Part shown: positions 1-64,000 of the stretch, in pieces
Numbering within the stretch: position 1 is the first letter of the stretch
Layout of the letters: every line of letters starts with the position of its first letter
Assembly: GCA_050015515.1 (NCBI GenBank)
Contig: JBEKBG010000002.1
Span: 18,777 to 82,776 of the forward strand
Direction: 5' to 3'
Length of the DNA: 64,000 nucleotides
Origin: Minisyncoccia bacterium
GTDB taxonomy: Bacteria > Patescibacteriota > Minisyncoccia > UBA6257 > 2-01-FULL-56-20
Notes under the pieces: model-generated
What the model was told of the DNA's origin: nothing
The model's input: only the letters and a program-made list of their open reading frames with translations
Databases searched by the model: none
Position numbers and translations under genes: made by a program

Positions 1-43
1 TGTGAGTTTTGCAGACCCTTTTTCCGGGTGCGTATGATATGAT

Positions 44-1054
44 ATGAGTATAGATATGGACAGCCATTTCACCTTTCATAATAATAGACGAGCGACTATC
101 ATCGCCATCGCGTTTTTTGTTGTTTTCTCCGTTATTCCGATCGGGCTGATAGGAGCCTACCGCTGGGTCTCCGATACCTTTACCAAGCAGGTCACCACCC
201 AGCAGCAGACCCTGTCCGATATCGCCGCCCTTGCGATCAATGTCAAACTCGACCGGCTGGTGAACATCGCGTCGTCCCTCGCGTCATCAAGCCAGCTTGA
301 GTCCGACGCCGCGAACGGACAATGGACGGCCGCTGCGGCCGTTGCGCGCGACGCCGAGAATAACGTCGCATTCTACGACCCCTTCATCGACCGCATTATC
401 GTCTATGACACGAACGGTGTTCAGCAGGCCGCTTATCCGGAACTTACCGGCGGACTCGGCACCCAGGCCTCGGTAAGCGGATGGTACGGGGCGTTATCCG
501 GAGGCACGCAGGCCTCCTACGTTTCGGGCGTCACAAAAAGGATCTCGTCGCCGCAGATACAGGTGGTGAACATCGCGGTTCCCATCATCGCGAACAAGCG
601 CGCGGTCGGTTTCCTTGTTCTCCAGATACCAACCGACAACTTCCTTGATTTCGGCGGGAACCTTTCCCTTGGAACGTACGGGTTCGCTTATATCGTGGAC
701 GCATCGGGCAACCTCGTGGCGAATCCCAAATATCTTTCGGACACCAACGGTGCCGTCGTTAATTATTCCTTTGTTCCTCAGGTCAAGAAAGTGCTTGCGG
801 GTGGGAACGGCACCGACATTGTGTTGGACCAGGGCAGCGGAGAGAAAAGCATTATCACCTATCAGCCCGTGCCGGGATACGGCTGGGGGGTGGTCGTGCA
901 GGAATTGTATTCAGAGGCGTTCTCCGGGGTATCGTCGGCCCTCGTCGACATCATGCTCCTGATCGTGCTTGCCTGGATGGCGGATGTCGTTCTTGCCTGC
1001 ATCCTGTATCAGTATATTGTCCTTCACCACCATAACCATGAACACACGCAATAA
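44..1054 (+). CDS. membrane protein with N-terminal TM, extracytoplasmic Cache-like domain, C-terminal TM and His-rich tail
   Basis: 336-aa ORF; hydrophobic segment IIAIAFFVVFSVIPIGLIGAY near N-term and LLIVLAWMADVVLACILY near C-term; the central region has Y/D/G spacing typical of Cache sensor folds; tail HHHNHEHTQ. Confidence 0.45.
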   Translation: MSIDMDSHFTFHNNRRATIIAIAFFVVFSVIPIGLIGAYRWVSDTFTKQVTTQQQTLSDIAALAINVKLDRLVNIASSLASSSQLESDAANGQWTAAAAVARDAENNVAFYDPFIDRIIVYDTNGVQQAAYPELTGGLGTQASVSGWYGALSGGTQASYVSGVTKRISSPQIQVVNIAVPIIANKRAVGFLVLQIPTDNFLDFGGNLSLGTYGFAYIVDASGNLVANPKYLSDTNGAVVNYSFVPQVKKVLAGGNGTDIVLDQGSGEKSIITYQPVPGYGWGVVVQELYSEAFSGVSSALVDIMLLIVLAWMADVVLACILYQYIVLHHHNHEHTQ

Positions 1055-1661
1055 AAAGAAAAAAGGTTTCACGCTGATAGAGCTTCTGGTCGTGATCGCG
1101 ATCGTCGCCATCTTGGCGGTGGTCGTCGTGCTGACACTGAATCCGTCGGAATTACTGAAGCAATCGCGCGATGCCCAGCGCGTATCGGATTTTGGCACGT
1201 TGAAGAGCGCGATAGGACTTTATCTTGTGGATGCTCCCAGTCCCAACCTCGCTTCCACAACGTCCGGCTATTCCGCCTGCTACCTGTCCACGATAACCGC
1301 AAAGGGAACGACCACGACAACTCCCGCTTGCGGAGTGTTCACAAAAACCTATTCCGCCGGTAATTCAAGCACTACGAGCGCGCTCTATCGGAACAATAAC
1401 AGTCAGGGATGGCTACCGGTCAATTTTTCCCAGATAACATACGGGTCGCCGCTGAGCGCGCTTCCTGTCGATCCCATCAATAATGCCAGCTATTACTATG
1501 CGTATGCAGCGACCTCCACCAGCGGATATTATTTCGAGCTCGATGCCTTTATGGAAAGCGTAAAATATTCAGCGGGCGGAACAAATAACGTGGTGACGAC
1601 GGACGGTGGCGATAACTCATCGGCCTATGAGACGGGGAACTTCCCCGGGCTGAACCTCTAG
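1038..1661 (+). CDS. type IV pilin-like protein (prepilin N-terminal cleavage/methylation motif)
   Basis: Internal ATG at 1038 gives MNTRNKKKKGFTLIELLVVIAIVAILAVVVVL, the class III signal KKGFTLIELLVV; the upstream part of the 969 ORF overlaps the previous gene. Confidence 0.75.
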   Translation: MNTRNKKKKGFTLIELLVVIAIVAILAVVVVLTLNPSELLKQSRDAQRVSDFGTLKSAIGLYLVDAPSPNLASTTSGYSACYLSTITAKGTTTTTPACGVFTKTYSAGNSSTTSALYRNNNSQGWLPVNFSQITYGSPLSALPVDPINNASYYYAYAATSTSGYYFELDAFMESVKYSAGGTNNVVTTDGGDNSSAYETGNFPGLNL

Positions 1662-1679
1662 CGCTTCTTGCGCCTGCGG

Positions 1680-1707
1680 CGGCACATCTTCTCGTGCCGG
1701 GTTTTTT
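1680..1707 (+). terminator. rho-independent terminator after pilin gene
   Basis: CGGCAC-loop-GTGCCG stem followed by TTTTTT (1702-1707). Confidence 0.6.
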
Positions 1708-1733
1708 GGGGTATAACTAGAAAGATAAATTTT

Positions 1734-1807
1734 GGGCCTTTAGCTTAGTGGTAGAGCAACCGGTTTGCATCCGGTAGATAGGGGTTCGATTCCCCTAAGG
1801 TCCACCA
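1734..1807 (+). tRNA. tRNA-Ala (anticodon TGC), CCA encoded
   Basis: Cloverleaf GGGCCTT-AGCTTAGTGGTAGAGC-ACCGG-TTTGCAT-CCGGT-AGATA-GGGGTTCGATTCCCCT-AAGGTCC-A-CCA; anticodon loop TT-TGC-AT; GGTTCGATTCC T-arm. Confidence 0.85.
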
Positions 1808-1809
1808 CC

Positions 1810-2400
1810 ATGGAAAAAAGAGTTTTTATCATTCACGGCTGGGACGGGTATCCCGAGGAAGGGATTTTCCCCCATCTCAAGAGCGAACTGCAAAAGCGGG
1901 GATTCGAGGTGTTTACTCCGCTCATGCCGGATCCGTTGCATCCACGGATCGACGAATGGGTATCATTTCTTAAACAACAAGTCGGCGTTCCTGACGCGAA
2001 TACGATTCTTTTAGGCCATTCCATCGGATCGCAGACGATATTAAGATATTTGGAAATGCTTGGTGAAGGCGAGCGTATCGCGGGCGCGGTGTTTCTGGCG
2101 GGATGGGTTCATCTTACCGATGAGGCGTATGAGACCGATGAAGATGCGACCATCGCGAAGCCTTGGCTTGAGACGACGCTGGACTGGCCTGCGATCAAAA
2201 CACATGCCGGAAAATCCATTGCGATATTTTCGGATGACGACCCGCTGGTTCCGATCTCGGATGCGGCGCTATTTGAAAAAAAGCTTGGCGCTGAAATTAT
2301 CATCGAGCATAGCAAAGGGCATTTCAGCGGAAGTAGCGGGATAACGGAACTGTCATCCGCACTCGAAGCGATTTTGGAAATAGCGAGGGAGGGGAGGTGA
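1810..2400 (+). CDS. alpha/beta-fold serine hydrolase (YdeN/RBBP9-like)
   Basis: Starts MEKRVFIIHGWDGYPEEG immediately after the tRNA; GHSIGS nucleophile-elbow motif; about 196 aa. Confidence 0.65.
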   Translation: MEKRVFIIHGWDGYPEEGIFPHLKSELQKRGFEVFTPLMPDPLHPRIDEWVSFLKQQVGVPDANTILLGHSIGSQTILRYLEMLGEGERIAGAVFLAGWVHLTDEAYETDEDATIAKPWLETTLDWPAIKTHAGKSIAIFSDDDPLVPISDAALFEKKLGAEIIIEHSKGHFSGSSGITELSSALEAILEIAREGR

Positions 2401-2441
2401 CTTTTGTATTTATAAAAGATTAAAAAATTATGAAAAACTTT

Positions 2442-2469
2442 TTGACATTACGCGCGTGAATAATACAAT
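2442..2469 (+). promoter_or_regulatory. sigma70-type promoter TTGACA-N16-TACAAT; -10 ends 7 nt before ATG (leaderless mRNA)
   Basis: TTGACA 2442-2447, TACAAT 2464-2469, ATG at 2476. Confidence 0.55.
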
Positions 2470-2475
2470 TATTGC

Positions 2476-2691
2476 ATGACCATAGATGATCTTGCCGTCG
2501 CCACCCAGCGGGAATTCCAAGAAGTCCGCGATGAGATGAGCGAATTTAAAAATGAAATCCTTCGCGCTATTGATCGCGTGGATACCCATCTGTCTGCGTT
2601 TGCGTCCCGAGCGAATGAGGATATTATAAATCTCCAAGAATCGGCGCAGGAACATGACGGGCGTCTTCGGGTATTGGAGAGGCGGGGATAA
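2476..2691 (+). CDS. small coiled-coil protein, hypothetical
   Basis: 71-aa ORF with heptad-like charged sequence; consensus promoter positioned for leaderless start. Confidence 0.35.
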
Positions 2692-2709
2692 CGGCGCACG
2701 CGCTTTTAT

Positions 2710-2738
2710 TTGACATAAACCCTCGCCTCGCTTACAAT
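2710..2738 (+). promoter_or_regulatory. promoter of rpsL-rpsG (TTGACA-N17-TACAAT)
   Basis: TTGACA 2710-2715, TACAAT 2733-2738; ATG at 2754 with no SD. Confidence 0.55.
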
Positions 2739-2753
2739 TCTCTGGTATTCGTT

Positions 2754-3170
2754 ATGCCTACCATCCGTCAACTCATCAAAAAGCCCCGAAAGCCGCTCGC
2801 GTCAAAGATAAAAGCGCCGGCGTTGTCGTACTATTTTAATTCCATCCATAACCGTCCGGTGGATTCCGCGTCGCCCTTCAAGCGGGGTGTGTGCGTGAAG
2901 GTTTTCACCCAGACGCCGAAGAAACCGAACTCCGCTATCCGCAAGGTGGCGCGCGTGCGATTGACGAACGGCATGGAAGTCACGGCGTACATTCCGGGCA
3001 TCGGCCACTCACTGCAGGAACACTCCATCGTCATGCTTCGCGGCGGCCGCGTAAAAGATCTTCCGGGCGTCCGCTATCACATCGTTCGTGGCGTGCTCGA
3101 TACGACCGGCGTTGAAAATCGCAAGCAACAGCGTTCAAAATATGGCGCCAAGCGCCCGAAGAAAAAATAA
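2754..3170 (+). CDS. rpsL: 30S ribosomal protein S12
   Basis: [13 protein letters not shown]...[37 protein letters not shown]...VRYHIVRG; about 15-aa insertion after KAPAL. Confidence 0.95.
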
Positions 3171-3194
3171 CGCGACATAGAATTTTTCAAACTC

Positions 3195-3662
3195 ATGCGC
3201 AAAAAGCGAATATATAAAAAGTTCCATCAGCCTGACGTCGTGTACGGCCGCGTTGAGCTTGGCCGCTTCATCAACTATGTGATGAAAGACGGAAAGAAAT
3301 CCACCGCCGAGAAGCTGGTCTATTCCGCATTCGATAAAATAAAGGAGGCGACGAAAGAGGAGCCGATGGTGGTCTTCGAACGCGCTCTCGAGAATACAAT
3401 GCCATTGCTGGAGGTCGCGTCCAAGCGCGTTGGCGGCGCGAACTATCAGGTGCCGCGCGAGGTTCGCCCCGAGCGCCGCTTCGTGCTCGCGCTTCGCTGG
3501 ATCATCGGCGCCGCCCGCGCCAAGAAGGGCAAAGGCATGGCCGACAAGTTGGCGGAAGAGATCATTGCCGCGTCCAAGAACGAAGGCAACGCGATCAAGA
3601 AGAAGCTCGACATGCACCGCATGGCGGAAGCCAACCGCGCGTTTGCGCACTTCGCGAGATAA
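3195..3662 (+). CDS. rpsG: 30S ribosomal protein S7
   Basis: 155-aa ORF with typical S7 sequence (…[15 protein letters not shown]…LALRWII…). Confidence 0.95.
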
Positions 3663-3748
3663 TCATTTGTAATCGCAAAAAGAGAAAAATGGCCCGGCGT
3701 CGGGCTGTTTTTTTAAGATAGTTTTAATCGGCATTTTGTTACGGTGGG

Positions 3749-4174
3749 TTGATGTATGATCCGGCGTTTCAATTTGAGCGTGAAAAAATAGAAAATGAAG
3801 CGCGAGAAACTTATAACAAAATCGGGCATGTTTGGTCGCCCGTATTGAATGGCCATATTTCATTTAAGAGTGCCGGTTTTCGCCATTTGATGTGGAAAGG
3901 AGGAAAACGTCGGCCGTATACACAGCAAATAAAACGACTCTCATTGATCGCATATGCAGCTAAAATAGTTTCCGATCCGAAAGCGCGGGTCATTGAGCGA
4001 GAAGAAATGCGTGATTCACTGATCAAGCGTGCCGGGGTGAAAATCATAATTAAGGCCCCGGTTCGTTTTTGGGCCTTTCATGCAAATATAGAAAGAAAAA
4101 ACATACGAGTAATTGTGAGGCAGGTCAGTAATGGGAGTAAGCACTTTTTCAGCATTTTTGAGGAAGAGAAATAA
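3749..4174 (+). CDS. hypothetical protein, paralog of 10553..10963 (conserved HLMxKxGKRR … FW … IVLRQ … KHFFSI)
   Basis: 141-aa basic protein; clear alignment to the ORF at 10553-10963; inserted between rpsG and fusA. Confidence 0.6.
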   Translation: MMYDPAFQFEREKIENEARETYNKIGHVWSPVLNGHISFKSAGFRHLMWKGGKRRPYTQQIKRLSLIAYAAKIVSDPKARVIEREEMRDSLIKRAGVKIIIKAPVRFWAFHANIERKNIRVIVRQVSNGSKHFFSIFEEEK

Positions 4175-4256
4175 AAAAGGACTCGATAGCGAGTTCTTCT
4201 TTATATGCCTGTGGCAACTATACCGCCTCGCCAAGGAGCTTCAGCTCCTGCAGGCA
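4173..4256 (-). ncRNA. candidate convergent small RNA abutting the 3' end of 3749..4174
   Basis: Minus-strand promoter (-35 TTGACT at 4291-4286, -10 GATAAT around 4266-4261), about 80-nt structured transcript, terminator hairpin ACTCG-CUAU-CGAGU plus U-run whose T-run overlaps the TAA of the plus gene. Confidence 0.35.
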
Positions 4257-4320
4257 CATCATTATCATACACTTAGACGATAATCAGTCAAATAACTTTT
4301 AATGATTTTTTAATGTTTTG

Positions 4321-4360
4321 AAAAAATAATAAAAATGCCGCCCGTGGTGCCGGGCGGCAT
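4321..4360 (-). terminator. rho-independent terminator of gene 4393..4707
   Basis: ATGCCGCCCG-TGGTG-CCGGGCGGCAT hairpin with A-run on plus strand (T-run on minus). Confidence 0.6.
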
Positions 4361-4392
4361 TGGGTGCTGTTGTAATGAAGCCGCGACGAATG

Positions 4393-4707
4393 CTAATTCG
4401 ACGCCGCTGCCACTATCTGGCGGACAAGTGAACCTTCGGCGCTCGTCAGTAGATGGACGAGCGGATTTTCGGGATCCTTGAGGTCGTTCTCTGTCCACTC
4501 GGTCGTGTCGACGACCACCTTCCGCATGGCGTCGTCCGCGAATTCCGGGTCGTCGAATATCGCCGGGGTCGAGATGAGGATCCTGTATCGACCGACTTCG
4601 CCGCGGGTAATGAATCCGCAATATTTGCCTGCGTTGTCGGGGCCCGCATGGGTCGCAATGATGTCATCGGGGTTTCCCGCTATCTCGTACGCTGTGAGTC
4701 TTGTCAT
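4393..4707 (-). CDS. hypothetical protein
   Basis: Start MTRLTAYEIAGNPDD with GGAGG 8 nt upstream (one of few SD-bearing genes); 104 aa. Confidence 0.5.
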   Translation of the reverse strand: MTRLTAYEIAGNPDDIIATHAGPDNAGKYCGFITRGEVGRYRILISTPAIFDDPEFADDAMRKVVVDTTEWTENDLKDPENPLVHLLTSAEGSLVRQIVAAASN

Positions 4708-4817
4708 GACATATTCCTCCCTGCTGCCCCCCACGATATCACATTTGCAGCCAATAAAAAACTGTGATAATCTAATCAACGTCGCCCAGGCGACTTTTAT
4801 ATTAATTTAATCTATCT

Positions 4818-6935
4818 ATGCCCCGACAATATTCCATCGAGAAGACCCGCAACATCGGCATCATCGCGCACATCGATGCGGGTAAGACGACCGTCAGTGA
4901 ACGCGTGCTTTTTTATACCGGCGTTTCGCACAAGATCGGCGAGGTGCACACGGGCGACACGGTGATGGATTGGATGGAGCAGGAACGCGAGCGCGGCATC
5001 ACGATCACGAGCGCCGCGACGACCGCGTTCTGGACGCCCACGTATCACGCCGCGGGTCCCGACCATAAAAACTTCGAGCACCGCATCAACCTGATCGACA
5101 CTCCGGGCCACATTGACTTTACCGTGGAGGTAAAGCGCTCGCTGCGCGTTTTGGACGGCGCGGTCGTCGTATTCGACGGCGTCGCCGGCGTGGAGCCGCA
5201 GTCGGAGACCAACTGGCGCTACGCGGACGATTACAAAGTGCCGCGCATCTGCTTTATCAACAAGCTCGACCGCGCCGGCGCGGACTTTGAAAAGAGCTTC
5301 AAGTCCATCCTTGACCGCCTCACCCAGAACGCGATCCCGATCCAGCTGCCGATCGGCACCGAGGCGAACTTTAGCGCGGTCGTGAACCTGCTCGAGAACA
5401 AGGCGTATACCTTCGAAGGGGAGCACGGCGAGAATATCGTAGAGATCCCGATCCCGGCAGATATGATGGAGACGGTGGCAAAGCATCGCCATGATCTCAT
5501 CGAAAAGATCGCGGAGAACGACGACATCGTGATGGCGAATTACTTGGACGGAAAAGAGATCTCACTCGAGGACCTTCGCAAGACGTTACGCAAAGGCGTC
5601 ATCGCAAACACGATCGTGCCGGTCATGTGTGGTTCGGCGCTCAAGAACAAAGGCGTGCAGTTTATGTTGGATGCCGTCATCGAATACCTGCCGTCGCCGG
5701 CGGACATGCCGCCGATCATGGCGCATGACGAAAAGACGGGCGAAATTGTGCCGGTCAAGCTTACCGACGAAGAGCACTTTGCGGGTTTGGCCTTCAAGAT
5801 CGCAACGGATCCGTTCGTAGGAAACCTGGCGTTCTTCCGCGTCTATGCCGGCGTCCTTAAGAAAGGCTCGTATGTGTATAACTCCACGAAGGGTCAGCAG
5901 GAGCGCGTCAGCCGTATCGTCCGCATGCACGCGAACGACCGCGAAGAAGTGGACGAGGTCTACTCCGGCGAGATCGCCGCAATCGTGGGCTTAAAGGGCA
6001 CCACCACCGGCGACACATTGTGCGATCCGGATCACGCCGTCATTTTGGAAAAGATCACGTTCCCGGAGCCGGTCATCGGGTTGCGCATCGAACCGAAGAC
6101 AAAAGCGGACCAGGAGAAGATGGGCATTGCATTGCATCGCTTGGCGGAAGAAGATCCGACGTTCCGTGTGGAAGGCGATAACGAGACGGGGGAGACGATC
6201 ATCTCCGGCATGGGCGAATTGCACTTGGACATCATCGTGGACCGCATGAAGCGCGAGTTCAACGTCGGCGCAAACGTGGGTCGGCCGCAGGTGGCATACC
6301 GCGAAACGATCACGGCGGAAGCCGAGGGCGAAGGCAAGTACATCAAGCAATCCGGTGGACGCGGTCAGTACGGTCACGTTAAGTTGCGCGTAAAGCCGGG
6401 AGAAAAAGGCTCGGGATTCGTGTTCGTTGACGCAATCAAAGGCGGTTCCATTCCGAAAGAATTCATCAACCCAACAGAGAAAGGCGTCAAAGAAGCGATC
6501 GATAAAGGTATTGTCGCCGGCTATCACATGGTAGACGTGGAGGTAGAGCTCTACGATGGTTCGTTCCACGAGGTGGACTCTTCCGAAGCGTCATTCAAGA
6601 TCGCGGGTTCCATGGCATTCCAGGACGCAGCCAAGAAAGCCAAGCCGGTCATTCTCGAACCGATCATGAAGATCCAGGTCATCGTGCCGGACAACTTCAT
6701 GGGCGAGGTCACGGGCAACGTCAGCGGCAAGCGCGGCGCCATCGAATCGATCGACGATCGTCCGGGTCAGCTCAAGGTGGTGAATGCCAAAGTGCCGTTG
6801 TCCGAATTGTTTGGTTACGCTACCGAGCTTCGCTCGATGTCACAGGGGCGTGGTTCATTTACGATGGAATTTGATCACTACGAGGCGGCACCGCGCAATG
6901 TGACGGAGCAGATTATTGAGGGGAAGAAGCGCTAA
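4818..6935 (+). CDS. fusA: elongation factor G
   Basis: [17 protein letters not shown], full EF-G domain order; 705 aa; about 12-aa insertion after switch region. Confidence 0.97.
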
Positions 6936-7059
6936 AACAATATAGGGCACATGCTTTTGAAAGGACGGCGTTCCAGCCTGCTGGCTGGCCGCCTTGGCTC
7001 TCGCCGCCTTCGCGGCTCCGAGACACCTTTCAAAAGCATGTGCCCTATGTTGTTTTAGC
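6931..7059. repeat. long palindromic element, family 1 (34-bp arms plus conserved about 60-nt core)
   Basis: Arms GCTAAAACAATATAGGGCACATGCTTTTGAAAGG / reverse complement (1 G-T mismatch); 5' arm contains the fusA stop codon; core ACGGCGTTCCAGCCTGCTGGCTGGCCGCCTTGGCTCTCGCCGCCTTCGCGGCTCCGAGAC. Confidence 0.8.
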
Positions 7060-7151
7060 GACCCGTTTCAGAGTGATCTGCGGCACGGTGTTCTTGGGCC
7101 GGAGATGAAGGTAGTCTAGCGAATTAATAAGTGCTAACATGTTAAATATAG

Positions 7152-7883
7152 ATGAAAAAAACACCCTCAAAAATCAAGGTTATTGATCTATTTTGTGGTA
7201 TAGGAGGCTGGATCGGGGGGACGCGACCGGACAACGCTCGCTTCGTTCCGCCACCGGTGGATGACATGAAGCGTTCTCTTTCGGATCTCGAGAGTTTTAT
7301 GTATGCGGAAGATGCGACGCTGACCGTCATTAAGGCGGGTCTTTTGCATGCGCAATTTGAGACCATCCATCCGTTCCTTGATGGTAATGGAAGAACGGGA
7401 CGGATGCTCATCACATTCTATTTGTGGAAAGAAGGGTTTTTGGAAAAGCCTGTTTTGTTTTTATCCTCATATTTTAAAGAACATCAAAAGGTCTATTACG
7501 AAAAGCTTTTGTGCTATCACGAGGGAAAGGTTTCTGAGTGGATTGAATTCTTTTTGGATGGGGTTATTGAGATCGCCAATGAAGCAATCGATATTGTTGG
7601 GAAAATAACGAAGCTTAGAGAAGGGGATACGGAAAAGGTTCAAGGCCTTGGCAAGCGCGCATCGGAAAGTGCAATGAAGGTATTGCCCAAGCTTTATGGC
7701 CAACCGATCGTCAACGTGAGTCTTGTTCAGCGGTGGACCGGTTTTACCCGTGCCGGAGCACAAACCGTCATTGATCGGTTTATCGAGCTTGGCATTCTCT
7801 CCAAGAAGGATAAGGACAAGAAATATGGGCAGTCTTATATTTATAAGAAATACGTGGGCTTATTTTCTGATAGCGCCGCGTAG
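7152..7883 (+). CDS. Fic/DOC family protein (HPFxDGNGR motif) with C-terminal wHTH-like region
   Basis: AQFETIHPFLDGNGRTGRMLITFYL matches the Fic active-site motif HxFx(D/E)GNGRxxR; short N-terminal region suggests possible 5' truncation. Confidence 0.65.
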   Translation: MKKTPSKIKVIDLFCGIGGWIGGTRPDNARFVPPPVDDMKRSLSDLESFMYAEDATLTVIKAGLLHAQFETIHPFLDGNGRTGRMLITFYLWKEGFLEKPVLFLSSYFKEHQKVYYEKLLCYHEGKVSEWIEFFLDGVIEIANEAIDIVGKITKLREGDTEKVQGLGKRASESAMKVLPKLYGQPIVNVSLVQRWTGFTRAGAQTVIDRFIELGILSKKDKDKKYGQSYIYKKYVGLFSDSAA

Positions 7884-7933
7884 TTTGCGTTGGAGCGCAG
7901 CGAGGACTCCTGTGCGGGCGAGGGCGCTTCGCG

Positions 7934-7998
7934 ACCGTGCCGAAATCCAACCCTTCACGGGGAAGATGCTTCTTTATCTCAACTGCCGCGATTGCGGC
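7934..7998 (+). promoter_or_regulatory. partial duplicate of SAM-I riboswitch 3' half plus terminator hairpin
   Basis: GACCGTGCCGAAATCCAACCCTTCACGGGGAAGATGCTTCTTTATCTCAACTGCCGCGATTGCGGCATTTTT is about 90 percent identical to 9318-9372 in the complete riboswitch. Confidence 0.45.
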
Positions 7999-8090
7999 AT
8001 TTTTAGTTCCTTTCTTTGGGGGTATCGTTGTCACTATCCCTGCGGCGATCGTGGGGATCATTTTAAGATTAAAACCTCATTAAAAGAGTT

Positions 8091-8119
8091 TTGACTTTGG
8101 TACTGGGTGGGCGGACAAT
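8091..8119 (+). promoter_or_regulatory. promoter TTGACT-N17-GACAAT, -10 ends 7 nt before ATG 8126 (leaderless)
   Basis: TTGACT 8091-8096; the same AAGTTTTGACTTTGG promoter module recurs at 10441 and 17742. Confidence 0.45.
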
Positions 8120-8125
8120 GATGAT

Positions 8126-8980
8126 ATGGAAAAGAAAAAAAGAGAACAGAATACTCATCCGACGATCTTTGAAGAGAAAGAGGTTCGAAGAACCTGGCAT
8201 GATGAAAAGTGGTATTTCGTTATAGCAGACGTGGTGCAGATTCTTACCGATTCGAAAGATGTTCAGGGGTATATTAAGGATATGAGACGGCGAGATCCGG
8301 AGCTATCCCAAGGGTGGGGGCAAATTGCCACCCCCCTTGGGATTGAGACCGCTGGAGGAAAGCAAAAAATGAATTGTGCTAACTTGGAAGGCATCTTTCG
8401 TATTATTCAATCCATTCCTTCCCCAAAGGCGGAGCCATTTAAGCGCTGGCTCGCCAAGGTCGGCAAGGAAAGGATCGAGGAAATCGCAGACCCCGAATTG
8501 GCGGTAACGCGGACTAAAGAGATTTACGACAAAAAAGGATATCCAAAAGATTGGGTTGATAAGCGCATGCGAGGCATTGCCGTCCGAAATACGCTTACCG
8601 ACGAGTGGAAATCGCGGGGAGCGTCGATGAGCTTTGAGTTTGCGATTTTAACCGACGAGATTTACAAGGCGGCATTTGATAAGACCGCGAAAGAATATAT
8701 GAAGCACAAAGGGTTGGATAAAAAAGCGGGTGATAATTTGCGCGACCATATGGGAGACATTGAATTGATTTTGACGATGCTTGGAGAAGCGACGACGACC
8801 AAGCTCAGCACGGAAAAAGATTCGCATGGATTGGAAGCGTTAAAGAATGATGCGCAAATTGGGGGAGGCGTCGCCGGCAGGACTCGAAAAGATATCGAAC
8901 GGCAAACGGGCAAAAAGGTAATTTCAAATGAGAATTTTAAAAGCCGGAAGCTTTTGAAAGGCAAGGAAATTCGCAAGTAA
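8126..8980 (+). CDS. Bro-N domain protein / phage antirepressor-like
   Basis: FEEKEVRRTWHDEKWYFVIADVVQILTDSKD fits the Bro-N (KilA-N-like) pattern F..E.R....DGE.WF.A.DV..LG; 284 aa. Confidence 0.55.
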   Translation: MEKKKREQNTHPTIFEEKEVRRTWHDEKWYFVIADVVQILTDSKDVQGYIKDMRRRDPELSQGWGQIATPLGIETAGGKQKMNCANLEGIFRIIQSIPSPKAEPFKRWLAKVGKERIEEIADPELAVTRTKEIYDKKGYPKDWVDKRMRGIAVRNTLTDEWKSRGASMSFEFAILTDEIYKAAFDKTAKEYMKHKGLDKKAGDNLRDHMGDIELILTMLGEATTTKLSTEKDSHGLEALKNDAQIGGGVAGRTRKDIERQTGKKVISNENFKSRKLLKGKEIRK

Positions 8981-8981
8981 T

Positions 8982-9251
8982 ATGTCCCAGAAAACCAGGA
9001 TCAAAAAGAATTTAGCGCTGTCGGCAGATTTCAACGCGTATATTTTGAGAAATCCGAAAGTGATGGATAAATTACCCAGGAAGGTCTGTATCGTTTTTGA
9101 AGACAAAAAGGACCAAATTTTTTCGCGGGCAAACTTGAACACGGCAAAAGATATTGCGAATAGCGAGAAATGTTTCGTTGCGAGTAAGTCTGGGTCTCGC
9201 TGGTCTTTGCGTCCGCTCGCCGTATGCTATAATCATCTTACAACCGAATAG
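8982..9251 (+). CDS. hypothetical small protein
   Basis: 89-aa ORF immediately after the Bro-N gene; no recognisable motif. Confidence 0.25.
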   Translation: MSQKTRIKKNLALSADFNAYILRNPKVMDKLPRKVCIVFEDKKDQIFSRANLNTAKDIANSEKCFVASKSGSRWSLRPLAVCYNHLTTE

Positions 9252-9397
9252 CCCATCAAGAGAGTGGAGATGCTAAGGGATCTGGCCCGATGCTCCGCCC
9301 GCAACCGATCGACGATTCGACACGGTGCGAAATCCAACCCTTCACGGGGAAGATGCTTCTTTTAGATCAACTGCCGTGTAGGCGGTTGTTTTTTTGC
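9252..9397 (+). promoter_or_regulatory. SAM-I (S-box) riboswitch with intrinsic terminator, upstream of metK
   Basis: CCATCAAGAGAGTGGAG..GGGATCTGGCCCGATG..CCGCCCGCAACC..GGTGCGAAATCC..GGGGAAGATGC matches S-box conserved blocks (ATCAAGAGAGG, GGGAYTGGCCCGATGA, GCAACC, GGTGC.AATTCC, GAAGATG); terminator CAACTGCC-GTGTA-GGCGGTTG plus T7. Confidence 0.8.
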
Positions 9398-9455
9398 TCT
9401 TTTACAACTTGGGTCGAAAAGCTGGGTTACCAATTAATTAATCAATCAAACTATT

Positions 9456-10409
9456 ATGATAAAAACTGCGGAGTTTGTTTCGCCTCGGCATCCGGATAAA
9501 TTGTGCGACCTCATTGCGGATTCACTGCTCGATGCGTATCTGGCGGGGGATCCAAAGAGCCGCGTGGCGGCGGAGGTGATGGGTGGCCATGGGCACGTCA
9601 CGATCTCGGGGGAAGTGACGAGCGCGGCGTCGGTGGATATTCCAATTGTCGTGCGTTCCGTGCTGGGCTATGATGCGGCGGTGCATGCGTATCTTGTGCG
9701 GCAGAGTCCGGAGATCGCGCAGGGCGTGGATACGGGCGGCGCGGGAGATCAGGGCATTATGATCGGCTATGCCACGCGGGAGACGCCGTCGTTCCTACCG
9801 TTGGAATATGTGTTGGCGCGGGAGCTGTGCCGGAAGTTGTATGCCGTGTATCCGTATGACGGGAAGACGCAGGTAACGGTGGATGGTGATCGCGTGACAT
9901 GCGTCGTCGCAAGCTTTCAGAACGCTCCATCTGCCGCGCTTGAGGCGCTTGTGCGCGCATCCATAGTGGCGGACGAGTATCTGGTGAATCCCGCGGGCGA
10001 ATGGTCGCTCGGCGGCTTCGATGCGGATTCGGGGATCTCCGGGCGCAAGATCGTGATCGATAATTACGGGCCGGAGATCGGCGTGGGCGGCGGATCGTTC
10101 TCGGGCAAGGATCTCACCAAAGTGGATCGGTCGGGCGCATACATCGCGCGGCGCATCGCGGTGGATTACCTGGCGCGATTTTCGTCCGCGCGGGCGGTGC
10201 GTGTAAAGCTCGCGTACGCCATTGGCAAGCCACAGCCCGTCATGGCCGTGGCGGAATTAAGCGAGGGTTCCGGCGGTGTTCGCGTTGTGCCCGTTTCTGA
10301 TTACGACCTTACTCCTTCCGGCATCGCCACGCTTTTGAAGTTCTCTTCCGTGCGCTGGGCCGACACCGCCGCGTGGGGACACTTTGGGAGGGAGTTCAGC
10401 TGGGGATAG
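9456..10409 (+). CDS. metK: S-adenosylmethionine synthetase (short form, 317 aa)
   Basis: HPDK near N-terminus, GAGDQG, GGGSFSGKD..KVDRSGAY, GHFGR motifs. Confidence 0.85.
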   Translation: MIKTAEFVSPRHPDKLCDLIADSLLDAYLAGDPKSRVAAEVMGGHGHVTISGEVTSAASVDIPIVVRSVLGYDAAVHAYLVRQSPEIAQGVDTGGAGDQGIMIGYATRETPSFLPLEYVLARELCRKLYAVYPYDGKTQVTVDGDRVTCVVASFQNAPSAALEALVRASIVADEYLVNPAGEWSLGGFDADSGISGRKIVIDNYGPEIGVGGGSFSGKDLTKVDRSGAYIARRIAVDYLARFSSARAVRVKLAYAIGKPQPVMAVAELSEGSGGVRVVPVSDYDLTPSGIATLLKFSSVRWADTAAWGHFGREFSWG

Positions 10410-10450
10410 TGCCAGCTACTGTCGGAGATTAAAAAAATATTAAAAAAGTT

Positions 10451-10479
10451 TTGACTTTGGCGTTGAATTGCTTAGAATA
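10451..10479 (+). promoter_or_regulatory. consensus promoter TTGACT-N17-TAGAAT for sRNA 10486..10570
   Basis: TTGACT 10451-10456, TAGAAT 10474-10479. Confidence 0.55.
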
Positions 10480-10485
10480 GAAACA

Positions 10486-10570
10486 TGCTCGTAGGGCGTC
10501 GGCAGCTCCTGCCCAATCGGCTCACGCTGGTAGCGAGCATATCAAATAACCGTCACATGGCGGTTTTTTG
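10486..10570 (+). ncRNA. candidate convergent small RNA overlapping the 3' end of 10553..10963
   Basis: About 85-nt transcript with nested stems (ATGCTCG…CGAGCAT), terminator hairpin AACCG-TCACATGG-CGGTT plus TTTTTT (10565-10570); overlaps the last 18 nt of the minus-strand gene. Confidence 0.35.
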
Positions 10571-10963
10571 ATTCTTTGGTTTTGTATCATAAATACTGAA
10601 GAAATGTTTTTCTTTGCCTTCGATTTGCCTTAAGACGATCGTGATCGTGGCATCGCCATATGTCTTGGTCAGTTTCCAGAAATCGGCGTGCGGTTTCTTT
10701 ATCACCGCCATGTCGTGCCGTTTTGAGAAATGGACAGTTTCTCCTTCCCCATGAGAAATTTTTACCTCTTGGCTTTCAATAATTTCTTTCGCATAAGGCA
10801 GGAGACGAAGCCTTCTCGCTTGCTCTCGCAGTGAACGCCGCTTCCCATTTTTCCGCATAAGATGTTGGATTCCGGCATTGGTAAAAGCAACATAGTCGTT
10901 CAGCGCCGAACACCAAACGCGGCCGACATTTTTATAAGAATCTCCTATGTTTTTATCCTCCAT
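10553..10963 (-). CDS. hypothetical protein, paralog of 3749..4174
   Basis: 136-aa basic protein sharing VW..LN..F..AG..HLM.K.GKRR…FW…IVLRQ…KHFFSI with the first copy. Confidence 0.6.
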   Translation of the reverse strand: MEDKNIGDSYKNVGRVWCSALNDYVAFTNAGIQHLMRKNGKRRSLREQARRLRLLPYAKEIIESQEVKISHGEGETVHFSKRHDMAVIKKPHADFWKLTKTYGDATITIVLRQIEGKEKHFFSIYDTKPKNQKTAM

Positions 10964-11028
10964 TCGGCCACGATAGCAGGAAGGGGATTAAGAGAATCTT
11001 AAAAGCGTTATAATAAATACACACATCC

Positions 11029-11496
11029 ATGCACCTCTCCTATATCCTTATCCCGCTTGTTACGATCCTCGTCGCTTTTGTCGGCGGCCGGCTGACGGTG
11101 GCGTCGGTCAAGACGTGGTACGTTGGGTTGCGCAAGCCGTCGTGGACGCCGCCGGGCGCCGTGATCGGTACGGTGTGGACGGTGCTTTATATCCTCGCCG
11201 CGCTATCGGCGCTTATCGTTTGGAATCTTCCTGATGGCGCTTCGGTGCCGGCGATGATTGCCGTGCTCTTTTATTTGAACGCGGCGGTGAATGTTTTCTG
11301 GAGCTATGTGTTCTTTTACCTCCACAAGATGGGGCCGGCGATTTGGGTGTGCCTGTTCCTGGATATCACGATCATCCTGTTGATTCAGTTCATCGCGCCG
11401 ATTTCGCCGCTCGCCGCATGGCTTTTGGTTCCGTACGCGGCCTGGGTGACCTTTGCCTCGTATCTTAACTATCGGGTGTGGGAGATGAATCGGTAG
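11029..11496 (+). CDS. tspO: TspO/MBR family tryptophan-rich sensory protein
   Basis: WYVGLRKPSWTPPGAVIGTVWTVLYIL…LVPYAAWVTFASYLN; five TM helices; 155 aa. Confidence 0.8.
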   Translation: MHLSYILIPLVTILVAFVGGRLTVASVKTWYVGLRKPSWTPPGAVIGTVWTVLYILAALSALIVWNLPDGASVPAMIAVLFYLNAAVNVFWSYVFFYLHKMGPAIWVCLFLDITIILLIQFIAPISPLAAWLLVPYAAWVTFASYLNYRVWEMNR

Positions 11497-11707
11497 GCAT
11501 TTGATGTATTAAAGAAAGAAAAGCGCCGCAATGTCCATTTTACTTATCGAATTGCGGGGCAAGGACGATCAGGGTCTTCAATGACAATGATTTTTATCCC
11601 CAGTTTTGGCCGCCTTTTCCACAGCTTATTCACTTTGTTGGGGTTTTAAGGCGTTTTTTAGCGCTTTTAGGGCTTGACGAGATTTTTACACGGCGTATAT
11701 TTGTAAA

Positions 11708-12329
11708 CAGTAGTTTGAAATTGTTGGATGCGACCAAGAGAAATTCCGAAAGGAATTGTCACGGTTAGGTTCTTACCAAAAGAACAAAACTGTGACCGGA
11801 TCGAAAACATGGAACATGCAAGCGTTCAACCGTCTGACGGATGGAACGTCGAAGTATGATTCAAAGGATCGATCGGGACCTATTGGTCGAACAAAAAACA
11901 GGAAAGCGTGTAGTTCGCTAAAAGCTTCGGCTTAAAGCTGACGAAACGCAAGGTAAGCGGACAGTTCGGGTAACCGGACGAGGAAAGTCGAGTTCTGCAG
12001 GTTAAACCCCTGAGGAACAACGAATCCGCGGAAGATCTTTCCGTTCATCGCGCTGCGGCCCATGGCCACGCGCATCGAGCGAAAAGGATCTTTCCTTTCC
12101 ACCCTTCTGCCTTTGGGGTAGCTGAGTAACCCAAAATTTGATGGCGTTTACGCCATCGGGTTCAGAACGAAAGTTCTGTGTGCGGGAGATTCCTGTTTTT
12201 CCAACTTAAACTCAGGAGTACTTTGAGTGGCAGAAGCTTTGCTTCTTTCGAGAAGCAGATGCTTCTCCACTCAACGTATGACACCCCGGCCGGAGAGCGC
12301 ATTCATGCTCTCCGGCCACTCCTTTTTTT
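11708..12329 (+). ncRNA. ORF-free structured transcript of unknown identity (promoter at 11671-11700, terminator at 12288-12329)
   Basis: Promoter TTGACG-N16-TATATT; about 620 nt with no ORF longer than 68 aa; multiple GNRA/UUCG-capped hairpins (AAATTCC-GAAA-GGAATT, AAGC-UUCG-GCUU); terminator GGCCGGAGAGC-GCATTCAT-GCTCTCCGGCC followed by T7. Confidence 0.3.
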
Positions 12330-12337
12330 ATGGGGAT

Positions 12338-12366
12338 TTGACACGGCCGCCGGTTTCCCATACAAT
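12338..12366 (+). promoter_or_regulatory. tuf promoter TTGACA-N17-TACAAT with about 130-nt leader
   Basis: TTGACA 12338-12343, TACAAT 12361-12366; leader contains hairpin ACAGCT-CTTGA-AGCTGT-TTTTC. Confidence 0.55.
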
Positions 12367-12505
12367 TGCTTGGTAAATCCCTGAAGGGAAAAAAGAAAGT
12401 CACTTAGGTCGATTGGCTATAGATTTTCACAGCTCTTGAAGCTGTTTTTCTTCGGAATAGGGACGCTCACGCAGTATAAAAAATAAACATTAATTTTTAA
12501 AAAAT

Positions 12506-13705
12506 ATGGCAGAAAAAGAAAAGTTCGATCGGTCCAAGCCGCACCTTAACGTAGGTACGATTGGTCACGTCGATCATGGCAAGACCACGTTGACCGCGGC
12601 CATCACTCACGTGTTGTTCATGAAGGGCTGGACAAAAAAAGAAGAGAACGTAAATCAGATCGACAACGCTCCAGAAGAGAAGGCGCGTGGTATCACTATC
12701 GCGTTGCATCACTCGGAATATAATTCGGAGAAGCGCCACTACGCGCACGTGGATGCTCCGGGACACGCAGACTATATTAAGAACATGATCACCGGTGCCG
12801 CCCAGATGGACGGCGCGGTGCTCGTCGTCGCCGCGACCGACGGCCCGATGCCGCAGACGCGCGAGCACATCTTGCTCGCTCACCAGGTCGGTGTGCCGAA
12901 CATCATCGTGTTCCTCAATAAAGTTGATATGGTGGATGATCCGGAATTGATCGATCTCGTGGAATCCGAAGTTCGTGAGCTTCTCACGAAAAATGGATTT
13001 GACGGCGAACATGCGCCGGTCATCCGCGGTTCCGCATTGAAGGCATTGAACGCAACCTCGGCCGATTCTCCGGATGCCAAGCCGATCCTCGATCTCGTGA
13101 AGGCGATGGATGATTACTTCCCAGATCCGGTTCGCGAACTCGACAAGCCGTTTCTTATGCCGATCGAAGACATATTCTCGATTGAAGGCCGTGGCACGGT
13201 CGTCACGGGACGCATTGAGCGCGGCAAGGTGAAGGTGAACGAGGAAGTTGAGGTCGTTGGCCTTAAGCCGACCCAGAAGACCGTCGTCACCGGAATCGAA
13301 ATGTTCAACAAGAGTTTGGACGAAGGCCAGGCAGGCGATAACGCCGGTTTGCTCCTCCGCGGCCTCAAGAAAGAGGACGTGGAGCGCGGACAGGTTTTGG
13401 CCAAGCCGGGCAGCGTGACCCCGCACGCGGAGTTCGAAGGCGAGATCTATGTGCTTTCGAAAGAAGAGGGCGGCCGCCACTCTCCGTTCTTTAAGGGCTA
13501 CAAGCCGCAGTTCTACATCCGCACGACCGACGTGACGGGCGAGGTTACCCTTCCGGAAGGAATGGAAATGGTCATGCCGGGTGATACCGTCAAGATTACC
13601 GTCAAGCTTATCACCCCGGTCGCTTTGGAAGACAAGATGCGTTTCGCCATCCGCGAGGGAGGCAAGACCGTTGGCGCCGGCGTCGTGACCAAAATAATTA
13701 AGTAA
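12506..13705 (+). CDS. tuf: elongation factor Tu
   Basis: [27 protein letters not shown]; 399 aa; AT-rich upstream with no SD. Confidence 0.97.
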
Positions 13706-13816
13706 GCAACATAAAACCGCCTTACGGGGACGGGTCGCGGCCTGCTAGCCGCGCCCTAACGCTCGGCACCTTCGTGCCTCCGCGATTCCCCTTAAAGGCG
13801 GTTTTATATTGCTTAC
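13702..13816. repeat. long palindromic element, family 1 (divergent member) after tuf
   Basis: Arms GTAAGCAACATAAAACCGCCTT / AAGGCGGTTTTATATTGCTTAC include the tuf TAA; core has CGCGGCCTGCTAGCCGCG and GGCACCTTCGTGCC hairpins homologous to the family-1 core with compensatory changes. Confidence 0.75.
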
Positions 13817-13911
13817 GTTTTTAAATTTTGTCACGACGCCGCGCGTCTCCGGTTCTCTTCGGGAGGTGTTTTTGTTCGAGTGTTGAGGAGATACTCGGGC
13901 CTGAGCGACAT

Positions 13912-14316
13912 ATGTGGTATTATAGATTCATGCAAATAATTGGAATTATTGCAGTCGTCCTTCTTGTTGGGATCTTCATTGTATTTATAAAGCAAAGTAC
14001 TAATAACTATTCCAAAATTTCTTTGGTTGGTGCCTTGATCGTATCTTTGGGGTTGATAGCTTCCGGATCTGGTGCATCAAACGTCATTCCGACAAGTTTG
14101 GCATTCGTATTTTTTGCGATCTTAATCATTTCCTTATTGGCTATGGTTATATTCGCCGTCGTGGGTGCAATAACGGATCCAAGAATTTCAAAGGAGGGGA
14201 CGTTGCCTATTATTTGGAATAAGATCATTCCCATAGGAATAGCAGCGGCCCTCTTACTTGTTATAGGACTCTTTCTTTATTTGATATTTATCGTTGGAAC
14301 GGCATTCAGGGGATAG
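13912..14316 (+). CDS. hypothetical multi-TM membrane protein
   Basis: MWYYRFMQIIGIIAVVLLVGIFIVFI… four hydrophobic segments; start chosen at internal ATG 13912. Confidence 0.4.
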   Translation: MWYYRFMQIIGIIAVVLLVGIFIVFIKQSTNNYSKISLVGALIVSLGLIASGSGASNVIPTSLAFVFFAILIISLLAMVIFAVVGAITDPRISKEGTLPIIWNKIIPIGIAAALLLVIGLFLYLIFIVGTAFRG

Positions 14317-14353
14317 CTTGAGTGATTTGAACTTGGTCCAATGCTCCGCATAA

Positions 14354-14379
14354 ACAAAAAACCCGTTGCCGGGTTTTTT
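14354..14379. terminator. bidirectional intrinsic terminator
   Basis: AAAAAAA-CCCG-TTGC-CGGG-TTTTTT. Confidence 0.6.
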
Positions 14380-14721
14380 GCGGATCCAAACATAATGCTG
14401 CGTGGTCCGAGGTGACACCATAACCATGATAACAATCCCAAAATATTCGTCAAAACATTTTTAATCTTTATTTAATGTTTTTATTACCGTTGCGCGGGGG
14501 TGCGAGGACTTGCGCCTCGTGGATCCATAGCGTCACCTCGGACCCAGCACTATGCCACCCCCGCTGCAGTCTATAAAATAGTGCATTAAAACTGTCTAAA
14601 GTCATCTGCGGCTTCACTTTTCGTCACGATGTCGTGTACCTCTATAGAATGCTTTTAAGGTTGATTTTAAAATGGGTTCAAGATAGCTTATAGGTAGTTC
14701 TACGAAACGAAAAGGAGTTAT

Positions 14722-15981
14722 ATGGGACAGAGACCCAGAAACGTTGCTTTGCTGGGATTTGGTACGGTGGGCTCCTGTGTGGCCCGCATTCTGATGGAGC
14801 GTTCGGATCTGTCGGAATATATCCGGTTGACGCATATCTTCAACCGGAAGGTTGAACGGAAACGCGTTGATTGGGCGTCGAAGTCCGTTATTTGGACGGA
14901 GGATATCGATGCGGTCTTCGCATCAAAGCCGGACGTCGTCATTGAACTTGTCGGTGACGTGAATTCCGCGGAAGCGTGGATCCGCAGGGCGTTGCTCCTG
15001 GGGATGGACGTGGTTACCGCCAATAAGGCGCTTCTCGCCACCAAGGCCCCGGAGCTTCTCCGTCTGGCGACCGAGCATCATGCGCGGCTTTCTTTTGAAG
15101 CAGCGGTAGGCGGCGGGATACCGATCATACGGGGTATCCATGAAGGATTGGCGGGGGATACGTTCACCGGCGTGGTCGGCATCCTTAATGGGACATGTAA
15201 TTATATTCTGAGCCGTATGGCCGCGACGGGCGAATCGATGGACCTCGTCCTCAACGAGGCCAAGAGTTTAGGGTTCGCCGAAGCCGATCCAACCGCCGAT
15301 GTGGATGGCCATGATGCCGCTGCGAAGCTCGTACTATTGGTCGGTGTCTCGTTCAAACGGCATCTGCCGCTGGCCCACGTCAATCCCCGGTCTATCAGGG
15401 GAGTGGCCGATGTGGATTTCAAATACGCCCGCGAACTTGGATATACCATCCGTCAGCTGTCGTGTGTACAAAAACAAGAAGATGGATTTTGTGCCTTCGT
15501 GGGTCCGGCATTGGTCTCGCTCGCTTCCGCTTTTGCGGGGAACGAGGGGGCCAATAATCTGGTCACGACGATGGGTGCGCACGGCGGTAGAAATAATTTC
15601 CAAGGTGCCGGCGCGGGAGGAGATCCGACCGCGGTAGCGGTCGTATCCGATCTGATCGCGTTATTGCGTAACGGCCAAAACGTTCCGGAAGAAGATCTCT
15701 GGAACCCGGGATGCATCATCGCTTCGCCGTCGCGGGAGTACTATCTCCGCTTTGTGGTAAAGGATCGGCCCGGTATCGTTGCGGCCATCACCTCTGCGCT
15801 TTCAACACAAAGCATCAACATCGGCGCAGTCGTCCAATTGCCGGGATATCCGAAAGACCATCTGTCGTTCGTCGTAACGGTCGAGGCATGCGAGGAGAAT
15901 ACACTCGAGAGAGCGCTGGAGGAAATCGGCACAATGGATTTCCACGCACAAACGCCACTCGTGCTTCCGATCTGGAATTGA
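14722..15981 (+). CDS. hom: homoserine dehydrogenase
   Basis: N-terminal NAD-binding LLGFGTVGS, central catalytic domain (VVTANKALLAT), C-terminal ACT domain; AAGGAG 6 nt upstream. Confidence 0.9.
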   Translation: MGQRPRNVALLGFGTVGSCVARILMERSDLSEYIRLTHIFNRKVERKRVDWASKSVIWTEDIDAVFASKPDVVIELVGDVNSAEAWIRRALLLGMDVVTANKALLATKAPELLRLATEHHARLSFEAAVGGGIPIIRGIHEGLAGDTFTGVVGILNGTCNYILSRMAATGESMDLVLNEAKSLGFAEADPTADVDGHDAAAKLVLLVGVSFKRHLPLAHVNPRSIRGVADVDFKYARELGYTIRQLSCVQKQEDGFCAFVGPALVSLASAFAGNEGANNLVTTMGAHGGRNNFQGAGAGGDPTAVAVVSDLIALLRNGQNVPEEDLWNPGCIIASPSREYYLRFVVKDRPGIVAAITSALSTQSINIGAVVQLPGYPKDHLSFVVTVEACEENTLERALEEIGTMDFHAQTPLVLPIWN

Positions 15982-16102
15982 TGATGAACACGGCCCCGCG
16001 CGGAGAACTAACATTCCGCGCGGGGTTTTTCTTTTATGGATATCCCAATAAACCACGGGTTTGACACTTTCATGAAGTTTGCTATACTTTCTTGGTACTC
16101 AA

Positions 16103-16426
16103 ATGGCCAAAACAGACGTTCCCCAAAAACTGCGCTTGCGCATAAAGTCCTACGATCACAAACTGATCGACAATTCGGCACGCCAGATCATCGAGGCCGC
16201 CGAGCGGAACGATGCGAAAGTGACGGGGCCGATCCCGCTTCCCACGGAAGTAAAGCATTACACCGTCAACCGTTCGACCTTTGTCCACAAGGACGCTCGC
16301 GAGCAGTTCGAGCTCCGCATTCATAAGCGCCTCGTCGAAATATTGAATCCCAACCAGAAAATCATCGAATCACTTTCGAACCTGAATCTTCCTGCGGGCG
16401 TGGATATAGAAATAAAGATGGTTTAA
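16103..16426 (+). CDS. rpsJ: 30S ribosomal protein S10
   Basis: [23 protein letters not shown]…VTGPIPLPT; separated from rplC by a 3.9-kb insertion. Confidence 0.9.
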
Positions 16427-16507
16427 AACAAAAGCCCCCTCCTTTGCAAACGGAAATGCCACGTAGGAACGTGACCGTTTGCAAAGGAGGGGGCTTTTGT
16501 TTTAAAC
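16421..16507. repeat. long palindromic element, family 2, overlapping rpsJ stop
   Basis: Arms GTTTAAAACAAAAGCCCCCTCCTTTGCAAACGG / reverse complement (33 bp, perfect); arm contains GTT-TAA of rpsJ; core AAATGCCACGTAGGAACGTGA. Confidence 0.8.
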
Positions 16508-16693
16508 CGTGGACACCATAAGAAGAAGATTCAGAGAGCTTTACTGTCCATAAATGTTCGATCCCCGCGTCTCTTATGAAACACGGGGATCAGGGGAAAA
16601 TCCCGAATTGTTCCTTAATTGTATCGCGCCACCAGGATAAATCAAAAAGTTTTTAATAATTTTTTAATCTTTGAAAATGGTATAGTGAAGAAA

Positions 16694-17698
16694 ATGAAAG
16701 GATATATTGAGCATCCGGGGAAGGCGGTGGAGACGGGCGGAAAGTTCGAACACGTGATGGCGATTACGCTTGACCCGCGTTCGGGATATAAAAATGGCGT
16801 TATCCGATGCATCACGAATCGCTCCGGCGACGTGGAGACTTCCGGCTATATTGATAGAAGCGTGTTGCACAAAGTGAACGGAGATTCTTTGGAACATTTT
16901 GTTATTGGAGAACAGTTGGAAATTCACAGACAGGAGGAGATTATAAAAAAACTTAGCGTGGCAGGCCTCGATCTTCTTGGCCTAGAGGATCCCGATATTT
17001 GGATCGATGAGAAGGCCGGGCTGACACATCTGTATTTTACGATGCCATTCCATGACAGTAAGCCAGAGGATAATGGCCGTGTGCATCTTGGCCACGCCGT
17101 CGGTAAGGATCTCGATTCTTTGGAGATGACCATGCCGGTCTTGATGGGCGAAGTTCATAAAGCAGCGAAAGAACTTTCCATCGCGCCGGTCAATAAGCAT
17201 GGATTCCGTTTTAATCTCGTGGAATCTTCGATCAAGGAAAATGACTTTACCTATTCAACGGTGCGCGTCGCCGTCGCGGAAGATATGGGGAAGCCGTGGA
17301 AGTTCGGTGAGGCGGTATTCCATCCGAAAGAACAGAGCATTCCGTGGATTGGCGGTCACGCTTCGCCGGGGCCGTTGCTGCCCAAAGATTTCATCGATGT
17401 CGGCGAGGGGAAATTGCTGGGCATTATGAACGGCCGTGAAGCGAACCAGCGGGTGGGCGACGAGATAAAATATGGCATGTTCTCGGTCGGATTGTTCATC
17501 TACGATTACGAGCATGGGAAGATCGATTGGGTTTCGCCCGAGCCGTTCATTCGGGACAGCGAGGCGCGGACGATCACATTTGCGAGCCAGTTTGTGGAGC
17601 AGGGAAAGGGGAGCGGCATTCTCTACGCGCACGTGGACGATTCGTTCGTGCGGGCGTATACGCTGAACGCGGAGAAAATAAGGGAGTTGCTGCCGTAG
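16694..17698 (+). CDS. hypothetical protein (possible beta-propeller glycosidase/phosphorylase-like fold)
   Basis: 334-aa ORF from internal ATG 16694 (MKGYIEHPGK…); no definitive motif. Confidence 0.45.
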   Translation: MKGYIEHPGKAVETGGKFEHVMAITLDPRSGYKNGVIRCITNRSGDVETSGYIDRSVLHKVNGDSLEHFVIGEQLEIHRQEEIIKKLSVAGLDLLGLEDPDIWIDEKAGLTHLYFTMPFHDSKPEDNGRVHLGHAVGKDLDSLEMTMPVLMGEVHKAAKELSIAPVNKHGFRFNLVESSIKENDFTYSTVRVAVAEDMGKPWKFGEAVFHPKEQSIPWIGGHASPGPLLPKDFIDVGEGKLLGIMNGREANQRVGDEIKYGMFSVGLFIYDYEHGKIDWVSPEPFIRDSEARTITFASQFVEQGKGSGILYAHVDDSFVRAYTLNAEKIRELLP

Positions 17699-17745
17699 CT
17701 GTGGCCATAGGCATAGCGAGTTATTAAAAGATCATTAAAAAGTTT

Positions 17746-17773
17746 TTGACTTTATTTTTCTAACTTCTAAAAT
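17746..17773 (+). promoter_or_regulatory. promoter TTGACT-N16-TAAAAT, leaderless start at 17780
   Basis: -10 ends 17773, ATG 17780. Confidence 0.5.
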
Positions 17774-17779
17774 TGGGGG

Positions 17780-18058
17780 ATGATCAAAAAAGAAAATAAT
17801 AAGGATTCATCGGAGAGCGTTCTTTGCGCGCTAGGAAATTTGGATAAAAAATTTGATAAAAGATTCGATGCGGTTGATAAGCGGCTCGACATTCTCGAAG
17901 TGAGGATGGAAAATTTGGAAAGGTCTCATCGTAATACGGGCGTCCAGCTTGATAAGCTAGAACATAAATTTGACCTTTGTATTGAGGGATTTGGTGGACT
18001 GAACGAGCGAACTTCCAGGATCGAAGGAAGAGTTAGTATTCTTGAAGGGCTCGCATAG
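17780..18058 (+). CDS. small coiled-coil protein, hypothetical
   Basis: 92 aa with heptad repeats; similar in style to 2476..2691. Confidence 0.4.
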   Translation: MIKKENNKDSSESVLCALGNLDKKFDKRFDAVDKRLDILEVRMENLERSHRNTGVQLDKLEHKFDLCIEGFGGLNERTSRIEGRVSILEGLA

Positions 18059-18088
18059 TGTGGCTTTGGGCTGTGATATAATAGTGCT

Positions 18089-18631
18089 ATGGATGAAGAG
18101 AATAAGTCGGAACCGCAGAATAGCAGTGAAGCGGAGCCGCACCGTTCGCATGTGCAGGTTTTTGGTATGGACGTGAACACATCGTCCGAATCCAAAGAGG
18201 ATTGGCGCGCGCGCAAGGACGAGTGGAAAAAACAGCATCACGAACAGCGGGATCAGCAGCGGGCAGAGCACCGCGAGCAACGGAAGGCGCAGCATGAGCA
18301 ATGGCGTCACGACCATCATCACGAAGGTGGTCTGTTCTTCGGGATGATCGTACTCTTTGTGGGAGTCGTGGCACTGCTCTACACGATGGGCCTCGTCTCG
18401 CACGCGTTCTGGTACGTGATCCTGCCGTTCTGGCCGATCCTGCTCATCCTGTGGGGCGCGAGCATCATCCTTGGCCGCCACTGGTTCGCGCGGTTCATTG
18501 TTTTTCTCCTCGCGCTCGCGTTTCTTATCGTCGTCATCTTTTATGGCCTCGTCAAAACCGATTCGCCGGTCGTGAGCTCGCTTTCGCCCACCGTCGTTTC
18601 GGCAATCCAAAATACCCACACGCAATACTAA
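18089..18631 (+). CDS. membrane protein with charged His-rich N-terminus and 4 TM segments
   Basis: N-terminus rich in H/Q/R/E (…HHEQRDQQRAEHREQRKAQHEQWRHDHHHEGG) followed by LFFGMIVLFVGVVALLY… TM helices. Confidence 0.45.
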   Translation: MDEENKSEPQNSSEAEPHRSHVQVFGMDVNTSSESKEDWRARKDEWKKQHHEQRDQQRAEHREQRKAQHEQWRHDHHHEGGLFFGMIVLFVGVVALLYTMGLVSHAFWYVILPFWPILLILWGASIILGRHWFARFIVFLLALAFLIVVIFYGLVKTDSPVVSSLSPTVVSAIQNTHTQY

Positions 18632-18643
18632 TAAGACACTCTT

Positions 18644-19186
18644 ATGGGAGGAATCATCGTCGGCATCATCTTGATACTTATCGGCATCAGTGCCCTCACC
18701 GGCATTCCGTTTTTTGGTTTCCTCTTCGCCATCGTTCTTATCGCAATCGGCGTCCGCATGATCGCGCGGCGTTCGGTGCATAGCGGATGGCGCTGGGACG
18801 ATTATGACCACGATCATGACCATAACCATACGCACAAAACCGCGTCGGGCGAACGGAGCATCGACGAGGTCGCCATCTTCAGCCCGCTCAACAAATCCTA
18901 CACCGCTGAGCATTTTAAAGGAGGGAAGATCGTCATGGTCTTCTCCGGCGGAGAAGTGAATCTTACCCAGATCAAAACCGACGAGACCGAGATTCACCTG
19001 GAAGTCTCATCCATCTTCAGCGGCATTGAGATCGTCGTCCCCAAGGATTGGAAAGTAAAATCCAGCGCCAACGTCTTCCTCGGTAACGTAGACACGAGCG
19101 CTGCCCAAGGCGGTGACGGCACCACAACGCTGATCATCCACGGCGAAGCCGTCTTCGGGGAGATTGAGGTGCGGAAACAGAAGTAA
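18644..19186 (+). CDS. LiaF-like (DUF2154-type) membrane protein
   Basis: Two N-terminal TM helices, DHDHDHNH linker, C-terminal beta-rich domain with GG/VFLGNVD patterns as in LiaF/YvqF C-terminal domains. Confidence 0.5.
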   Translation: MGGIIVGIILILIGISALTGIPFFGFLFAIVLIAIGVRMIARRSVHSGWRWDDYDHDHDHNHTHKTASGERSIDEVAIFSPLNKSYTAEHFKGGKIVMVFSGGEVNLTQIKTDETEIHLEVSSIFSGIEIVVPKDWKVKSSANVFLGNVDTSAAQGGDGTTTLIIHGEAVFGEIEVRKQK

Positions 19187-19202
19187 TTATAATATTGAAG
19201 TC

Positions 19203-19892
19203 ATGGACGATGTCGCGAAGCAGTATAACGGATTTTCCAAAACCTATAGCGACAATCTTCAGGTTCAAGATGAAGTTGGGAATAGGGTGTTCTACGATGT
19301 CCTATCATCGATTGATATAAAAGAGAAAAAACTTTTGGATATTGGCTGTGGGGATGGTTCCGATCTTGTTAACTTTGAGAAAATGGGAGCGGTTTCATTT
19401 GGCATCGAGCCATCCGAAGAATTTGTAAAAGCGGCAAAAGAAAAATCACCACAACTGAATATTATAGTCGGGGCAGGGGAGAGCCTTCCGTTTTCCGACA
19501 AGGAATTTGATGTCGTCGTATCAAAATATGCATTACAGACTTCACCGAATGTTCAAAAAATTTTGAGCGAGGCGGCAAGAGTTTTAAAATCCGGAGGTTA
19601 TTTTATTTTCCTTTCAAAGCATCCAGTCAGACAGTTTCTGGAAAAGATCGAAACTTACAAGAAGCCTCAAGATATTAATTATTTCAATCAGAAAATCATT
19701 GATTCATTTATTTATGAGAAAAAAATTCATCTGCGCGAACCATCTCATACCCTTTCGGAATACTTTTCCAAAGACGTCTTCAAAAATTTCGATCTGCTCG
19801 ATTTTATAGAAGGCAGTGATTTTCCAGCATCCGAACAGATAAATGGGTATACCTATCCGACATTTTTTGTAGCAAAGCTTCTCCGTCGTTAA
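19203..19892 (+). CDS. class I SAM-dependent methyltransferase
   Basis: LDIGCGDGSDLVNFEKMG (motif I), VVSKYALQ (motif II region). Confidence 0.75.
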   Translation: MDDVAKQYNGFSKTYSDNLQVQDEVGNRVFYDVLSSIDIKEKKLLDIGCGDGSDLVNFEKMGAVSFGIEPSEEFVKAAKEKSPQLNIIVGAGESLPFSDKEFDVVVSKYALQTSPNVQKILSEAARVLKSGGYFIFLSKHPVRQFLEKIETYKKPQDINYFNQKIIDSFIYEKKIHLREPSHTLSEYFSKDVFKNFDLLDFIEGSDFPASEQINGYTYPTFFVAKLLRR

Positions 19893-19930
19893 GCGGCTTC
19901 GTATGCCAAGTGGCGATGTGGCCCTGCCTC

Positions 19931-20053
19931 CTTTCTTATGCTTTTTGAGGGACTATCGGAGGCCGCGAAGGCGGCCGAGATGGAGCGCCCGCGCAGCAGC
20001 GCGGGACGCGTGCCCGAAAAAAGCATAAGAAAGGAGGAAGGGCCGGAGCCCAT
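19931..20053. repeat. long palindromic element, family 1 (inverted core orientation)
   Basis: Arms GCCCTGCCTCCTTTCTTATGCTTTTT / AAAAAAGCATAAGAAAGGAGGAAGGGC; core reverse complement contains GGCCGCCTTCGCGGCCTCCGA and CCCGCGCTGCTGCGCGGG hairpin. Confidence 0.75.
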
Positions 20054-20327
20054 TTGACATTACACCCCGCTTTGCTATAATCGTCATCAAGGTTTGCTCG
20101 GACAGTTTTTATGCAAATATTTACCTCTTTAGCCTCGGTCTACGAACGCGAAATGCATTCGCGATCAGGCGCAGAAAAACGGTCGCCGTTTTCTCTGAAT
20201 CCCGTATAAAAGCGGGGTAGGTAGGTTGGTTTTGTAAAAAACTCCGGTTCCAAGCCGGAGTTAATCAATTTTTACTGGATTCCGAGCGTGCTCATTCAAA
20301 GGAGTGCCCCTCCGGACGATCAAGAAA
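20054..20327 (+). promoter_or_regulatory. promoter TTGACA-N16-TATAAT plus about 240-nt leader with attenuator-like hairpin upstream of rplC
   Basis: TTGACA 20054-20059, TATAAT 20076-20081; leader hairpin AACTCCGG-TTCCAA-GCCGGAGTT followed by AATCAATTTTT, reminiscent of the L4-regulated S10 leader. Confidence 0.45.
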
Positions 20328-20891
20328 ATGTCATACATATTAGGTAAAAAAGTTAAAATGACGCAGATCTGGAAGGACGGCAAAGTCGTTCCGGTTACGG
20401 TCGTTCATGCGGAACCCAACAAGGTTTCCATTTTGCGTACCGCAGAGCGTGATGGTTACGAGGCCGTTCAGTTGACGTTGAGCAAGAAGAAGCGCGAGTT
20501 CAAGAACCGCCCAAACCAGAAGGTGGATGTTTCGGCATTAAAACTTGATGACGCGATCGGCGTCGATTCGTTCGCCGAAGGTGACAAGGTGCGCGTGAGC
20601 GGCATTACCAAGGGAAAAGGCTTTGCGGGCGTGGTCAAGCGTTATGATTTCCGCGGCGGCCCGAAGACCCACGGCCAGAAGAATCGCCATCGCCATCCTG
20701 GTTCCATCGGCTCCACTGCATTCCAGCGCGTCGTTCCGGGCCGCCGCATGGCCGGACACATGGGCGTGGAGCGCGTCACCATCAAGAACCTCGTCATCGC
20801 GGCTATCGATAAAGAGAACAATCTGCTTTTCTTGCGCGGCGCGGTGCCGGGCAATCGCGGCGGTCTCATCGAAATCTCAACCTCCAAATAA
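20328..20891 (+). CDS. rplC: 50S ribosomal protein L3
   Basis: MSYILGKKVKMTQIW… matches L3 N-terminus MIGLVGKKVGMTRIF. Confidence 0.92.
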   Translation: MSYILGKKVKMTQIWKDGKVVPVTVVHAEPNKVSILRTAERDGYEAVQLTLSKKKREFKNRPNQKVDVSALKLDDAIGVDSFAEGDKVRVSGITKGKGFAGVVKRYDFRGGPKTHGQKNRHRHPGSIGSTAFQRVVPGRRMAGHMGVERVTIKNLVIAAIDKENNLLFLRGAVPGNRGGLIEISTSK

Positions 20892-20910
20892 TAACTATCA
20901 TTTTCTTGGC

Positions 20911-21555
20911 ATGAAAGCCGACGTCTATAATTTAAAGAACGAAGTGGTGGGAACGGTTGAGTTGCCGTCGGCGGTTTTTGGCACCAAGTGGAATGCTGAG
21001 CTCGTGACTCAGGTTTTGGAAGCTCAGCTCGCGAACGCGCGCTCTCCGTGGGCGCACGTAAAGGATCGCAGCGAAGTGCGTGGCGGCGGCAAGAAGCCGT
21101 GGAGGCAAAAGGGAACCGGTCGCGCGCGGCACGGCTCCACTCGCTCTCCGATCTGGGTAGGCGGCGGAAAAGCGCATGGTCCCCGTAATGACAAAGATTA
21201 TTCGCAAAAGGTGAATAAAAAGATGAAGCGCGTCGCGCTCTTTTCCGTGCTTTCCAAAAAGGCAAAAGATGGCGAGGTCAAAATCTTTGATAGCCTGATG
21301 ATAGAGGCGCCGAAGACGAAGAATGTCGCAACGGCATTGAAGGCGGTGTTGTCGCCGAAGAAAGGAGATAAGCGCTTTGACGTTTTACTCGTCTCCGATA
21401 ATGCCAACAAGAATCTTTTCCGCGCAACGAGCAATCTTCAGAAGACGAAGACGATCGAGGCGGGTTCACTCAATGTGTACGATCTTATGAATCACAAGAA
21501 CCTCTTTATTGATAAGAGCGTCGTCGAGACGATCGAAAAGCACTATAAGATCTAA
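20911..21555 (+). CDS. rplD: 50S ribosomal protein L4
   Basis: Internal ATG 20911 gives MKADVYNLKNEVVGTVELP…RQKGTGRARHGS. Confidence 0.92.
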   Translation: MKADVYNLKNEVVGTVELPSAVFGTKWNAELVTQVLEAQLANARSPWAHVKDRSEVRGGGKKPWRQKGTGRARHGSTRSPIWVGGGKAHGPRNDKDYSQKVNKKMKRVALFSVLSKKAKDGEVKIFDSLMIEAPKTKNVATALKAVLSPKKGDKRFDVLLVSDNANKNLFRATSNLQKTKTIEAGSLNVYDLMNHKNLFIDKSVVETIEKHYKI

Positions 21556-21557
21556 AT

Positions 21558-21833
21558 ATGGACCATCTTCTCATCAAAAAACCTTGGATCACGGAAAAAG
21601 CGACGGCGCTCACCGCTTCCAATCAATACGTTTTTATGGTAAAATTCACGGCGACGAAGCCGGAGGTCAAGAAAGCGATCCATGCGCTCTATAAAGTAGA
21701 TGCACTGTCCGTGAATATTTTGAATCGCGCGGGCAAGGTAAAAAAGTCCGGCCGCGGCATCAAAGGCAAGACCGGTGGCTACCGCAAGGCGATCGTCACT
21801 ATTAAAGAGGGACAAAAAATAGATCTGAACTAA
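21558..21833 (+). CDS. rplW: 50S ribosomal protein L23
   Basis: ITEKATALT…KFTATKPEVKKAI. Confidence 0.9.
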   Translation: MDHLLIKKPWITEKATALTASNQYVFMVKFTATKPEVKKAIHALYKVDALSVNILNRAGKVKKSGRGIKGKTGGYRKAIVTIKEGQKIDLN

Positions 21834-21843
21834 TGCCAAAGGA

Positions 21844-22692
21844 ATGAAAAGTTACAAGCCTACAAGCGCTTCGCGGCGCCAAATGACATCTTCGGATTAC
21901 AGCACCCTTTCGAAAGGCGCGCGTCCTTATAAGCCGCTCGTAATTCGCTTGAAGTCCAATGCCGGCCGCAACTCGGCGGGCCGCATCACCGTGCGCCATC
22001 AGGGCGGTGGCAATAAGAAACTCTACCGCGTCATCGACTTCAAACAAAATCGCTTGAATTCCAAAGCGATCGTCGAGACGATCGAATACGATCCGTATCG
22101 CACGGCGTTCATCGCGCTCGTAAAATATGATGATGGCGCGCGTACCTATATTTTAGCTCCGGAAAAAATGAAGGTAGGGGATGAGATGGTGACGACGGAA
22201 GTGGCACCGATCAAGAGCGGCAATCGTATGCAGCTCAAAAATATTCCGGTGGGCCAGCAAGTTTATAATATTGAAATGGCGCCGGGACGTGGGGGGCAGC
22301 TCGCTCGCTCCGCCGGCGCATACGCCGAATTGCTCGCCAATGCCGATGGTTATACCGACCTCAAATTAAAGTCCGGCGAAGTGCGCCGCGTCCTCTGGAC
22401 ATGCCTCGCATCGCTCGGCCAGGTTTCGAACTCCGAATGGAGCTTGGTGAATTTTGGCAAAGCAGGCCGCTCGCGCTGGTTGGGCATCCGTCCGACGGTC
22501 CGTGGCAGTGCTATGAATCCGGTTGACCATCCGTACGGAGGCGGTGAAGGTGCACAGCCGCGCGGTACCCGGAAGCCGAAGACCATGTGGGGCAAGGTCA
22601 CCGGCGGTCACAAGACGCGCAATAAGAAAAAGCAGTCGAGCAAACTTATCGTCAAGCGTCGCGTTGGCATCCGTAATCGCAACAATAAATAG
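21844..22692 (+). CDS. rplB: 50S ribosomal protein L2
   Basis: KPTSASRR…GGG…HPYGGGEG. Confidence 0.95.
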   Translation: MKSYKPTSASRRQMTSSDYSTLSKGARPYKPLVIRLKSNAGRNSAGRITVRHQGGGNKKLYRVIDFKQNRLNSKAIVETIEYDPYRTAFIALVKYDDGARTYILAPEKMKVGDEMVTTEVAPIKSGNRMQLKNIPVGQQVYNIEMAPGRGGQLARSAGAYAELLANADGYTDLKLKSGEVRRVLWTCLASLGQVSNSEWSLVNFGKAGRSRWLGIRPTVRGSAMNPVDHPYGGGEGAQPRGTRKPKTMWGKVTGGHKTRNKKKQSSKLIVKRRVGIRNRNNK

Positions 22693-22708
22693 TTTTTAAA
22701 TCACCACC

Positions 22709-23047
22709 ATGTCACGCTCACTCAAAAAAGGCCCGTTCGTCGATCCGAAACTCATGAAGAAAGTTTTAAATACCAAATCCGGCAGTGGCACGGTCATCAA
22801 GACGTGGTCGCGCGCATCGGAGATCGCGCCGGAATTTGTTGGGCAGGTGTTCGGCGTGCACAACGGCCGCACGCACGTTGAAGTGCGCGTCACCGAGGAA
22901 ATGGTGGGACATCGCTTGGGCGAATTTTCGCCGACGCGCAAGTTCATCCGCCACGGCGGCAAGATGCAGAAAGAATTAGAGACCAAGGCTGCCGATACGG
23001 CGAAGACCCAAACCGCTGCGGCGAAATCGGCACCGGCTAAAAAATAA
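22709..23047 (+). CDS. rpsS: 30S ribosomal protein S19 (with Ala/Lys-rich C-terminal extension)
   Basis: [12 protein letters not shown]…[11 protein letters not shown]. Confidence 0.95.
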
Positions 23048-23052
23048 AAACC

Positions 23053-23565
23053 ATGCCCACGCAATACACCGCAAAACTTAGTTTCCTCCGACAGGCGCCC
23101 CGCAAAGTGCGCAGCGTTGGCGACCTTATCAAGGGCTTGTCGGTGAACGAAGCGGAGGCGCAATTGCTCGCGCAGACCCGCCGCCCTTCAAAGGCGCTCC
23201 TGAAACTCTTACGCTCGGCGGTGGCAAATGCTAAAAACAACAAGGTTCATGATGTCCAACACCTTTTTGTATCAAGCGTTCGCGTAGACGGCGGCCCGAT
23301 GTTGAAGCGCATGCTTCCGCGCGCGCGCGGCAGTGCGTCGCCGATCCAGAAAAAAATGAGCCATGTGACGCTCGTGCTCGGCGTCAACGAGAACTTGAAG
23401 TCGCGCTTTACGATCGTCCCGCCAAAGAAGACGAAGCTTCCGCCGGGACAAGATGTGCGTTCAAAGAACAAGAAACCGAAAACTCCGGAGAGGGCAGTGC
23501 CGCAATCCAAGCAGACCCCGGGATTCTGGAAACGCCAATTCGGCCGTAAGGTAGTAGCGGAATAA
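23053..23565 (+). CDS. rplV: 50S ribosomal protein L22 (with basic C-terminal extension)
   Basis: AKLSFLRQAPRKVR…LRSAVANA. Confidence 0.92.
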   Translation: MPTQYTAKLSFLRQAPRKVRSVGDLIKGLSVNEAEAQLLAQTRRPSKALLKLLRSAVANAKNNKVHDVQHLFVSSVRVDGGPMLKRMLPRARGSASPIQKKMSHVTLVLGVNENLKSRFTIVPPKKTKLPPGQDVRSKNKKPKTPERAVPQSKQTPGFWKRQFGRKVVAE

Positions 23566-23573
23566 AAAATACT

Positions 23574-24314
23574 ATGGGACAAAAGATCAATCCAAATTCA
23601 TATCGGTTGGGTATCTCGAAAGGCTGGCCAGTGCGCTGGTTCCTTAAAGGCGGCTATGCAAAATTCCTGGAAGAGGATGAAGCGATCCGTAACACAATCA
23701 ATAAGAAGATCGCGCTCGCCGGCGTCGCCGCGATCGAAATCGAGCGCACACAGGGAAATCTTCGCGTGTTCATTCGCGCCGCCCGCCCGGGGCTTATCAT
23801 TGGCCGCGGCGGCAAAGGTATGGAAGATCTCAACAAAGCGATCGTTGACGCGCTCATGAAAGTGCGTAAGACGCGCTCTAAAGTCGCGCTCAGCTTAAAT
23901 GTAGAGGAGTTGAAGCGCTCCGATGTTTCCGCCCGCTATCTTGCCCAGCAGATGGCGTGGGATCTCGAAAAGCGCATCCGCTTCCGTCGGACCATGAAGA
24001 AATATTTGGAGCAGGTCATGCAGAACCGCGGCGTCAAAGGTGCGAAGATCCTCATGAAGGGCCGCTTGGACGGAAATGAGATCGCGCGCAACGAACACCT
24101 TTCAAAGGGCTCACTTCCATTGCAGACGCTTCGCGCCGATATTGATTACGGTACCGCTACCGCGTTCACCACATATGGTACGATCGGCATTCGCGTGTGG
24201 ATATACAAAGGAGAGGTTTTTGCGAAAACCGCCAAACAAGAGGAGGAAGAATCCAATCGCGCACGGTCTTCGAGCCGCCGCGGCGAGCCGTCGCCTTTAC
24301 CTCCCAACTATTAA
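23574..24314 (+). CDS. rpsC: 30S ribosomal protein S3
   Basis: MGQKINPNSYRLGISKGW…KH and S3-C domains. Confidence 0.95.
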   Translation: MGQKINPNSYRLGISKGWPVRWFLKGGYAKFLEEDEAIRNTINKKIALAGVAAIEIERTQGNLRVFIRAARPGLIIGRGGKGMEDLNKAIVDALMKVRKTRSKVALSLNVEELKRSDVSARYLAQQMAWDLEKRIRFRRTMKKYLEQVMQNRGVKGAKILMKGRLDGNEIARNEHLSKGSLPLQTLRADIDYGTATAFTTYGTIGIRVWIYKGEVFAKTAKQEEEESNRARSSSRRGEPSPLPPNY

Positions 24315-24325
24315 TACCTTTTATC

Positions 24326-24736
24326 ATGCTTCTTCCTAAGAAAGTAAAACATCGCAAGTGGCAGAAAGGACGTTCCCGTAAGCGCTTGGTTGAAACGCGC
24401 GGGCTTACGTTGAGCTACGGTTCTTTCGGCCTCAAGTCCACGGAAGCGGCATGGGTGAATTCCCGCCAGATCGAAGCGGCGCGCAAAACGATCACAAACT
24501 ATCTCAAGCGCGATGGCCGCCTGTGGATCCGTATCTTCCCCGATAAGCCGATCACCCAGCAGGCTCCGGAGAAGACGCTCGGAGGCGGAAAAGGTTCGGT
24601 TGACCACTACGTATTTCCGGTAAAGCCGGGCCGCGTCCTTTTTGAGATCGATGGGGTGACCATGGTGCGCGCCAAAGAAGCATTACGCCTCGCGTCATTC
24701 AAACTTCCGGTAAAGACCCGTATCATGGTCAAATAA
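24326..24736 (+). CDS. rplP: 50S ribosomal protein L16
   Basis: MLLPKKVKHRKWQKGR… matches L16 N-terminus. Confidence 0.93.
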   Translation: MLLPKKVKHRKWQKGRSRKRLVETRGLTLSYGSFGLKSTEAAWVNSRQIEAARKTITNYLKRDGRLWIRIFPDKPITQQAPEKTLGGGKGSVDHYVFPVKPGRVLFEIDGVTMVRAKEALRLASFKLPVKTRIMVK

Positions 24737-24752
24737 TTTTCATTACAAAGAC

Positions 24753-24956
24753 ATGAAGAAAAAAGAAATTCAGGAATTGAAGAACAAGTCACTTGGCGAG
24801 CTCGAACGGATCGTGCTTGAGGGTGGCGAGAAGTTGCGTGCCCTGCGATTTGACCTTGCAGCCGGAAAAGTGAAGAATGTGAACGAGCTTCACCAGACGC
24901 GCAAGAAGATCGCGCGGGCAAAAACATTCATCAATCAACATGGAAACGAAAAATAA
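24753..24956 (+). CDS. rpmC: 50S ribosomal protein L29
   Basis: 67 aa, [29 protein letters not shown]. Confidence 0.88.
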
Positions 24957-25188
24957 GAAAATAAGGAAGATCATCGGTACCGTTGTGTCGGACAAGATGA
25001 TGAAGACCCGCGTGGTCGCGGTGGCAAGCTTGAAGAAGCATCCGAAGTACCTCAAGTTCTATAAGGTGACGACCAAGTTCAAAGCGCACGACGAGAACAA
25101 CGAGTACAAGACGGGGGATAAGGTGACCATCGAGGAATGCCGTCCGCTCTCGCGCGAAAAGCGCTGGAGGATCATAAATAAGATTTAG
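24940..25188 (+). CDS. rpsQ: 30S ribosomal protein S17
   Basis: [14 protein letters not shown]…[17 protein letters not shown]. Confidence 0.9.
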
Positions 25189-25189
25189 C

Positions 25190-25558
25190 ATGATACAAGA
25201 ACGATCGGTCATAAAAGTTGCGGATAACAGCGGCGCCAAGGTGGTGCGGTGTTTCCGCATCCTCGGCGGAACCCATCATCGCTACGCGGGCGTGGGCGAC
25301 GTCATCGTCGCTTCCGTGCAGAGCGCGGAGCCGCGCAAGGCGGTCAAAAAAAAGGATGTGGTGAAAGTGCTCGTGGTTCGTACCAAGAACGCTTTGCGCC
25401 GCAAGGATGGTTCCTACGTCCGCTTTGACGAGAATGCGGTCGTGCTCATCGACGCGAAGAAGGAACCGACGGCGACCCGCATCTTCGGTCCGCTTCCGCG
25501 CGAGCTCAAAGAAAAGGGCTTCGAAAAATTAATGACCATGGCCGAAGAAATCGTGTAA
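25190..25558 (+). CDS. rplN: 50S ribosomal protein L14
   Basis: MIQERSVIKVADNSGAK. Confidence 0.95.
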   Translation: MIQERSVIKVADNSGAKVVRCFRILGGTHHRYAGVGDVIVASVQSAEPRKAVKKKDVVKVLVVRTKNALRRKDGSYVRFDENAVVLIDAKKEPTATRIFGPLPRELKEKGFEKLMTMAEEIV

Positions 25559-25577
25559 CCTCAAAAAATATTGACCC

Positions 25578-25886
25578 ATGAAACTCAAGAAAGGAGACAA
25601 CGTAAAAGTGCTGGCAGGCAAGGATCGCGGGAAGACCGGGGTGGTGTTGAGGGCGTTCCCGGAAGATGATCGCATCATGATCGACGGATTGAACGTCTTT
25701 AAAAAACGTTCCAAACCGCGCAAGCAGGGAGAGAAGGGCCAGGTGGTCGCCGTCTCGCGCCCACTCGCCGCTTCCAAGGTGATGATCATTTGCCCGAACT
25801 GCAAGTCGCCGACCCGGATCGGCGGCCGCACAGAAGGAAGCCGCAAGGTTCGCTACTGCAAAAAATGCAAAGCAACACTCTCATAA
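25578..25886 (+). CDS. rplX: 50S ribosomal protein L24 with C-terminal C4 zinc-ribbon extension
   Basis: KLKKGDNVKVLAGKDRGKTG (KOW); C-terminus CPNCKSP…CKKCK. Confidence 0.9.
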   Translation: MKLKKGDNVKVLAGKDRGKTGVVLRAFPEDDRIMIDGLNVFKKRSKPRKQGEKGQVVAVSRPLAASKVMIICPNCKSPTRIGGRTEGSRKVRYCKKCKATLS

Positions 25887-25894
25887 CTACCGCC

Positions 25895-26443
25895 ATGGCT
25901 GAAACAAAAAAAACACATTCGGATAGAAAAGCGATGCGCGCCTTCATTGAGAAGGTCGTCATTGATGCGGGCGTTGGCCGCTTGAGCCAACAGCCGAGTT
26001 TTGAGGAAAAGATCCTGCCCCAGGTCTTGCGCGATATCGCCGCGGTTGCGGGTCAGACTCCGCAATTACGCAAGGCAAAGGAGTCTATCGCCGGATTCAA
26101 GTTACGCGAGGGAACTATCGTTGGCCTCCGGGTCACGCTTCGCCGCGAGAAAGCAGTTGATTTTTTTGAGCGTTTGATTACAATAGTGTTACCTCGCGTT
26201 CGAGATTTTGGTGGATTGGAACATTCCGCGATCGATCAGGGCGGCACCCTTAATGTGGGCGTCCGCGACCATTTGGTATTTCCGGAGATCGCGCCGGAGA
26301 AATCGCCGGTGTCGTTCTCGATCGGCGTCAGCGTGGTGCCGAAGGTGCGCAACCGCGTAAAGTCGGTGGAGAAGTTCGCCGCGTTCGGCGTGCCGATGAA
26401 GAAAGACGCGCCGGTAGGCAAAAAGCCTAAAAATAAGAAGTAA
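25895..26443 (+). CDS. rplE: 50S ribosomal protein L5
   Basis: Internal start MAETKKTH…; L5 signature …EKFAAFGVPM…. Confidence 0.9.
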   Translation: MAETKKTHSDRKAMRAFIEKVVIDAGVGRLSQQPSFEEKILPQVLRDIAAVAGQTPQLRKAKESIAGFKLREGTIVGLRVTLRREKAVDFFERLITIVLPRVRDFGGLEHSAIDQGGTLNVGVRDHLVFPEIAPEKSPVSFSIGVSVVPKVRNRVKSVEKFAAFGVPMKKDAPVGKKPKNKK

Positions 26444-26448
26444 GTAAT

Positions 26449-26634
26449 ATGGCAAAAGAATCCGTCATCGCGCGAAGCAAAAAGCGACCAAAATATTCAT
26501 CCCGCATCGTGCGGCGCTGTTTCCGCTGCGGCCGCAAGCGTGGGTTCATGCGCGATTTCGGGCTTTGCCGCATCTGCTTCCGCGAAATGGCGACCGCGAG
26601 CCAGATCCCGGGGATAAAAAAGGCCAGCTGGTAA
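26449..26634 (+). CDS. rpsN: 30S ribosomal protein S14 type Z (zinc-binding)
   Basis: 61 aa with CFRCGRK…CRIC. Confidence 0.92.
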   Translation: MAKESVIARSKKRPKYSSRIVRRCFRCGRKRGFMRDFGLCRICFREMATASQIPGIKKASW

Positions 26635-26638
26635 TCAT

Positions 26639-27019
26639 ATGCACTACAACATCCTTTCCGAACTTAAAAACGCCACGAGGGCAAAGAAGGACAAGATCGT
26701 CTTCCCGTTCACGAAGATGGATTTTGCGATCCTCACAAAACTCGCCGAGAACGATTACGTAAAGAGCGCGGAAAAGGAAGCGGCCGGCAAAAAAAATATC
26801 ATCACGGTGCGTCTCGCGTACAAGAACAAAGAGGCCGTAGTGAATGATTTTAAGATCATGAGCAAGCCGAGTCGCCACACCTATGCGGACTATCGTAGCC
26901 TTCCGACGGTCAAGCAGGGACACGGCCTTGCGATGCTTTCCACTTCAAAAGGGATCATGACCGGCCGCGAGGCGAAAAAACAGAAGGTCGGCGGGGAATA
27001 TCTTTTTGAAATCTGGTAA
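26639..27019 (+). CDS. rpsH: 30S ribosomal protein S8
   Basis: Typical S8 length and C-terminal GGEYLFEIW. Confidence 0.9.
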   Translation: MHYNILSELKNATRAKKDKIVFPFTKMDFAILTKLAENDYVKSAEKEAAGKKNIITVRLAYKNKEAVVNDFKIMSKPSRHTYADYRSLPTVKQGHGLAMLSTSKGIMTGREAKKQKVGGEYLFEIW

Positions 27020-27031
27020 ATATTTAATCTT

Positions 27032-27574
27032 ATGAGCCGACTTATTAAAAAACCTATTGCGATCGTGGGCGGCGCGACCCTCGTACAAAACGGCGACGTT
27101 TTGACGATCAAGGGCCCGAAGGGAGAACTGACGATCGCTCTTCCAGCCGGAGTGGAAGTAAAGACCGAGGGCACGAACTTTTGGGTCAGCACGACTCCGG
27201 AGGTAAAGACAACGGCGTTGCAAGGTACCGTCTGGGCGCTTGCCAAGAACGCGGTTGAAGGCGTGACGATCGGGTTTACTAAAGCATTGGAGGTCGAGGG
27301 TGTCGGCTATCGCGCGGTACTTGAAGGAAAGGAATTGGTACTATTCCTCGGTTATGCGTTGCCGGTGCGTGTGCCCGTGCCGGAACATATTGCCATCGCC
27401 GTTGATAAGAATACTATTACGGTGACGGGAATTGATAAGGATGCTGTCGGGCAGGCTGCCGCGGAAATTCGCGCGCTCAAAAAGCCGGAGCCGTACAAAG
27501 GCAAGGGCATCCACTATCAAGGCGAGGTGATCCGCAGAAAGGTTGGCAAGAAAGCGGGAACAACCGTTGCGTAA
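27032..27574 (+). CDS. rplF: 50S ribosomal protein L6
   Basis: MSRLIKKPIAIV…IKGPKGEL. Confidence 0.93.
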   Translation: MSRLIKKPIAIVGGATLVQNGDVLTIKGPKGELTIALPAGVEVKTEGTNFWVSTTPEVKTTALQGTVWALAKNAVEGVTIGFTKALEVEGVGYRAVLEGKELVLFLGYALPVRVPVPEHIAIAVDKNTITVTGIDKDAVGQAAAEIRALKKPEPYKGKGIHYQGEVIRRKVGKKAGTTVA

Positions 27575-27585
27575 TATATATTCCC

Positions 27586-27954
27586 ATGAAAGCTATAAAG
27601 AAACTTAATCAAAAAAGGATCCGTCGTGTCGCGCGTACCCGCGCGGCGATTTCCGGCACCGCCGTGCGCCCGCGCCTGACCGTGCGACGCACCAATCGCT
27701 ACTTCTACGCCCAGCTCGTTGACGACGTAAAAGGAAATACGATCCTTTCCGCATCAAGCTTTACCATTGCGAAGGCGGCGAAGGCTGCAAAAGAGAACAA
27801 GACGGCGAACGCGTTTTCTGTCGGCGAACTCATCGGAAAGCAGGCGAGCGAAAAGGGGATCAAATCCGCAGTATTCGATCGCCGTTCATACAAGTTCCAC
27901 GGCCGGGTAAAGAGCTTCGTCGATGGAGCAAAAAAAGGCGGACTCACTATATAA
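27586..27954 (+). CDS. rplR: 50S ribosomal protein L18
   Basis: RPRLTVRRTNRYFYAQLVDD. Confidence 0.92.
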   Translation: MKAIKKLNQKRIRRVARTRAAISGTAVRPRLTVRRTNRYFYAQLVDDVKGNTILSASSFTIAKAAKAAKENKTANAFSVGELIGKQASEKGIKSAVFDRRSYKFHGRVKSFVDGAKKGGLTI

Positions 27955-27958
27955 CACC

Positions 27959-28459
27959 ATGGCAGAACAAACATCATCCCCAAGGACATTCAACCGTCGG
28001 CCGGACCGCGTGCGCCCCGTGGTGCACGAGGAGTTCAAAGAGCGCGTGCTCGACAATCGCCGCGTGACCCGCGTCGTTGCCGGAGGCAAGCGCTTCCGTT
28101 TCCGCGTCACGATCGTGATCGGCGACGAGCGTGGCCGTGTCGGCATTGGCGTGGCGAAGGGTCTCGACGTCCAGCAGGCGGTCGCAAAGGCGAAGACCGA
28201 CGCAAAGAAGCACCTACTCGTGGTCAGCCTCAAGGACGGTCGCACGATCGCGCACGAGGTGATCGCAAAGTACAGCGCCGCCAAGGTGATGATCAAACCG
28301 GCCAGCAAGGGGCATGGTCTCCGCGCGGGGGGTTCGGTGCGGTTCGTGCTTGCGTTCGCGGGCATCAAGGACGCCACCGCAAAGGTGCTCGGCCGTACGC
28401 CGAACAAACTGACGAACGCAATGGCCACCATCGAAGCCCTAAAAAAATTGAAAGCATGA
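27959..28459 (+). CDS. rpsE: 30S ribosomal protein S5
   Basis: Start MAEQTSS… at 27959; RVTRVVAGGKRFRFRVTIVIGD; followed directly by L15 (no L30 gene). Confidence 0.92.
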   Translation: MAEQTSSPRTFNRRPDRVRPVVHEEFKERVLDNRRVTRVVAGGKRFRFRVTIVIGDERGRVGIGVAKGLDVQQAVAKAKTDAKKHLLVVSLKDGRTIAHEVIAKYSAAKVMIKPASKGHGLRAGGSVRFVLAFAGIKDATAKVLGRTPNKLTNAMATIEALKKLKA

Positions 28460-28496
28460 AATTAAAGGCATAAGCTGAGCGAATATTATTACTACC

Positions 28497-28937
28497 ATGA
28501 AACTTCATTCACGAACTTCTCTCCGCCCTAAGCGTCTTCAGCGCATCGGCCGTAGCGGCAAGCGCGGCAGTTATTCCGGCCGTGGTGTCAAAGGACAGCG
28601 CTCCCGCTCGGGACACCGCATCCGTCCGGCGGAACGCGATATCATTCTGAAGATCCCGAAGATGCGCGGATTCCGGAATAAGGAAAAGGCTGATGCGCCC
28701 GTCGTGTTCAATCTCGGTACGCTTTCCGGCAAGCTGAAGATACACGTGAGGGTTGGCGCCCCGCTTGAGGTCAGCTATGCACTTTTAAAGACCGTAAAGT
28801 TGTTAAAGAAAGATTATAAAGGCGTCGTAAAGATCCTTGGAACGGGGGATATCGCGTTCCCGATCGCTATCAGTGGCTTTGAAGTGTCAGCCAGCGCGAA
28901 AGCAAAAATCGAGAAAGCCGGTGGTAGTGTAAAATAA
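28497..28937 (+). CDS. rplO: 50S ribosomal protein L15
   Basis: Basic Gly-rich N-terminus RPKRLQRIGRSGKRG…; 146 aa. Confidence 0.92.
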   Translation: MKLHSRTSLRPKRLQRIGRSGKRGSYSGRGVKGQRSRSGHRIRPAERDIILKIPKMRGFRNKEKADAPVVFNLGTLSGKLKIHVRVGAPLEVSYALLKTVKLLKKDYKGVVKILGTGDIAFPIAISGFEVSASAKAKIEKAGGSVK

Positions 28938-29004
28938 AACAAATATGAACAGCCCTTTGCCTCCCCAAGATGGACCGTTCGGCAAAGGGCTGTTCATATT
29001 TGTT
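28938..29004. repeat. perfect 24-bp-arm palindrome between rplO and secY
   Basis: AACAAATATGAACAGCCCTTTGCC-(19 nt TCCCCAAGATGGACCGTTC)-GGCAAAGGGCTGTTCATATTTGTT; begins right after the rplO TAA. Confidence 0.8.
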
Positions 29005-29033
29005 TCCTTGTTTGTTTAATATAAGATAAAGAC

Positions 29034-30305
29034 ATGGAAAGATTTCTACAGATATTCAAAGTAAAGGAGCTCCGCAACAAGATCCTCATCGTGTTGGGGC
29101 TTTTGGTTGCCTATCGTGTGCTTGCCGCGATTCCGATCCCAGGGGTGAATGCGCAGGCGCTCCAGAATTATTTCAATTCCAACCAGCTGCTCGGGTTCCT
29201 CAACTTCTTCTCCGGTGGCGGACTCGCGAACCTTTCGGTCGTGATGCTTGGCGTCGGCCCGTACATCACTTCCACCATCGTCATGCAGCTCATGACCATC
29301 ATCTTCCCGAAGATGAAGGAGATGTATTACGAGGAGGGCGCCCGCGGCCAGGCGAAGTTCAACCAATACTCGCGTTTGCTCACCGTGCCGTTCGCGTTCG
29401 TGCAGTCCTACGGATTCCTGAGTCTGCTCATGTCGCAGGGCGTGATCCCGCATCCGGACGCGTTTGACCTGATCCGTAACGTGATTGTGATCACGTGCGG
29501 CTCGATGCTCGCGCTCTGGCTCGGCGAACTCATCACCGAAGAGAAGGTGGGCAACGGCATCTCACTCATCATCTTGGCTGGTATCCTGGCGCGCATCCCG
29601 CAGAGCGTCGGAACCGCGTTCGCGTCCTACACCGCCCAGCTTTTGACCTCGTATGTTGGGTTCCTCGTCGTGGGACTATTGCTCATCGCTGGCGTTGTAT
29701 ATCTGAACGAAGGCGAACGGAAAATACCTGTTGCGTACGCAAGGCGTGTTCGCGGCACCAAAATGTACGGTGGCGCACAAAGCTATCTGCCTCTCAAGGT
29801 GAATCAGGCGGGCATGATTCCGCTTATCTTTGCGATCTCCGTCCTGCTCTTCCCGCAATTCCTGGCAACGATCATCGCGCTCTTTTCGGCATCGTGGGGG
29901 CTAAAGGTAAGTGCCTTTGCGCAGGCCTTTGTGGCAAACCAGTTGTGGTACGGCATATTCTATTTCCTACTGGTATTTATCTTTACGTATTTCTATACCG
30001 CGATCACGTTCAATCCGGAAGAGGTTGCCAAAAATCTCCAGCAGAGCGGGGGATTTGTGCCGGGCATCCGGCCGGGCGAGAACACGGAGAAGTTCTTCCA
30101 TGGCGTGGTAAACCGCATCACGTTCTTCGGCGCGGCGTTCCTTGGTCTTATCGCGATCCTGCCGATCATCGTGCAATCGATCACGGGGGTCTCGGTTCTT
30201 ACGATCAGTGGCACCGCGTTATTGATCGTCGTTGCGGTTGCGCTCGAGACCATGCGCATGGTGGATTCGCAGTTGACGGTGAGGGAATATGAGGGCATAG
30301 AATAA
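29034..30305 (+). CDS. secY: preprotein translocase subunit SecY
   Basis: 423 aa, 10 TM, characteristic LGVGPYITSTIVMQL… GG…. Confidence 0.95.
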   Translation: MERFLQIFKVKELRNKILIVLGLLVAYRVLAAIPIPGVNAQALQNYFNSNQLLGFLNFFSGGGLANLSVVMLGVGPYITSTIVMQLMTIIFPKMKEMYYEEGARGQAKFNQYSRLLTVPFAFVQSYGFLSLLMSQGVIPHPDAFDLIRNVIVITCGSMLALWLGELITEEKVGNGISLIILAGILARIPQSVGTAFASYTAQLLTSYVGFLVVGLLLIAGVVYLNEGERKIPVAYARRVRGTKMYGGAQSYLPLKVNQAGMIPLIFAISVLLFPQFLATIIALFSASWGLKVSAFAQAFVANQLWYGIFYFLLVFIFTYFYTAITFNPEEVAKNLQQSGGFVPGIRPGENTEKFFHGVVNRITFFGAAFLGLIAILPIIVQSITGVSVLTISGTALLIVVAVALETMRMVDSQLTVREYEGIE

Positions 30306-30412
30306 AACACCCCTCCTTTGAAAGGACGGCGTTCCGGTCTGCTGACCGGCCGCCTTGGCTCTCGCCGCCTTCGCGGCTCCGAGACACCTTTCGAAGGAAG
30401 GGTGTGTTATTC
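30300..30412. repeat. long palindromic element, family 1 (near-identical core to 6931-7059)
   Basis: Arms GAATAAAACACCCCTCCTTTGAAAGG / CCTTTCGAAGGAAGGGTGTGTTATTC (3 mismatches); arm includes the secY TAA; core differs from the fusA copy only by compensatory CCAGCC…GGCTGG to CCGGTC…GACCGG. Confidence 0.8.
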
Positions 30413-30516
30413 TATGCCTGGTGACTAGAGAAAGAAGTATTGATAAACGATTGACGGATTTTCTAATGAAAGATATAATACCGCCAGGCTTCAAATAGGT
30501 TCTAGGAGGAAAGATC

Positions 30517-31005
30517 ATGGGTAGTGCGACGTGTGATGCGGGTAAGATAGCCACATTGGTTGGAGCATGTCAGGTCATGCTAGCAACGGTCCTGAGGGAG
30601 TTTGCCACTTTCAAAGAGTGGGAAGGTAAAAAGGGAGGTTATTTCTGCGTGGCAGACGGCCTTTCCGGAACTCCTCTACTGGTTGCGCTTGTCGGCGAAG
30701 TTCCGCTCGAGAAAGTGGAAAAGTATCTGGAATTCAGCCAGGAAAAGTCTCGGCGCCTCGCGTTTCAGATAGGGCACTTGAGCAGTTGGGAAAGTCGAGA
30801 CCCCAGTCACAACCAGTGGGGCGGCGCCATCCGCATCGAGGATATGATTTTTTCATTCTCGGGTTTGCCTGAGCTGGGAGACGAGGTTTTAATGTTGCTT
30901 GTCGGGCAAATGTATGGTCGAAGGGATAATATCTTGTTGGACGACCATCTTTGGGAAATCGTGAAACGCAGCAACAATCCCTACTGGGATGAGCGATTGG
31001 TCTAA
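30517..31005 (+). CDS. hypothetical protein inserted between secY and adk
   Basis: 162-aa ORF with good coding signal, no recognised motif. Confidence 0.4.
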   Translation: MGSATCDAGKIATLVGACQVMLATVLREFATFKEWEGKKGGYFCVADGLSGTPLLVALVGEVPLEKVEKYLEFSQEKSRRLAFQIGHLSSWESRDPSHNQWGGAIRIEDMIFSFSGLPELGDEVLMLLVGQMYGRRDNILLDDHLWEIVKRSNNPYWDERLV

Positions 31006-31026
31006 AAACTCTTTTTTCTTTGTGCA

Positions 31027-31060
31027 TGGCTATGGCTTCGGTCATAGCCATTTTTTTGCG
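31027..31060 (+). terminator. intrinsic terminator
   Basis: ATGGCTATG-GCTTCGGT-CATAGCCAT followed by TTTTTTT. Confidence 0.55.
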
Positions 31061-31094
31061 AAATTTAAATTTACTTGTTATCATATAGGTACCA

Positions 31095-31667
31095 ATGAAC
31101 TACAACATAATTTTTGTTGCCGGACCGCAGGGATCGGGCAAGGGGACGCAGGGGAAAAAACTGGCGGAAAAGCTGGGTTTTTTGTTTTGGGAGATGGGCG
31201 GGACGTTGCGTGCGATCCTCGCGAAGGGTGGGCCGCTGGCGGAGAAGATCAAGGCGATCGACCACGGGACCTTGCTTTCCGATGAGCTTATCATAGAGGT
31301 ATTAAGGGACCAGCTGCCGTTGATTCCACACGAACAGGGGATAATCTTCGACGGCGTGCCGCGCCGTTTGGGGCAGGGACAGTTTTTGGTGGAATATTTA
31401 AAGGAGCGCGGGATGGACAAAATGGCGACGATTTTCATCGACGTGCCGCGCGATGAATGCATCAAACGATTGTTGTTACGCGCCCGGCATGAGTCGCGGG
31501 TGGATGACACGCCGGATGCGATCGCGCACCGCTTCCGCGATTACGACGATGCGATAAAACCCGCGATGGATTATCTCAAAGAACATACGACCTTCATCAC
31601 GATCGACGGCACTCCGGCGCCGGATGTGATCGCGGAGAGCATCATGATGGCGCTTACTATGGCATAA
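31095..31667 (+). CDS. adk: adenylate kinase (short form, no zinc lid)
   Basis: P-loop GPQGSGKGTQ; LID/NMP regions present; 190 aa. Confidence 0.9.
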   Translation: MNYNIIFVAGPQGSGKGTQGKKLAEKLGFLFWEMGGTLRAILAKGGPLAEKIKAIDHGTLLSDELIIEVLRDQLPLIPHEQGIIFDGVPRRLGQGQFLVEYLKERGMDKMATIFIDVPRDECIKRLLLRARHESRVDDTPDAIAHRFRDYDDAIKPAMDYLKEHTTFITIDGTPAPDVIAESIMMALTMA

Positions 31668-31676
31668 ATAAAGACG

Positions 31677-32282
31677 ATGAATCCTGCGCCGAAGAATAAA
31701 AAGCCGTTCAATCTGATCCTCCTTGGCGATCCTGCGTCCGGGAAAGGAACTCAGGCGGTGCGCCTCGTCAAAAAATATCACTTTTATAATCTTGACATGG
31801 GGCGCGAGGTACGGAAGCCTGCCGCGCTCGCGCAGTATGATTATGCAAAAACGACGGGGATCGGGCATCTGACGCCCACCGCGGTCGTGCGAAATATCTT
31901 CAAGCGGGTGATCGCAGCGACACCCACAAGAAAGGGGATTCTTTTTAATGGCACTCCAAAGATGATCAACGAGGCGAAGCTCGTTGTGCGGGAGCTTGTG
32001 CGCGCGAAGCGCAGCGATCCGCTCGTTATTTATTTGAACATTCCGCAACGCGAGATGTTCAAACGCGCGGAACTCCGTAACCGTGATGACGACACCGCGC
32101 GTGCGTTGCGCAACCGCCAGAAATATTACAAAGCGCAGATCGCACTGGTGGTTGCATTTTTTGGCGAGCGGTATACCGTTAAGAAGATTTCCGGGATGGG
32201 AACCGAGGCCGCAGTGGAAAAAAAGATCAAAGCGGCCATCCGGAAGTATCACTATGGAACTACGAACTCCGCAAGAGATTGA
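31677..32282 (+). CDS. adenylate/nucleoside-monophosphate kinase family paralog
   Basis: P-loop GDPASGKGTQA; 201 aa; tandem to adk. Confidence 0.7.
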   Translation: MNPAPKNKKPFNLILLGDPASGKGTQAVRLVKKYHFYNLDMGREVRKPAALAQYDYAKTTGIGHLTPTAVVRNIFKRVIAATPTRKGILFNGTPKMINEAKLVVRELVRAKRSDPLVIYLNIPQREMFKRAELRNRDDDTARALRNRQKYYKAQIALVVAFFGERYTVKKISGMGTEAAVEKKIKAAIRKYHYGTTNSARD

Positions 32283-33015
32283 TATCATGGCGGAAGGCGG
32301 CCGTCGCCTTGGCGCTGTGCTGCAGAAACTGAGGGCGATGGTGGGGTCCGGCGTGACCACGCTCGCGTTGGATCACGCGGCGCGCGCGCTGATAGAGGCC
32401 GGCGGCGATGTGCCGGCATTTTTGAACTATCGCCCTGCGGGCGCGCGCCGCGCGTATCCCTACACGCTCTGCGCCTCAGTGAACAATGTTGTGGTGCATG
32501 GCCAACCGTCGGCGATGTGCGTTTTAAAAGAGGGCGATATCATTAAGCTCGACCTCGGGCTGGTCCATAAAAAATTCTATCTCGATGCCGCAATCACCGT
32601 CGGTGTCGGGCGTATAAGCGCCGAGGCGAAGAAACTTATGGCCGTCACGGAAGAGTCGCTTTACGCGGGAATAAAAGAAGCAAAGCCAGGCCGTACGCTC
32701 GGCGATATTGGCTACGCCATCGAGCGCGTGGTGCGCAAAAATAAATTTTCCGTCGCCGAGGGGTTGACCGGACACGGCATCGGTCGCGCACTTCACGAGG
32801 ATCCGACCGTGTTCAATTTTGGCGATCGTGGAACCGGTATAAAGCTCGTTCCGGGTATGGTGATCGCGATCGAGCCGATGGTCGCCGCCCACGGTGGCGA
32901 GATCGTCCAGCTGCGCGATGAAGGCTACGGCACCGCTGACCACTCCCTCGCAGCGCACTTTGAGCACACGGTGGCGATCACGGAAAAAGGGCCGAGAATA
33001 TTGACGAAAGTGTAG
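32254..33015 (+). CDS. map: methionine aminopeptidase type I
   Basis: Internal start MELRTPQEIDIM…; metal ligands in …DIIKLDLG… / …HGIGR… / …EPM… context. Confidence 0.88.
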   Translation: MELRTPQEIDIMAEGGRRLGAVLQKLRAMVGSGVTTLALDHAARALIEAGGDVPAFLNYRPAGARRAYPYTLCASVNNVVVHGQPSAMCVLKEGDIIKLDLGLVHKKFYLDAAITVGVGRISAEAKKLMAVTEESLYAGIKEAKPGRTLGDIGYAIERVVRKNKFSVAEGLTGHGIGRALHEDPTVFNFGDRGTGIKLVPGMVIAIEPMVAAHGGEIVQLRDEGYGTADHSLAAHFEHTVAITEKGPRILTKV

Positions 33016-33055
33016 TGCCTGCCGTACCCGTGTGGCGCGTGATATAATTATTCCA

Positions 33056-33790
33056 ATGGCTCAGCCTTATCTCTCCATCATCATCCCCGCGTACAACGAG
33101 GCCGAGCGTATTCCGCAGACGCTCGTTGATATGGACAAGCGCTTGAGTGGTGTCGACTACTCGTACGAAATTCTAGTGGTGAATGACGGCTCGAAAGACA
33201 ATACCGCGGCGGTGGTAAAGAACATGGCGAAGATGGTGAAGAATCTCAAGCTGGTCGACCTCAAGGAAAACGTCGGCAAGGGCGGTGCGGTCAAGCAGGG
33301 GATGTTGCTCGCCGCCGGGAAAGTGCGGCTCTTTACCGATGCGGACAATTCCACATCCATCGACCAGTTCGAGAAAATGATCCCGCTCTTTAAGGATGGT
33401 TATGGGGTGGTCATCGGCTCGCGCGCGCTCAAGAGCGCGCAGCTCGATCCGCCGGAACCGTTCTATCGGCAGGTCATCGGAAAGACGCTCAACTTTCTCG
33501 TTCAGCTGTTTTTGCTGCCCGGCATCTGGGATACGCAGTGCGGTTTTAAGGCATATACCGACGAGGCGGCGGAAAAGATATTCACCATTTCAAAGACCGT
33601 TGGTTGGGGATTCGACGTAGAAACGCTGGCGCTCGCCAAGCGATTGGGCTTCCGGATCAAGGAAATACCAGTGCATTGGGTCAATGACACCCGGTCACGC
33701 GTCAAGTTCTCCGGGGGGTTGCAATTTTTGGCGGAAACGTGTACAATTCGCTGGAGGTTGTGGAGGGATGGATACCATCTCAAGCGGTAA
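33056..33790 (+). CDS. family 2 glycosyltransferase (polyprenyl-phosphate sugar transferase-like)
   Basis: LSIIIPAYNEAERI, VVNDGSKDNT, DAD motif (…FTDADNS…). Confidence 0.8.
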   Translation: MAQPYLSIIIPAYNEAERIPQTLVDMDKRLSGVDYSYEILVVNDGSKDNTAAVVKNMAKMVKNLKLVDLKENVGKGGAVKQGMLLAAGKVRLFTDADNSTSIDQFEKMIPLFKDGYGVVIGSRALKSAQLDPPEPFYRQVIGKTLNFLVQLFLLPGIWDTQCGFKAYTDEAAEKIFTISKTVGWGFDVETLALAKRLGFRIKEIPVHWVNDTRSRVKFSGGLQFLAETCTIRWRLWRDGYHLKR

Positions 33791-33870
33791 ACCTTATAAT
33801 ATAACAAGCCAATTAACGTTATTCAGGCCGCTTTTACAGCGGTCATTATTAATCTATTATTCACTGATCA

Positions 33871-34329
33871 ATGAGCAAGCAGTACGTAACAAAAGATCGG
33901 TTGGAGGAGTTTAAAGCGGAGCTTGAGGATCTTAAGAACAAGCGCCGCAACGAGGTTGCCCAGCGTCTTCGGCAGGCAAAGGAGTATGGCGACCTTTCGG
34001 AAAATTCCGAGTATGCGGAAGCGCGCGAAGAACAGGCAAACGTCGAGACGCGCATTTTTGAGCTGGAAGATCTTTTAAAGGATGCAGTGGTGATCGAAAA
34101 GACGGAGGATAACGGCGTTATACAGATCGGGTCGGTGGTCACTATAAAGAAGGATGAAAAAACGTCGGCTTACACGATCGTCGGCAAACATGAGGCAAAG
34201 CCGGAGGAAGGCAAAATATCCGACGAATCGCCGCTCGGCAAGGCGTTTTTGAAGCATAAGGTGGGGGATAAGATCAACGTCACGACGCCGGCGGGGGTGA
34301 TGACGTATGAGATTTTGAAGATTCAATAG
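33871..34329 (+). CDS. greA: transcription elongation factor GreA
   Basis: N-terminal coiled coil with DLSENSEY acidic tip; C-terminal FKBP-like domain. Confidence 0.9.
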   Translation: MSKQYVTKDRLEEFKAELEDLKNKRRNEVAQRLRQAKEYGDLSENSEYAEAREEQANVETRIFELEDLLKDAVVIEKTEDNGVIQIGSVVTIKKDEKTSAYTIVGKHEAKPEEGKISDESPLGKAFLKHKVGDKINVTTPAGVMTYEILKIQ

Positions 34330-34348
34330 CTCGCGGTATCATTAAGGA

Positions 34349-35830
34349 ATGCTGGAAGATATCATTACGGAGCGGCGGAAGAAGCTGGATGCGATAAAAG
34401 CGGCCGGTATTGATCCGTATCCGGCGCGGGTAAAGCGCTCGTTCGCGATCGCGCACGCGCTTGCGGAGTTTGACGCGCTTGCGACGGCATCAGCGTCGTC
34501 CTCGGCATCGGGCGGTGAAAAGATCTCGCTTACGGGCCGCGTGCGGAGCTTACGCGACCAGGGCAAGATCATATTTGCGGACATCGAGGACGAATCGGGA
34601 ACGATCCAGGCGGTACTAAAAGAGGATGCGTTGAGCGAGCTCCCATTTTGGCGCTCGGTACTCGACATGGGTGATTTTATTTCCGTCACCGGGCTTTTAT
34701 TCACCACGAAGCGCGGTGAGAAAAGTATTGAGGCGCACGAGCTCCAACTTGCGTCGAAGAGCCTCTTACCAATGCCTGATAAATGGGAAGGTTTGCAGGA
34801 TGACGACATTCGGTTTCGCAAGCGCTACCTCGACCTCATCGCGGGAGAAAATCTCCGTGAACTGTTTCGCAAGAAGACCATTTTCTGGGAAACATTCCGC
34901 AACGCGCTCAAGCGCGAAGGATTTTTGGAAGTGGAAACGCCGGTACTCGAGAATCTTCCCGGTGGCGCGGAGGCGGCACCGTTCAAAACACATCACAACG
35001 CGCTCGACACGGAATTTTATCTGCGCATCTCTTTGGAATTGCCGCTCAAGCGTTTGCTTGTCGGTGGATACGACAAAGTATTCGAGATCGGGCGCATTTT
35101 CCGCAACGAGGGCATCGACCGCGAGCACTTGCAGGATTACACCCAGCTGGAATTTTATTGGGCGTACAGCGACTATCACGATGTGATGCGGCTGACGGAA
35201 AAAATATATAAAGAGGTGATTGAGAAAACCTGCGGTGGGCTCGTTACGGAATTTGCTGGCGGTGCAAAAAAAATAGACTGGTCAAAAAAGTGGCCGACGG
35301 TGGATTACGTGGAGGCATTTAAAAAAGCGAACGACGGTCTCGACCCGATCAGCGCCAGCCACGCGGAGCTGTTGGCAAAAGCAAAAGAGCTGAAGTTGGA
35401 AGCCGATAAGAGCGCAGGTAAGGGACGGCTCATTGATCTGATATTTAAGAAGACCGTGCGATCGACGCTCATTGAGCCGTGCTTCTTGATAAATCCGCCC
35501 GTGGAAATCGAGCCGCTCGCCAAGCGGCATCCGGAGAATCCGGCGGTCGTGGAGCGGTTCCAGATCGTCGCGTGCGGTACGGAGCTCGGCAAAGGATTTT
35601 CGGAGCTCAACGATCCGGATGACCAGCGTACGCGATTTGAGGAGCAGATGAAGCTTCGCGCGGCAGGGGACGCCGAAGCGCAATATCTCGACGAGGACTT
35701 TTTGGAGGCGTTGCAGTATGGCATGCCGCCGGCGGGCGGGTTCGGCGTGAGCGAGCGACTGTTCTCGATTTTGATGGATATGCCGGTGCGCGAGACGGTG
35801 TTTTTTCCATTGATGCGGGAGAAGAAATAA
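34349..35830 (+). CDS. lysS: lysyl-tRNA synthetase, class II
   Basis: N-terminal anticodon-binding OB fold; class II motifs FRNEG, …GGFGVSERL…. Confidence 0.92.
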   Translation: MLEDIITERRKKLDAIKAAGIDPYPARVKRSFAIAHALAEFDALATASASSSASGGEKISLTGRVRSLRDQGKIIFADIEDESGTIQAVLKEDALSELPFWRSVLDMGDFISVTGLLFTTKRGEKSIEAHELQLASKSLLPMPDKWEGLQDDDIRFRKRYLDLIAGENLRELFRKKTIFWETFRNALKREGFLEVETPVLENLPGGAEAAPFKTHHNALDTEFYLRISLELPLKRLLVGGYDKVFEIGRIFRNEGIDREHLQDYTQLEFYWAYSDYHDVMRLTEKIYKEVIEKTCGGLVTEFAGGAKKIDWSKKWPTVDYVEAFKKANDGLDPISASHAELLAKAKELKLEADKSAGKGRLIDLIFKKTVRSTLIEPCFLINPPVEIEPLAKRHPENPAVVERFQIVACGTELGKGFSELNDPDDQRTRFEEQMKLRAAGDAEAQYLDEDFLEALQYGMPPAGGFGVSERLFSILMDMPVRETVFFPLMREKK

Positions 35831-35846
35831 TTTTCATTATCAAAAT

Positions 35847-36743
35847 ATGGATAAAAAGAGTCCAGAGGCGATGAGCACGGACATGGAGGGCGGCGTCGAT
35901 ACGGCGGGCCAATCCGCAGAACAGCCGGAAGCGGGCTTGGAAGCCCAAAAGGAATCGATTGAAAATCCTTCGGAAAAATCTCCCGAAACAGAAATAAACG
36001 AGACTGTGGGCGAAATAGACCATGTTGATCAAGAAGTTTTTACTGCCCAAAAATCCATTGCTGATACAGAAGCGAAGTTAGCCGAATTGAGAGAGGGTAT
36101 GGGCATGCCGCCTAACGGCGAGAACTCTCCGGCTGCGGGATTTCAGAATGAGAAGATCAAGCAACTCGAAAAGCGTAAGGAAGAATTGGGTCAGCAAAAA
36201 GAAGATTGGATAAAACAGCATGGGCGCGAAAATCTCCCAGATGGCGTAGCGCTCGATGATGAGGAGGGCGGGCGAGAAGCGAAGGGCGGTTCTCTCGAAA
36301 AAGAGGAAGACCAGGAAAGGGATGACAAGGAGAAGAAAGAAGACCTCGAGCTTCGCAAGAAATGGATCAAGAAATGGGAAGAAGATTCAGTGAAGCATTT
36401 TGAGAACGCCATGCGGGAAGATTGGCGGACGAAGGACGCGATGAACCTTGACCTCACGATCCAACTGATGAAACTCCGCGTGCCGAAAGCAATGGATAAG
36501 AAAGCGGAAGAATTTCTTAATGGGACTGTTGATGAGCCGCCATTTTCCACTGTTTGGATGAGATGGCAGACCTCATCGCCGCTGGACAAAATCCTTAATA
36601 AGCCAAATTGGATCGGCAAGCTGGAGATCACCTTCGACGATGAAGTTCAGAAAATCGCCGAGGAGAGCGAGTTGAAGAAAGAAGAAAAAGAAGACGTAGA
36701 AAACAAGAAAACGGAACAGGATACTACGCAAGAGGTTCACTAA
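35847..36743 (+). CDS. acidic coiled-coil protein, hypothetical
   Basis: 298 aa, E/K/D-rich low-complexity protein. Confidence 0.4.
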   Translation: MDKKSPEAMSTDMEGGVDTAGQSAEQPEAGLEAQKESIENPSEKSPETEINETVGEIDHVDQEVFTAQKSIADTEAKLAELREGMGMPPNGENSPAAGFQNEKIKQLEKRKEELGQQKEDWIKQHGRENLPDGVALDDEEGGREAKGGSLEKEEDQERDDKEKKEDLELRKKWIKKWEEDSVKHFENAMREDWRTKDAMNLDLTIQLMKLRVPKAMDKKAEEFLNGTVDEPPFSTVWMRWQTSSPLDKILNKPNWIGKLEITFDDEVQKIAEESELKKEEKEDVENKKTEQDTTQEVH

Positions 36744-36758
36744 AAGAGCAATCGAATT

Positions 36759-39700
36759 CTATTCCAGCTTCTTCGCATTCTCACACAGCATCTTCGTCTC
36801 CCCGTCGCGGTGCGAGACGCGGCCGTCCACGATGACGCACGCGTTCTCCGTCCACGCGGCTGAGGTTTTTTCGAGCACGCTGTTGAACACCACGACTTCG
36901 ATGGATTGACCGCCGCTCCCATCCTCGATGGTGGCGAAGATCATCGGCTGGCCGCTTTTGGTGAATATTTTTTTTACTTTTGAGACGAGGCCGGCAGTGC
37001 GATATATTTTTTTCTCATCGGTGATCGTGAGGATCTCGTTGATCGGTTTGCACTTGAAATGTTCAAGCGTTGTTGCGTAGTTCGTCATCGGATGCGCGGA
37101 AATAAAGAAACCGATCAACTCTTTCTCCCAGATAAGTTTTTCGCCGCTCGTCGCGGGTGTGGCCGGCTTGAGTTTCAGCGTGATCGTCGGTGCGGTAGCG
37201 CCAAAGAGTGAGTTTGCCTGATCCATGCCGCCGCGTTTCAAGGCATTTACGAAGCGCAAGATTTCATCCATATTTTCCAGGATCTGTTTCCGTTCGACGC
37301 CGAGCGAATCGAACGCGCCGCTCTTTGCGAGCGATTCGATGGATTTCTTGTTGAGGTCCTTGTGCTGGATGCGGCTCAAAAAATTCTCAAAATTTTCATA
37401 CGGACCGCCGCGGGCGCGTTCCTCTATTATTGCCCGCGCGATCTCCGATCCCACATTCTTGATGGCGAGCAGGCCGAAACGGATCCTCGGACCTTCCGGC
37501 GTGAAGTTGATGAAGCTGCGGTTGACGTCCGGCGGCAAGATATCCACACCCGCGGTTTTTGCCTCCTGGATGAGAAAAGAAATCCGCTCGATGTCGTTCA
37601 TTTCCGAATTGAGCACTGCGGCGGTGAATTCTTCCGGGTAATTTGCTTTTAAATAAGCGGTGCGATATCCGATCATCGCATAACACGCCGAGTGCGCGCG
37701 ATTGAATCCGTATCGGGCGAACGGTTCGATGAGCTCCCACGCCTGGTCGGCAACCTTCTTGGGGATGTTGTTCTTTAAGCATCCGTTGATGAATTTTTCT
37801 TTCTGCTCGTCGAGCAACGATTTGATCTTCTTTCCCACGGCTTTGACGAGAAGGTATCCCTCGCCACGAGTGAGCCCGGCGAGCTTGGTGGCGAGGTCCA
37901 TCACTTGTTCCTGATAGACGATGACGCCATAGGTGCTCTTGAGAGTTTCTTCCATGAGGGGGTGGATATAGCGGATGGCTTCCTTGCCCTGCTTTCGGTT
38001 GATATACGTCGGGATAAGCTCCATTGGCCCGGGCCGGAAGAGCGCGACGAGCGCGATCAGGTCGTCGATCTGGGTCGGCTTGATGTCTTTCATATAGCGC
38101 CGCATGCCGCTCGATTCGAACTGAAAGATGGAGGTGGTATCGCCGCGCTGGAGCAGCTCGAACGTTTTTTTGTCGTCGAGTGGGATGTCGGAAATATTGA
38201 TCGTTATATCGTGGAGCTCTTTGATGAGATTGATGGTGCTTTCGATAATGGTCAGATTCTTCAGTCCGAGAAAATCGATCTTCAGCAGGCCGAGATCTTC
38301 CACGGCATGCATCTCAAATTGGGTAATGATGACATTCTCCTCGCCGGGCGCAAATTGGAGAGGCACTCGTTCCATGAGAGGATCTTTTGCAATCACGGTG
38401 GCGCATGCGTGCACCGATGCGTGCCGGGCGACGCCTTCCAGGTGCCGCGCGGTGTCGATCAATTTTTTCGCTTCCGGATTGGTATCGTAGATCGCTCTCA
38501 GCTCCTGCACTTTCTTAAGGCACTCGTCGAGCCATCCCTCTTTCATGCCTTGCGTGGGGTTGAAGGGGATCAGTTTGGCGATCTGGTCACAGAACGCGTA
38601 GGAATATCCCATCGCGCGGCCGGCATCCCGGATCGCGGCGCGGGCCGCCATCGTTCCGAAGGTGATGATGCGCGCCACGTGGTCCTCTCCATATTTTTCA
38701 CGCGCATACGCGAGCACTTCTTCGCGGCGGGTATCGGCGAAGTCAATATCGATGTCCGGCATCTGGATGCGTTCCGGGTTGAGAAATCGCTCAAAGAGCA
38801 GGCCGTATTTGAGCGGGTCGATATCGGTGATGTCGAGCGCGTAAGAAACGATGCTCCCCGCGGCGGAACCTCTGCCCGGTCCCACGGCGATGCCGTGCAT
38901 TTTCGCCCAACGGATAAGATCTTGCACGATCAAGAAATAATCGGCGAAGCCGGTTTTCTCGATCACGCCGATCTCATATTCCATCCGTTCACGCATCTCT
39001 TTCGTCTGTTTTTCCGGCGGATATTTTTTTTGGATGCGTTCTTCGATGAGCTCACGAAGATAGGTGTTCGCGGTCTTGCCGGCCGGCTTGGGAAAATCGG
39101 GGAGGAGGGTACGTCCGAGCTCAAGTTCCACGTTGCACCGCTCCGCGATCTCGTGCGTTCGTGCAATCGCTTCGAGTCCGCCCGGAATATTCGAGAATTT
39201 TCCCAACATTGCCTCCGGCGAGAGAATGGAAAAATCATCGGACTTCATACTCATCCGGTCATCATCGGTCAATTTGTTTCCCGTTTGCACGGCGAGCAAT
39301 ACATCGTGGTATTCCGCATCTTCGGAGCGCGTGTAGTGGCTGTCCTGCGTGGCAACGAGCGGGACGCCGGTTTCCTCCGAAAGTTTCACGAGCATCGGCT
39401 CGATCTTTTCCGATTCCGGGATGCCGGGATGTTTTTGAATTTCCAAAAAATAATTTCCCTTGCCGAAAATTTCCTGATATTCGAGCGCGATATGTTTTGC
39501 CTCCTCATAACGATCCGCGGCGAGCGCCCGCGCCACCTCGCCGCCAAGGCATGCGGAAAGCGCGATAAGCCCTTCGTGATATTCGCGCAGAAGATCCTTG
39601 TCCATGCGTGGTTTATAATAGAACCCCTCAAGATGGGCTTTTGAAACGAGCTTGATAAGATTTTTCCAGCCGACCTCGTTCTCGCAGAGCAATATCAAAT

Positions 39701-39962
39701 GGTTGTACCGTTCGCCGTTTTCTTTGGAGAACCGGTCGCGCGGCGCGATGTATGCTTCGACGCCAAGGATCGGCTTGATGCCGTGCTTCCGTGCAAGTTT
39801 ATAAAATTCTACGGCGCCATAGAGGACGCCGTGGTCGGTGAGTGCGATCGAGTCCATGCCGGTTTCCTTGGCGCGTGCCACCATTTCAGGCACCTTCGTG
39901 AGGCCGTCGAGCAGGGAATAGTGCGAATGCGTGTGTAAATGGGTAAATTTGATGGGTTCCAT
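36759..39962 (-). CDS. dnaE: DNA polymerase III alpha subunit
   Basis: N-terminal PHP domain HLHTHSHYSLLDG; polymerase core; 1067 aa. Confidence 0.95.
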   Translation of the reverse strand: MEPIKFTHLHTHSHYSLLDGLTKVPEMVARAKETGMDSIALTDHGVLYGAVEFYKLARKHGIKPILGVEAYIAPRDRFSKENGERYNHLILLCENEVGWKNLIKLVSKAHLEGFYYKPRMDKDLLREYHEGLIALSACLGGEVARALAADRYEEAKHIALEYQEIFGKGNYFLEIQKHPGIPESEKIEPMLVKLSEETGVPLVATQDSHYTRSEDAEYHDVLLAVQTGNKLTDDDRMSMKSDDFSILSPEAMLGKFSNIPGGLEAIARTHEIAERCNVELELGRTLLPDFPKPAGKTANTYLRELIEERIQKKYPPEKQTKEMRERMEYEIGVIEKTGFADYFLIVQDLIRWAKMHGIAVGPGRGSAAGSIVSYALDITDIDPLKYGLLFERFLNPERIQMPDIDIDFADTRREEVLAYAREKYGEDHVARIITFGTMAARAAIRDAGRAMGYSYAFCDQIAKLIPFNPTQGMKEGWLDECLKKVQELRAIYDTNPEAKKLIDTARHLEGVARHASVHACATVIAKDPLMERVPLQFAPGEENVIITQFEMHAVEDLGLLKIDFLGLKNLTIIESTINLIKELHDITINISDIPLDDKKTFELLQRGDTTSIFQFESSGMRRYMKDIKPTQIDDLIALVALFRPGPMELIPTYINRKQGKEAIRYIHPLMEETLKSTYGVIVYQEQVMDLATKLAGLTRGEGYLLVKAVGKKIKSLLDEQKEKFINGCLKNNIPKKVADQAWELIEPFARYGFNRAHSACYAMIGYRTAYLKANYPEEFTAAVLNSEMNDIERISFLIQEAKTAGVDILPPDVNRSFINFTPEGPRIRFGLLAIKNVGSEIARAIIEERARGGPYENFENFLSRIQHKDLNKKSIESLAKSGAFDSLGVERKQILENMDEILRFVNALKRGGMDQANSLFGATAPTITLKLKPATPATSGEKLIWEKELIGFFISAHPMTNYATTLEHFKCKPINEILTITDEKKIYRTAGLVSKVKKIFTKSGQPMIFATIEDGSGGQSIEVVVFNSVLEKTSAAWTENACVIVDGRVSHRDGETKMLCENAKKLE

Positions 39963-40084
39963 TGTTCTTGTGTTAGCCCCCGCAAGCGAGGATGCAGAAC
40001 ATTAAATTTCTATTACAGTTTACTACAAATTTGAGAGATAACAAGCTTGGTAAAATTTAATGATTTTTTAATGGTGAATATGGT

Positions 40085-40717
40085 ATGTATGGAGGTATGA
40101 ATACAATAGAGGAAAAGCTTATTATAAAAATGTATATTGAAGATAAATTTTCCGCTGTCCAAATCAGCGAATTTGTACATATCTCGGTTTCGAAAATTGT
40201 TCGCATTCTAGACGTCAATAACGTTCAGAAAAGAAATATAAGCGAAGCTATTACACAGCTTAATATAACGAAATTTCACAAAGTGCCATTTCAACTAAAA
40301 TCGAACCTTTCTCCGGTTGAAAACGATTTGAAATTAACCGGGATAATGTTATATTGGGGCGAGGGTGCAAAGACGGGGGGTGGAGTAAAATTTGCTAACA
40401 GTAATCCCGAGATGATCTGTGTTTTCCTCCGTTTTTTAAGGGAAATCTGTGGGGTTAATGAAAAAAGGATAAAAATGATGATCCATTTGTATCCCGACCA
40501 AAGTAGCGACCTATTGAAAAACTTTTGGTCCTCTACTACGGGAGTTGGGTTAGAAAATTTTTATAGACCCCATGCGCTTGTAGGCAAAAAAGGTACGTAC
40601 AAAAATAAATCCATTTATGGTACCGCAACGATCAACTACAGCGATAAAAAGTTATTGACACTAATATTAAAATGGATAGAGGATTATAAAAATAGTTTTT
40701 TTAAATTGCCGGAGTAG
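40085..40717 (+). CDS. hypothetical protein with N-terminal HTH (sigma-70 region-4-like)
   Basis: AT-rich ORF; IKMYIEDKFSAVQISEFVHISVSKIVRIL HTH-like; 3' end overlaps the tRNA by 10 nt. Confidence 0.4.
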   Translation: MYGGMNTIEEKLIIKMYIEDKFSAVQISEFVHISVSKIVRILDVNNVQKRNISEAITQLNITKFHKVPFQLKSNLSPVENDLKLTGIMLYWGEGAKTGGGVKFANSNPEMICVFLRFLREICGVNEKRIKMMIHLYPDQSSDLLKNFWSSTTGVGLENFYRPHALVGKKGTYKNKSIYGTATINYSDKKLLTLILKWIEDYKNSFFKLPE

Positions 40718-40779
40718 CTTAATGGTAAAGCAACGCTTTTGTAAAGCGAAGAGTGGGGGTTCGATTCCTCTCTCCGGCT
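40708..40779 (+). tRNA. tRNA-Thr (anticodon TGT), no encoded CCA
   Basis: GCCGGAG-TA-GCTT-AATGGTA-AAGC-A-ACGCT-TTTGTAA-AGCGA-AGAGT-GGGGG-TTCGATT-CCTCT-CTCCGGC-T; T-loop TTCGATT. Confidence 0.65.
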
Positions 40780-40780
40780 C

Positions 40781-41389
40781 ATGGATTTAAAATCAACATA
40801 CAATCGTATTGCGGAGGACTGGGATAACGATCATACCAATGATCAGTGGTGGAAAGAGGGATTGGAAAAATTTACTTCCTTGTTTAAGGCGGGAGCCAGT
40901 ATTCTTGATGTGGGTTGTGGAAGTGGGGTTAAAGCGGAAATTTTGGAAAAGAAGGGGCTGAAAGTAACCGGTATTGATTTTTCGGAAAAGATGTTAGAAA
41001 TCGCAAAGCGACGAGTGCCGAATGGAAATTTCCAGCTTGTTGATCTTTATAATCTTCCCAATTTCCACGAAAAATTCGGTGGCATATTTGCGCAGGCGGT
41101 ACTGTTGCATATCCCTAAAAAAGATATTGGGAAGATAGTCCGTTCTTTGAAAGAAAAACTTAATCCTGGCGGATATTTTTACGTGGCAGTCAAAGAGCGG
41201 AGGCTTGGCGAGAAAGAAGAAGAAATAGTGAAAGAAAACGACTATGGCTACGAGTATGAAAGATTTTTTAGCTACTTCACCACGGAAGAGGTAAAAAATA
41301 TTTTCATGAGCGAGGGATTGGATATTGTATATGAAAGCACTACCCATTCCGGCCGGCGGAATTGGATACAGGTCGTTGGAAAGGCCTAA
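40781..41389 (+). CDS. class I SAM-dependent methyltransferase
   Basis: ILDVGCGSGVKAEILEKKG motif I; ATG immediately after tRNA. Confidence 0.75.
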   Translation: MDLKSTYNRIAEDWDNDHTNDQWWKEGLEKFTSLFKAGASILDVGCGSGVKAEILEKKGLKVTGIDFSEKMLEIAKRRVPNGNFQLVDLYNLPNFHEKFGGIFAQAVLLHIPKKDIGKIVRSLKEKLNPGGYFYVAVKERRLGEKEEEIVKENDYGYEYERFFSYFTTEEVKNIFMSEGLDIVYESTTHSGRRNWIQVVGKA

Positions 41390-41439
41390 TAGGGTTATCG
41401 CGCATGGCGTAGTGTTTTCTTTTCTGATAAAATAAAGGA

Positions 41440-42570
41440 ATGATACGGTATCTTAGCAAAACGAGCCCGAAGGAGCTCGCGGGGGCGGCGTTATTGCGTT
41501 TGGACTTCAATACGGAAGACGACTGGCGGATGCGCGCGGTACTTCCGACCATTAAATTATTATTAAAAACCAGCGGGCGGATCGTGATCGTCAGCCATCG
41601 CGGGCGGCCGGTTTGGTTCGACAAAAATCTGAGCTTGCGCGGCGATGCGGTAAAACTTTCCAAACTGCTCGGCGGCAAAAAAGTGACGTTCATCAATCAC
41701 TTTCGCTTTGCGGAAATAAAAAAGCAGGTGGCCGCCGCGCCGCGCGGTTCTATCTTTCTCCTGGACAACTTGCGATTTTTGCCCGGCGAGGAAAGGAATG
41801 ACGTGAAATTGGCGAAGGCGCTCGCCTCGCTCGCGGATTTCTATGTGAACGATGCTTTTGCGGTCTCACATCGCGCAGACGCGTCGGTGGTCGCCATTAC
41901 GAAATTCTTGCCGAGCTATGCGGGTATTGAAATGGAAAACGAGATCAAGTCGCTCGGCAAAGCGATTGTAAAGCCGAAGCGCCCGGTGGGGCTCGTACTC
42001 GGTGGCGCGAAGGCGTCGGATAAGCTCGGGGTCATCGCGCATTTTAAAAATAAGGCGGACTGGTTCTTACTTGGCGGCGGATGCGCGAACACGATCCTTT
42101 GGCTGAAAGGAATGGATGTCAAGAATTCCATCAAAGATAGCGACCCGAAGGAGCTCGCGGCGCTCAAGAAAATCGCGGCATTTAAAAACGTGATCTTACC
42201 CACAGATTTTGTTTGGGGCAATGGCGATGGTGGTACAAAGAGCGCCATTTTCGACATCGGACCGAAGACCGTGAATGCCTTCGATAAAAAGATCGCGGCC
42301 GCGTGGACGATCATCTGGAGCGGCCCGCTTGGGCTCATCGAGAAAAAAAAGTATGCGAAGGGGAGTATCGCCATCGCACGCGCAATCGCTAATAATCGCA
42401 GAGCGTTCTCCGTGTCCGGCGGGGGAGAGACGGTAATGTTCCTCAAACAGTACAAGCTCGACAAAAAATTTAGCTTTATCTCGACCGGCGGCGGCGCTAT
42501 GGTAGATTTTCTTGCGGGAAAAAAGTTACCGGGCATCGAGGCGCTCAGGAGCACTCAGGTAAAATATTAA
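41440..42570 (+). CDS. pgk: phosphoglycerate kinase
   Basis: RLDFN… N-domain, hinge, C-domain GGGA…; 376 aa. Confidence 0.9.
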   Translation: MIRYLSKTSPKELAGAALLRLDFNTEDDWRMRAVLPTIKLLLKTSGRIVIVSHRGRPVWFDKNLSLRGDAVKLSKLLGGKKVTFINHFRFAEIKKQVAAAPRGSIFLLDNLRFLPGEERNDVKLAKALASLADFYVNDAFAVSHRADASVVAITKFLPSYAGIEMENEIKSLGKAIVKPKRPVGLVLGGAKASDKLGVIAHFKNKADWFLLGGGCANTILWLKGMDVKNSIKDSDPKELAALKKIAAFKNVILPTDFVWGNGDGGTKSAIFDIGPKTVNAFDKKIAAAWTIIWSGPLGLIEKKKYAKGSIAIARAIANNRRAFSVSGGGETVMFLKQYKLDKKFSFISTGGGAMVDFLAGKKLPGIEALRSTQVKY

Positions 42571-42576
42571 AACAAT

Positions 42577-43464
42577 ATGAAAAAATCCCCAATCAAAATT
42601 CCAAAACAAAAGATCGTAGTCATCTATCACGGTAATTGCCCCGACGGATTCGGCGGCGCGTGGGCAGCGTGGAAGAAGTTTGGCGCAAAGGCGGCGTATC
42701 TGCCCGCGCGCGACCGCAACACGCCGCCGGTGCCGCTCAAGAATAAGATCATCTATATCATTGATTACACGTACGACGCCCCGATCATTAAAAAATTGTT
42801 AAAAGACAATATTCGCGTGACAGCGATCGACCATCACGTGAGTCAGGCGGATGCCACGAGGCTCACCGAGAACTATGTATACGATGTGAAGCACTCCGGT
42901 GCCGTGCTCGCGTGGCAATACTTTCATCCCGGCAAAAAAATGCCGATGCTGTTGCGCTACGTGGAAGACCGCGATATTTGGAAGTGGACGGTGCCGCACG
43001 CGCGGGAGATGCTGATGCTCGTCGATCTCGCGCCGTTCGAGTTCAAGGCGTGGAGCCAGCTCGCAAAAGATATCGATGACCCGCGCATCCACGCGACGTA
43101 TATTAAAAAAGGAGCCCTGCTCGAGCTGCACTACCGTTCGCTTTACGAGAAACTTTTGCCGAGTGCGGAACTGGTGAGGTTTGCCGGGCATAAAGTATAC
43201 GCGCTCAACTGTCCGTATTATTTTGCGGATGATCTTGGCCATGTGCTGGCACTGAGAACAAAATCATTTTCGCTCTTGTGGAATGAATCCGGCGGTCGGA
43301 TCCGTTGCTCGCTTCGCTCGGCGGGGAAGATAGATGTGGCGAAGATAGCAAAGAAATACGGCGGTGGCGGGCACAAACAATCGGCGGGATTCTCGTTCCC
43401 GGTCGGCAAGAAGACGCCGTGGAAATTATTGCCGGAAGCGTTCAGTAAAGAGCGGCTCTCGTAA
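42577..43464 (+). CDS. DHH/DHHA1 phosphoesterase (NrnA-like oligoribonuclease/pAp phosphatase)
   Basis: HGNCPDGFG, IDHH, C-terminal GGGH (DHHA1). Confidence 0.8.
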   Translation: MKKSPIKIPKQKIVVIYHGNCPDGFGGAWAAWKKFGAKAAYLPARDRNTPPVPLKNKIIYIIDYTYDAPIIKKLLKDNIRVTAIDHHVSQADATRLTENYVYDVKHSGAVLAWQYFHPGKKMPMLLRYVEDRDIWKWTVPHAREMLMLVDLAPFEFKAWSQLAKDIDDPRIHATYIKKGALLELHYRSLYEKLLPSAELVRFAGHKVYALNCPYYFADDLGHVLALRTKSFSLLWNESGGRIRCSLRSAGKIDVAKIAKKYGGGGHKQSAGFSFPVGKKTPWKLLPEAFSKERLS

Positions 43465-43484
43465 CACCTGAAGAATATTTATTT

Positions 43485-44114
43485 ATGCCCGCAAAAAAGA
43501 AAAAATATTACGCGTACTTTGTGCCGGGTGGCGTGTCGAAACACGGCGTGACCGACAGCTGGACGGTATGTGAAAAATTCGTGTCGGGGAAGACCGGCGC
43601 GCGGTTCAGGGCGTTCGATAGCCGAAGTGATGCGGAAGCGTGGCTCAAGAATGGTGCGAGGTATGAGGCAAAGCGGGCGTTGCCGCGGCCGAAGCTCAAG
43701 CCCGGCATTTACTTTGACGCCGGCACCGGCCGCGGCGCAGGCGTGGAAGTGAGCGTCACCGACGAGCGCGGAAAAAATCTTCTCCATAAAACACTCGCAC
43801 CGTCAGCACTCAATAAGTTCGGCAAGTATCTGGTCGGCAATGCCGATGCCACCAATAATTACGGCGAACTGCTGGCGCTTCGTTACGCGATTGAGATCGC
43901 GCGCGCGACACGCGTGAAATATGTGTTCGGTGACAGCAAGCTTGCCATTGAGTTCTGGTCGCAGTGGCGGATAAAGCGAAAGGACCTGCCGGAAAAGACG
44001 GTCGCGCTCGCGGACGACGTGTCGCGCGCGCGCGAGGTATTTGAAAAAATGGGCGGCACGGTGGAGCGTATCTCCGGCGATTATAATCCCGCAGATTTGG
44101 GATTCCATAGATAA
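43485..44114 (+). CDS. rnhA: ribonuclease H with N-terminal hybrid-binding (caulimovirus viroplasmin-like) domain
   Basis: N-terminal YYAYFVPGGVSKHG…AEAWL HBD; RNase H core DAGTG…NNYGEL…GDSKL. Confidence 0.8.
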   Translation: MPAKKKKYYAYFVPGGVSKHGVTDSWTVCEKFVSGKTGARFRAFDSRSDAEAWLKNGARYEAKRALPRPKLKPGIYFDAGTGRGAGVEVSVTDERGKNLLHKTLAPSALNKFGKYLVGNADATNNYGELLALRYAIEIARATRVKYVFGDSKLAIEFWSQWRIKRKDLPEKTVALADDVSRAREVFEKMGGTVERISGDYNPADLGFHR

Positions 44115-44161
44115 AAAAGCGGCGCACATCACGAAGATGTGGCCGCCGTCACTGAGATTTT

Positions 44162-44410
44162 TTAAGCCTCGCAATTCAATTCCCTCGCGATGCGTTGCAG
44201 CATCTGAGGCGTAGGTTTCTCTGCGCCACCTTCGATCGCGGTATATTTGGAAAAACGGATTCCGACGATATCCGCAAAAACCATTTGATTGATGTCGCGG
44301 CCGACGCGCAATTTCCGAATCATCCTCCCGCGTTCTATCGGGTCGTCGGGAAGTTTTAAGCGTTTTGGTTCTTGCGCGGAACTTTTGGATGCGAGAGTGG
44401 CGTTTGCCAA
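44162..44410 (-). CDS. XRE-family HTH transcriptional regulator
   Basis: …IRKLRVGRDINQMVFADIVGIRFSKYTAIEGG… HTH_3; GAGGAGG 8 nt upstream. Confidence 0.6.
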   Translation of the reverse strand: MANATLASKSSAQEPKRLKLPDDPIERGRMIRKLRVGRDINQMVFADIVGIRFSKYTAIEGGAEKPTPQMLQRIARELNCEA

Positions 44411-44582
44411 TTCATTTGCCTCCTCGGCGTAAGATTGGAATGGTGAAGCTTGGACAAAAAGAAGAACTGATTTCTATCATACGGCATACGCGTGGTATGT
44501 CAATAAAAATGACAGAGATTCTGGAGAAATGTCCGTGCGGTATAGTTGCCCGCAACATTCATAACACCATATTCAAAGCTAT

Positions 44583-44610
44583 TGTCAACTTTCACGCTGC
44601 ATGCTACAAT
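44583..44610 (+). promoter_or_regulatory. promoter TTGTCA-N16-TACAAT for RNase P RNA
   Basis: TTGTCA 44583-44588, TACAAT 44605-44610. Confidence 0.5.
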
Positions 44611-44616
44611 CTCTTT

Positions 44617-45054
44617 GCTGGTCATCCAGACGGTCGCTGTGGCGGTGCGAGCCCTTTAAAAGGCGTCACCCGCGCAGAGGAAAATCCGGACACTCTCTTT
44701 CTGCTCCGCGCGCAAGCGTTGTGTGCGGGAAGATAAAAAGGTAGCGGCTAACGGCCGCCGTTCGTAAGAATAGAGGTGCGAGCAGTGACGTCCACGCCGG
44801 AAACGGCGTGGAGGACCCCATCCCGAGCTCGATGGTCCAATTCCGCCATAGGGACAACAAAGCGGAAGTGAAACGGCAAAATCCTTACCGAGTGCAAGGC
44901 CGTGCTCTGCGATCATTGCGCAAGCGATCGTCGCAGAGAGTGCCGCAACGAGCCCGCGAGCGATCAAGGGCCCAGATAAATGACCGTCCATCGGCACCGC
45001 GTTTGTAAAAGCGCGCACCGGTCGACAGAATCCGGTTTACGGGTTGCCAGCACC
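44617..45054 (+). ncRNA. rnpB: RNase P RNA (bacterial type)
   Basis: P4 strands GAGGAAAAUCCGGAC (around 44670) and ACAGAAUCCGGUUUAC (45026-45041) pair as AAA[U]CCGG/CCGGUUU with the conserved bulged U; P1 GCUGGU/GCCAGC closes the ends; own promoter and terminator. Confidence 0.7.
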
Positions 45055-45090
45055 AAATTCCCCAGAAATGGGGAATTTGTGTTTTTAGCT
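45055..45090 (+). terminator. intrinsic terminator after rnpB
   Basis: AAATTCCCCA-GAA-ATGGGGAATTT followed by GTGTTTTT. Confidence 0.6.
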
Positions 45091-45182
45091 GACAGAGCCC
45101 GGCTTATTAGTGTCCTGTGGTGGACGAGGTGCCAGAACCAAAATTATATAGCCTTTTCTGAGAAATGATGCGAAAATAAGTT

Positions 45183-45605
45183 ATGTTTACCGTAGAACGG
45201 GACGAGTTCGAAAAACTCATACAAGAGGGGATGTGCGCGATCCCGGAAAAGTTTCTGCGAAAACTGGACAACGTGTCGATCGTGATTGGTGACGAACCGA
45301 CGCCGGCCCAGAGGAAGAAATTGGACCTCCATCCGGAATTCACGCTTCTTGGCCTGTACGAAGGGGTGCCTCAGGTATCCCGAGGAGCGGGCTATTCAGC
45401 CGTGCCCCCCGATAAGATAACCATCTTTCAAAAGACCATTGAGGCCAGGGCCACCGATCGGGAAGGGGTGAAGAGGATCGTGCGGGAAGTGGTGTGGCAT
45501 GAGATCGCCCATCATTTCGGCATGGACGAATCCCGTGTGCGCCGGGCGGAGGTCAGGAGGAAGAAACTTCGCGGCGGCGCAACTTACCGAACTCCAGGCG
45601 CTTGA
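45183..45605 (+). CDS. zincin-like metallopeptidase (HExxH; DUF1025-like)
   Basis: WHEIAHHFG zinc-binding motif; 140 aa. Confidence 0.6.
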   Translation: MFTVERDEFEKLIQEGMCAIPEKFLRKLDNVSIVIGDEPTPAQRKKLDLHPEFTLLGLYEGVPQVSRGAGYSAVPPDKITIFQKTIEARATDREGVKRIVREVVWHEIAHHFGMDESRVRRAEVRRKKLRGGATYRTPGA

Positions 45606-45706
45606 AGCCGAATTGGCAAGCATTCAAAAACGGCTTCCTGCAGGAACGAGATGACTTTTGTTATACTTATAGAAAGGCCGAAAAAACATAATTTACCTTT
45701 ATCATT

Positions 45707-45850
45707 ATGTGGAAGCAATGGGTGAATCTCGTCCTTGGATTGCTGGTTGTGGTGCTCGCCTATTCGGGCGCCGGTACGGTGTGGTATGTTTTAGTGGGTA
45801 TCGTGATCGCGCTGCTCGCGCTGTGGGCGGTGTTGGAAAAGAAGGCATAA
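45707..45850 (+). CDS. small membrane protein (47 aa), hypothetical
   Basis: MWKQWVNLVLGLLVVVLAYSGAGTVWYVLVGIVIALLALWAVLEKKA; below the ORF-track cutoff; followed by hairpin ATAAAACGG…CCGTTTTAT. Confidence 0.3.
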   Translation: MWKQWVNLVLGLLVVVLAYSGAGTVWYVLVGIVIALLALWAVLEKKA

Positions 45851-45906
45851 AAAGTGCGGTTTCATAAAACGGACTCCGCATGGTCTGCGAAGCCCGTTTT
45901 ATGTTT

Positions 45907-47040
45907 TTATCGTGCCGAACGATATCCTCCCGGTACGCCGTTCTTTGAGAGCACGACCTGCCATAGTTCGACGTTGCGTGCACGGAAGGAGCCGGCGCAG
46001 GCGAGGAGATAATATTTCCACATGCGGTAGAATGTCTCACCATACGTGGCGGCGATCTCCGGCCAATGTGCGTCAAAATTTTTGAACCATCCCATGAGCG
46101 TCTTGTCGTAATCGGCGCCGAAGTTATGCCAATCTTCCATCACGAATAAGTTTTCTATCGCGCCGCCGATCTGCGCGACCGTGGGCACGGCGCCGTTCGG
46201 GAAGATGTATTTGTCTATCCACGCGTCGGGGGTGCCGTCATTGGCGTTCGCGCCGATCGTGTGCAATAAGAACAGGCCGCCATCTTTTAAGTGATCATGC
46301 GCGACCTCCATATACTCTTTATAGTGTTTTGTCCCGACGTGCTCGAACATGCCGAGCGAGATGATGTGGTCGAATGTGCCCTCGATGTCGCGATAATCTT
46401 GCAGGAGAAACTCCACCGGCAGGCCCTTACAAAGCTCGCGGCCGAGGGCTACCTGCTCTTTTGACACCGTGACGCCCGTTACTCGCGCGCCATATTTTTC
46501 CGCGGCAAACTTTGCAAAACTTCCCCAACCGCAGCCGATGTCGAGCACGTGCTGGCCGGCCTTGAGGCCGATCTTGCGGCAGACGAGATCGAGCTTTGCC
46601 TCCTGTGCTTCGTCGAGGGTGCGTGCGGTCACCCAATAGCCGCAGGTATAGGTGAGCCGCTTATCGAGCATCCGCTCAAAGAGATTGTTGCCGATGTCGT
46701 AGTGATGTTTACCAATATCGAACGCGCGCCGTTTTGCGCCGCGGCTTTTGAATGTGGAAAGATATGCCGCAACGTTTTTGAACGATACCCGCGCTCTGTC
46801 CACAACATGCGAACGGAAAAGGTGCGCAATCAGCTCGTCGACCTGGTCGCAGTCCCAATCTCCGGCCATGTACGCCTCGCCGAACGCCAGACTGCCGCCA
46901 CGCACAAATGCTTTATAGACATTCTCGTTGTGCACGCGGATATCCCACGGGCGTTCGCCGTTTATCTTTATATCCGCCTCTGCGAGCATTTTCTCGACTA
47001 CTGCCTTTGCCTGGTCCATATGTTTATTATATGCGAACAT
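45907..47040 (-). CDS. cfa: cyclopropane-fatty-acyl-phospholipid synthase family methyltransferase
   Basis: VLDIGCGWGSFAKFAAEKYGARVTGVTVS…; full CFA-synthase length 377 aa. Confidence 0.85.
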   Translation of the reverse strand: MFAYNKHMDQAKAVVEKMLAEADIKINGERPWDIRVHNENVYKAFVRGGSLAFGEAYMAGDWDCDQVDELIAHLFRSHVVDRARVSFKNVAAYLSTFKSRGAKRRAFDIGKHHYDIGNNLFERMLDKRLTYTCGYWVTARTLDEAQEAKLDLVCRKIGLKAGQHVLDIGCGWGSFAKFAAEKYGARVTGVTVSKEQVALGRELCKGLPVEFLLQDYRDIEGTFDHIISLGMFEHVGTKHYKEYMEVAHDHLKDGGLFLLHTIGANANDGTPDAWIDKYIFPNGAVPTVAQIGGAIENLFVMEDWHNFGADYDKTLMGWFKNFDAHWPEIAATYGETFYRMWKYYLLACAGSFRARNVELWQVVLSKNGVPGGYRSAR

Positions 47041-47074
47041 GCACGCATGTTGTCAATCTGGTAAACTTATAACA

Positions 47075-49648
47075 ATGGCAGACGAATTATCACTCGACGC
47101 GCTTGCGAAGAAAACGCCCGACGAGATCTTTGCGGCGCTCAAAACCTCCGCGCGTGGGCTTTCCGCGCAAGAGGCGGCCGCGCGGCTCACGACCTACGGC
47201 CCGAACGAGTTTGCGGGTCGGAAAAAACTCCAGCCACTTTTGATATTTCTTTCCAAATTTCGGAACCCGCTGCAGATCCTGTTGATCGTCGCGGCGATCA
47301 TCTCCGGCATTTTGGGATCACACATCGAGGCGATCATCATTTTAGTGATCGTGTTCGGCAGCGCGTTCATCGATTTCTTCAATACGTATAAATCCGCACA
47401 GGCGGCGGAGGCGCTGCAGGAAAAAGTGACGATCACCGCGGCGGTGATGCGCGGCGGTGAGTTGAAAGAGCGCTCGTTGCGCGAAGTGGTGCCGGGAGAT
47501 GTTTTTACGCTGGAAGCGGGGGATCTGGTCCCCGCCGACGCGATCGTCATTGAAGCGCATGATTTGTTTTTGAACGAAGGCGTGCTGACGGGGGAATCGT
47601 TGCCGGTGGAGAAAGAGGCGGGGGTCGCGACGGGCGCGTCGGCATCGACGGGGTTCGCCGCGCGGACCATCCTCCTCGGCACCAGCGTGGTTTCCGGCAA
47701 CGGCACGGCGGTGGCGGTGCTGACGGGCGCGCACACGAGCGTAGGCAATATCGCAGACAAGCTCAAGCGCCCGGACGCACCGACAGAGTTTGAAAAGAAC
47801 CTCAAAGATTTCAGTCTGTTCATTTTCCGCACTACGTTATTTCTGGTACTCGCCGTCATCTTGCTGAATATTTTTGTGATCCGACGCGATCCGTTGCAGA
47901 TTTTCATCTTTGCAGTCGCGATCGCGGTCGGCCTCACGCCGGAGCTGTTGCCGCTCATCGTCACGAGCAATCTCGCCAAGGGCGCCATCGAGATGTCCAA
48001 AAATGGCGTCATCGTCAAGAAGCTGGCGGCGATCCACAACTTTGGTAGCGTGGATGTGCTTTGCACGGACAAGACCGGTACGCTCACGGAAGATCGCATC
48101 ACTTTGATAAAATGTGTGGACGTCATGGGCGTAGAGAGCGATGAGACGAATCTGTGGGGTTATCTGAGCAGCAAGAACTTGACCGGTGTGCGTGGCGTAC
48201 TTGACGAAGCGATAGAGGAATTTAAAAAAATAGATATCGCCGGTTGGGAAAAGGTAGATGAGATCCCGTTCGATGCCGAGCGAAAGCTGGAATCGGTGAT
48301 CGTAAAAAAAGGGAAGGATACCGTGTTAATCGCAAAGGGTGCCCCAGAAGAGATTTTAAAGATAGCGGATCATTACGACGGACATCTCAGCGTGAGCGGT
48401 AAAGCGATCAAGCCGAAAAAACTCACGCCCGCGCTCCGCGCCAAGATCAATAAAGAGTACGAGGCGCTCTCCGCCGACGGCTTCCGCGTGCTCGCGCTCG
48501 GTATAAAAGAGGTCGCGCATAAGACGACGCCGTATAGCAAAAAAGACGAGAGCGATATTTCCTTCGTCGGTTTCCTCGCATTCCTCGATCCGCCGAAAAA
48601 GAGCGCCAAGGACACGCTTGCCAAGATGGCGGCGTATCACGTGGCGATCAAGATCATCACCGGTGACAACTTTTTGGTGACGAAAAAAATCGCGGACGAG
48701 ATCGGTCTGCCGATCATCGGTGCGCTCACGGGCGATGAGATGGCAAAGATGAACGAGCACGAACTTCACGCCAAGGTGGAGACGGCGAACATCTTTACGC
48801 GTGTCAACCCGGAGCAGAAGGAACACATTATTCGCATCTTGCGCGAGAACAAGCACGTCGTGGCGTATATGGGCGACGGCGTGAACGATGTCCTCTCTAT
48901 TAAGGAGGCGGACGTTGGCATCTCCGTCAATAACGCAGTGGATATTGCCAAGGAAACGGCAGACATCATTTTGCTGCGCAAAGGACTCGGCGAAATCATC
49001 GACGGCATCGTGGAGGGCCGCAAGACGTTCGCCAACACGTTCAAATATCTGATGATGGCGCTCTCGTCAAACTTCGGCAACATGTTCAGCATGCCGATCG
49101 CGTCCGTCTTCCTGCCGTTCCTGCCGATGACCGCGCCGCAGATCTTGCTCAACAACTTTCTCTACGATTCGTCACAGCTCTCAATCCCGTTCGACAAAGT
49201 GGACCAGGATTTCCTCGCACGGCCCAAAAAATTCAACATCGCGTACATGAAGAAGTTCATGTACATCTTCGGTCCGCTGTCGTCGCTCTTTGATTTTGCC
49301 ACGTTCGGCGTTCTACTCCTTGTGCTACATACGAATGGCATGGCGTTTCAGACCGGCTGGTTCCTAGAATCCATCGCCACGCAAACGCTTGTCGTGAACA
49401 TCATCCGGAGCAAGTTTAACTTCTGGCAGAACGGGGGACCGAGCAAAGCGCTCGTCCTCGCCACGTTCGGCGCCGTCGCCGTCGGCTGGGGGATCACGTA
49501 CTCGTTCCTCGGTCCCGCGTTCGGCTTCGCGAAGTTCGGGCTGTATCCGGTGTTGCTTATCTTGGTGATCGTTGCGGCATATCTGCTACTCGTGGAGTTC
49601 GTAAAAAAGTATTTCTTTAGGAAGTATGAATATTTGATAGAGAAATAA
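47075..49648 (+). CDS. P-type ATPase, MgtA-like (Mg2+ importing)
   Basis: DKTGTLT, TGES, MGDGVNDVLS motifs; N-terminus resembles MgtA (…LSAQEAAARLTTYGPNE…); adjacent mgtC-family gene. Confidence 0.8.
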   Translation: MADELSLDALAKKTPDEIFAALKTSARGLSAQEAAARLTTYGPNEFAGRKKLQPLLIFLSKFRNPLQILLIVAAIISGILGSHIEAIIILVIVFGSAFIDFFNTYKSAQAAEALQEKVTITAAVMRGGELKERSLREVVPGDVFTLEAGDLVPADAIVIEAHDLFLNEGVLTGESLPVEKEAGVATGASASTGFAARTILLGTSVVSGNGTAVAVLTGAHTSVGNIADKLKRPDAPTEFEKNLKDFSLFIFRTTLFLVLAVILLNIFVIRRDPLQIFIFAVAIAVGLTPELLPLIVTSNLAKGAIEMSKNGVIVKKLAAIHNFGSVDVLCTDKTGTLTEDRITLIKCVDVMGVESDETNLWGYLSSKNLTGVRGVLDEAIEEFKKIDIAGWEKVDEIPFDAERKLESVIVKKGKDTVLIAKGAPEEILKIADHYDGHLSVSGKAIKPKKLTPALRAKINKEYEALSADGFRVLALGIKEVAHKTTPYSKKDESDISFVGFLAFLDPPKKSAKDTLAKMAAYHVAIKIITGDNFLVTKKIADEIGLPIIGALTGDEMAKMNEHELHAKVETANIFTRVNPEQKEHIIRILRENKHVVAYMGDGVNDVLSIKEADVGISVNNAVDIAKETADIILLRKGLGEIIDGIVEGRKTFANTFKYLMMALSSNFGNMFSMPIASVFLPFLPMTAPQILLNNFLYDSSQLSIPFDKVDQDFLARPKKFNIAYMKKFMYIFGPLSSLFDFATFGVLLLVLHTNGMAFQTGWFLESIATQTLVVNIIRSKFNFWQNGGPSKALVLATFGAVAVGWGITYSFLGPAFGFAKFGLYPVLLILVIVAAYLLLVEFVKKYFFRKYEYLIEK

Positions 49649-49720
49649 AAATACCCTAGGCATCTCGCTCCGACGTAAGCACGTCCACTCGCTCAATGCC
49701 TAGGGTATTTTTATTTCTCT
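49639..49720. repeat. long palindromic element, family 3, overlapping ATPase stop
   Basis: 25-bp arms AGAGAAATAAAAATACCCTAGGCAT / reverse complement containing GAG-AAA-TAA; core CTCGCTCCGACGTAAGCACGTCCACTCGCTCA. Confidence 0.8.
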
Positions 49721-49732
49721 CGCGGAAGCGAA

Positions 49733-49760
49733 TTGACAAATAATATGGATATTCTATTAT
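49733..49760 (+). promoter_or_regulatory. promoter TTGACA-N16-TATTAT
   Basis: TTGACA 49733-49738, TATTAT 49755-49760. Confidence 0.5.
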
Positions 49761-49766
49761 CCTCCA

Positions 49767-49975
49767 TAGTAGCGGCACTCGCGCGGGCTCATCGGGATTT
49801 CGTTCCCGTGTCAGAGCATAACCCATGTCATGCCTTGGCTGTTCTCCATCCGCCATGTGCCACCGGGTTGCCTATCGCGCACCGACCGCGCTGAGGAAGG
49901 GTAGCGGATTACAGTTTATACCTTCAAACAGAACCACACGAGATGCACTTCCGCTTTGCATCTCGTTTTAATTTT
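49767..49975 (+). ncRNA. candidate about 210-nt small RNA between mgtA-like and mgtC genes
   Basis: Bounded by consensus promoter and terminator CGAGATGCA-CTTCCGCTT-TGCATCTCG-TTTT; no ORF; convergent with mgtC-family gene. Confidence 0.3.
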
Positions 49976-49989
49976 ATGCAGGTCGAGGA

Positions 49990-50469
49990 TTATTTTTCCG
50001 TGTTCACCCCCTTCTCTAATACTTCCGAAACATTCAATTTTCGCAACAAGTAGAGCAATATCGCGAGCAGTACCGCCGCCGCGAACGCGAACTGCGTGAG
50101 CCCGATGCCGACGAGCGCGCCCACGGCCGCCGCTGTCCAGATGAGCGCCGCGGTCGTCACGCCGTGCGGCTGGTCGTTCAATTTGATGATAAGTCCTGCG
50201 CCGAGGAATCCGATGCCCACAACGATGTTTGCGATGACGGCGAAGCCGCTATTGAGCGCCGTGGCGTCCGGCAACGCGCCCTGCGTCGCCGCGGTGATGT
50301 ACGGGAGCGTGAGCGCTATCATCGCAAAGATGGAAGCGCCGCTCGTAACGAGCATCGTCGTGCGGATCCCGGCAGATTCTTTACCCACCAGCTCCCGTTC
50401 CAAGCCGAGCAGCGCGCCGAGCACGAGCGCGATCGCGAACCGCAGAAACATTTGTTCAAACGTCAACAT
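49990..50469 (-). CDS. MgtC/SapB family membrane protein
   Basis: FAIALVLGALLGLERE signature, 4 to 5 TM; 159 aa. Confidence 0.8.
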   Translation of the reverse strand: MLTFEQMFLRFAIALVLGALLGLERELVGKESAGIRTTMLVTSGASIFAMIALTLPYITAATQGALPDATALNSGFAVIANIVVGIGFLGAGLIIKLNDQPHGVTTAALIWTAAAVGALVGIGLTQFAFAAAVLLAILLYLLRKLNVSEVLEKGVNTEK

Positions 50470-50492
50470 TGTATTAATATTAGCATAACGAT

Positions 50493-51905
50493 ATGAAAGA
50501 ACGAATATATATAGCGGATTTGGCGGGCCACGTCGGTGAGGAGGTCGTCATAAAGGGTTGGGTGGATGTCCGCCGTGATCAGGGCAAGCTCATTTTTTTT
50601 GATTTCCGCGATATGAGCGGTTATGTGCAGGGCGTCGTTTTGCCGAACGCCGTCACGGCGCACGAGGTCGGCGCGAAGCTTCGCCCGGAGTGGGTGGTGG
50701 AGGTGCACGGCAAAATCAACAAGCGTCCGGATAAAAATATCCAAACGGCAAAGCAGAATGGCGATATCGAGCTCGAGATTTTATCCATCACCGTTTTGAA
50801 CGAAGCGGAAACGCCGCCGTTCGACGTCACCGGCGACGGCCGCGACATCAGCGAGGACGTTCGCTTGAAATATCGCTATCTTGATCTGCGCCGCCCACGG
50901 TTGCAGCGCAACCTTGCGTTCCGCCACCGCATCATTACGTTTATCCGCCGCTACTTGGACGAGCGGGGATTTTTGGAGATCGAGACGCCGAACCTCACTC
51001 GTTCCACCCCCGAAGGCGCGCGTGATTATCTGGTGCCGTCACGAATCCAAAACGGGAACTTTTACGCGTTGCCGCAATCGCCTCAGCAGTATAAACAACT
51101 ATTGATGGTTGCCGGCGTGGAAAAATATTTCCAGATTGCGCGCTGTTTCCGCGATGAGGATACGCGTGGCGACCGTCAGCCGGAATTTACCCAGCTCGAT
51201 ATGGAAATGAGCTTCATTGAAGAAGAGGATGTACTGCGGCTCAATGAAGAACTTTTGATAAAGCTTGTGCAAATCCTCGCGCCGGAAAAGAAAATTCAGG
51301 AGGTCCCGTTCCCGCGCATCACATACCGAGAGGCGATGAAAAAATACGGTACCGATCGGCCAGATATGCGTACCGACAAAAACGACCCGAACCTGCTCGC
51401 ATTCTGTTGGGTGATCGATTTCCCATTTTTTGAAAAGACGGAAGAGGGTGGCTGGACGTTCACCCATAATCCGTTCTCCGCGCCGAAGTCGGAGTTCATG
51501 GATGATCTGCTCGCCAAACGGAATCTCGGCGACATCCTTACCACACAGTACGACGTTGCGATGAACGGATTGGAGATCGGGGGCGGCAGTATTCGCAATC
51601 ATCAGCCGAAGGCGCTTGAGGCGGTTTTTGAGATCATGGGATTCGAAACGGATCGCATCCACAAGAACTTTGGCCATATGATCGAAGCGCTTGGGTTTGG
51701 CGCGCCGCCGCATGGCGGCATCGCGTGGGGGCTGGACCGACTCATCTCGCTCCTTGCCGCAGAGCCGAACATCCGCGAGGTCATCCCGTTCCCGAAGACC
51801 GGCGAAGGGAAGGATCCAATGATGGGATCCCCCGCGCCGGTGGACAAGAAGCAGTTGGATGAACTAGGATTGGAAATCAAGAAATCGGAAAAGAAAAATA
51901 AATAA
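50493..51905 (+). CDS. aspS: aspartyl-tRNA synthetase (short, non-GAD form)
   Basis: N-terminal OB; class II motifs FRDEDTRGDRQPEFTQLDMEMSF, GGGSIR; 470 aa. Confidence 0.88.
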   Translation: MKERIYIADLAGHVGEEVVIKGWVDVRRDQGKLIFFDFRDMSGYVQGVVLPNAVTAHEVGAKLRPEWVVEVHGKINKRPDKNIQTAKQNGDIELEILSITVLNEAETPPFDVTGDGRDISEDVRLKYRYLDLRRPRLQRNLAFRHRIITFIRRYLDERGFLEIETPNLTRSTPEGARDYLVPSRIQNGNFYALPQSPQQYKQLLMVAGVEKYFQIARCFRDEDTRGDRQPEFTQLDMEMSFIEEEDVLRLNEELLIKLVQILAPEKKIQEVPFPRITYREAMKKYGTDRPDMRTDKNDPNLLAFCWVIDFPFFEKTEEGGWTFTHNPFSAPKSEFMDDLLAKRNLGDILTTQYDVAMNGLEIGGGSIRNHQPKALEAVFEIMGFETDRIHKNFGHMIEALGFGAPPHGGIAWGLDRLISLLAAEPNIREVIPFPKTGEGKDPMMGSPAPVDKKQLDELGLEIKKSEKKNK

Positions 51906-51920
51906 TTTATAAACCTAACA

Positions 51921-53003
51921 ATGAAAGATATAGATTTTCCTATTTACAAAACAAAGTGCGAAGGCATTGCGCAAGTATACAACCTTAACGATCCTGTTCA
52001 GCGCAAGACTTATTTTGAAGCAAAACTTGGCCCTCAGGTCGCCGCCATTAAGAAGTTTCTTGAGAAAAAAGCTTTTGTTGCATTTTTGATCGGGAAAAAA
52101 AATACGGGGAAAGGTACATACTCGAAGCTTTTTATGGAAATTGTCGGCAAGGAACATGTTGGGCATTTATCGGTCGGTGATCTCGTGCGTGACGTTCACG
52201 CAGCGATTGGCGACGAAAAGAATAGGGCCGCGCTCGCGGCATTTCTCAAGGAAAACTATCGTGGGTTTAATACGATAGAAGAGATCTTTGATCTCATAGA
52301 GGGACGGAGCCAGGAAAAGCTTATGTCTTCGGAGTTGATTCTTGCGCTTATCAAATATGAAATATCCAAACGTCCAAAGCAAGCGCTTTTTATAGACGGC
52401 TTTCCTCGCGCGCTTGGTCAGATCAATTATGCCCTATTCCTCAAAGAGATTCTTGGCTATCAGGAGCATCCTGATTTCTTGGTATTTATCGACGTTCCCG
52501 AAAGCGTGATTGACGAACGTATCAAGTATCGGGTCGTTTGCCCTATTTGCAAGACACCCCGCAATACGCGGCTTCTCGCCACCAAGGATGTCGGCTATGA
52601 CGAAAAAGAAGGCAAATTCTACCTGATGTGTGATAACCCAACCTGTAACAAGGCACGGATGCTTCCGAAAGAAGGAGACGAATTGGGCATCGGACCGATT
52701 CGTGCGCGTCTTGAGGCGGACGATCAGGTGTTTCGGCAGTTGCTTGGGTTGACCGGTATACCAAAGGCGTACCTGAGGAATTCTATCCCGGTTGCCAAGG
52801 CAAAAGAGTATGTTGATGATTATGAGATCACGCCGGGTTATGAGTACAAGAAAGACCCAACTACGGGCAAGATAACGACCATTGAAAAACCTTGGGTCAT
52901 CAATGATGACAACGGCGTACCCTCTTACAGCTTATTGCCGCCGGCGGTCGTCGCGGGATTGATTGATCAGGTCGCGAAAATTTTACAGGAAAATGGATCT
53001 TGA
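51921..53003 (+). CDS. adenylate kinase-family protein, long form with Cys4 zinc LID and N/C-terminal extensions
   Basis: P-loop GKKNTGKGTYS; LID CPICKTPR…CDNPTC; about 120-aa N-terminal and about 90-aa C-terminal extensions. Confidence 0.6.
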   Translation: MKDIDFPIYKTKCEGIAQVYNLNDPVQRKTYFEAKLGPQVAAIKKFLEKKAFVAFLIGKKNTGKGTYSKLFMEIVGKEHVGHLSVGDLVRDVHAAIGDEKNRAALAAFLKENYRGFNTIEEIFDLIEGRSQEKLMSSELILALIKYEISKRPKQALFIDGFPRALGQINYALFLKEILGYQEHPDFLVFIDVPESVIDERIKYRVVCPICKTPRNTRLLATKDVGYDEKEGKFYLMCDNPTCNKARMLPKEGDELGIGPIRARLEADDQVFRQLLGLTGIPKAYLRNSIPVAKAKEYVDDYEITPGYEYKKDPTTGKITTIEKPWVINDDNGVPSYSLLPPAVVAGLIDQVAKILQENGS

Positions 53004-53478
53004 TCCACGGCTCCATTTTGTCACCGCGACCGCTGTCGTTGCACGGAAAGATGCGGACGGTGCCCTACGGTTCCTAATTGCCAAACGCGCGCCGACGGAA
53101 AAGGCGTTTCCGAACAAATGGACGTTACCCGGCGGAAAGTTGGTGCGGAGCGAATACGAATCAATTCCCTACAGCACCGCGTTCCCGCAATGGCGTAACA
53201 TGATGGACTGGCTGGTGCGGAAAGAAACATTGGAGGAAGTGAATGTGGAGGTTGAAGATATAACATATCTCACCGATCTTGTGTTCGTGCGGCCTGACGG
53301 TTATCCAGTCGTCACATTCTCGTTCTGGTGTATGTACAAATCGGGCGATGCGAAACCCGGAAAGGACCTGACAGAGGTCGCCTGGATAACGGCGGAGGAG
53401 GCGGCGAAATATGACATGATTGACGGGATCCCAGAGGAGATAATGGCGACCGCGAAGATCATTGGGCTTTCTAAATAG
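52993..53478 (+). CDS. NUDIX hydrolase
   Basis: Nudix box GGKLVRSEYES…RETLEEVNVEV. Confidence 0.75.
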   Translation: MDLDPRLHFVTATAVVARKDADGALRFLIAKRAPTEKAFPNKWTLPGGKLVRSEYESIPYSTAFPQWRNMMDWLVRKETLEEVNVEVEDITYLTDLVFVRPDGYPVVTFSFWCMYKSGDAKPGKDLTEVAWITAEEAAKYDMIDGIPEEIMATAKIIGLSK

Positions 53479-53493
53479 CTTTCATAGTCTCTT

Positions 53494-53967
53494 ATGGAAC
53501 AAACCACCCTCTGCTTTTTATTGAACGATCGCGGGGAAGTGTTGCTTGCCATGAAGAAGCGTGGATTCGGCGTCGGAAAGTGGAACGGTATCGGGGGAAA
53601 GGTACGGGAAGGGGAGGACGTCGTTGCATCGGCGATGCGGGAAATAAAGGAAGAGATTGGTGTCATGGTTTCGCCAAGTGATCTCGAACCGGTAGGGATG
53701 CTGGAGTTTACATACAGCGATAGCCATGACTGGGATCAGGTGTGCAATTTGTTTATCGCGCGGCGATGGAAGGGTGATCCGTCGGAGTCCGAGAAGATGC
53801 GACCGCAATGGTATGCCCGCACGGCAGTGCCATTCGACGCGATGTGGATCGATGACCCGCATTGGCTTCCGCTCGTCCTTGCGGGGAAAAAGATCAAAGG
53901 AAAGTTCTTATTCGAAGACAAGGGCGGCTCGCTCATTAATTTCGCCGTTTCGGAAATTCATTCTTAA
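53494..53967 (+). CDS. NUDIX hydrolase (MutT-like)
   Basis: Nudix box GGKVREGEDVVASAMREIKEEIGV. Confidence 0.8.
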   Translation: MEQTTLCFLLNDRGEVLLAMKKRGFGVGKWNGIGGKVREGEDVVASAMREIKEEIGVMVSPSDLEPVGMLEFTYSDSHDWDQVCNLFIARRWKGDPSESEKMRPQWYARTAVPFDAMWIDDPHWLPLVLAGKKIKGKFLFEDKGGSLINFAVSEIHS

Positions 53968-53979
53968 TAATCAGCGCGA

Positions 53980-54066
53980 GCAGAAACAAAATAGCAATCC
54001 TGTTTTTGACGGTCATGTTCCGACGTGGCATTTCCGTCAAAAACAGGATTGCTATTTTGTTTCTGC
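53980..54066. repeat. long palindromic element, family 2; 3' arm encodes the C-terminus and stop of the convergent RF1-like gene
   Basis: 33-bp perfect arms GCAGAAACAAAATAGCAATCCTGTTTTTGACGG / reverse complement; core TCATGTTCCGACGTGGCATTT. Confidence 0.8.
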
Positions 54067-54777
54067 GAACGCCTTCACGATCGGATCAAACTCGCCTTCC
54101 ATGATCTTCTCGATGTTGTGCCACTTTTTGCCGAGGCGGTGGTCGGTGATGCGGTCGTCGGGGAAGTTATAGGTGCGGATCTTTTCCGAGCGGTCGGCGG
54201 AGCCGATCTGGTCACGGCGATCCTGGGCGATGTTGCCGGCGGCGCGGATCTGTTCTAATTCATAGAGCTTTGCGCGCAAGACGTCCATCGCTTTCTCGCG
54301 GTTCGCGTATTGCGAGCGCTCCTCGCGCGAGGCGACGACGATGCCGGTGGGCTTGTGCAAAATACGCACCGCAGTTTCCACTTTGTTGACGTTTTGTCCG
54401 CCCGGGCCGCCCGCGCGTGAGAACGTCACCTCGAGATCGTTCGGCGAGACGTTCACTTCGCGCGCTTCCACAATCGGCAAAATTGCCACGGAGGCGGTGG
54501 AGGTATGTACGCGCCCCGCCTTTTCCGTCTTCGGGATGCGCTGCACGCGATGCACGCCCGATTCGTGCTTCAAAGCTTCGTAGCAACCCTCTCCTCTTAC
54601 CTCGGCGGTCAGGCTTTTATATCCTTGCGAATTCTCGCTCGCGTCTAGAATGGAAAAACTCCAACCTCGCCGCGCGGCGTAGCGCTGATACATGCGCGCC
54701 AGATCGCCGGCAAAAATAGAAGCTTCGTCGCCGCCGGCGCCGGCCCGTATTTCCACAATGATCTTGTTGGTGGTCAT
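54052..54777 (-). CDS. peptide chain release factor 1-like protein lacking N-terminal domain 1
   Basis: GGQ motif (…[19 protein letters not shown]…), RF1-type codon-recognition tripeptide PKT; only 241 aa; no room upstream for a domain 1. Confidence 0.7.
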
Positions 54778-54821
54778 GGAAGAGGATTCGATTTTTCAGT
54801 CATTATGGTATCATATTATCA

Positions 54822-55211
54822 ATGGCAGAACAAAAACTTATCTTGATCGTCGATGATGAGCTGGCATTCCGGGAGATCTTTGGCGCCAAGTTCGCCGCCG
54901 ATGGATTCCGTATTGAGACCGCCGAGAACGGGCAGATCGGCATTGAAAAGGCAAAGGCGCTCAAGCCGGATCTGATCCTTATGGATGTGAATATGCCGGT
55001 AATGGACGGCCCTACCGCGGTGTTGAAACTCCGCGACGATCCGGAAACGAAGGGCCTGAAGGTGGTATTTCTTACCAACCTGGGCAATCCGCAGAAAGAA
55101 ATGCAAGAGTTGAACCATAAATTTTCACAGGATTTCGGTGCGCAAGGATATTTAAAAAAGACCGATGATCTTGACGCTTTGAACGAAAGAGTAAAAGCAT
55201 TTCTCGTATGA
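54822..55211 (+). CDS. single-domain response regulator receiver (CheY-like)
   Basis: LIVDDE…D(54)…K pattern; 129 aa. Confidence 0.85.
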   Translation: MAEQKLILIVDDELAFREIFGAKFAADGFRIETAENGQIGIEKAKALKPDLILMDVNMPVMDGPTAVLKLRDDPETKGLKVVFLTNLGNPQKEMQELNHKFSQDFGAQGYLKKTDDLDALNERVKAFLV

Positions 55212-55603
55212 GAGAGAAACCGTTGATCCTTGTGGTGGATGATGAGCAGGACCTTCGGGAGATCATGGTGTTAAAGTTGAGCGCGTCGGGGTTTGAGGCG
55301 ATCGTCGCTACCGATGCAAAAGAAGGGGTCGCCGCGGCAAAGCAATCGCATCCCGATCTCATATTGATGGACATCCATATGCCGGGCGAGTCGGGAACCG
55401 ACGCGGCGCTTGAGATCAAACAGAATCCGGAAACGAAAGACATCAAAATCGCATTTTTGAGCAACCTCAAAGACCCATGGCCACGAACCGCGCCCGCGCG
55501 CAACGATCTGGCGAAGTCGCTCGGCATGGAGGACTTTATCGATAAAACAGAAGACTTGGATATTACTGTTGCAAAAGTGCGAGAAATTTTAGCACGCGCA
55601 TAG
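55208..55603 (+). CDS. single-domain response regulator receiver (CheY-like)
   Basis: LVVDDEQDLREI…LILMDIHMPG…; 131 aa; overlaps previous gene by 4 nt. Confidence 0.85.
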   Translation: MREKPLILVVDDEQDLREIMVLKLSASGFEAIVATDAKEGVAAAKQSHPDLILMDIHMPGESGTDAALEIKQNPETKDIKIAFLSNLKDPWPRTAPARNDLAKSLGMEDFIDKTEDLDITVAKVREILARA

Positions 55604-55678
55604 CAAAAGACCCTTCTTCTTTTTGACGGTTACGTTCCTACGTGGCATTTCCGTCAAAAAGAAGAAGGGTCTTTTGCT
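55602..55678. repeat. long palindromic element, family 2 between receiver gene and rpmE
   Basis: 28-bp perfect arms AGCAAAAGACCCTTCTTCTTTTTGACGG / reverse complement; core TTACGTTCCTACGTGGCATTT. Confidence 0.8.
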
Positions 55679-55684
55679 ATGCGC

Positions 55685-55927
55685 TTATTGTTTCTTCGGG
55701 CGTATTTTCTTCGGCTTCGGTTCAACCTTGGCGGCGCGGCGTGACTTGAACTTCTCTACGCGTCCTGCGGTGTCGATCAACTTCTCTTCTCCGGTGTAGA
55801 ACGGATGGCATTGCGCGCAAATTTCAACGCGGATCTCTTCCTGGGTGGCGCCGGTCGTGAACGTGTTGCCGCAGGCGCAGATGACCGTCGCCTTCGGAAA
55901 ATACTTTGGATGGATTCCTGTTTTCAT
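55685..55927 (-). CDS. rpmE: 50S ribosomal protein L31
   Basis: [23 protein letters not shown]… C…C…C..C zinc motif. Confidence 0.88.
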
Positions 55928-56020
55928 GATGTTGTCTATTATAGGGGATAAAATTTGGTTCGTCAAATAACGATAAAAAGTAGATGAGCCTGTCGCAGAT
56001 TGCGACAGGCTCAGGCGGGG

Positions 56021-56266
56021 TCACTTGTACTTCTTGGCCAATTCCTTCAGGGATAAGTGAACGAGATAGCTAACGGCCACGAAAACAATGAGTGATAGCC
56101 AGATCGGCGAGTTGTCGTAACCGTGATCGAAGGCTGCAAAAAGTGCGCCGATAAATCCGCTCGCGATCCATTCTATGATCGCAATCGCCAGTTCTCGCGG
56201 ATTGGCGGCGGTTTTTTGGGGCTGCTCTTCTGGAGCAGGCCAACCCATTTTCTCAGGTTTATCCAT
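56021..56266 (-). CDS. small membrane protein, hypothetical
   Basis: 81 aa with two hydrophobic helices. Confidence 0.35.
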   Translation of the reverse strand: MDKPEKMGWPAPEEQPQKTAANPRELAIAIIEWIASGFIGALFAAFDHGYDNSPIWLSLIVFVAVSYLVHLSLKELAKKYK

Positions 56267-56321
56267 AAGACCCCCTCCTTTGGGAGTGCTGGTGATATAC
56301 TAACATATAATATCCGATATT

Positions 56322-56407
56322 GTCAATAGCAGGGATGCCCGGCCTTATATGCCTCTAGGCAGGTGACCGTTTGGTATACAGGCCGGGCATCCCTGCGCCC
56401 TATTGAC
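56322..56407. repeat. inverted repeat (15-bp core arms CAGGGATGCCCGGCC) whose outer arms carry opposed TTGACA/TGTCAA -35 boxes
   Basis: CAGGGATGCCCGGCC-36 nt-GGCCGGGCATCCCTG; outer GTCAATA…TATTGAC. Confidence 0.6.
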
Positions 56408-56430
56408 ACCCTGCCGCCATTTGCTACAAT
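56403..56430 (+). promoter_or_regulatory. 16S rRNA promoter TTGACA-N16-TACAAT
   Basis: TTGACA 56403-56408, TACAAT 56425-56430. Confidence 0.6.
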
Positions 56431-56587
56431 AGACCTCGTTGTATCGAGCTGACCTTTCACAATTAAATGGTAAGGAAAAAAGAGAGAGTTTTTTAGTTGT
56501 CCCAATTTATTCTTTTTGGCAACGTTAAGAAGTAATCAAATGTTGCAAAGCAAAAAACATAGGATCATCGTCTGAAGTTTTTGAGAC

Positions 56588-58140
<1,553 letters not shown>

Positions 58141-58271
58141 TAATCTATAAAATTCGTTTTTATAGAGTCGAACTTTCTTCTCTTTGGCCAGCGAATCGAT
58201 CGCAGGCGAAAGCGAGGGAGGTAATTGGGACAACTAAAAAGCTCTTTGTATAAATATGGTAGAATATATCT

Positions 58272-58649
58272 ATGCCTGTTAATGCCAAAAAGATCATGAT
58301 CATCGAGGACGACCGTTTTTTGTCGTCCTTAATGAAGGCGCGCCTTGAGAAGGAGGGTTTTGTGGTGACGCAGGCGTTTGACGGGGAGGAGGCGATGGAG
58401 ATGTTGAAGCAAGATATCCCGTCGCTCATCATCCTCGATCTCATCATGCCGAAGGTCACTGGATTCGAGGTGTTGCAGATGATCTCGATCACGCCGCAGC
58501 TTGAAAAGGTGCCGGTCGTCATCGTAAGCAACCTTGCCCAGGATTCTGATATTGAGAAAGCACAACAGCTTGGGGCAAAAGAATATTTCGTGAAGGTAAG
58601 AGTATCCATAGACGACCTTATTGAAAAAATAAAGACATTGGTGCTATAA
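58272..58649 (+). CDS. single-domain response regulator receiver
   Basis: IMIIEDDRFL…LIILDLIMP…; 125 aa. Confidence 0.85.
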   Translation: MPVNAKKIMIIEDDRFLSSLMKARLEKEGFVVTQAFDGEEAMEMLKQDIPSLIILDLIMPKVTGFEVLQMISITPQLEKVPVVIVSNLAQDSDIEKAQQLGAKEYFVKVRVSIDDLIEKIKTLVL

Positions 58650-58671
58650 TGACCGACATCCGCATAAAACA

Positions 58672-58974
58672 ATGATCAGCGAAGAAATCCTCAAAAAAAT
58701 AAAGCCGGGCGCGAAGGTCAAGGTGTACGAGGGCAAGACCCCGTTCGCCGGTTTAGTGATCGCACGCAAACACGGCTCCGAGCCGGGTGCGACGTTCACC
58801 GTCCGTACCACCCTTGCCGGCGTCGGCGTGGAGAAGGTGTTTCCGATCCACTCGCCATCCATCGTCAAGATCGATGTCGTTTCTTCGCCGAAGAAAGTGC
58901 ATCGTTCCAAGCTGTATTTCGTTCGGAATATCTCCGCGGCGAAGATCCGGCAGAAGTTAGACGTTTCGATGTAA
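58672..58974 (+). CDS. rplS: 50S ribosomal protein L19
   Basis: …KPGAKVKVYEG…FAGLVIARKHGSEPGATFTVR…VEKVFPIHSPSIVKIDV…. Confidence 0.85.
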   Translation: MISEEILKKIKPGAKVKVYEGKTPFAGLVIARKHGSEPGATFTVRTTLAGVGVEKVFPIHSPSIVKIDVVSSPKKVHRSKLYFVRNISAAKIRQKLDVSM

Positions 58975-58977
58975 AGC

Positions 58978-59051
58978 AAAAATAAAAAGTATAGCCCTCT
59001 CGCTCCAACGTAGGAACGTCCACTCGCTTGAGGGCTATACTTTTTATTTTT
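58978..59051. repeat. long palindromic element, family 3 after rplS
   Basis: 22-bp arms AAAAATAAAAAGTATAGCCCTC / reverse complement; core TCGCTCCAACGTAGGAACGTCCACTCGCTT. Confidence 0.8.
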
Positions 59052-59079
59052 TTCCTTTACAATAGGAGAAGAAAAGAAT

Positions 59080-59160
59080 GCGCGGGTGGCGAAATGGCAG
59101 ACGCACTACCTTGAGGTGGTAGCGCCGAAAGGCGTGGAGGTTCGACTCCTCTCCCGCGCA
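59080..59160 (+). tRNA. tRNA-Leu (anticodon GAG), type II with long variable arm, no encoded CCA
   Basis: GCGCGGG-TG-GCG-AAATGGCAGA-CGC-A-CTACC-TTGAGGT-GGTAG-CGCCGAAAGGCGT-GGAGG-TTCGACT-CCTCT-CCCGCGC-A. Confidence 0.85.
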
Positions 59161-59212
59161 CAAAAATAAAACAGGTCGGAATCATTGATCCCGACCCGGA
59201 GCCGTCATGCGG

Positions 59213-59443
59213 CTATTTGCCGTACTCTGAATTTTGCAGAGCCCTCAGATATCCCACCACCACGTTGCCATAGATGAATTTACCATCTTTCTCAACTAGC
59301 GGATGCGGAAGCCCAAGGTTGATCAGCTCAAGATCTTCATTCACGTGAGCATCCCTGAAACCTCTTTTTGCGAGCGCTTTCACGACAGGCATTATTTTCG
59401 CGGGAATCGCTTTGCGATTTTCCACGGGTTCAAAGAAGAGCAT
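59213..59443 (-). CDS. hypothetical small protein
   Basis: 76-aa ORF, no clear motif. Confidence 0.3.
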   Translation of the reverse strand: MLFFEPVENRKAIPAKIMPVVKALAKRGFRDAHVNEDLELINLGLPHPLVEKDGKFIYGNVVVGYLRALQNSEYGK

Positions 59444-59578
59444 GGGAAGCTCCTTTCGTCCTCATTTCATTAAAGCCCATTGTGCCGTAAATATCAATTC
59501 GTAATCGGCTAACATCGTATATCAATAAATGCGGTATACTATAAGAACAAAAAATATTCGTGATTATCTTGCATAACG

Positions 59579-60160
59579 ATGGAAACCGAGATCGAAGCAA
59601 AATTTTTGGACATCGATCCTATCGCAGTGCGCGCGAAGTTAAAAGCGCTTGGCGCGGCGCTCATCTATCCCGAAGTGTTGATGAAACGAAAAGTGTTCGA
59701 TCATCCGACGAACAAGCAAAGCGATTGGCTCCGAGTGCGCGATGAAGGGGATAAGATCACGATGAGCTATAAGAAGGTCATCGATCGGACGGTGCATGGC
59801 ACCAAAGAGATAACCATAAAAGTTTCCAATTTTGATGATGCGTGCGCGATCCTCTTGGCGGCACAGCTTCGGCAGGCGGCGTATCAAGAAACGCGTCGGG
59901 AAACATGGCGGTTGGATGAAACGGAGATCATGATAGACACGTGGCCGTGGATACCGACCTTTGTAGAGATCGAAGCGCCTTCCGAAGAAAAGTTAAAAGC
60001 TGCGGCAAGAAAATTGGGATTGCAATGGGGTGATGCGCTCTATGGCAGTGTGGAACCGGCATACCAAAAATATTACGACGTGACCGAAAAAGAAATCGAT
60101 AGCTGGCCGGAGATAGTTTTTGGCCCCGTTCCCGACTGGCTCCTCCGGCGGAAAAAATGA
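59579..60160 (+). CDS. CYTH-domain protein (triphosphate tunnel metalloenzyme / class IV adenylyl cyclase-like)
   Basis: N-terminal EIEAKF (ExExK) motif; 193 aa. Confidence 0.75.
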   Translation: METEIEAKFLDIDPIAVRAKLKALGAALIYPEVLMKRKVFDHPTNKQSDWLRVRDEGDKITMSYKKVIDRTVHGTKEITIKVSNFDDACAILLAAQLRQAAYQETRRETWRLDETEIMIDTWPWIPTFVEIEAPSEEKLKAAARKLGLQWGDALYGSVEPAYQKYYDVTEKEIDSWPEIVFGPVPDWLLRRKK

Positions 60161-60173
60161 TTTGATGCGATCT

Positions 60174-60302
60174 CCAGAAAAGGACAAGCCCAGTACATTC
60201 TTTTGAGGGTATGCCGGAGCCGCGAAGGCGGCGAGGCGTAGCGATTTTTCAGTAGAAAAATACGCGACCCTCAAAAGAATGTACTGGGCTTGTCCTTTTC
60301 TG
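60174..60302. repeat. long palindromic element, family 1 (inverted core orientation)
   Basis: 35-bp perfect arms CCAGAAAAGGACAAGCCCAGTACATTCTTTTGAGGG / reverse complement; core reverse complement contains CTCGCCGCCTTCGCGGCTCCGGC. Confidence 0.8.
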
Positions 60303-60325
60303 ATGGTCTGTTATAATCATTTCCA

Positions 60326-61609
60326 ATGAGGCGCCATCCAGGCCTATTTTTATCCTTTATCGTCATCCTCGCTATTATCGCGGGGGTTTTCGTGTATCCG
60401 AAAGGCGTGGGCGAAAAAGCGGAGCCGTGGAAGCTCGGGCTTGATCTTGTGGGCGGCAGCCATTTAGTCTATCAGATCGACCTTTCAAACGTCTCGTCGA
60501 CCGACCAGGCTTCGGTGGTTTCCGGTCTGCGTGACGTGATCGAGAAGCGCGTCAACCTGTTCGGCGTCAGCGAGCCGGATATTTATACCTCACAAAGCGG
60601 CAATCAAGCCCAGCTTTTTGTGGATCTCGCCGGCATCAGCAATGTGAGCGACGCGATCAATGAGATCGGGCAGACGCCGCTCTTGCAATTTGAAACGGTG
60701 GTCCAACCTATCGGATCGACCGGATCGAGCACGCTGTTGGATACGCAATCATCCAGCACGCAATATATTCCGACAAACCTGACCGGGCAGTATGTTACCG
60801 GCGCGCAGCTGACGTTTGATTCAACGACGAACGCGCCGCAGGTTTCGATCTCTTTCAATAGCCAGGGTGCTACGCTTTTCCAGCAGATCACGGCGGCGAA
60901 CGTCGGCAAGCCGCTGGCGATATTCCTTGATGGACAGCTTATTGAGGCGCCGACGGTGGAGCAGGCGATCTCCGGCGGACAAGCGGTCATCAGTGGGGGA
61001 TTCACGGTCGCGACCGCACAGCAACTGGTGGAACGGTTCAACGCCGGCGCGCTTCCTGCGCCGATCACGCTCGTCAGCCAGCAAACGATCAGCCCCACAC
61101 TCGGGAGCAATTCATTGAAGCAATTGATCATTGCCGGCATCATCGGCACCTTGCTTGTGATGCTCTTTATGATCTTCTATTACCGCCTGCTCGGTATCTT
61201 TGCCGCGCTTGCACTCATAATCTACATTGCGCTCACCCTCGGCGTCTTCAAGCTGATCTCTGTCACCCTGAGCCTCGCCGGCCTTGCGGGCTTCATTCTC
61301 ACCATTGGCATGGCGGTGGACGCGAACGTGCTTATTTTTGAACGCGTCAGAGAAGAGCTCAAACGGGGATTGCCAAAGTCTTCCGCCATCGAGGAAGGGT
61401 TCCGGCGTGCATGGCCTTCCATCCGCGACTCGAACAGCTCCACCATCATCACCGCGATCATCCTTTACTTCTTTACCTCCAGCTTTGTGCAGGGTTTCGC
61501 GCTCACGCTCGGCATTGGAACGATCGTCAGCCTCTTCAGCGCAATCACCACCACACGCCTCTTCCTGCGTTTCTTCTTGAAAGACGATAAAGTACCCGCC
61601 AAAGTATAA
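60326..61609 (+). CDS. secD: protein translocase subunit SecD
   Basis: N-terminal TM, periplasmic domain, C-terminal 5 to 6 TM bundle; 427 aa. Confidence 0.9.
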   Translation: MRRHPGLFLSFIVILAIIAGVFVYPKGVGEKAEPWKLGLDLVGGSHLVYQIDLSNVSSTDQASVVSGLRDVIEKRVNLFGVSEPDIYTSQSGNQAQLFVDLAGISNVSDAINEIGQTPLLQFETVVQPIGSTGSSTLLDTQSSSTQYIPTNLTGQYVTGAQLTFDSTTNAPQVSISFNSQGATLFQQITAANVGKPLAIFLDGQLIEAPTVEQAISGGQAVISGGFTVATAQQLVERFNAGALPAPITLVSQQTISPTLGSNSLKQLIIAGIIGTLLVMLFMIFYYRLLGIFAALALIIYIALTLGVFKLISVTLSLAGLAGFILTIGMAVDANVLIFERVREELKRGLPKSSAIEEGFRRAWPSIRDSNSSTIITAIILYFFTSSFVQGFALTLGIGTIVSLFSAITTTRLFLRFFLKDDKVPAKV

Positions 61610-61622
61610 ATCATTTACCACC

Positions 61623-62522
61623 ATGCTTAACATTGTAGGACACAAAAAAATCTGGTTCACGATATCCATCCTCCTGGTGGGCATTGCCGTCGTTGCCATT
61701 GCGGCGTTCGGTTTCCAGGAAAGCGCGGAGTTGAAAGGGGGAACGTTATGGGAGCTTAAGGTCCCCGGGCAAAACCTTTCCGCTGCCGCCGTGCAAACTT
61801 TTTTCCAGAATAGCCTCCACGTGCCCGATGCACAAGTGACGGTGGATAATGGCAACCAGTCGTTCTTGGTGGTCTTTGGATCGGTCAGCGAAACGGTCCA
61901 TCAGCAATATATAAGTGAGCTCACTGCCCAGTGGCCATCATTTCAAGAACTGAGCTTCCAATCCATCAGTTCTTCGGTGGGGGCGAATCTTCGCAATGCG
62001 TCCATCATCGGGATCCTTCTTGTGTTGATTGGCATCTCGCTCTATATCGCGTTCGCGTTCCGAAAAGCGTCGCGGCCGATCAGCTCGTGGAAGTACGGGT
62101 GGATCACGCTGATGACATTGTTCCACGACGTGGCCATCCCGGCCGGCATGCTTGCCATCCTTGGCCATTATATGAATGTGCAGCTCAATTCGGACATCAT
62201 CGTGGCCTTGCTCGTCGTCATGGGATTTTCCGTGCATGATACGATCGTGGTCTTTGATCGCATCCGCGAAAATCTTCTGAATCACCGCGGCAAGATGCCG
62301 TTCGCTACGATCGTAAACGACAGTGTAAACCAGACGCTTGCGCGTTCCATCAACACTTCGCTCACGCTCATTCTCGTGCTGCTTTCGCTCTATTTCGTCG
62401 GCCCGGCGGACCTTAAATATTTTGTGCTGACGCTGCTCGTGGGAGTGACGACGGGTATCTACTCGTCGATCTTCATCGCGAGCCCGGCGCTCGTGGCGAC
62501 GAGCAGAAATGAAAGCGTCTAG
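61623..62522 (+). CDS. secF: protein translocase subunit SecF
   Basis: 299 aa, typical SecF TM topology, adjacent to secD. Confidence 0.9.
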   Translation: MLNIVGHKKIWFTISILLVGIAVVAIAAFGFQESAELKGGTLWELKVPGQNLSAAAVQTFFQNSLHVPDAQVTVDNGNQSFLVVFGSVSETVHQQYISELTAQWPSFQELSFQSISSSVGANLRNASIIGILLVLIGISLYIAFAFRKASRPISSWKYGWITLMTLFHDVAIPAGMLAILGHYMNVQLNSDIIVALLVVMGFSVHDTIVVFDRIRENLLNHRGKMPFATIVNDSVNQTLARSINTSLTLILVLLSLYFVGPADLKYFVLTLLVGVTTGIYSSIFIASPALVATSRNESV

Positions 62523-62683
62523 TGGCGAGAGAGCAAAGTTATCCCCAGTTTCTTGACGGCGTTTGCAATTTAGTTTAGTATGAGTTACAATAGAACAGGA
62601 TAAATAAGGTGGGAAGTCCAGTGAGGGATTGAGCACTTGACATTTATCTTAATATAATATAAAATATCCTTGATGTAAAAAAT

Positions 62684-63715
62684 ATGGCATCTATCACTAA
62701 AATCATCACTAATTCGCTGAATGGCCTTAACCCCCGTCAAAAGGAGGTTATCACGGCTCGTTTTGGGTTGGACGGCAAGACGGACGGGGAGACGCTCGCC
62801 GCGATCGGCGACCGAATGGACGTCACCCGTGAGCGTGTTCGCCAGATCGAGAATGGCGCAATCACGCTCGTAAAGGCGAATATCGCAAAGAATCCGGAAG
62901 CCGGCGCAGCGTTGGAGAAGGTCAAGAAGTTCATTGCCGCGCGCGGTGGGGTATCGGGCAAGCCCGATGTCGTCCGGTATGCGGCGACGCTTGCAAGCGG
63001 CGTACAGGAGAACCACCTCGATTTTCTGGCGGAAGCCTCCGGCGTTTTTAATCTTCACCGCGAGGATGATGCGTTTGAGCCTTTTTATTATGTGACCGAC
63101 AAAGATCAGAGGACTGCAAGCGCGTTCGTGAATGGCTGGGTCGGGTTTTTGAAATCCCACAAGGAGAAGGTCTTTGCAGATTCATACCAGGTTCAACTCG
63201 CAAGCTTTTTGAAGACGAAGTCGGTCGCGCAGGAGATCGCCGAAAATTATTTGAGTATCGCGAAGCAAATCGATAAGAATCCGTATGGCGACATGGGTTT
63301 GAGCGAGTGGCCGGAGATCAACCCGGCGACGGTACGGGATAAGATCTATCTTGTGCTCAAAAAGAAAGCCGAGCCATTGCACTTTGAGGACATCGCTACG
63401 CATATCAACAAAGTTGGCTTTGACGATCAGAAGGCGCTTGCGCCCACTGTGCATAACGAGCTCATCAAAGACAGCCGTTTCGTACTCGTCGGCCGTGGCA
63501 TGTACGGTCTGAAAGAGCACGGCTATGAGCCGGGAACCGCGCGCGAGGTCATCGCCAAGGTCCTGAAGACCAAGGGTCCGCTCAAAGCGAATGACGTTGT
63601 GACGCACGTGAACCAGCAGCGTTTCTTCAAGCAGAATACCATCCTCATTAACCTCCAGAACCGGAACTTTTTTGAACGTATGAACGACGGTCGCTATCGC
63701 GTCCGGGAATCCTAG
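62684..63715 (+). CDS. sigma-70 region 4 HTH plus C-terminal HARE-HTH-like domain protein
   Basis: LNPRQKEVITARFGLDG…ETLAAIGDRMDVTRERVRQIENGAI (region 4); C-terminus HFEDIATHINKVGFDDQ… resembles RpoE/delta-type HARE-HTH. Confidence 0.55.
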   Translation: MASITKIITNSLNGLNPRQKEVITARFGLDGKTDGETLAAIGDRMDVTRERVRQIENGAITLVKANIAKNPEAGAALEKVKKFIAARGGVSGKPDVVRYAATLASGVQENHLDFLAEASGVFNLHREDDAFEPFYYVTDKDQRTASAFVNGWVGFLKSHKEKVFADSYQVQLASFLKTKSVAQEIAENYLSIAKQIDKNPYGDMGLSEWPEINPATVRDKIYLVLKKKAEPLHFEDIATHINKVGFDDQKALAPTVHNELIKDSRFVLVGRGMYGLKEHGYEPGTAREVIAKVLKTKGPLKANDVVTHVNQQRFFKQNTILINLQNRNFFERMNDGRYRVRES

Positions 63716-63774
63716 GCCGGTTTTTACGGCCAGCGTTTTGCACTTTGTCGTTTCACGGTTGATAATAAGCATAT

Positions 63775-64000
63775 ATGGCTCATATCGTATCAGGCATTTT
63801 GGGAAGCATCCTCGTGGTGTGGGGAGTGGTATGGTGGTTTGTTCTGCCCCTCATCGCTATCCTGATTTTTTGGGAAGTGTGGCGTTTTCGTTTGCATTAC
63901 CAGTTTATCACCGACATCAAATGGAAGCTGTTGGAGATCAAGGTGCCGAAGACCATCCTCAAAACACCGAAGGCGATGGAACAGATCTTTGCCGCCGCCC
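63775..64000 (+). CDS. partial hypothetical membrane protein (runs off window end)
   Basis: ATG 63775, open to 64000; MAHIVSGILGSILVVWGVVWWFVLPLIAILIFWEVW…. Confidence 0.4.
   Translation, partial: MAHIVSGILGSILVVWGVVWWFVLPLIAILIFWEVWRFRLHYQFITDIKWKLLEIKVPKTILKTPKAMEQIFAAA

What the first reader, a model, noticed from the sequence alone, without database searches (positions are those of the whole stretch)
11671..12329. About 620-nt promoter-to-terminator ORF-free segment upstream of tuf: unknown structured RNA
A good promoter (TTGACG-N16-TATATT) and a strong terminator bound a segment with no ORF over 68 aa. It is rich in tetraloop-capped hairpins (GAAA, UUCG) and nested stems. A GAGGAAAGUCGAG box resembles the RNase P P4 strand, but the matching 3' strand is absent, and a better RNase P candidate exists at 44617. 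No tRNA-like end (tmRNA) and no SRP GGAA/AGCA motifs were found. It may be a lineage-specific large ncRNA, a 6S-like RNA, or a degenerate intron.
Basis: seen in the sequence. Interest (0 to 1): 0.55.

Follow-up and report, generated by a model that had tools for sequence, protein, structure and literature searches.

The report
New large structured RNA beside tuf
A roughly 620-base stretch just upstream of the elongation-factor Tu gene in an ultra-small (CPR/Minisyncoccia) bacterium looks like a real, separately transcribed, highly folded non-coding RNA gene that matches no known RNA family and occurs only in a few close relatives; its function is unknown.

Summary
A promoter (TTGACG-16-TATATT, 11674-11701) and a strong terminator (12288-12329) bracket about 620 nt with no credible ORF. 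It folds far better than shuffles (z = -14.4) and better than any other 625-nt tile of the window.

No Rfam family matches it or four homologues at E<=10. ARAGORN finds no tmRNA. The genome's RNase P RNA lies elsewhere, at 44618-45054.

I found four further distinct variants (84-95% identical) in metagenome contigs of close Minisyncoccia relatives. Where the downstream flank is known (four of five variants), the RNA sits immediately upstream of the tuf promoter. The upstream gene differs between loci. Eight related lineages lack the RNA and have only a short TspO-tuf spacer or other cargo.

- Promoter hexamers are invariant in all five.
- The RNA diverges 2-4 times more slowly than synonymous sites of flanking genes.
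- Substitutions show no codon periodicity.
- G-U outnumbers A-C about 5:1 in predicted pairs, which favours the + strand.
- Varying GNRA loops mostly stay GNRA.
- 11 pairs show compensatory change, against 1-3 in slid controls.

Verdict: a genuine, lineage-restricted, accessory large structured ncRNA of a new family, comparable in size and complexity to OLE, ROOL and GOLLD but not a member of them. Function is inferred only. Covariation rests on five sequences and there are no expression data.

The parts
11521..11673 (+). Conserved non-coding block upstream of the RNA promoter that travels with the RNA. It contains a hairpin (11523-11560) and a possible 20-22 codon micro-ORF (11581/11587-11649).
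   Evidence: It aligns in all five RNA-bearing loci although the upstream gene differs (TspO, MetK or a 127-aa ORF). The inverted repeat is I6.
11674..11701 (+). Promoter of the RNA gene: -35 TTGACG, 16-nt spacer, -10 TATATT. The inferred start is near 11707-11709.
   Evidence: 10 of 12 matches to consensus. Both hexamers are invariant in all five variants. The start site is inferred, not measured.
11708..12329 (+). Predicted primary transcript of about 620 nt. It is about 670 nt in the other four variants, which carry a 49-nt extension of the 3' hairpin.
11723..12205 (+). Long-range closing helix H2 (11723-11728 with 12200-12205) that encloses both domains. The outer extension H1 (11713-11718 with 12206-12211) is not supported in two variants.
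   Evidence: H2 is invariant and 100% paired; H1 is 89.7% paired with mismatches in L084 and L034. Coordinates.
11731..11889 (+). Domain A, closed by CGACCAAGAG/CUAUUGGUCG. It holds a GNRA hairpin (11742-11757), a nested hairpin (11760-11794) and a long irregular arm (11796-11877).
   Evidence: The GAAA loop becomes GGAA in L034.
11895..12199 (+). Domain B, closed by the 10-bp long-range helix AAAACAGGAA/UUCCUGUUUU (H9).
   Evidence: Perfect 11-nt inverted repeat 285 nt apart (I2). H9 is 100% paired in five variants, with one C-G to U-A compensatory change and two G-U changes.
11957..12029 (+). Three-way junction region: invariant GUAA hairpin (11964-11979), purine-rich joiner GAGGAAAG (11980-11987) and hairpin H17 (11993-12016).
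   Evidence: H17 has four pairs with changes on both sides, e.g. GUUCU/GGAAC to GUCUC/GAGAC. The first G of the box is A in L084 and L034.
12030..12095 (+). Long hairpin (H18/H19). Its 5' strand and part of its apical region (12026-12052) are identical in all five variants.
   Evidence: This 18-mer was used for the metagenome scan.
12103..12188 (+). Sub-domain with three hairpins: an invariant 12-nt loop GUAGCUGAGUAA (12113-12134), a 13-bp hairpin (12135-12162) and a GNRA hairpin (12163-12178).
   Evidence: H20 and H23 each have one compensatory pair plus several G-U changes. GAAA becomes GCAA in L014.
12215..12282 (+). 3' hairpin. It is capped by UUCG in the window. The other four variants carry a 49-nt apical extension capped by GAAA, GCAA or AAAA.
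   Evidence: H25/H26: 99.5% and 95.8% paired.
12288..12329 (+). Intrinsic terminator: 12-bp stem, 6-nt loop, T-run.
   Evidence: Two compensatory pairs in L014 (C-G to U-A, G-C to A-U).
12338..12505 (+). tuf promoter (TTGACA-17-TACAAT) and a conserved 5' leader of about 140 nt. This is not part of the RNA but marks its right boundary. It is present in relatives with and without the RNA.

Best explanation
This is a stand-alone gene for a large, highly structured non-coding RNA of a previously undescribed family. It is confined, as far as could be searched, to a small clade of Minisyncoccia (Patescibacteria/CPR).

Shown or strongly indicated by sequence: a conserved sigma-70-type promoter starts transcription near 11708, and a conserved intrinsic terminator ends it at about 12329. 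The + strand RNA folds into two multi-helix domains enclosed by long-range helices, plus a 3' hairpin. Many arms are capped by GNRA or UUCG loops. The sequence is under purifying selection and is not translated.

Inferred: the RNA acts in trans as a compact folded particle, that is a scaffold, a protein-binding RNP core or a self-assembling RNA. GNRA loops would dock into helices to build tertiary or quaternary structure. It would not act as an antisense regulator or as a leader of tuf.

It is an accessory gene. It sits in the variable fusA-tuf-rpsJ gene island and is present in some close relatives and absent in others.
For: Transcription unit:
- Promoter and terminator are present. Both hexamers are invariant in five variants, and the terminator stem has two compensatory pairs.

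Structure:
- z = -14.4 against shuffles, and the most stable 625-nt tile of the window after GC correction.
- In the five-sequence alignment, 96.4% of 1136 pair cells are standard pairs.
- 11 pairs changed on both sides, against 1-3 when partners are slid by 1-3 columns. The covariation score is 0.103 against <=0.045, and 0 of 500 shuffles reach it.
- Compensatory changes include the 285-nt long-range helix H9 and four pairs in H17.

Strand: 134 G-U cells against 24 A-C cells in predicted pairs.

RNA-type loops: GAAA to GGAA, and GAAA to GCAA twice. GUAA and UUCG are invariant.

Selection: the RNA is 84-95% identical between variants, while 4-fold sites of tuf and TspO in the same genome pairs are 61-81% identical. 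Paired columns are more conserved than unpaired ones.

Not coding:
- Stops in all frames.
- Variable sites fall 50/46/40 over the three codon phases, and open frames differ between variants.
- 1-nt indels break the longest minus-strand ORF.
- No Pfam hit in six frames and no protein homologue.

Not a known family: Rfam at gathering score and at E<=10 in the window and four homologues, and ARAGORN. RNase P is elsewhere.

Accessory: five RNA-bearing and eight RNA-lacking lineages are interleaved on a tuf tree.
Against: - Only five distinct variants exist, all within about 16% divergence, so most pairs never vary. Covariation power is too low for a formal test such as R-scape.
- The consensus structure was derived from these same sequences.
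- Some predicted helices take disruptive changes: H1, H7, H13, parts of H17 and the base of H18.
- There are no expression data.
- The patchy distribution shows the RNA is dispensable.
- The proposed mode of action (folded particle or scaffold) rests on analogy and on GNRA loops, not on any direct test.
- No partner protein is identifiable. The only constant neighbour is tuf, which relatives keep with the same promoter and leader whether or not they have the RNA.
Confidence: 0.8

Rival explanations
1. It is a selfish or decayed mobile RNA element, for example an ORF-less intron-like or retroelement remnant, or a mobile RNA-gene cassette. It inserted next to the tuf promoter, and its structure serves its own propagation rather than the host.
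For: Relatives have TspO about 190 nt from tuf with no RNA, so the roughly 800-nt module behaves as an insertion or deletion. Presence is patchy among very close relatives, e.g. L100 lacks it although its EF-Tu differs by 3 residues from that of L084. The site also holds other cargo in other genomes: YgjP in L010 and a 132-aa ORF in L101. Surrounding genes are typical island cargo: Fic, Bro-N, PemK, zeta toxin.
Against: There is one copy per contig, and where the downstream flank is known it is always at the same locus. No second copy exists in the 64-kb window or in relatives' loci. There are no terminal inverted repeats, and the apparent flanking direct repeat is not significant (215 of 2000 shuffles score as high). 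No intron, ribozyme or retroelement RNA model matches. There is no reverse transcriptase, transposase or integrase next to it. It has its own conserved promoter and terminator, which a passive remnant would not keep. It is absent from viral contigs, phages and plasmids.
Confidence: 0.1
2. It is a long cis-acting upstream leader or insulator of tuf. Transcription from 11674 reads into tuf when the terminator is bypassed, so the structured RNA is a regulatory attenuator.
For: It lies immediately upstream of tuf, on the same strand, in the four variants whose downstream flank is known. It ends in a terminator that could in principle be regulated.
Against: tuf has its own near-consensus promoter (11 of 12) and a conserved leader of about 140 nt downstream of the terminator. 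These are identical in layout in relatives that lack the RNA. The terminator is strong (12 bp, 9 G-C, long T-run). No alternative anti-terminator pairing was evident. 620 nt is far longer than known leaders.
Confidence: 0.05
3. It is a highly divergent copy of a known housekeeping RNA (RNase P, tmRNA, SRP, 6S) or of a known large RNA (OLE, ROOL, GOLLD, HEARO).
For: A GAGGAAAGUC box resembles the RNase P P4 5' strand. Size and ornateness resemble OLE and ROOL.
Against: No Rfam family reaches E<=10 in the window segment or in four homologues. ARAGORN finds no tmRNA. RNase P RNA is at 44618-45054. The box itself is not invariant: it is AAGGAAAGUC/U in two variants. Absence from close relatives is incompatible with an essential housekeeping RNA.
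Confidence: 0.02
4. It is a frameshifted pseudogene or it encodes small proteins.
For: Gene callers placed short hypothetical ORFs here: 47 aa on the minus strand in L001, and 64 and 69 aa in L014.
Against: The called ORFs differ in strand and place between variants. Variable sites show no 3-periodicity. Indels of 1 nt occur within the longest ORFs. No Pfam hit in six frames and no homologue among 5.8 billion proteins for the concatenated ORFs. The caveat is that short segments in a concatenated query have limited sensitivity.
Confidence: 0.02
5. It is a non-functional, hairpin-rich spacer whose apparent conservation reflects recent common ancestry.
For: The variants are closely related, and most pairs never vary.
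Against: Synonymous sites of the flanking genes in the same genome pairs are 2-4 times more diverged. The promoter and terminator are maintained. Compensatory and G-U-preserving changes exceed the controls. GNRA loops mostly stay GNRA.
Confidence: 0.03

Closest known systems
OLE RNA (ornate, large, extremophilic; about 610 nt, Firmicutes)
   Same: Similar length. Both are multi-domain branched folds with many conserved hairpins and a stand-alone transcription unit. Both are lineage-restricted and non-essential-looking accessory RNAs.
   Different: No match to the Rfam OLE model at E<=10. The phylum differs (CPR). None of the OLE-associated protein genes is adjacent. OLE is broadly conserved within its host group, whereas this RNA is patchy among near-identical relatives. 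Knowledge of OLE comes from PMC3413148, PMC12286853 and my own recall.
ROOL and GOLLD RNAs (about 580 and over 800 nt; phage/prophage-encoded, form RNA-only nanocages)
   Same: Both are large ornate RNAs of unknown function and are accessory and patchy. This RNA lies among mobile-island-type genes (Bro-N, Fic, toxin-antitoxin genes).
   Different: No match to either Rfam model. It is not near tRNA islands: the nearest tRNA is about 10 kb away. It is not in recognisable phage DNA, and has no hits in phage or viral collections. ROOL and GOLLD features are taken from PMC12286853. Oligomerisation cannot be tested here.
Bacterial RNase P RNA, type A
   Same: Shares a GAGGAAAGUC-like purine-rich joiner and GNRA-capped peripheral helices.
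   Different: There is no P4 3' strand, no model match, and the box is variable. The genuine RNase P RNA of this genome is at 44618-45054.

Membership tests
RNase P RNA (bacterial type A, RF00010) | Significant match to the covariance model, including both strands of P4 | tested here: not met
   No hit at E<=10 in 11400-12600 or in four homologues. A full-length RF00010 match lies at 44618-45054 instead.
tmRNA | tRNA-like domain formed by the 5' and 3' ends, plus a tag-peptide reading frame | tested here: not met
   ARAGORN finds no tmRNA in the window. No Rfam tmRNA family matches.
6S RNA / SRP RNA | Match to the family models; rod-like fold with a central bubble (6S) or a domain IV GGAA/AGCA motif (SRP) | tested here: not met
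   No Rfam hit at E<=10. The predicted fold is branched and multi-domain, and three times the length of 6S.
OLE RNA | Match to the OLE covariance model | tested here: not met
   No hit at E<=10 in the window or the homologues.
OLE RNA | Adjacent gene for an OLE-associated membrane protein | tested here: not met
   Neighbours are TspO, MetK or a 127-aa ORF upstream, and tuf downstream. TspO-tuf adjacency also exists without the RNA.
ROOL / GOLLD RNAs | Match to the ROOL or GOLLD covariance model | tested here: not met
   No hit at E<=10.
ROOL / GOLLD RNAs | Encoded in phages or prophages, often next to tRNA islands (PMC12286853) | tested here: not met
   No tRNA within about 10 kb. No similarity in phage, plasmid or viral-contig collections. 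Island-type genes (Bro-N, Fic) are nearby, but no phage structural genes.
ROOL / GOLLD / OLE RNAs | Homo-oligomeric RNA assembly | not testable with these tools
   Needs in vitro transcription followed by native gel or cryo-EM.
Group I / group II introns | Catalytic core (P7 with G-binding site; domain V) and insertion within a host gene with splice boundaries | tested here: not met
   No intron model at E<=10. The element lies between genes and has its own promoter and terminator.
Large ornate bacterial ncRNA (descriptive class, not a homology family) | Over 500 nt, non-coding, independent transcription unit | tested here: met
   Transcription is inferred from conserved signals, not measured.
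Large ornate bacterial ncRNA (descriptive class, not a homology family) | Conserved multi-branched secondary structure supported by covariation | tested here: inconclusive
   11 compensatory pairs against 1-3 in controls, and 0 of 500 shuffles reach the observed score. However, there are only five sequences and the structure was derived from them.

The most novel reading that the evidence does not exclude
This is a new class of large ornate RNA in CPR bacteria that, like OLE, ROOL or GOLLD, builds a higher-order RNA or RNP assembly. It may work together with the co-conserved 20-22-residue hydrophobic micro-peptide encoded just upstream. It would behave as an accessory module gained and lost at the tuf-upstream hot spot.
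Probability: 0.2. Interest if true: 0.8.

Novelty: new variant of a known kind. Interest (0 to 1): 0.55.

Why it matters
Bacterial non-coding RNAs longer than 500 nt with complex conserved folds are rare. Those studied so far (RNase P, group II introns, OLE, ROOL, GOLLD) have given either catalysis or unexpected architectures.

CPR/Patescibacteria have genomes of about 1 Mb with little spare DNA, and almost nothing is known about their non-coding RNAs. A promoter-to-terminator module of about 0.8 kb that is kept under purifying selection there is a cheap experimental target. It can be made by in vitro transcription and studied by chemical probing or cryo-EM. It is also a marker for how accessory RNA genes move within the otherwise conserved translation-gene cluster.

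Its narrow distribution limits its general importance.

Tried and rejected
1. **Known RNA families.** Rfam gathering scan of the whole window, permissive scans of the segment and of four homologue loci, and ARAGORN. Nothing was found in the RNA.
2. **Pseudogene or coding.** Six-frame Pfam scan. Search of concatenated ORF translations against 5.8 billion proteins: no hit, though sensitivity for short pieces is limited, because even the called 47-aa ORF was not returned. Codon-phase test. Rejected.
3. **Similarity in phages and plasmids**: only chance hits of about 30-55 nt.
4. **Three viral-contig motif scans**: none.
5. **Genome-contig scan** with CGGACGAGGAAAGTCGAG: 13 hits in unrelated phyla, with no extended similarity and no Rfam family, so they are chance. 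This spent the cap.
6. **Metagenome scan** with GGAAGATCTTTCCGTTCA: 71 loci, of which 4 are true homologues. The rest are an unrelated coding gene family or chance.
7. **Synteny.** Looking upstream of tuf in the first relatives (L005-L007) and downstream of TspO (L008-L012) showed no RNA.
8. **Flanking direct repeat** of the tuf promoter as an insertion scar: not significant.
9. **Complementarity** between the upstream block and the RNA: no better than shuffles.
10. **Pseudoknot search** among unpaired conserved segments: only chance-level candidates, e.g. UUCGGCU with AGUCGAG.
11. **Covariance model R1** of the junction plus long hairpin, searched over the window and relatives' loci: no diverged extra copies.
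12. **Cluster look-up** of spurious ORFs to find more variants: none beyond those known.

Full report
**What is there.** The window comes from a Minisyncoccia (Patescibacteria/CPR) genome; its EF-Tu is identical to one named 'MAG: elongation factor Tu [Minisyncoccia bacterium]'. The local gene order is fusA (4818-6935), Fic, Bro-N, DUF5647, a short MetK, a 136-aa LPD3-like gene on the minus strand, TspO (11029-11496), the finding, then tuf (12506-13705). Within the finding, a sigma-70-like promoter (TTGACG-16-TATATT, 11674-11701) and an intrinsic terminator (12-bp stem at 12288-12317, T-run to 12329) bracket about 620 nt. A second, near-consensus promoter for tuf follows at 12338-12366. No ORF exceeds 68 aa, and all six frames carry 5-8 stops.

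**Is the structure more than chance?** The + strand folds to -259.5 kcal/mol against -184.7 +/- 5.2 for dinucleotide shuffles (z = -14.4). The minus strand gives z = -9.1. Among 102 tiles of 625 nt across the window, and after correcting for G+C, the segment is the most stable (residual about -61 kcal/mol, 3.8 sd). The fold has two multi-helix domains (11731-11889 and 11895-12199). Each is closed by a long-range helix, and both are enclosed by a further helix (11723-11728 with 12200-12205). A 3' hairpin and the terminator follow.

**Known families.** Rfam 15 finds nothing in the segment at gathering scores. At E<=10 it returns only noise, such as a microRNA hairpin model and CRISPR repeat models. 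The same holds for four homologous loci. ARAGORN finds no tmRNA. The RNase P-like GAGGAAAGUC box at 11980-11989 is therefore a resemblance only, and it is AAGGAAAGUC/U in two variants. Six-frame translation hits no Pfam family. A search with all ORF translations of the segment joined into one query found no protein homologue (limited sensitivity). Phage, plasmid and viral-contig collections hold nothing similar.

**Homologues and context.**
- Contigs from three other samples carry a 100% identical copy.
- The first relatives examined through EF-Tu or TspO lacked the RNA. In these, TspO ends about 190 nt before tuf, and the tuf promoter and its roughly 140-nt leader are conserved. The RNA module is therefore an insertion or deletion of about 800 nt just upstream of the tuf promoter.
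- Diverged copies were then found in L014, L029, L084 and L034 (metagenome scan with an invariant 18-mer), and L099.
- Counting L029 as equal to L014, there are five distinct variants, 84-95% identical.
- In the four variants whose downstream flank is known, the RNA lies immediately upstream of the tuf promoter. L034 is cut by the contig end.
- The upstream gene differs: TspO in the window, L084 and L099; MetK in L014; a 127-aa ORF in L034.
- A non-coding block of about 150 nt upstream of the promoter travels with the RNA.
- Eight related lineages lack the RNA: L005, L006, L007, L008/9, L010, L011/12, L100 and L101/2. On a tuf neighbour-joining tree they are interleaved with the carriers.
- A covariance model of the central junction and long hairpin finds no diverged copy in those loci or elsewhere in the window.
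- The surrounding fusA-tuf-rpsJ intervals are a variable island. They hold Fic, Bro-N, PemK, zeta toxin, YgjP and other cargo that differs from genome to genome.

**Evidence that it is a functional RNA.**
1. The -35 and -10 hexamers are invariant in all five variants. The terminator stem keeps pairing through two double changes.
2. Divergence is 2-4 times lower than at 4-fold degenerate sites of tuf and TspO in the same genome pairs (84-95% against 61-81% identity). Paired columns are more conserved than unpaired ones.
3. Variable sites are spread 50/46/40 over the three phases. Open frames differ between variants, and 1-nt indels break the longest ORF.
4. On the five-sequence alignment, the RNAalifold structure has 96.4% standard pairs. 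Eleven pairs changed on both sides, against 1-3 when partners are slid by 1-3 columns. The covariation score is 0.103 against <=0.045, and no shuffle of 500 reaches the observed values. The double changes include the 10-bp helix that closes domain B across 285 nt, four pairs of hairpin 11993-12016, helices 12103-12188 and 12135-12162, and the terminator.
5. G-U cells outnumber A-C cells 134 to 24, which fits the + strand and RNA rather than DNA.
6. GNRA loops that vary mostly stay GNRA: GAAA to GGAA, and GAAA to GCAA twice (one 3'-tip loop is AAAA in L099). The window has lost a 49-nt apical extension of the 3' hairpin that the other four keep, as expected of a dispensable peripheral arm.

**Limits.** Five sequences from one narrow clade give little statistical power. 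The structure was derived from the same sequences. Several predicted helices take disruptive changes: the outermost helix, 11810-11863, 11951-11953/12099-12101, and the base of the long hairpin. No expression data were available. The genome-collection and metagenome scans were each limited to one exact motif, so more distant relatives may exist.

**Interpretation.** The best reading is a genuine, independently transcribed, structured ncRNA of a new family, carried as an accessory gene by some members of one Minisyncoccia clade. How it works is inferred. The branched fold, the GNRA caps, and stretches that stay identical in sequence point to a compact folded particle that binds a partner or itself. 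Those stretches are 12026-12052 and the 12-nt loop GUAGCUGAGUAA at 12118-12129. This would be in the manner of OLE, ROOL and GOLLD (PMC12286853, PMC3413148), rather than an antisense regulator or a tuf leader. It is not a member of those families; their models do not match and their genomic hallmarks are absent. The main rival is a selfish or decayed mobile RNA element, suggested by the presence/absence pattern and the island context. Against this stand the single orthologous locus, the absence of terminal repeats or mobility genes, and the maintained promoter and terminator.

**Novelty and score.** This is a new family within the loosely defined kind 'large ornate bacterial ncRNA'. It is noteworthy because CPR genomes are tiny and their ncRNAs are unexplored. 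It is tempered by a very narrow distribution, modest covariation and unknown function. Interest 0.55.

Noticed in passing
window 44618-45054 (+): Divergent bacterial type A RNase P RNA. The RF00010 match covers the full model at 68.6 bits (E = 1.9e-20) but falls below the 100-bit gathering score, so standard annotation would miss it. It has its own promoter-like TTGTCA...TACAAT just upstream.
   Followed up: partly
window 11581/11587-11649 (+); the same place in L014, L084, L034 and L099: Possible micro-ORF of 20-22 codons, M(I/V)IFIPSFG(R/H)LFH(S/T)LFTLLGF. It lies in the conserved block upstream of the RNA promoter. The length is the same in all five loci, and the stop is TAA, TAG or TGA at the same position. 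The substitution pattern (3:3:5 over codon positions; 6 non-synonymous, 4 synonymous) does not prove that it is coding.
   Followed up: partly
window 12367-12505 (+); also L008, L010, L011, L101: The tuf 5' leader of about 140 nt is conserved in all relatives with or without the RNA. It contains a terminator-like hairpin plus T-run (12429-12445) and has no Shine-Dalgarno sequence before the ATG. It may be an attenuator or autoregulatory leader.
   Followed up: partly
L014 955-1027 and 1075-1184: In this relative a tRNA and a SAM riboswitch (RF00162, 45.6 bits, just above the cut-off) precede a small operon ending in metK. The window's metK (9456-10409) has no riboswitch detected at gathering score.
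   Followed up: no
L006 2043-2150 and 5205-5310: Two related palindromic elements of about 100 nt (ACCCTTTCGGG...CCCGAAAGGGT type) lie directly after fusA and after tuf in a relative. They could be miniature repeat elements or elaborate terminators.
   Followed up: no
window 4818-16400 and loci L005-L012, L099-L101: The intervals fusA-tuf and tuf-rpsJ are a hot spot of variable cargo that differs between close relatives. The cargo includes Fic/Doc, Bro-N, DUF5647, PemK, zeta toxin, PhdYeFM, an SLFN-like helicase, YgjP, HAD hydrolase and Sua5.
   Followed up: partly
window 60001-60625: This is the second most stable 625-nt tile of the window after GC correction (residual -54 kcal/mol). It spans the end of one ORF, a 165-nt gap and the start of the next. 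It was not examined.
   Followed up: no
window 56603-58141: The 16S rRNA gene is not followed by 23S rRNA or by tRNA-Ile/Ala within the remaining 5.8 kb. Only tRNA-Leu at 59080 follows. The rRNA genes therefore appear unlinked.
   Followed up: no

Follow-up and report, generated by a model that had tools for sequence, protein, structure and literature searches.

Sequence comparison points to a family of terminator hairpins with a shared, exchangeable and invertible apical cassette in Patescibacteria

Our sequence comparisons indicate that three long palindromes in a 64-kb window of a Parcubacteria (CPR) genome (the whole stretch of DNA analyzed here, 64,000 nucleotides) belong to a family of terminator hairpins that share an exchangeable and invertible apical cassette. 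We refer to this family as F2, comprising the terminator hairpins with the apical core AAATGCCACGTAGGAACGTGA; F1, F3 and F4 denote other apical families. In the explanation that we favor, and to which we give an even chance, the F2 elements would be bidirectional terminators whose apical cassettes spread without a transposase and whose tip serves as a recognition handle at the RNA level.

An inverted-repeat search of the window, together with a match to the core, found the three palindromic elements at the loci named in the preliminary description. The arms of element 1 (16420-16453 and 16475-16508) are 34 bp long and 100% paired, those of element 2 (53980-54012 and 54034-54066) form 33 perfect base pairs, or 38 nt at 95% if extended into the core, and those of element 3 (55596-55629 and 55651-55684) are again 34 bp long and 100% paired. 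The arms are thus perfect, as had been described, and with 33-34 bp they are longer than the 28-33 bp first given. In each element they enclose 21 nt, which match the core with no mismatch at 16454-16474 (plus strand), two at 54013-54033 (minus strand) and one at 55630-55650 (minus strand); in 100 dinucleotide shuffles of the window, no match to the core was obtained. Folded as RNA or as DNA, each of the three elements forms one hairpin of -62 to -69 kcal/mol, with z = -13 to -15. Within it, the core folds into a 5-bp mini-hairpin, CACGU-AGGA-ACGUG, with a 6-nt bulge (AAAUGC) on one side and 1 nt opposite. The motif ACGTAGGAACGT, taken at first to be self-complementary, is not so as a whole; given this fold, it is a small stem-loop, ACGT-N4-ACGT, inside CACGT-AGGA-ACGTG, i.e., a 5-bp mini-hairpin with a tetraloop. 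Only 11 nucleotides of the whole F2 unit are unpaired, and the rest is a DNA palindrome. The parts of the elements and the adjoining features are as follows.

16420-16453, plus strand: 5' arm of element 1, GGTTTAAAACAAAAGCCCCCTCCTTTGCAAACGG; it includes the end of rpsJ (its last two codons and TAA), followed by an A-run, a stem rich in C, TTTGCAA and the clamp ACGG
16424-16426, plus strand: TAA stop codon of rpsJ (S10 domain confirmed), inside the 5' arm of element 1
16454-16474, plus strand: core of element 1, with the consensus sequence, in sense orientation for the rpsJ mRNA
16454-16459, 16460-16464, 16465-16468, 16469-16473 and 16474: parts of this core, namely bulge AAATGC, CACGT, AGGA loop, ACGTG and A
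16475-16508, plus strand: 3' arm of element 1, the perfect complement of 16420-16453, with a terminal GGGGGCTTTTGTTTT that is a U-tract in RNA
16678-16686: extended -10 box TGGTATAGT downstream of element 1, 7 nt 5' of the next gene's ATG at 16694
53980-54012, plus strand: NUDIX-side arm of element 2, whose outer 15 nt (53980-53994, GCAGAAACAAAATAG) are an inverted copy of the release-factor coding end
54013-54033, minus strand: core of element 2, AAATGCCACGTCGGAACATGA, with two changes from the consensus, in sense orientation for the minus-strand release-factor gene
54034-54066, plus strand: release-factor-side arm of element 2, covering the last four codons and the TAG of the release-factor (RF) gene
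54052-54777, minus strand: RF gene, with its stop codon TAG (54052-54054) within the arm of element 2
55596-55629, plus strand: receiver-side arm of element 3, reaching 8 nt into the 3' end of the response-regulator receiver gene (55208-55603), its TAG (55601-55603) included
55630-55650, minus strand: core of element 3, AAATGCCACGTAGGAACGTAA, with one change from the consensus, in sense orientation for rpmE
55651-55684, plus strand: rpmE-side arm of element 3, whose end abuts exactly the stop codon (55685-55687) of minus-strand rpmE (L31)

The suggestion that the elements belong to a dispersed family with further copies is borne out by a genome scan for the core, and we now know ~80 other distinct copies. 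In one genome per GTDB species, the exact core pattern was found at 11 loci of five metagenome-assembled genomes, two of them labeled Candidatus Parcubacteria and three "uncultured bacterium", while a scan of metagenomes, chiefly from peat and bog samples, gave 85 stretches with the core. We dropped six bare chance matches and kept 80 distinct copies with arms of at least 15 bp, which cluster by their flanks into 39 independent genomic sites. The arms are typically 28-37 bp long and are perfect in 49 of the 80 copies. The window's proteins are present in four independent assemblies with the same elements (L012-L015). Chance and assembly artefact can be rejected as origins of the core on the evidence of the shuffles, of the further copies and of these independent assemblies; the sequencing or assembly error that the preliminary description had considered is excluded by identical sequences in the four same-species assemblies and by the ~80 other copies.

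Relatives' genomes were sampled as pieces of 1-15 kb, 0.6 Mb of fetched DNA in total. Copy number is uneven among related genomes (about two exact-pattern copies in a complete chromosome of 0.88 Mb vs three in the 64-kb window), a distribution typical of selfish repeats. A search of IMG/VR for the F2 core returned no copies, and a phage origin was rejected on this basis. With Rfam 15 at gathering threshold, the only matches in the window were the 16S rRNA and three tRNAs, with none for F2, and the E-value mode gave for F2 only generic long-hairpin (miRNA-precursor-like) matches, far below threshold; the two modes together rule out a known RNA family. Complementarity of the core to the rRNA and tRNAs of the window is limited to chance 9-11-mers. 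A 12-mer of the core also occurs in family F3, at 59008.

The arms have a fixed layout in 83 copies. Counted outward from the core, positions 1-5 read GACGG (~95%), positions 6-10/11 are a T-run (T5-6), positions 12-19 consist only of pyrimidines (~8) in the 5' arm and of purines in the 3' arm, and positions 20-30 are an A-run, AAAACAAAA, opposite a T-run; pairing weakens beyond ~30-34. Read from sequence, this is the design of a bidirectional intrinsic terminator to which an inner helix has been added. As in intrinsic terminators, a stem and then a T-tract lie just 3' of the stop codon. The preliminary description mentioned neither the bidirectional terminators formed by the arms nor the plain GNRA-loop terminators at the orthologous rpsJ site, and its statement that the arms are locus-specific applies to their outer part; the inner ~10-16 nt belong to the shared unit. 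These inner 10-16 nt, common to the copies, comprise the T-run and GACGG, sometimes with CTCC or CTCTCA; they are of low complexity and internal to a longer hairpin. Inner-arm subfamilies are shared across loci, with 135 pairs of at least 13/15 identity vs 33 expected. Plain terminators of the same genomes are also perfect palindromes, of 19-21 bp including the stop codon. The asymmetry between a pyrimidine 5' arm and a purine 3' arm is not tied to the orientation of the core, because a perfect palindrome reads alike on both strands; it belongs to the hairpin and is the usual C-rich 5'/G-rich 3' stem of terminators. We also rejected GGAGG in the 3' arm as a Shine-Dalgarno site, since it is paired and wrongly spaced relative to start codons, and the 16S 3' end lacks CCUCC.

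The positions of the elements relative to genes, called with a home-made codon-usage gene finder trained on long ORFs of the fetched loci, agree with this layout. In most of the 80 copies, the upstream stop codon lies ~-15 to +6 nt from the arm edge. The context is co-directional in 36 cases, convergent in 14 and divergent in one, the last probably a gene-call error, since its orthologues are co-directional. Extended -10 promoters lie directly downstream of elements, and 'tggtataat' follows several other copies. Upstream genes include those for S10, L31, L7/L12, L11, L21, S18, EF-Tu, EF-G, GroEL, Hsp20, cold-shock (CSD) and RRM proteins, and are often highly expressed housekeeping genes.

Comparison with orthologous sites in relatives reveals how the cassette is placed. 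At the rpsJ site, L008, L056 and L034, whose flanking DNA is 87-90% identical to that of the window, carry a plain perfect palindrome, GTCTAAAACAAAAAGCCCCGC-GAAA/GCGA-complement, which includes the rpsJ stop; between its arms and the outer arms of the window there is homology. In place of the GC-GAAA-GC of these relatives, the window carries CTCC-TTTGCAAACGG-core-CCGTTTGCAAA-GGAG, so that the filled site differs from the empty one by replacement of GC-GAAA-GC, and not by an insertion with duplication. At the tuf site, the window carries an F1-like element (13695-13823) while L008, L056, L034 and L099 carry F2; in L056 and L008, remains of the older element, namely the 3' half of its F1-like core and its right arm, lie beyond the F2 hairpin. 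This remnant indicates that the new right arm was copied in inverted form from the local left arm and placed before it. At the junction of the RF and NUDIX genes, L028 (RF 98% identical), L004 and L035 have no palindrome and keep the RF C-terminus AE[TNE]K-stop, indicating that the window's far arm mirrors coding sequence over its outer 15 nt. Between L032 and L005, likewise, conserved coding sequence within one arm is mirrored on the far side. The idea that the core was inserted together with one arm, which the preliminary description proposed to examine at orthologous loci, thus finds support at several sites (tuf in L056 and L008, the RF site, and L032).

Apical families also replace one another. 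At the fusA site, L006 and L048 have F2 vs F1 in the window (6930-7060), and L020 and L025 carry F2 at a site where L062 has F1. Four states occur at another site, depending on the species: F2 (L053, L088, L097), F1 (L064), a diverged F2 (L051) and, in L069, a chimera. The chimera resembles L051 in its left arm and L088 and L097 in its right arm, and the two arms no longer pair with each other. Yet another has F2 in L097 and F4 in L069 and L088, with F4 inverted between these two. Only two places carry the inner-arm subtype CCTCC-TTTGCARACGG, the rpsJ 3' end of the window and the tuf 3' end of L034 and L099; since these are neighboring terminators, 2.7 kb apart, this rare subtype suggests transfer of a unit of ~53 nt. 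From this subtype and from the sharing of inner arms within genomes, the exchanged unit may be bounded at ~41-53 nt, a better bound than the end of arm homology (~18-24 nt from the core), which is weak because neutral arm divergence would look alike. Among 73 palindromes, flanking repeats of 0, 1 and 2 nt were counted 53, 15 and 5 times vs 51.9, 15.8 and 4.3 in the shuffled control, giving no sign of target-site duplication. Split or half cores, or a longer element bearing the core, were not found in the 0.6 Mb of fetched loci, and we rejected a larger element with the core at its ends for want of half-sites; the only partial copy (L064) is a ~145-bp tandem duplication that begins within the core.

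To describe the pairing of the arms more quantitatively, we compared an ungapped alignment of 79 copies with controls: 97.9% of the cells are paired vs 73.6% in shuffled arms and 43-58% in slid ones. Double-sided changes occur in 27 of 30 arm pairs (631 cells). G.U accounts for ~20 cells of the alignment vs ~58 non-pairs, and among arm mismatches the A.C type (20) and the G.U type (16) are equally common. Selection on an RNA helix would allow G.U, yet G.U is rare, indicating that the arms behave as a palindrome at the DNA level, with one arm serving as the template for the other. Selection on the stem as RNA only is rejected, because G.U pairs are no commoner than A.C mismatches, and the restriction of the arms to Watson-Crick pairs probably reflects upkeep at the DNA level, by template switching within the hairpin.

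The core had been reported in either orientation, as we also observed, and a single locus can carry it in opposite orientations in different species. The arms of L004 at the rpmE/receiver site are identical to those of the window, yet the core between them is exactly inverted. Both orientations also occur among species at two co-directional sites, and orthologue pairs comprise 19 flipped and 53 in the same orientation; thus core orientation is labile. Nevertheless, it is biased relative to transcription. At the co-directional sites among the 39 independent ones, the mRNA carries the AAAUGCC...AGGA strand in 20, the opposite strand in two, and one is tied (binomial p = 1.2e-4); the raw counts of co-directional copies are 30 sense vs 6 antisense. 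That a labile orientation is kept at ~5:1 suggests selection on the transcribed form or on the non-template single-stranded form, although the bias could come from replication direction or from a directional copying mechanism instead of RNA function. Two observations count against a reading at the RNA level: antisense copies persist, and family F1 in the window has no orientation bias (3:2). In addition, three stem variants (window elements 2 and 3, and L097) are A.C in sense RNA and G.U in antisense RNA, the opposite of what structure in the sense RNA predicts, but with n = 3 this pattern is not significant.

Conservation of the core far exceeds that of the arms and of the flanking coding DNA. 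Because 18 of the 21 core positions were prescribed by the scan pattern, the constancy seen at these positions is inflated and is partly an effect of the search. However, variation at the three free positions is limited to 1-7% of copies vs 40-50% at arm positions 12-19, and of ~7 copies that were found independently of the pattern (second copies in a locus, or orthologues), five are exact and two have two changes each. At sites common to 4-5 species, the core is kept despite coding flanks that are ~84% identical and arms that have diverged by ~27%. With a covariance model derived from the alignment, every copy was recovered at 78-102 bits, with the opposite strand ~43 bits lower, and two diverged relatives were also detected, both in L051. 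They carry a GCGC clamp in place of GACGG and a mini-stem that reads CACUG/CAGUG or CGAG/CUCG, so that clamp and mini-stem covary while the bulge AAAUAC and the loop CGGA are retained; GCGC-type clamps are also present in a subgroup (L023, L091, L100, L042). Covarying helices with conserved unpaired bases are what would be expected of a nucleic-acid structure whose single-stranded parts are read by a partner. The spacer is generally the part of a terminator that varies most (PMC13155455), and the conserved tip of F2 is the reverse of this norm. Several candidate readings of the tip found no support. For a CsrA-type reading of the GGA loop, and for Hfq or RNase III as partners, there was no tblastn match in the 0.6 Mb of fetched DNA, which covers these genomes only as a sample, and by eye the core does not fit a k-turn, parS, a -35/-10 promoter or attC.

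How can palindromes remain perfect at so many loci while carrying a constant, movable and invertible tip? We propose that each element would be a bidirectional Rho-independent terminator in which an apical cassette of ~41-53 nt (T-run, GACGG clamp, 21-nt core, CCGTC, A-run) replaces the tetraloop. Intra-hairpin (quasipalindrome) template switching during replication would keep the arms perfect and extend them into the flanks, coding ends included, and the flip of the loop would be a strand-switch event of the same class. Template switching is an established route from imperfect inverted repeats to perfect quasipalindromes (PMC7202029), and it would account for the Watson-Crick-only arms, the concerted changes, the growth into coding ends and the chimeras. 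The cassette may spread between terminators by gene conversion or ectopic template switching, with no transposase involved; microhomology would be supplied by the T/A-runs and C/G stems common to all terminators of these genomes. What would hold the tip constant is recognition of the unpaired AAAUGC bulge and NGGA tetraloop in the mRNA 3' hairpin by a factor acting in trans. An RNA-binding protein is the likeliest reader; it would affect termination, or the stability or processing of 3' ends, in highly expressed genes. We propose a handle at the RNA level because the core is mostly sense relative to the mRNA, because its bulge and loop are frozen, and because upstream genes are often highly expressed. 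Long stems alone make terminators resist processive antitermination (PMC10325885), but this resistance leaves the sequence conservation of the tip unexplained. In a more far-reaching version, which we consider doubtful, interchangeable apex cassettes (F2 and its sister families) would be mRNA 3'-hairpin tags read by dedicated RNA-binding factors, a bacterial counterpart of the histone-mRNA stem-loop and SLBP that marks highly expressed genes, and would be written, moved, flipped and proof-read by template switching alone, without a transposase.

An unlikely alternative is that F2 is a selfish miniature mobile element without host function: an enzyme, for instance a HUH/RAYT-like nuclease, would recognize the core hairpin in single-stranded DNA, the cassette would be copied into terminator apices, and the core would be constant because only intact copies propagate. 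In HUH nick sites, as in F2, a conserved loop sits on a variable stem. The flip-flop of the loop resembles hairpin-transfer systems, and a selfish element would also agree with the patchy presence at orthologous sites, the replacement of one family by another, the very different copy numbers of related genomes, and the inner-arm subfamilies across loci (135 pairs at 13/15 identity or better, 33 expected). Such an element is harder to reconcile with flanks that resemble the shuffled control and have no target-site duplication, with the lack of split or half cores or of a longer core-bearing element in the 0.6 Mb of fetched DNA and of any copy in IMG/VR, and with the 20:2 orientation bias relative to transcription. 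Moreover, the cores of old copies in 4-5 species with ~84% identical coding flanks are still intact, where a birth-and-death repeat would have lost them.

The orientation bias also bears on two further readings. Relative to the upstream gene, it would be unexpected if the symmetric duplex or cruciform CACGT-N4-ACGTG within GACGG...CCGTC were a DNA-level site that binds a dimeric protein (nucleoid, roadblock, replication/repair or DNA uptake) with terminators merely a tolerated location, which we regard as quite improbable. Strictly Watson-Crick arms with no excess of G.U, a unit that is a DNA palindrome but for 11 nucleotides and an interrupted 5+4+5 palindrome within the core all favor such a site. 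The uptake signals of Neisseria and Haemophilus are also located in terminators, which matches the location of F2; however, ~1 copy per 20 kb, or much less, is a low density for an uptake signal, the three copies in the 64-kb window differ in orientation, which argues against a replichore-polar signal, and conservation falls on the positions that the hairpin form leaves unpaired. There is, finally, a small chance that the elements are ordinary long-stem terminators whose tip is a passive passenger that gene conversion has spread recently, that looks conserved only on account of its youth, and that adds nothing but hairpin length. The orientation bias counts against this too, as do a core that is more conserved than flanking coding DNA across the species that share sites, the retention of the bulge and GGA loop in diverged relatives with changed helices, and the variability that is normal for a terminator spacer (PMC13155455). 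On the other side, plain terminators of the same genomes likewise form perfect palindromes, 19-21 bp long and with the stop codon inside; equivalent sites are taken by several unrelated apical families, which suggests that the sequence may not matter; and stem length alone gives resistance to processive antitermination (PMC10325885).

It is instructive to compare F2 with known systems. REP and REPIN sequences (PMC3733652), with their GTAG- and CGTC-tagged families, are likewise short dispersed palindromes, mostly 3' of genes with co-directional or convergent ORFs; they are plausibly transcribed as 3' hairpins and form lineage-specific families, several per genome. In REP, however, the stem is conserved and the loop varies, whereas in F2 the loop is conserved and the stem differs by locus (arm positions 12-30 differ between loci). 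Nor do F2 elements have the unpaired GTAG or CGTC end tag of REP (PMC3733652), their outer ends being A/T-rich and locus-specific. GTAG occurs in F2 only within the apical mini-hairpin, and CGTC only in the paired clamp. We know of no RAYT gene in these genomes, and none was noticed in the window or in the 0.6 Mb of fetched loci. Like MITEs (Correia/NEMIS, ERIC, Nezha) and the terminator-like pneumococcal SPRITE (PMC3184786), F2 is non-autonomous, ~50-150 bp long, with inverted-repeat ends and a very stable hairpin, found at filled and empty orthologous sites and possibly acting on transcripts through termination or stability (PMC3184786). It differs from MITEs in that only ~10-16 nt per arm are shared, the rest of the stem coming from, or co-evolving with, local DNA, and in that the cassette replaces the apex of an existing terminator instead of being inserted beside it. 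The 73 palindromes, compared with the shuffled control, show no target-site duplication, and no related autonomous insertion sequence with the same ends was found in the fetched loci or in IMG/VR.

Bidirectional or long-stem intrinsic terminators (PMC10325885) share with F2 an A-run, a GC-rich stem and a T-run right after the stop, a symmetry that makes them usable from both strands, and promoters directly downstream, and plain versions occupy the same orthologous sites; F2 is set apart from plain terminators by stems of 30-37 bp, by a structured, conserved apex of 21 nt vs a loop of 3-5 nt, and by an apex common to dozens of unrelated genes. Parvovirus terminal hairpins also carry an asymmetric tip in two inverted orientations (flip/flop) on identical arms, whereas F2 lies at internal chromosomal sites with no replication terminus. 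Integron attC sites resemble F2 as structure-defined hairpins at gene 3' ends with little conservation of stem sequence, but they conserve the outer R boxes (GTTRRRY) and extrahelical bases, not the apex, and form cassette arrays beside an integrase. F2 has variable outer arm ends, with no R''/R' boxes (RYYYAAC / GTTRRRY), array or integrase, and in contrast to attC cassette arrays its sites follow ribosomal-protein, EF-Tu, EF-G and GroEL genes with their own promoters. Template-switch mutagenesis at quasipalindromes (Ripley model; PMC7202029) is known to generate mutations at single hotspots; to our knowledge, it has not been described as a mechanism that maintains and spreads a repeat family, and we infer its link to F2. 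Together, these comparisons show that F2 works like the 3' hairpins of REP, ERIC and Correia and like SPRITE, yet lacks the features that define REP, MITEs and attC. Its architecture, a conserved loop on a locally built stem, is the inverse of that of REP and MITEs.

CPR bacteria (Patescibacteria) have tiny genomes in which gene-expression signals are almost unstudied. One practical consequence is that F2 hairpins can mislead assembly and the annotation of gene ends in metagenome-derived CPR genomes, because stop codons sit within 30-bp perfect palindromes. Whatever its function, F2 is an unusually clean record of palindrome dynamics, including arm homogenisation, growth into coding ends, inversion, swapping and chimeras, and it would illustrate a route of repeat spread without a transposase. 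If the tip is indeed a recognition handle, it would point to a lineage-specific form of post-transcriptional or termination control that acts on the most highly expressed genes, those for ribosomal proteins, EF-Tu, EF-G and GroEL.

In addition to Family 2 (F2), terminator hairpins with a stem that differs between loci and a conserved 21-nt apical core, the window carries long palindromes belonging or related to another apical family, Family 1 (F1):

6930-7060, F1 palindrome
30294-30418, F1 palindrome
19920-20044, F1 palindrome in reverse orientation
13695-13823, F1-related palindrome
60155-60322, F1-related palindrome

These five palindromes lie at gene 3' ends (fusA, secY, a methyltransferase gene, tuf and one further gene). 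The F1 apex is a 56-71-nt core that holds two inner hairpins. Their stems covary (CCAGCC/GGCTGG versus CCGGTC/GACCGG), but the loop sequences TGCT and CTTC are kept. The inner arms of F1 (TTTTGAAAGG) and F2 (TTTTTGACGG) are similar, and F1 is present at sites where relatives have F2.

Both families flank the interval between rpsJ and rplC, where five non-ribosomal genes (16619-19892) are bounded by the F2 hairpin at 16420-16508 and the F1 hairpin at 19920-20044. Two of the five genes encode LiaF-like membrane proteins and one a class I methyltransferase; the 359-aa and 92-aa proteins of the interval had no Pfam match. Four further features of the window concern gene expression:

16061-16088, rpsJ promoter, TTGACA-16-TATACT
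56603-58141, 16S rRNA gene, 3' end at 58128-58141
54052-54777, minus strand, short release-factor gene (241 aa)
9250-9357, plus strand, sub-threshold SAM riboswitch candidate upstream of the gene at 9456-10409

rpsJ is apparently transcribed alone, from a promoter of its own. The 3' tail of the 16S rRNA (58128-58141) reads GGATCAATTAAACT in place of GGATCACCTCCTTA, and the molecule thus appears to lack the canonical CCUCC anti-Shine-Dalgarno sequence; alternatively, the rRNA gene may continue downstream or be interrupted by an intervening sequence. Several start codons are preceded, 6-8 nt upstream, by extended -10 boxes, an arrangement that looks like leaderless mRNA and is consistent with an apparent absence of CCUCC. 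The release factor comprises an RF-1 domain and only the C-terminal half of a PCRF domain, without the N-terminal domain of RF1/RF2, and this short form is 97-98% conserved in relatives. The riboswitch candidate matches the full-length model at 39.2 bits (E = 5e-6), compared with a gathering score of 44.4.

Unusual F2 copies or F2-like segments were found at three loci fetched from relatives or metagenomes (L-numbered, each with its own coordinates):

L064 3860-4140, tandem duplication of ~145 bp, junction within the F2 core, starting at TAGGAACGTGA
L069 6533-6629, chimeric F2 with core AAACGCCACGTAAGAACGTGA
L005 3248-3300, candidate decayed F2, compared with orthologous L032 2313-2393

The duplicated segment in L064 consists of the right half of the F2 element plus its downstream flank; it arose either through replication slippage at the hairpin or as an artefact of assembly. 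In the L069 chimera, the right arm is homologous to the L088/L097 allele and the left arm to the L051 allele; the arms thus pair over only ~4 bp, and the element has the appearance of a cassette exchange stopped midway. In L005, TCCGTTCTTCTTTATTTACGGAACGCCGCAATGAAACTCG follows the end of the orthologous gene and resembles a left arm and core that have decayed, the right arm being missing; the segment, inside which the ATG of the next gene falls, would be either a remnant or a chance resemblance.

Three more apical families, and one further palindrome, were identified:

49639-49720 and 58978-59051, Family 3 (F3), window
L004 3206-3277, L035 974-1051, L069 7841-7912 and L009 413-509, F3, relatives
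L021, L022, L046, L057, L058, L069 and L092, Family 4 (F4), loop GAATTATTCTTATCACGA
L020, L025, L032, L062 and L074, Family 5 (F5), AGAAGATTAA within the loop
28937-29005, window, between rplO-like and secY genes, palindrome with 25-bp arms and a 19-nt loop

The F3 apex (30-32 nt) reads TCGCTCC-RRCGT-NNNN-ACGYC-CACTCGCT; its mini-stem covaries (GACGT/ACGTC versus GGCGT/ACGCC), and its loop bears an insertion in L009. F2 and the F3 copy at 58978 in the window have the 12-mer ACGTAGGAACGT in common. F4 and F5 are additional apical families, carried on long perfect palindromes of the relatives. Apical families on long palindromes are a general phenomenon of the clade.

What the first reader, a model, noticed from the sequence alone, without database searches (positions are those of the whole stretch)
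49639..49720. Family-3 palindromic elements; share ACGTAGGAACGT with family 2
Elements after the P-type ATPase (49639-49720) and after rplS (58978-59051) have 22-25-bp perfect arms and cores CTCGCTCCGACGTAAGCACGTCCACTCGCT / CTCGCTCCAACGTAGGAACGTCCACTCGCT. The central ACGTAGGAACGT is the same dodecamer found in family 2, which suggests a common binding site or common origin for the two families.
Basis: seen in the sequence. Interest (0 to 1): 0.7.

Follow-up and report, generated by a model that had tools for sequence, protein, structure and literature searches.

The report
Capped terminator hairpins in Paceibacterota
The two elements are real members of an undescribed family of long hairpins at gene ends in a group of tiny-genome (CPR) bacteria, in which the stem differs from site to site and a 30-base cap at the tip is conserved; what the cap does is unknown.

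Summary
Observation confirmed. 49639-49720 and 58978-59051 are perfect 25- and 22-bp inverted repeats around a 30-32-nt core that is 27/30 identical. They lie directly after a P-type ATPase gene and rplS. The same core occurs in 72 copies at 32 distinct sites in Minisyncoccia/Paceibacterota MAGs and peat and soil metagenomes. It always caps an A-tract/stem/T-tract hairpin at the 3' end of a protein, tRNA or tmRNA gene. The stems covary strongly but use almost only Watson-Crick pairs. They also copy adjacent coding 3' ends in inverted form, and the cap flips between orthologues. All this points to stem maintenance at the DNA level by replication template switching. The cap consists of two UCGCUC repeats around an ACGU mini-hairpin and is on the sense strand at 17 sites against 1. 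Family 2 shares only this mini-hairpin. The four central bases vary (AAGA, AAGC, AGGA, CGGA), so the exact dodecamer is not the conserved unit. Orthologous sites carry F3, flipped F3, F2, F4, plain terminators or nothing, so whole hairpins turn over quickly. Best reading: terminator or 3'-end-protecting hairpins with an interchangeable RNA cap. How they spread and what binds the cap are unknown. There is no Rfam match, and four full-text searches found no paper describing such elements.

The parts
49639..49663 (+). F3 element 1, left arm (25 nt). Its first 10 nt, AGAGAAATAA, are the last codons and stop of the ATPase gene.
   Evidence: ORF end at 49648
49664..49695 (+). F3 element 1, conserved apical module CTCGCTCC-GACGT-AAGC-ACGTC-CACTCGCTCA. 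The mini-hairpin is at 49672-49685.
49696..49720 (+). F3 element 1, right arm. Its outer TTATTTCTCT is an inverted copy of the ATPase gene end.
58978..58999 (+). F3 element 2, left arm (22 nt), starting 4 nt after the rplS stop codon.
59000..59029 (+). F3 element 2, apical module TCGCTCC-AACGT-AGGA-ACGT-CCACTCGCTT. The dodecamer is at 59008-59019.
59030..59051 (+). F3 element 2, right arm, followed by a T-run and then tRNA-Leu (59080-59161).
46928..49648 (+). P-type cation ATPase gene whose transcript ends in element 1.
58672..58974 (+). rplS (L19) gene whose transcript ends in element 2.
16420..16508 (+). F2 hairpin between rpsJ and rplC: 34-nt perfect arms, core AAATGCCACGTAGGAACGTGA in sense orientation. 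It shares the tip mini-hairpin with F3.
55596..55684 (-). F2 hairpin between a response-regulator gene and rpmE, which converge: 34-nt perfect arms, core on the minus strand.
53980..54066 (-). F2 variant hairpin between NUDIX and release-factor genes, which converge. The tip is ACGTCGGAACAT, and the arms copy the release-factor gene end GCAGAAACAAAATAG.

Best explanation
The two elements belong to a dispersed family (F3) of 75-85-bp hairpin elements found at the 3' ends of genes in a clade of Minisyncoccia/Paceibacterota (CPR bacteria). Each copy reads: A-tract, often containing the stop codon; a 20-28-bp stem that is largely site-specific; a conserved 30-32-nt cap; the complementary arm; a T-tract. 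In the transcript this is most likely a terminator that can work in both directions and/or a hairpin that protects the 3' end (inferred from anatomy and position, not shown). The stem is kept perfectly complementary at the DNA level by replication template switching, which also lengthens it and sometimes flips the loop. This is inferred from Watson-Crick-only covariation, inverted copies of neighbouring coding ends and flipped caps. The cap is two UCGCUC repeats flanking an ACGU mini-hairpin with a variable tetraloop. It is the part shared among copies, and it lies almost always on the sense strand. It is therefore probably read in RNA, as a protein-binding or fold-nucleating cap (inferred). 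Family 2 carries the same mini-hairpin in a different internal loop and can occupy the same sites, so the two are related, interchangeable caps. Whole hairpins are gained, replaced and lost at gene ends faster than the flanking proteins diverge (shown). How they spread is unknown.
For: Distribution: the core occurs in 5 Paceibacterota/uncultured MAGs and 59 metagenome stretches, giving 72 copies at 32 sites. The window's L19 is 100% identical to a Minisyncoccia MAG protein. Anatomy: the gapless alignment A1 has consensus A-run / stem / cap / stem / T-run, and the predicted folds agree. Position: copies lie directly after CDS, tRNA or tmRNA 3' ends. A TACAAT-type -10 for tRNA-Leu and a TTGACA-16-TATTAT site follow the two window elements. 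Stem: 91.9% of cells are paired against 42-48% when the partner is slid; 24 of 26 long-stem pairs change on both sides; G-U pairs are rarer than non-pairs. Orthologues differ by compensated double changes, including a transversion (W against L017 for F2; W against L010/L017/L068 for F3). Arms contain inverted copies of conserved coding ends (ATPase, release factor, and L31 in L068). Cap flips at orthologous hairpins: rplS site W/L010/L017 against L043/L067, and L021 against L047. Template switching is documented to create, homogenise and extend perfect inverted repeats (PMC8794818 and PMC5941160, read) and to invert their spacers (PMC8604942, abstract as listed). Sense bias: 33 copies sense against 4 antisense; 17 sites against 1, plus 2 mixed; binomial p = 1.4e-4. 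Mini-stem covariation. Turnover: the rpmE site carries F2, F4, F3 or a flipped F3 variant. The rplS site carries F3, flipped F3, F2, a CTCGCTC-only loop, plain terminators or nothing.
Against: No transcript data, so termination or stabilisation is inferred only. The tool's terminator scan does not call these hairpins because their loops exceed 8 nt. Several sit inside ribosomal-protein operons (rpsJ|rplC, rplO|secY), where a strong terminator would be odd. Arm mismatches are mostly A:C on the sense strand (28) rather than G:U (10), which does not fit selection on sense-RNA pairing. The sense bias cannot be separated from a replication-strand bias, because nearly all the genes concerned are on the majority strand. 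Core invariance is partly forced by the search patterns. No binding partner and no means of spread were identified.
Confidence: 0.5

Rival explanations
1. Purely selfish, non-autonomous mobile hairpins (MITE/REPIN-like), moved by an enzyme encoded elsewhere in the genome, for example an HUH/Y1 transposase acting on single-stranded DNA hairpins. The cap would be conserved because that enzyme needs it or because copies are young. The orientation bias would reflect insertion into one replication strand.
For: Multi-copy and intergenic, with 26 of 72 copies between convergent genes. At least six loop families coexist. Presence/absence and replacement occur at orthologous sites. Arms at different sites keep a weak family consensus: 12 pairs reach 12/15 identity or more, against 4.2 in column shuffles. 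Genes are strongly co-oriented, so a replication bias would look like a sense bias.
Against: There is no target-site duplication beyond the control. No longer element with the same ends was found in 424 kb. No transposase appears among the Pfam calls of about 100 kb of neighbouring genes. The conserved part is the unpaired cap and not the arms, the reverse of REP and MITE elements. Caps can flip, yet sense orientation prevails, which suggests selection after insertion.
Confidence: 0.27
2. A DNA-level site. The hairpin or cruciform would present the cap as a binding site for a DNA-binding protein (recombination, replication priming or DNA uptake), or the inverted repeats would form a very small invertible switch.
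For: Arms are Watson-Crick-only and perfect. The cap inverts between relatives. Gene-content breakpoints lie next to hairpins. A ComEC-type competence gene is present in relatives.
Against: A strong strand bias relative to the upstream gene is not expected for a double-stranded DNA site. A 30-bp spacer is too short for recombinase-mediated inversion by looping (general knowledge). No promoter-like motif lies in the cap. Copy density (2 F3 copies per 64 kb) is far below that of known uptake signals (general knowledge). Several unrelated cap families serve the same positions.
Confidence: 0.1
3. CsrA-type regulation: the tip hairpin ACGU-AGGA-ACGU would present a GGA loop that titrates a CsrA-like protein.
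For: The F2 tips and 25 of 72 F3 tips carry GGA in a tetraloop on a short stem. From memory, this resembles the CsrA SELEX hairpin.
Against: 47 of 72 F3 tips (AAGA, AAGC, AATC, ACGA, AGGG) lack a GGA that CsrA requires, or otherwise differ, and orthologues switch between GGA and non-GGA loops. Whether this clade has CsrA was not tested.
Confidence: 0.04
4. Ordinary, unrelated terminators whose loops resemble each other by chance.
For: None beyond their terminator-like position.
Against: A 30-mer recurs with at most 3 mismatches against 0 expected. The same core recurs at 32 sites in many assemblies. Covariance-model scores are 70-97 bits.
Confidence: 0.01

Closest known systems
REP / REPIN / BIME elements of Proteobacteria
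   Same: Short, multi-copy, extragenic palindromic elements at gene 3' ends and between convergent genes. They form stable RNA hairpins thought to terminate transcription or protect upstream mRNA, including inside operons.
   Different: In REP/REPINs the arms are the conserved, mobilised sequence (with a 5' GTAG-type tetranucleotide) and the loop varies. Here the loop is conserved and the arms are largely site-specific. No RAYT gene was seen. The host phylum is different.
Bacterial MITEs (Correia, ERIC, RUP, Nezha; reviews PMC2229807, PMC3184786)
   Same: Small non-coding repeats with inverted-repeat ends, in several families per genome, polymorphic in presence between relatives.
   Different: There is no target-site duplication. 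The terminal inverted repeats are not conserved. No autonomous partner was found. The units are only 75-85 bp with a 30-nt conserved centre.
Bidirectional intrinsic (Rho-independent) terminators
   Same: A-tract, GC-containing stem, T-tract, directly after stop codons or RNA-gene 3' ends. Plain versions with 2-8-nt loops occur in the same genomes.
   Different: Loops are 19-70 nt with their own conserved structure, stems reach 38 bp, and the loop sequences recur as families.
Perfect inverted repeats maintained by replication template switching (PMC8794818, PMC5941160, PMC8604942)
   Same: Perfect arms, multi-base compensatory changes, arm extension by copying flanking sequence and spacer inversion are all seen here.
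   Different: That process explains the arms only. It does not explain why the same spacers recur at dozens of unrelated sites.
Small hairpin-loop inversions in chloroplast non-coding DNA
   Same: The loop between short inverted repeats flips between close relatives.
   Different: Chloroplast loops are not repeated families and show no orientation preference.

Membership tests
REP/REPIN | Conserved imperfect-palindrome arms shared by all copies, preceded by a GT[AG]G tetranucleotide | tested here: not met
   Arms differ between sites and the conserved part is the loop. GTAG occurs only in the AGGA-loop variants.
REP/REPIN | A cognate RAYT (tnpA-REP) gene in the genome | not testable with these tools
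   Only the 64-kb window and fragments of relatives are held. No transposase appears in the Pfam lists.
REP/REPIN | Extragenic, multi-copy, frequent between convergent genes | tested here: met
   72 copies at 32 sites; 26 lie between convergent genes and the rest directly 3' of a gene.
MITE | Direct target-site duplication flanking the element | tested here: not met
   Flanking direct repeats are no longer than in a shifted control.
MITE | Terminal inverted repeats conserved among copies | tested here: inconclusive
   Only the innermost 2-3 bp (GTY/RAC) are conserved, plus a weak arm consensus: 12 pairs reach 12/15 identity or more against 4.2 in shuffles.
MITE | A related autonomous element with the same ends | tested here: inconclusive
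   No isolated half-sites flanking a longer insert in 424 kb. Whole genomes could not be scanned.
Intrinsic terminator | Stable stem-loop followed directly by a U-run, placed just after a gene's 3' end | tested here: met
   A1 consensus; folds at z = -8 to -9; positions. The tool's scan misses them because its loop limit is 8 nt.
Intrinsic terminator | Transcripts actually end there | not testable with these tools
   No transcript data available.
Any Rfam family | Score at or above a family's gathering threshold | tested here: not met
   The window scan gave only rRNA and tRNAs. Permissive scans of both elements gave only sub-threshold generic hairpin hits.
CsrA-binding hairpin | GGA in the loop of every functional copy | tested here: not met
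   GGA is present in 25 of 72 tetraloops.
Invertible DNA switch (inverton) | An inverted-repeat-flanked segment carrying a promoter and flipped by a recombinase | tested here: inconclusive
   Flips between relatives are seen. But the spacer is 30 bp, it has no promoter-like motif, and no recombinase gene lies nearby.

The most novel reading that the evidence does not exclude
CPR bacteria of this clade may use a set of interchangeable structured caps (F1-F6) on otherwise generic terminator hairpins as an RNA-level 3'-end code, read by dedicated factors. Alternatively, the caps may be a new kind of mobile unit in which only the hairpin tip is inherited and the stem is rebuilt from local sequence by template switching. 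Either would be a mode of 3'-end organisation or of mobility not described in the sources searched here.
Probability: 0.2. Interest if true: 0.8.

Novelty: new variant of a known kind. Interest (0 to 1): 0.55.

Why it matters
CPR/Patescibacteria make up a large share of bacterial diversity. Their genomes are very small and little non-coding function has been described in them, yet this 64-kb window carries at least 11 such hairpins, including several inside ribosomal-protein operons. A family with a conserved loop and free stems is the reverse of REP and MITE elements. It gives a clean natural example of DNA-level template switching that maintains, lengthens and flips hairpins. It also points to an unknown factor or process that recognises the caps. 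If the caps are read in RNA, they offer a way to study transcript 3'-end biology in organisms that cannot be cultured.

Tried and rejected
- **Early reading that the arms are unrelated and only the core moves into the tips of pre-existing terminators: weakened.** Arms at different sites keep a weak family consensus (AAAACCCATCGCTGTT-like), so at least part of the stem travels with the cap.
- **Target-site duplication:** none found.
- **Longer autonomous version with the same ends:** none in 424 kb.
- **Rfam:** no family at gathering threshold, and only generic hairpin noise at permissive thresholds.
- **Literature:** four full-text searches on CPR/Parcubacteria/Patescibacteria palindromes, conserved-loop repeats and terminator-hairpin insertions found nothing specific.
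- **Using the F3 covariance model to test homology with F2:** uninformative. F2 scores like any long hairpin.
- **Separating transcription bias from replication bias by using minority-strand genes:** only one such case, so no answer.
- **Orientation census for F1, F4 and F5 with quick regular expressions:** the patterns were too loose and the result was discarded.
- **First greedy ORF caller for gene context:** too noisy. It was replaced by a codon-usage-scored caller plus ARAGORN.
- **CsrA decoy idea:** set aside because most tetraloops lack GGA.
- **Kink-turn, loop-E and hammerhead-like motifs:** looked for by eye in the cap and not found (no tool test).
Full report
**Observation.** The two elements are as described. 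Arms 49639-49663/49696-49720 (25 nt) and 58978-58999/59030-59051 (22 nt) are 100% complementary. The intervening cores are CTCGCTCCGACGTAAGCACGTCCACTCGCT(CA) and (C)TCGCTCCAACGTAGGAACGTCCACTCGCT(T). They are 27/30 identical, with no other match in the window and none in shuffles. The upstream genes are a P-type cation ATPase and rplS/L19. tRNA-Leu follows the second element, and an MgtC gene on the opposite strand lies 270 nt after the first. The exact dodecamer ACGTAGGAACGT occurs three times in the window, always in the loop of a long hairpin, against 0 in 100 shuffles.

**Anatomy.** As RNA both elements fold into one long hairpin (-45.2 and -34.5 kcal/mol; z about -9 and -8). Above the long stem come a 2x2 mismatch, two G-C pairs, a 3x5 internal loop, a 4-5-bp ACGU stem and a tetraloop. 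The unpaired parts are two copies of UCGCUC, one on each side. The outer stem is an A-run paired with a T-run. In element 1 the A-run contains the ATPase stop codon, and the right arm ends in TTATTTCTCT, an inverted copy of the gene's last ten bases.

**Organism and distribution.**
- The window's L19 is 100% identical to a protein of a Minisyncoccia MAG.
- A degenerate core pattern hit 6 loci in 5 Paceibacterota or uncultured MAGs of 0.4-0.9 Mb.
- A looser pattern hit 59 metagenome stretches, mostly from peat and soil.
- Together with loci fetched by synteny, this gives 72 copies at 32 distinct genomic sites.
- All copies share one architecture: A-run, 17-28-bp stem, cap, complementary arm, T-run.
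- They follow protein genes, tRNA-Val, -Thr, -Arg, -Pro and -Leu, and tmRNA.
- Rfam has nothing matching, and full-text literature searches found no description.

**The stem.**
- On the gapless 57-sequence alignment A1, 91.9% of cells pair, against 42-48% when the 3' partner is slid by 1-3 columns. 24 of 26 long-stem pairs change on both sides.
- G-U pairs are rarer than outright mismatches.
- Orthologous hairpins differ by exact double substitutions, including a transversion. Examples are F2 in W against L017 with 3 compensated changes in 34 bp, and F3 at rplS in W against L010 and L017 and at the ATPase site in W against L068.
- A single mismatch in a 25-34-bp stem can hardly be seen by selection on RNA stability.
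- This pattern therefore points to correction at the DNA level.
- Arms also contain inverted copies of coding ends that are conserved in relatives lacking the hairpin or carrying a different one. These are the ATPase end in L017, the release-factor end in L017, and the L31 end in L068.
- The cap is flipped between orthologous hairpins with the same arms. At the rplS site, W/L010/L017 differ from L043/L067, and L021 differs from L047.
- Arm homogenisation, arm extension and spacer inversion are the documented products of replication template switching (PMC8794818 and PMC5941160; PMC8604942, abstract).
- This step is inferred, but it explains all three observations.

**The cap.**
- Positions not fixed by the search pattern are still nearly invariant (T27, C28, C54, T55, A58 in A1).
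- A variant at two sites keeps the mini-stem through two double changes (GACGT/ACGTC to AGCGT/ACGCT).
- A diverged copy after tRNA-Pro keeps TCGCTC...AAGA...TCGCTC.
- The tetraloop is the least constrained part: AAGA 26, AAGC 17, AGGA 14, CGGA 11. It changes between orthologues.
- The cap is on the sense strand of the gene that ends at the hairpin in 33 copies against 4. By site this is 17 against 1, with 2 mixed (p = 1.4e-4).
- Flips do occur, so this bias suggests selection for the sense orientation, that is, reading in RNA.
- Nearly all these genes lie on the locally dominant strand, so an insertion bias tied to replication cannot be excluded.
- One observation does not fit RNA-level selection on the stem. 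Arm mismatches are mostly A:C on the sense strand (28) rather than G:U (10).

**Turnover.**
- The convergent site next to rpmE carries F2 in W and L017, F4 in L066, a flipped F3 variant in L068 and F3 in L006/L024. The arms differ each time, although the L31 C-termini are almost identical.
- The rplS 3' site carries F3 (W, L010, L017), flipped F3 (L043, L067), and F2 in a genome whose L19 is 97% identical (L069).
- The same site carries a hairpin whose loop holds a single CTCGCTC (L068), plain short terminators (L066, L070, L072), or nothing (L071).
- The ATPase site has F3 in W and L068, but a MarC gene follows directly in L017.
- Whole hairpins are therefore replaced faster than the neighbouring proteins diverge, often together with changes in neighbouring gene content.
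- Arms at different sites are not random: 12 pairs reach 12/15 identity or more, against 4.2 in column shuffles. At least part of the stem therefore travels with the cap.
- No target-site duplication and no longer element with the same ends were found.

**Relation to family 2 and other families.**
- F2 (AAATGC-CACGT-AGGA-ACGTG-A, with conserved inner arms TTTTTGACGG/CCGTCAAAAA) shares only the tip mini-hairpin with F3, in the same orientation relative to the upstream gene.
- ACGTNNNNACGT is nearly confined to these two families in 477 kb.
- The same genomes also hold F1 (61-73 nt, two sub-hairpins), F4 (19 nt), F5 and F6 (17-18 nt), and plain terminators with 2-8-nt loops whose arms look like those of the capped hairpins.
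- In the window, capped hairpins sit after fusA, tuf, rpsJ (before rplC), rplO (before secY) and secY. This resembles the intercistronic REP hairpins of enterobacteria.

**Verdict.** The elements are best read as terminator or 3'-end-protecting hairpins. Their stems are maintained by template switching, and their conserved caps form interchangeable families. They work like REP-type elements but fail the defining features of REP/REPIN and MITE families. The function of the cap and the means of spread remain open.

Noticed in passing
window 6930-7060, 13695-13823, 19920-20044, 30294-30418, 60155-60322: A second family (F1) of hairpins with 61-73-nt cores containing two sub-hairpins. The sub-hairpin loops (TGCT, CTTC) are conserved while their stems covary. 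Copies occur in both orientations after co-directional genes (fusA, tuf, a methyltransferase, secY, a CYTH-domain gene).
   Followed up: partly
window 28937-29005; L002 3077-3137; L039 12982-13046; L066 7654-7714 and about 7000-7070: A fourth family (F4) with a 19-nt core TCCCCAAGATGGACCGTTC-like. In the window it lies between rplO and secY.
   Followed up: partly
window 16420-16508 and 28937-29005: Very stable hairpins (-67 kcal/mol for the first) lie inside the S10 and spc ribosomal-protein operons (rpsJ|rplC, rplO|secY). A full terminator would be unexpected there, which suggests partial termination or mRNA-segment stabilisation.
   Followed up: no
L068 10302-10351: The hairpin after rplS has the loop ACAGGTTCCTCGCTCGAGACTTGC, with a single CTCGCTC and no mini-hairpin. 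It could be a deletion derivative or a precursor of the F3 cap. It is the only such case in 477 kb.
   Followed up: partly
L017 6052-6453 (-) and 10066-10644 (-): A PemK/MazF-type toxin gene and a MarC gene sit exactly where the window has the F2-variant hairpin and F3 element 1. Gene-content differences between relatives lie next to hairpins.
   Followed up: partly
A1 arms (all F3 copies): Arm mismatches are asymmetric: A:C/C:A 28 against G:T/T:G 10 on the cap-sense strand. This is unexplained. It could reflect mutation bias or directional correction.
   Followed up: no
window 56603-58141: The 16S rRNA gene stands alone, with no 23S within the following 6 kb. Instead a response-regulator gene, rplS and tRNA-Leu follow.
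   Followed up: no
window 49733-49760: A near-consensus sigma-70-type site (TTGACA, 16 nt, TATTAT; 11 of 12 matches) lies 13 nt after F3 element 1, in a 270-nt gap before the convergent MgtC gene. No plus-strand gene was identified for it.
   Followed up: no
L068 10869-11552; L069 3687-4334; L070 3869-4519: ORFs with a faint LAGLIDADG_3 Pfam hit recur 1-1.5 kb downstream of rplS in three relatives. The window has no counterpart.
   Followed up: no
L003 6564-6598; L004 7025-7063; L015 6076-6112; L059 6993-7031: A recurring perfect palindrome ...TTTTAAAATCACA(3 nt)TGTGATTTTAAAA... It looks like an operator and is unrelated to the capped hairpins.
   Followed up: no
L034 976-1053: A diverged F3 copy after tRNA-Pro keeps the two TCGCTC repeats and the AAGA loop but has a different mini-stem. 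The arms differ completely from those at the same site in L057 and L062.
   Followed up: partly
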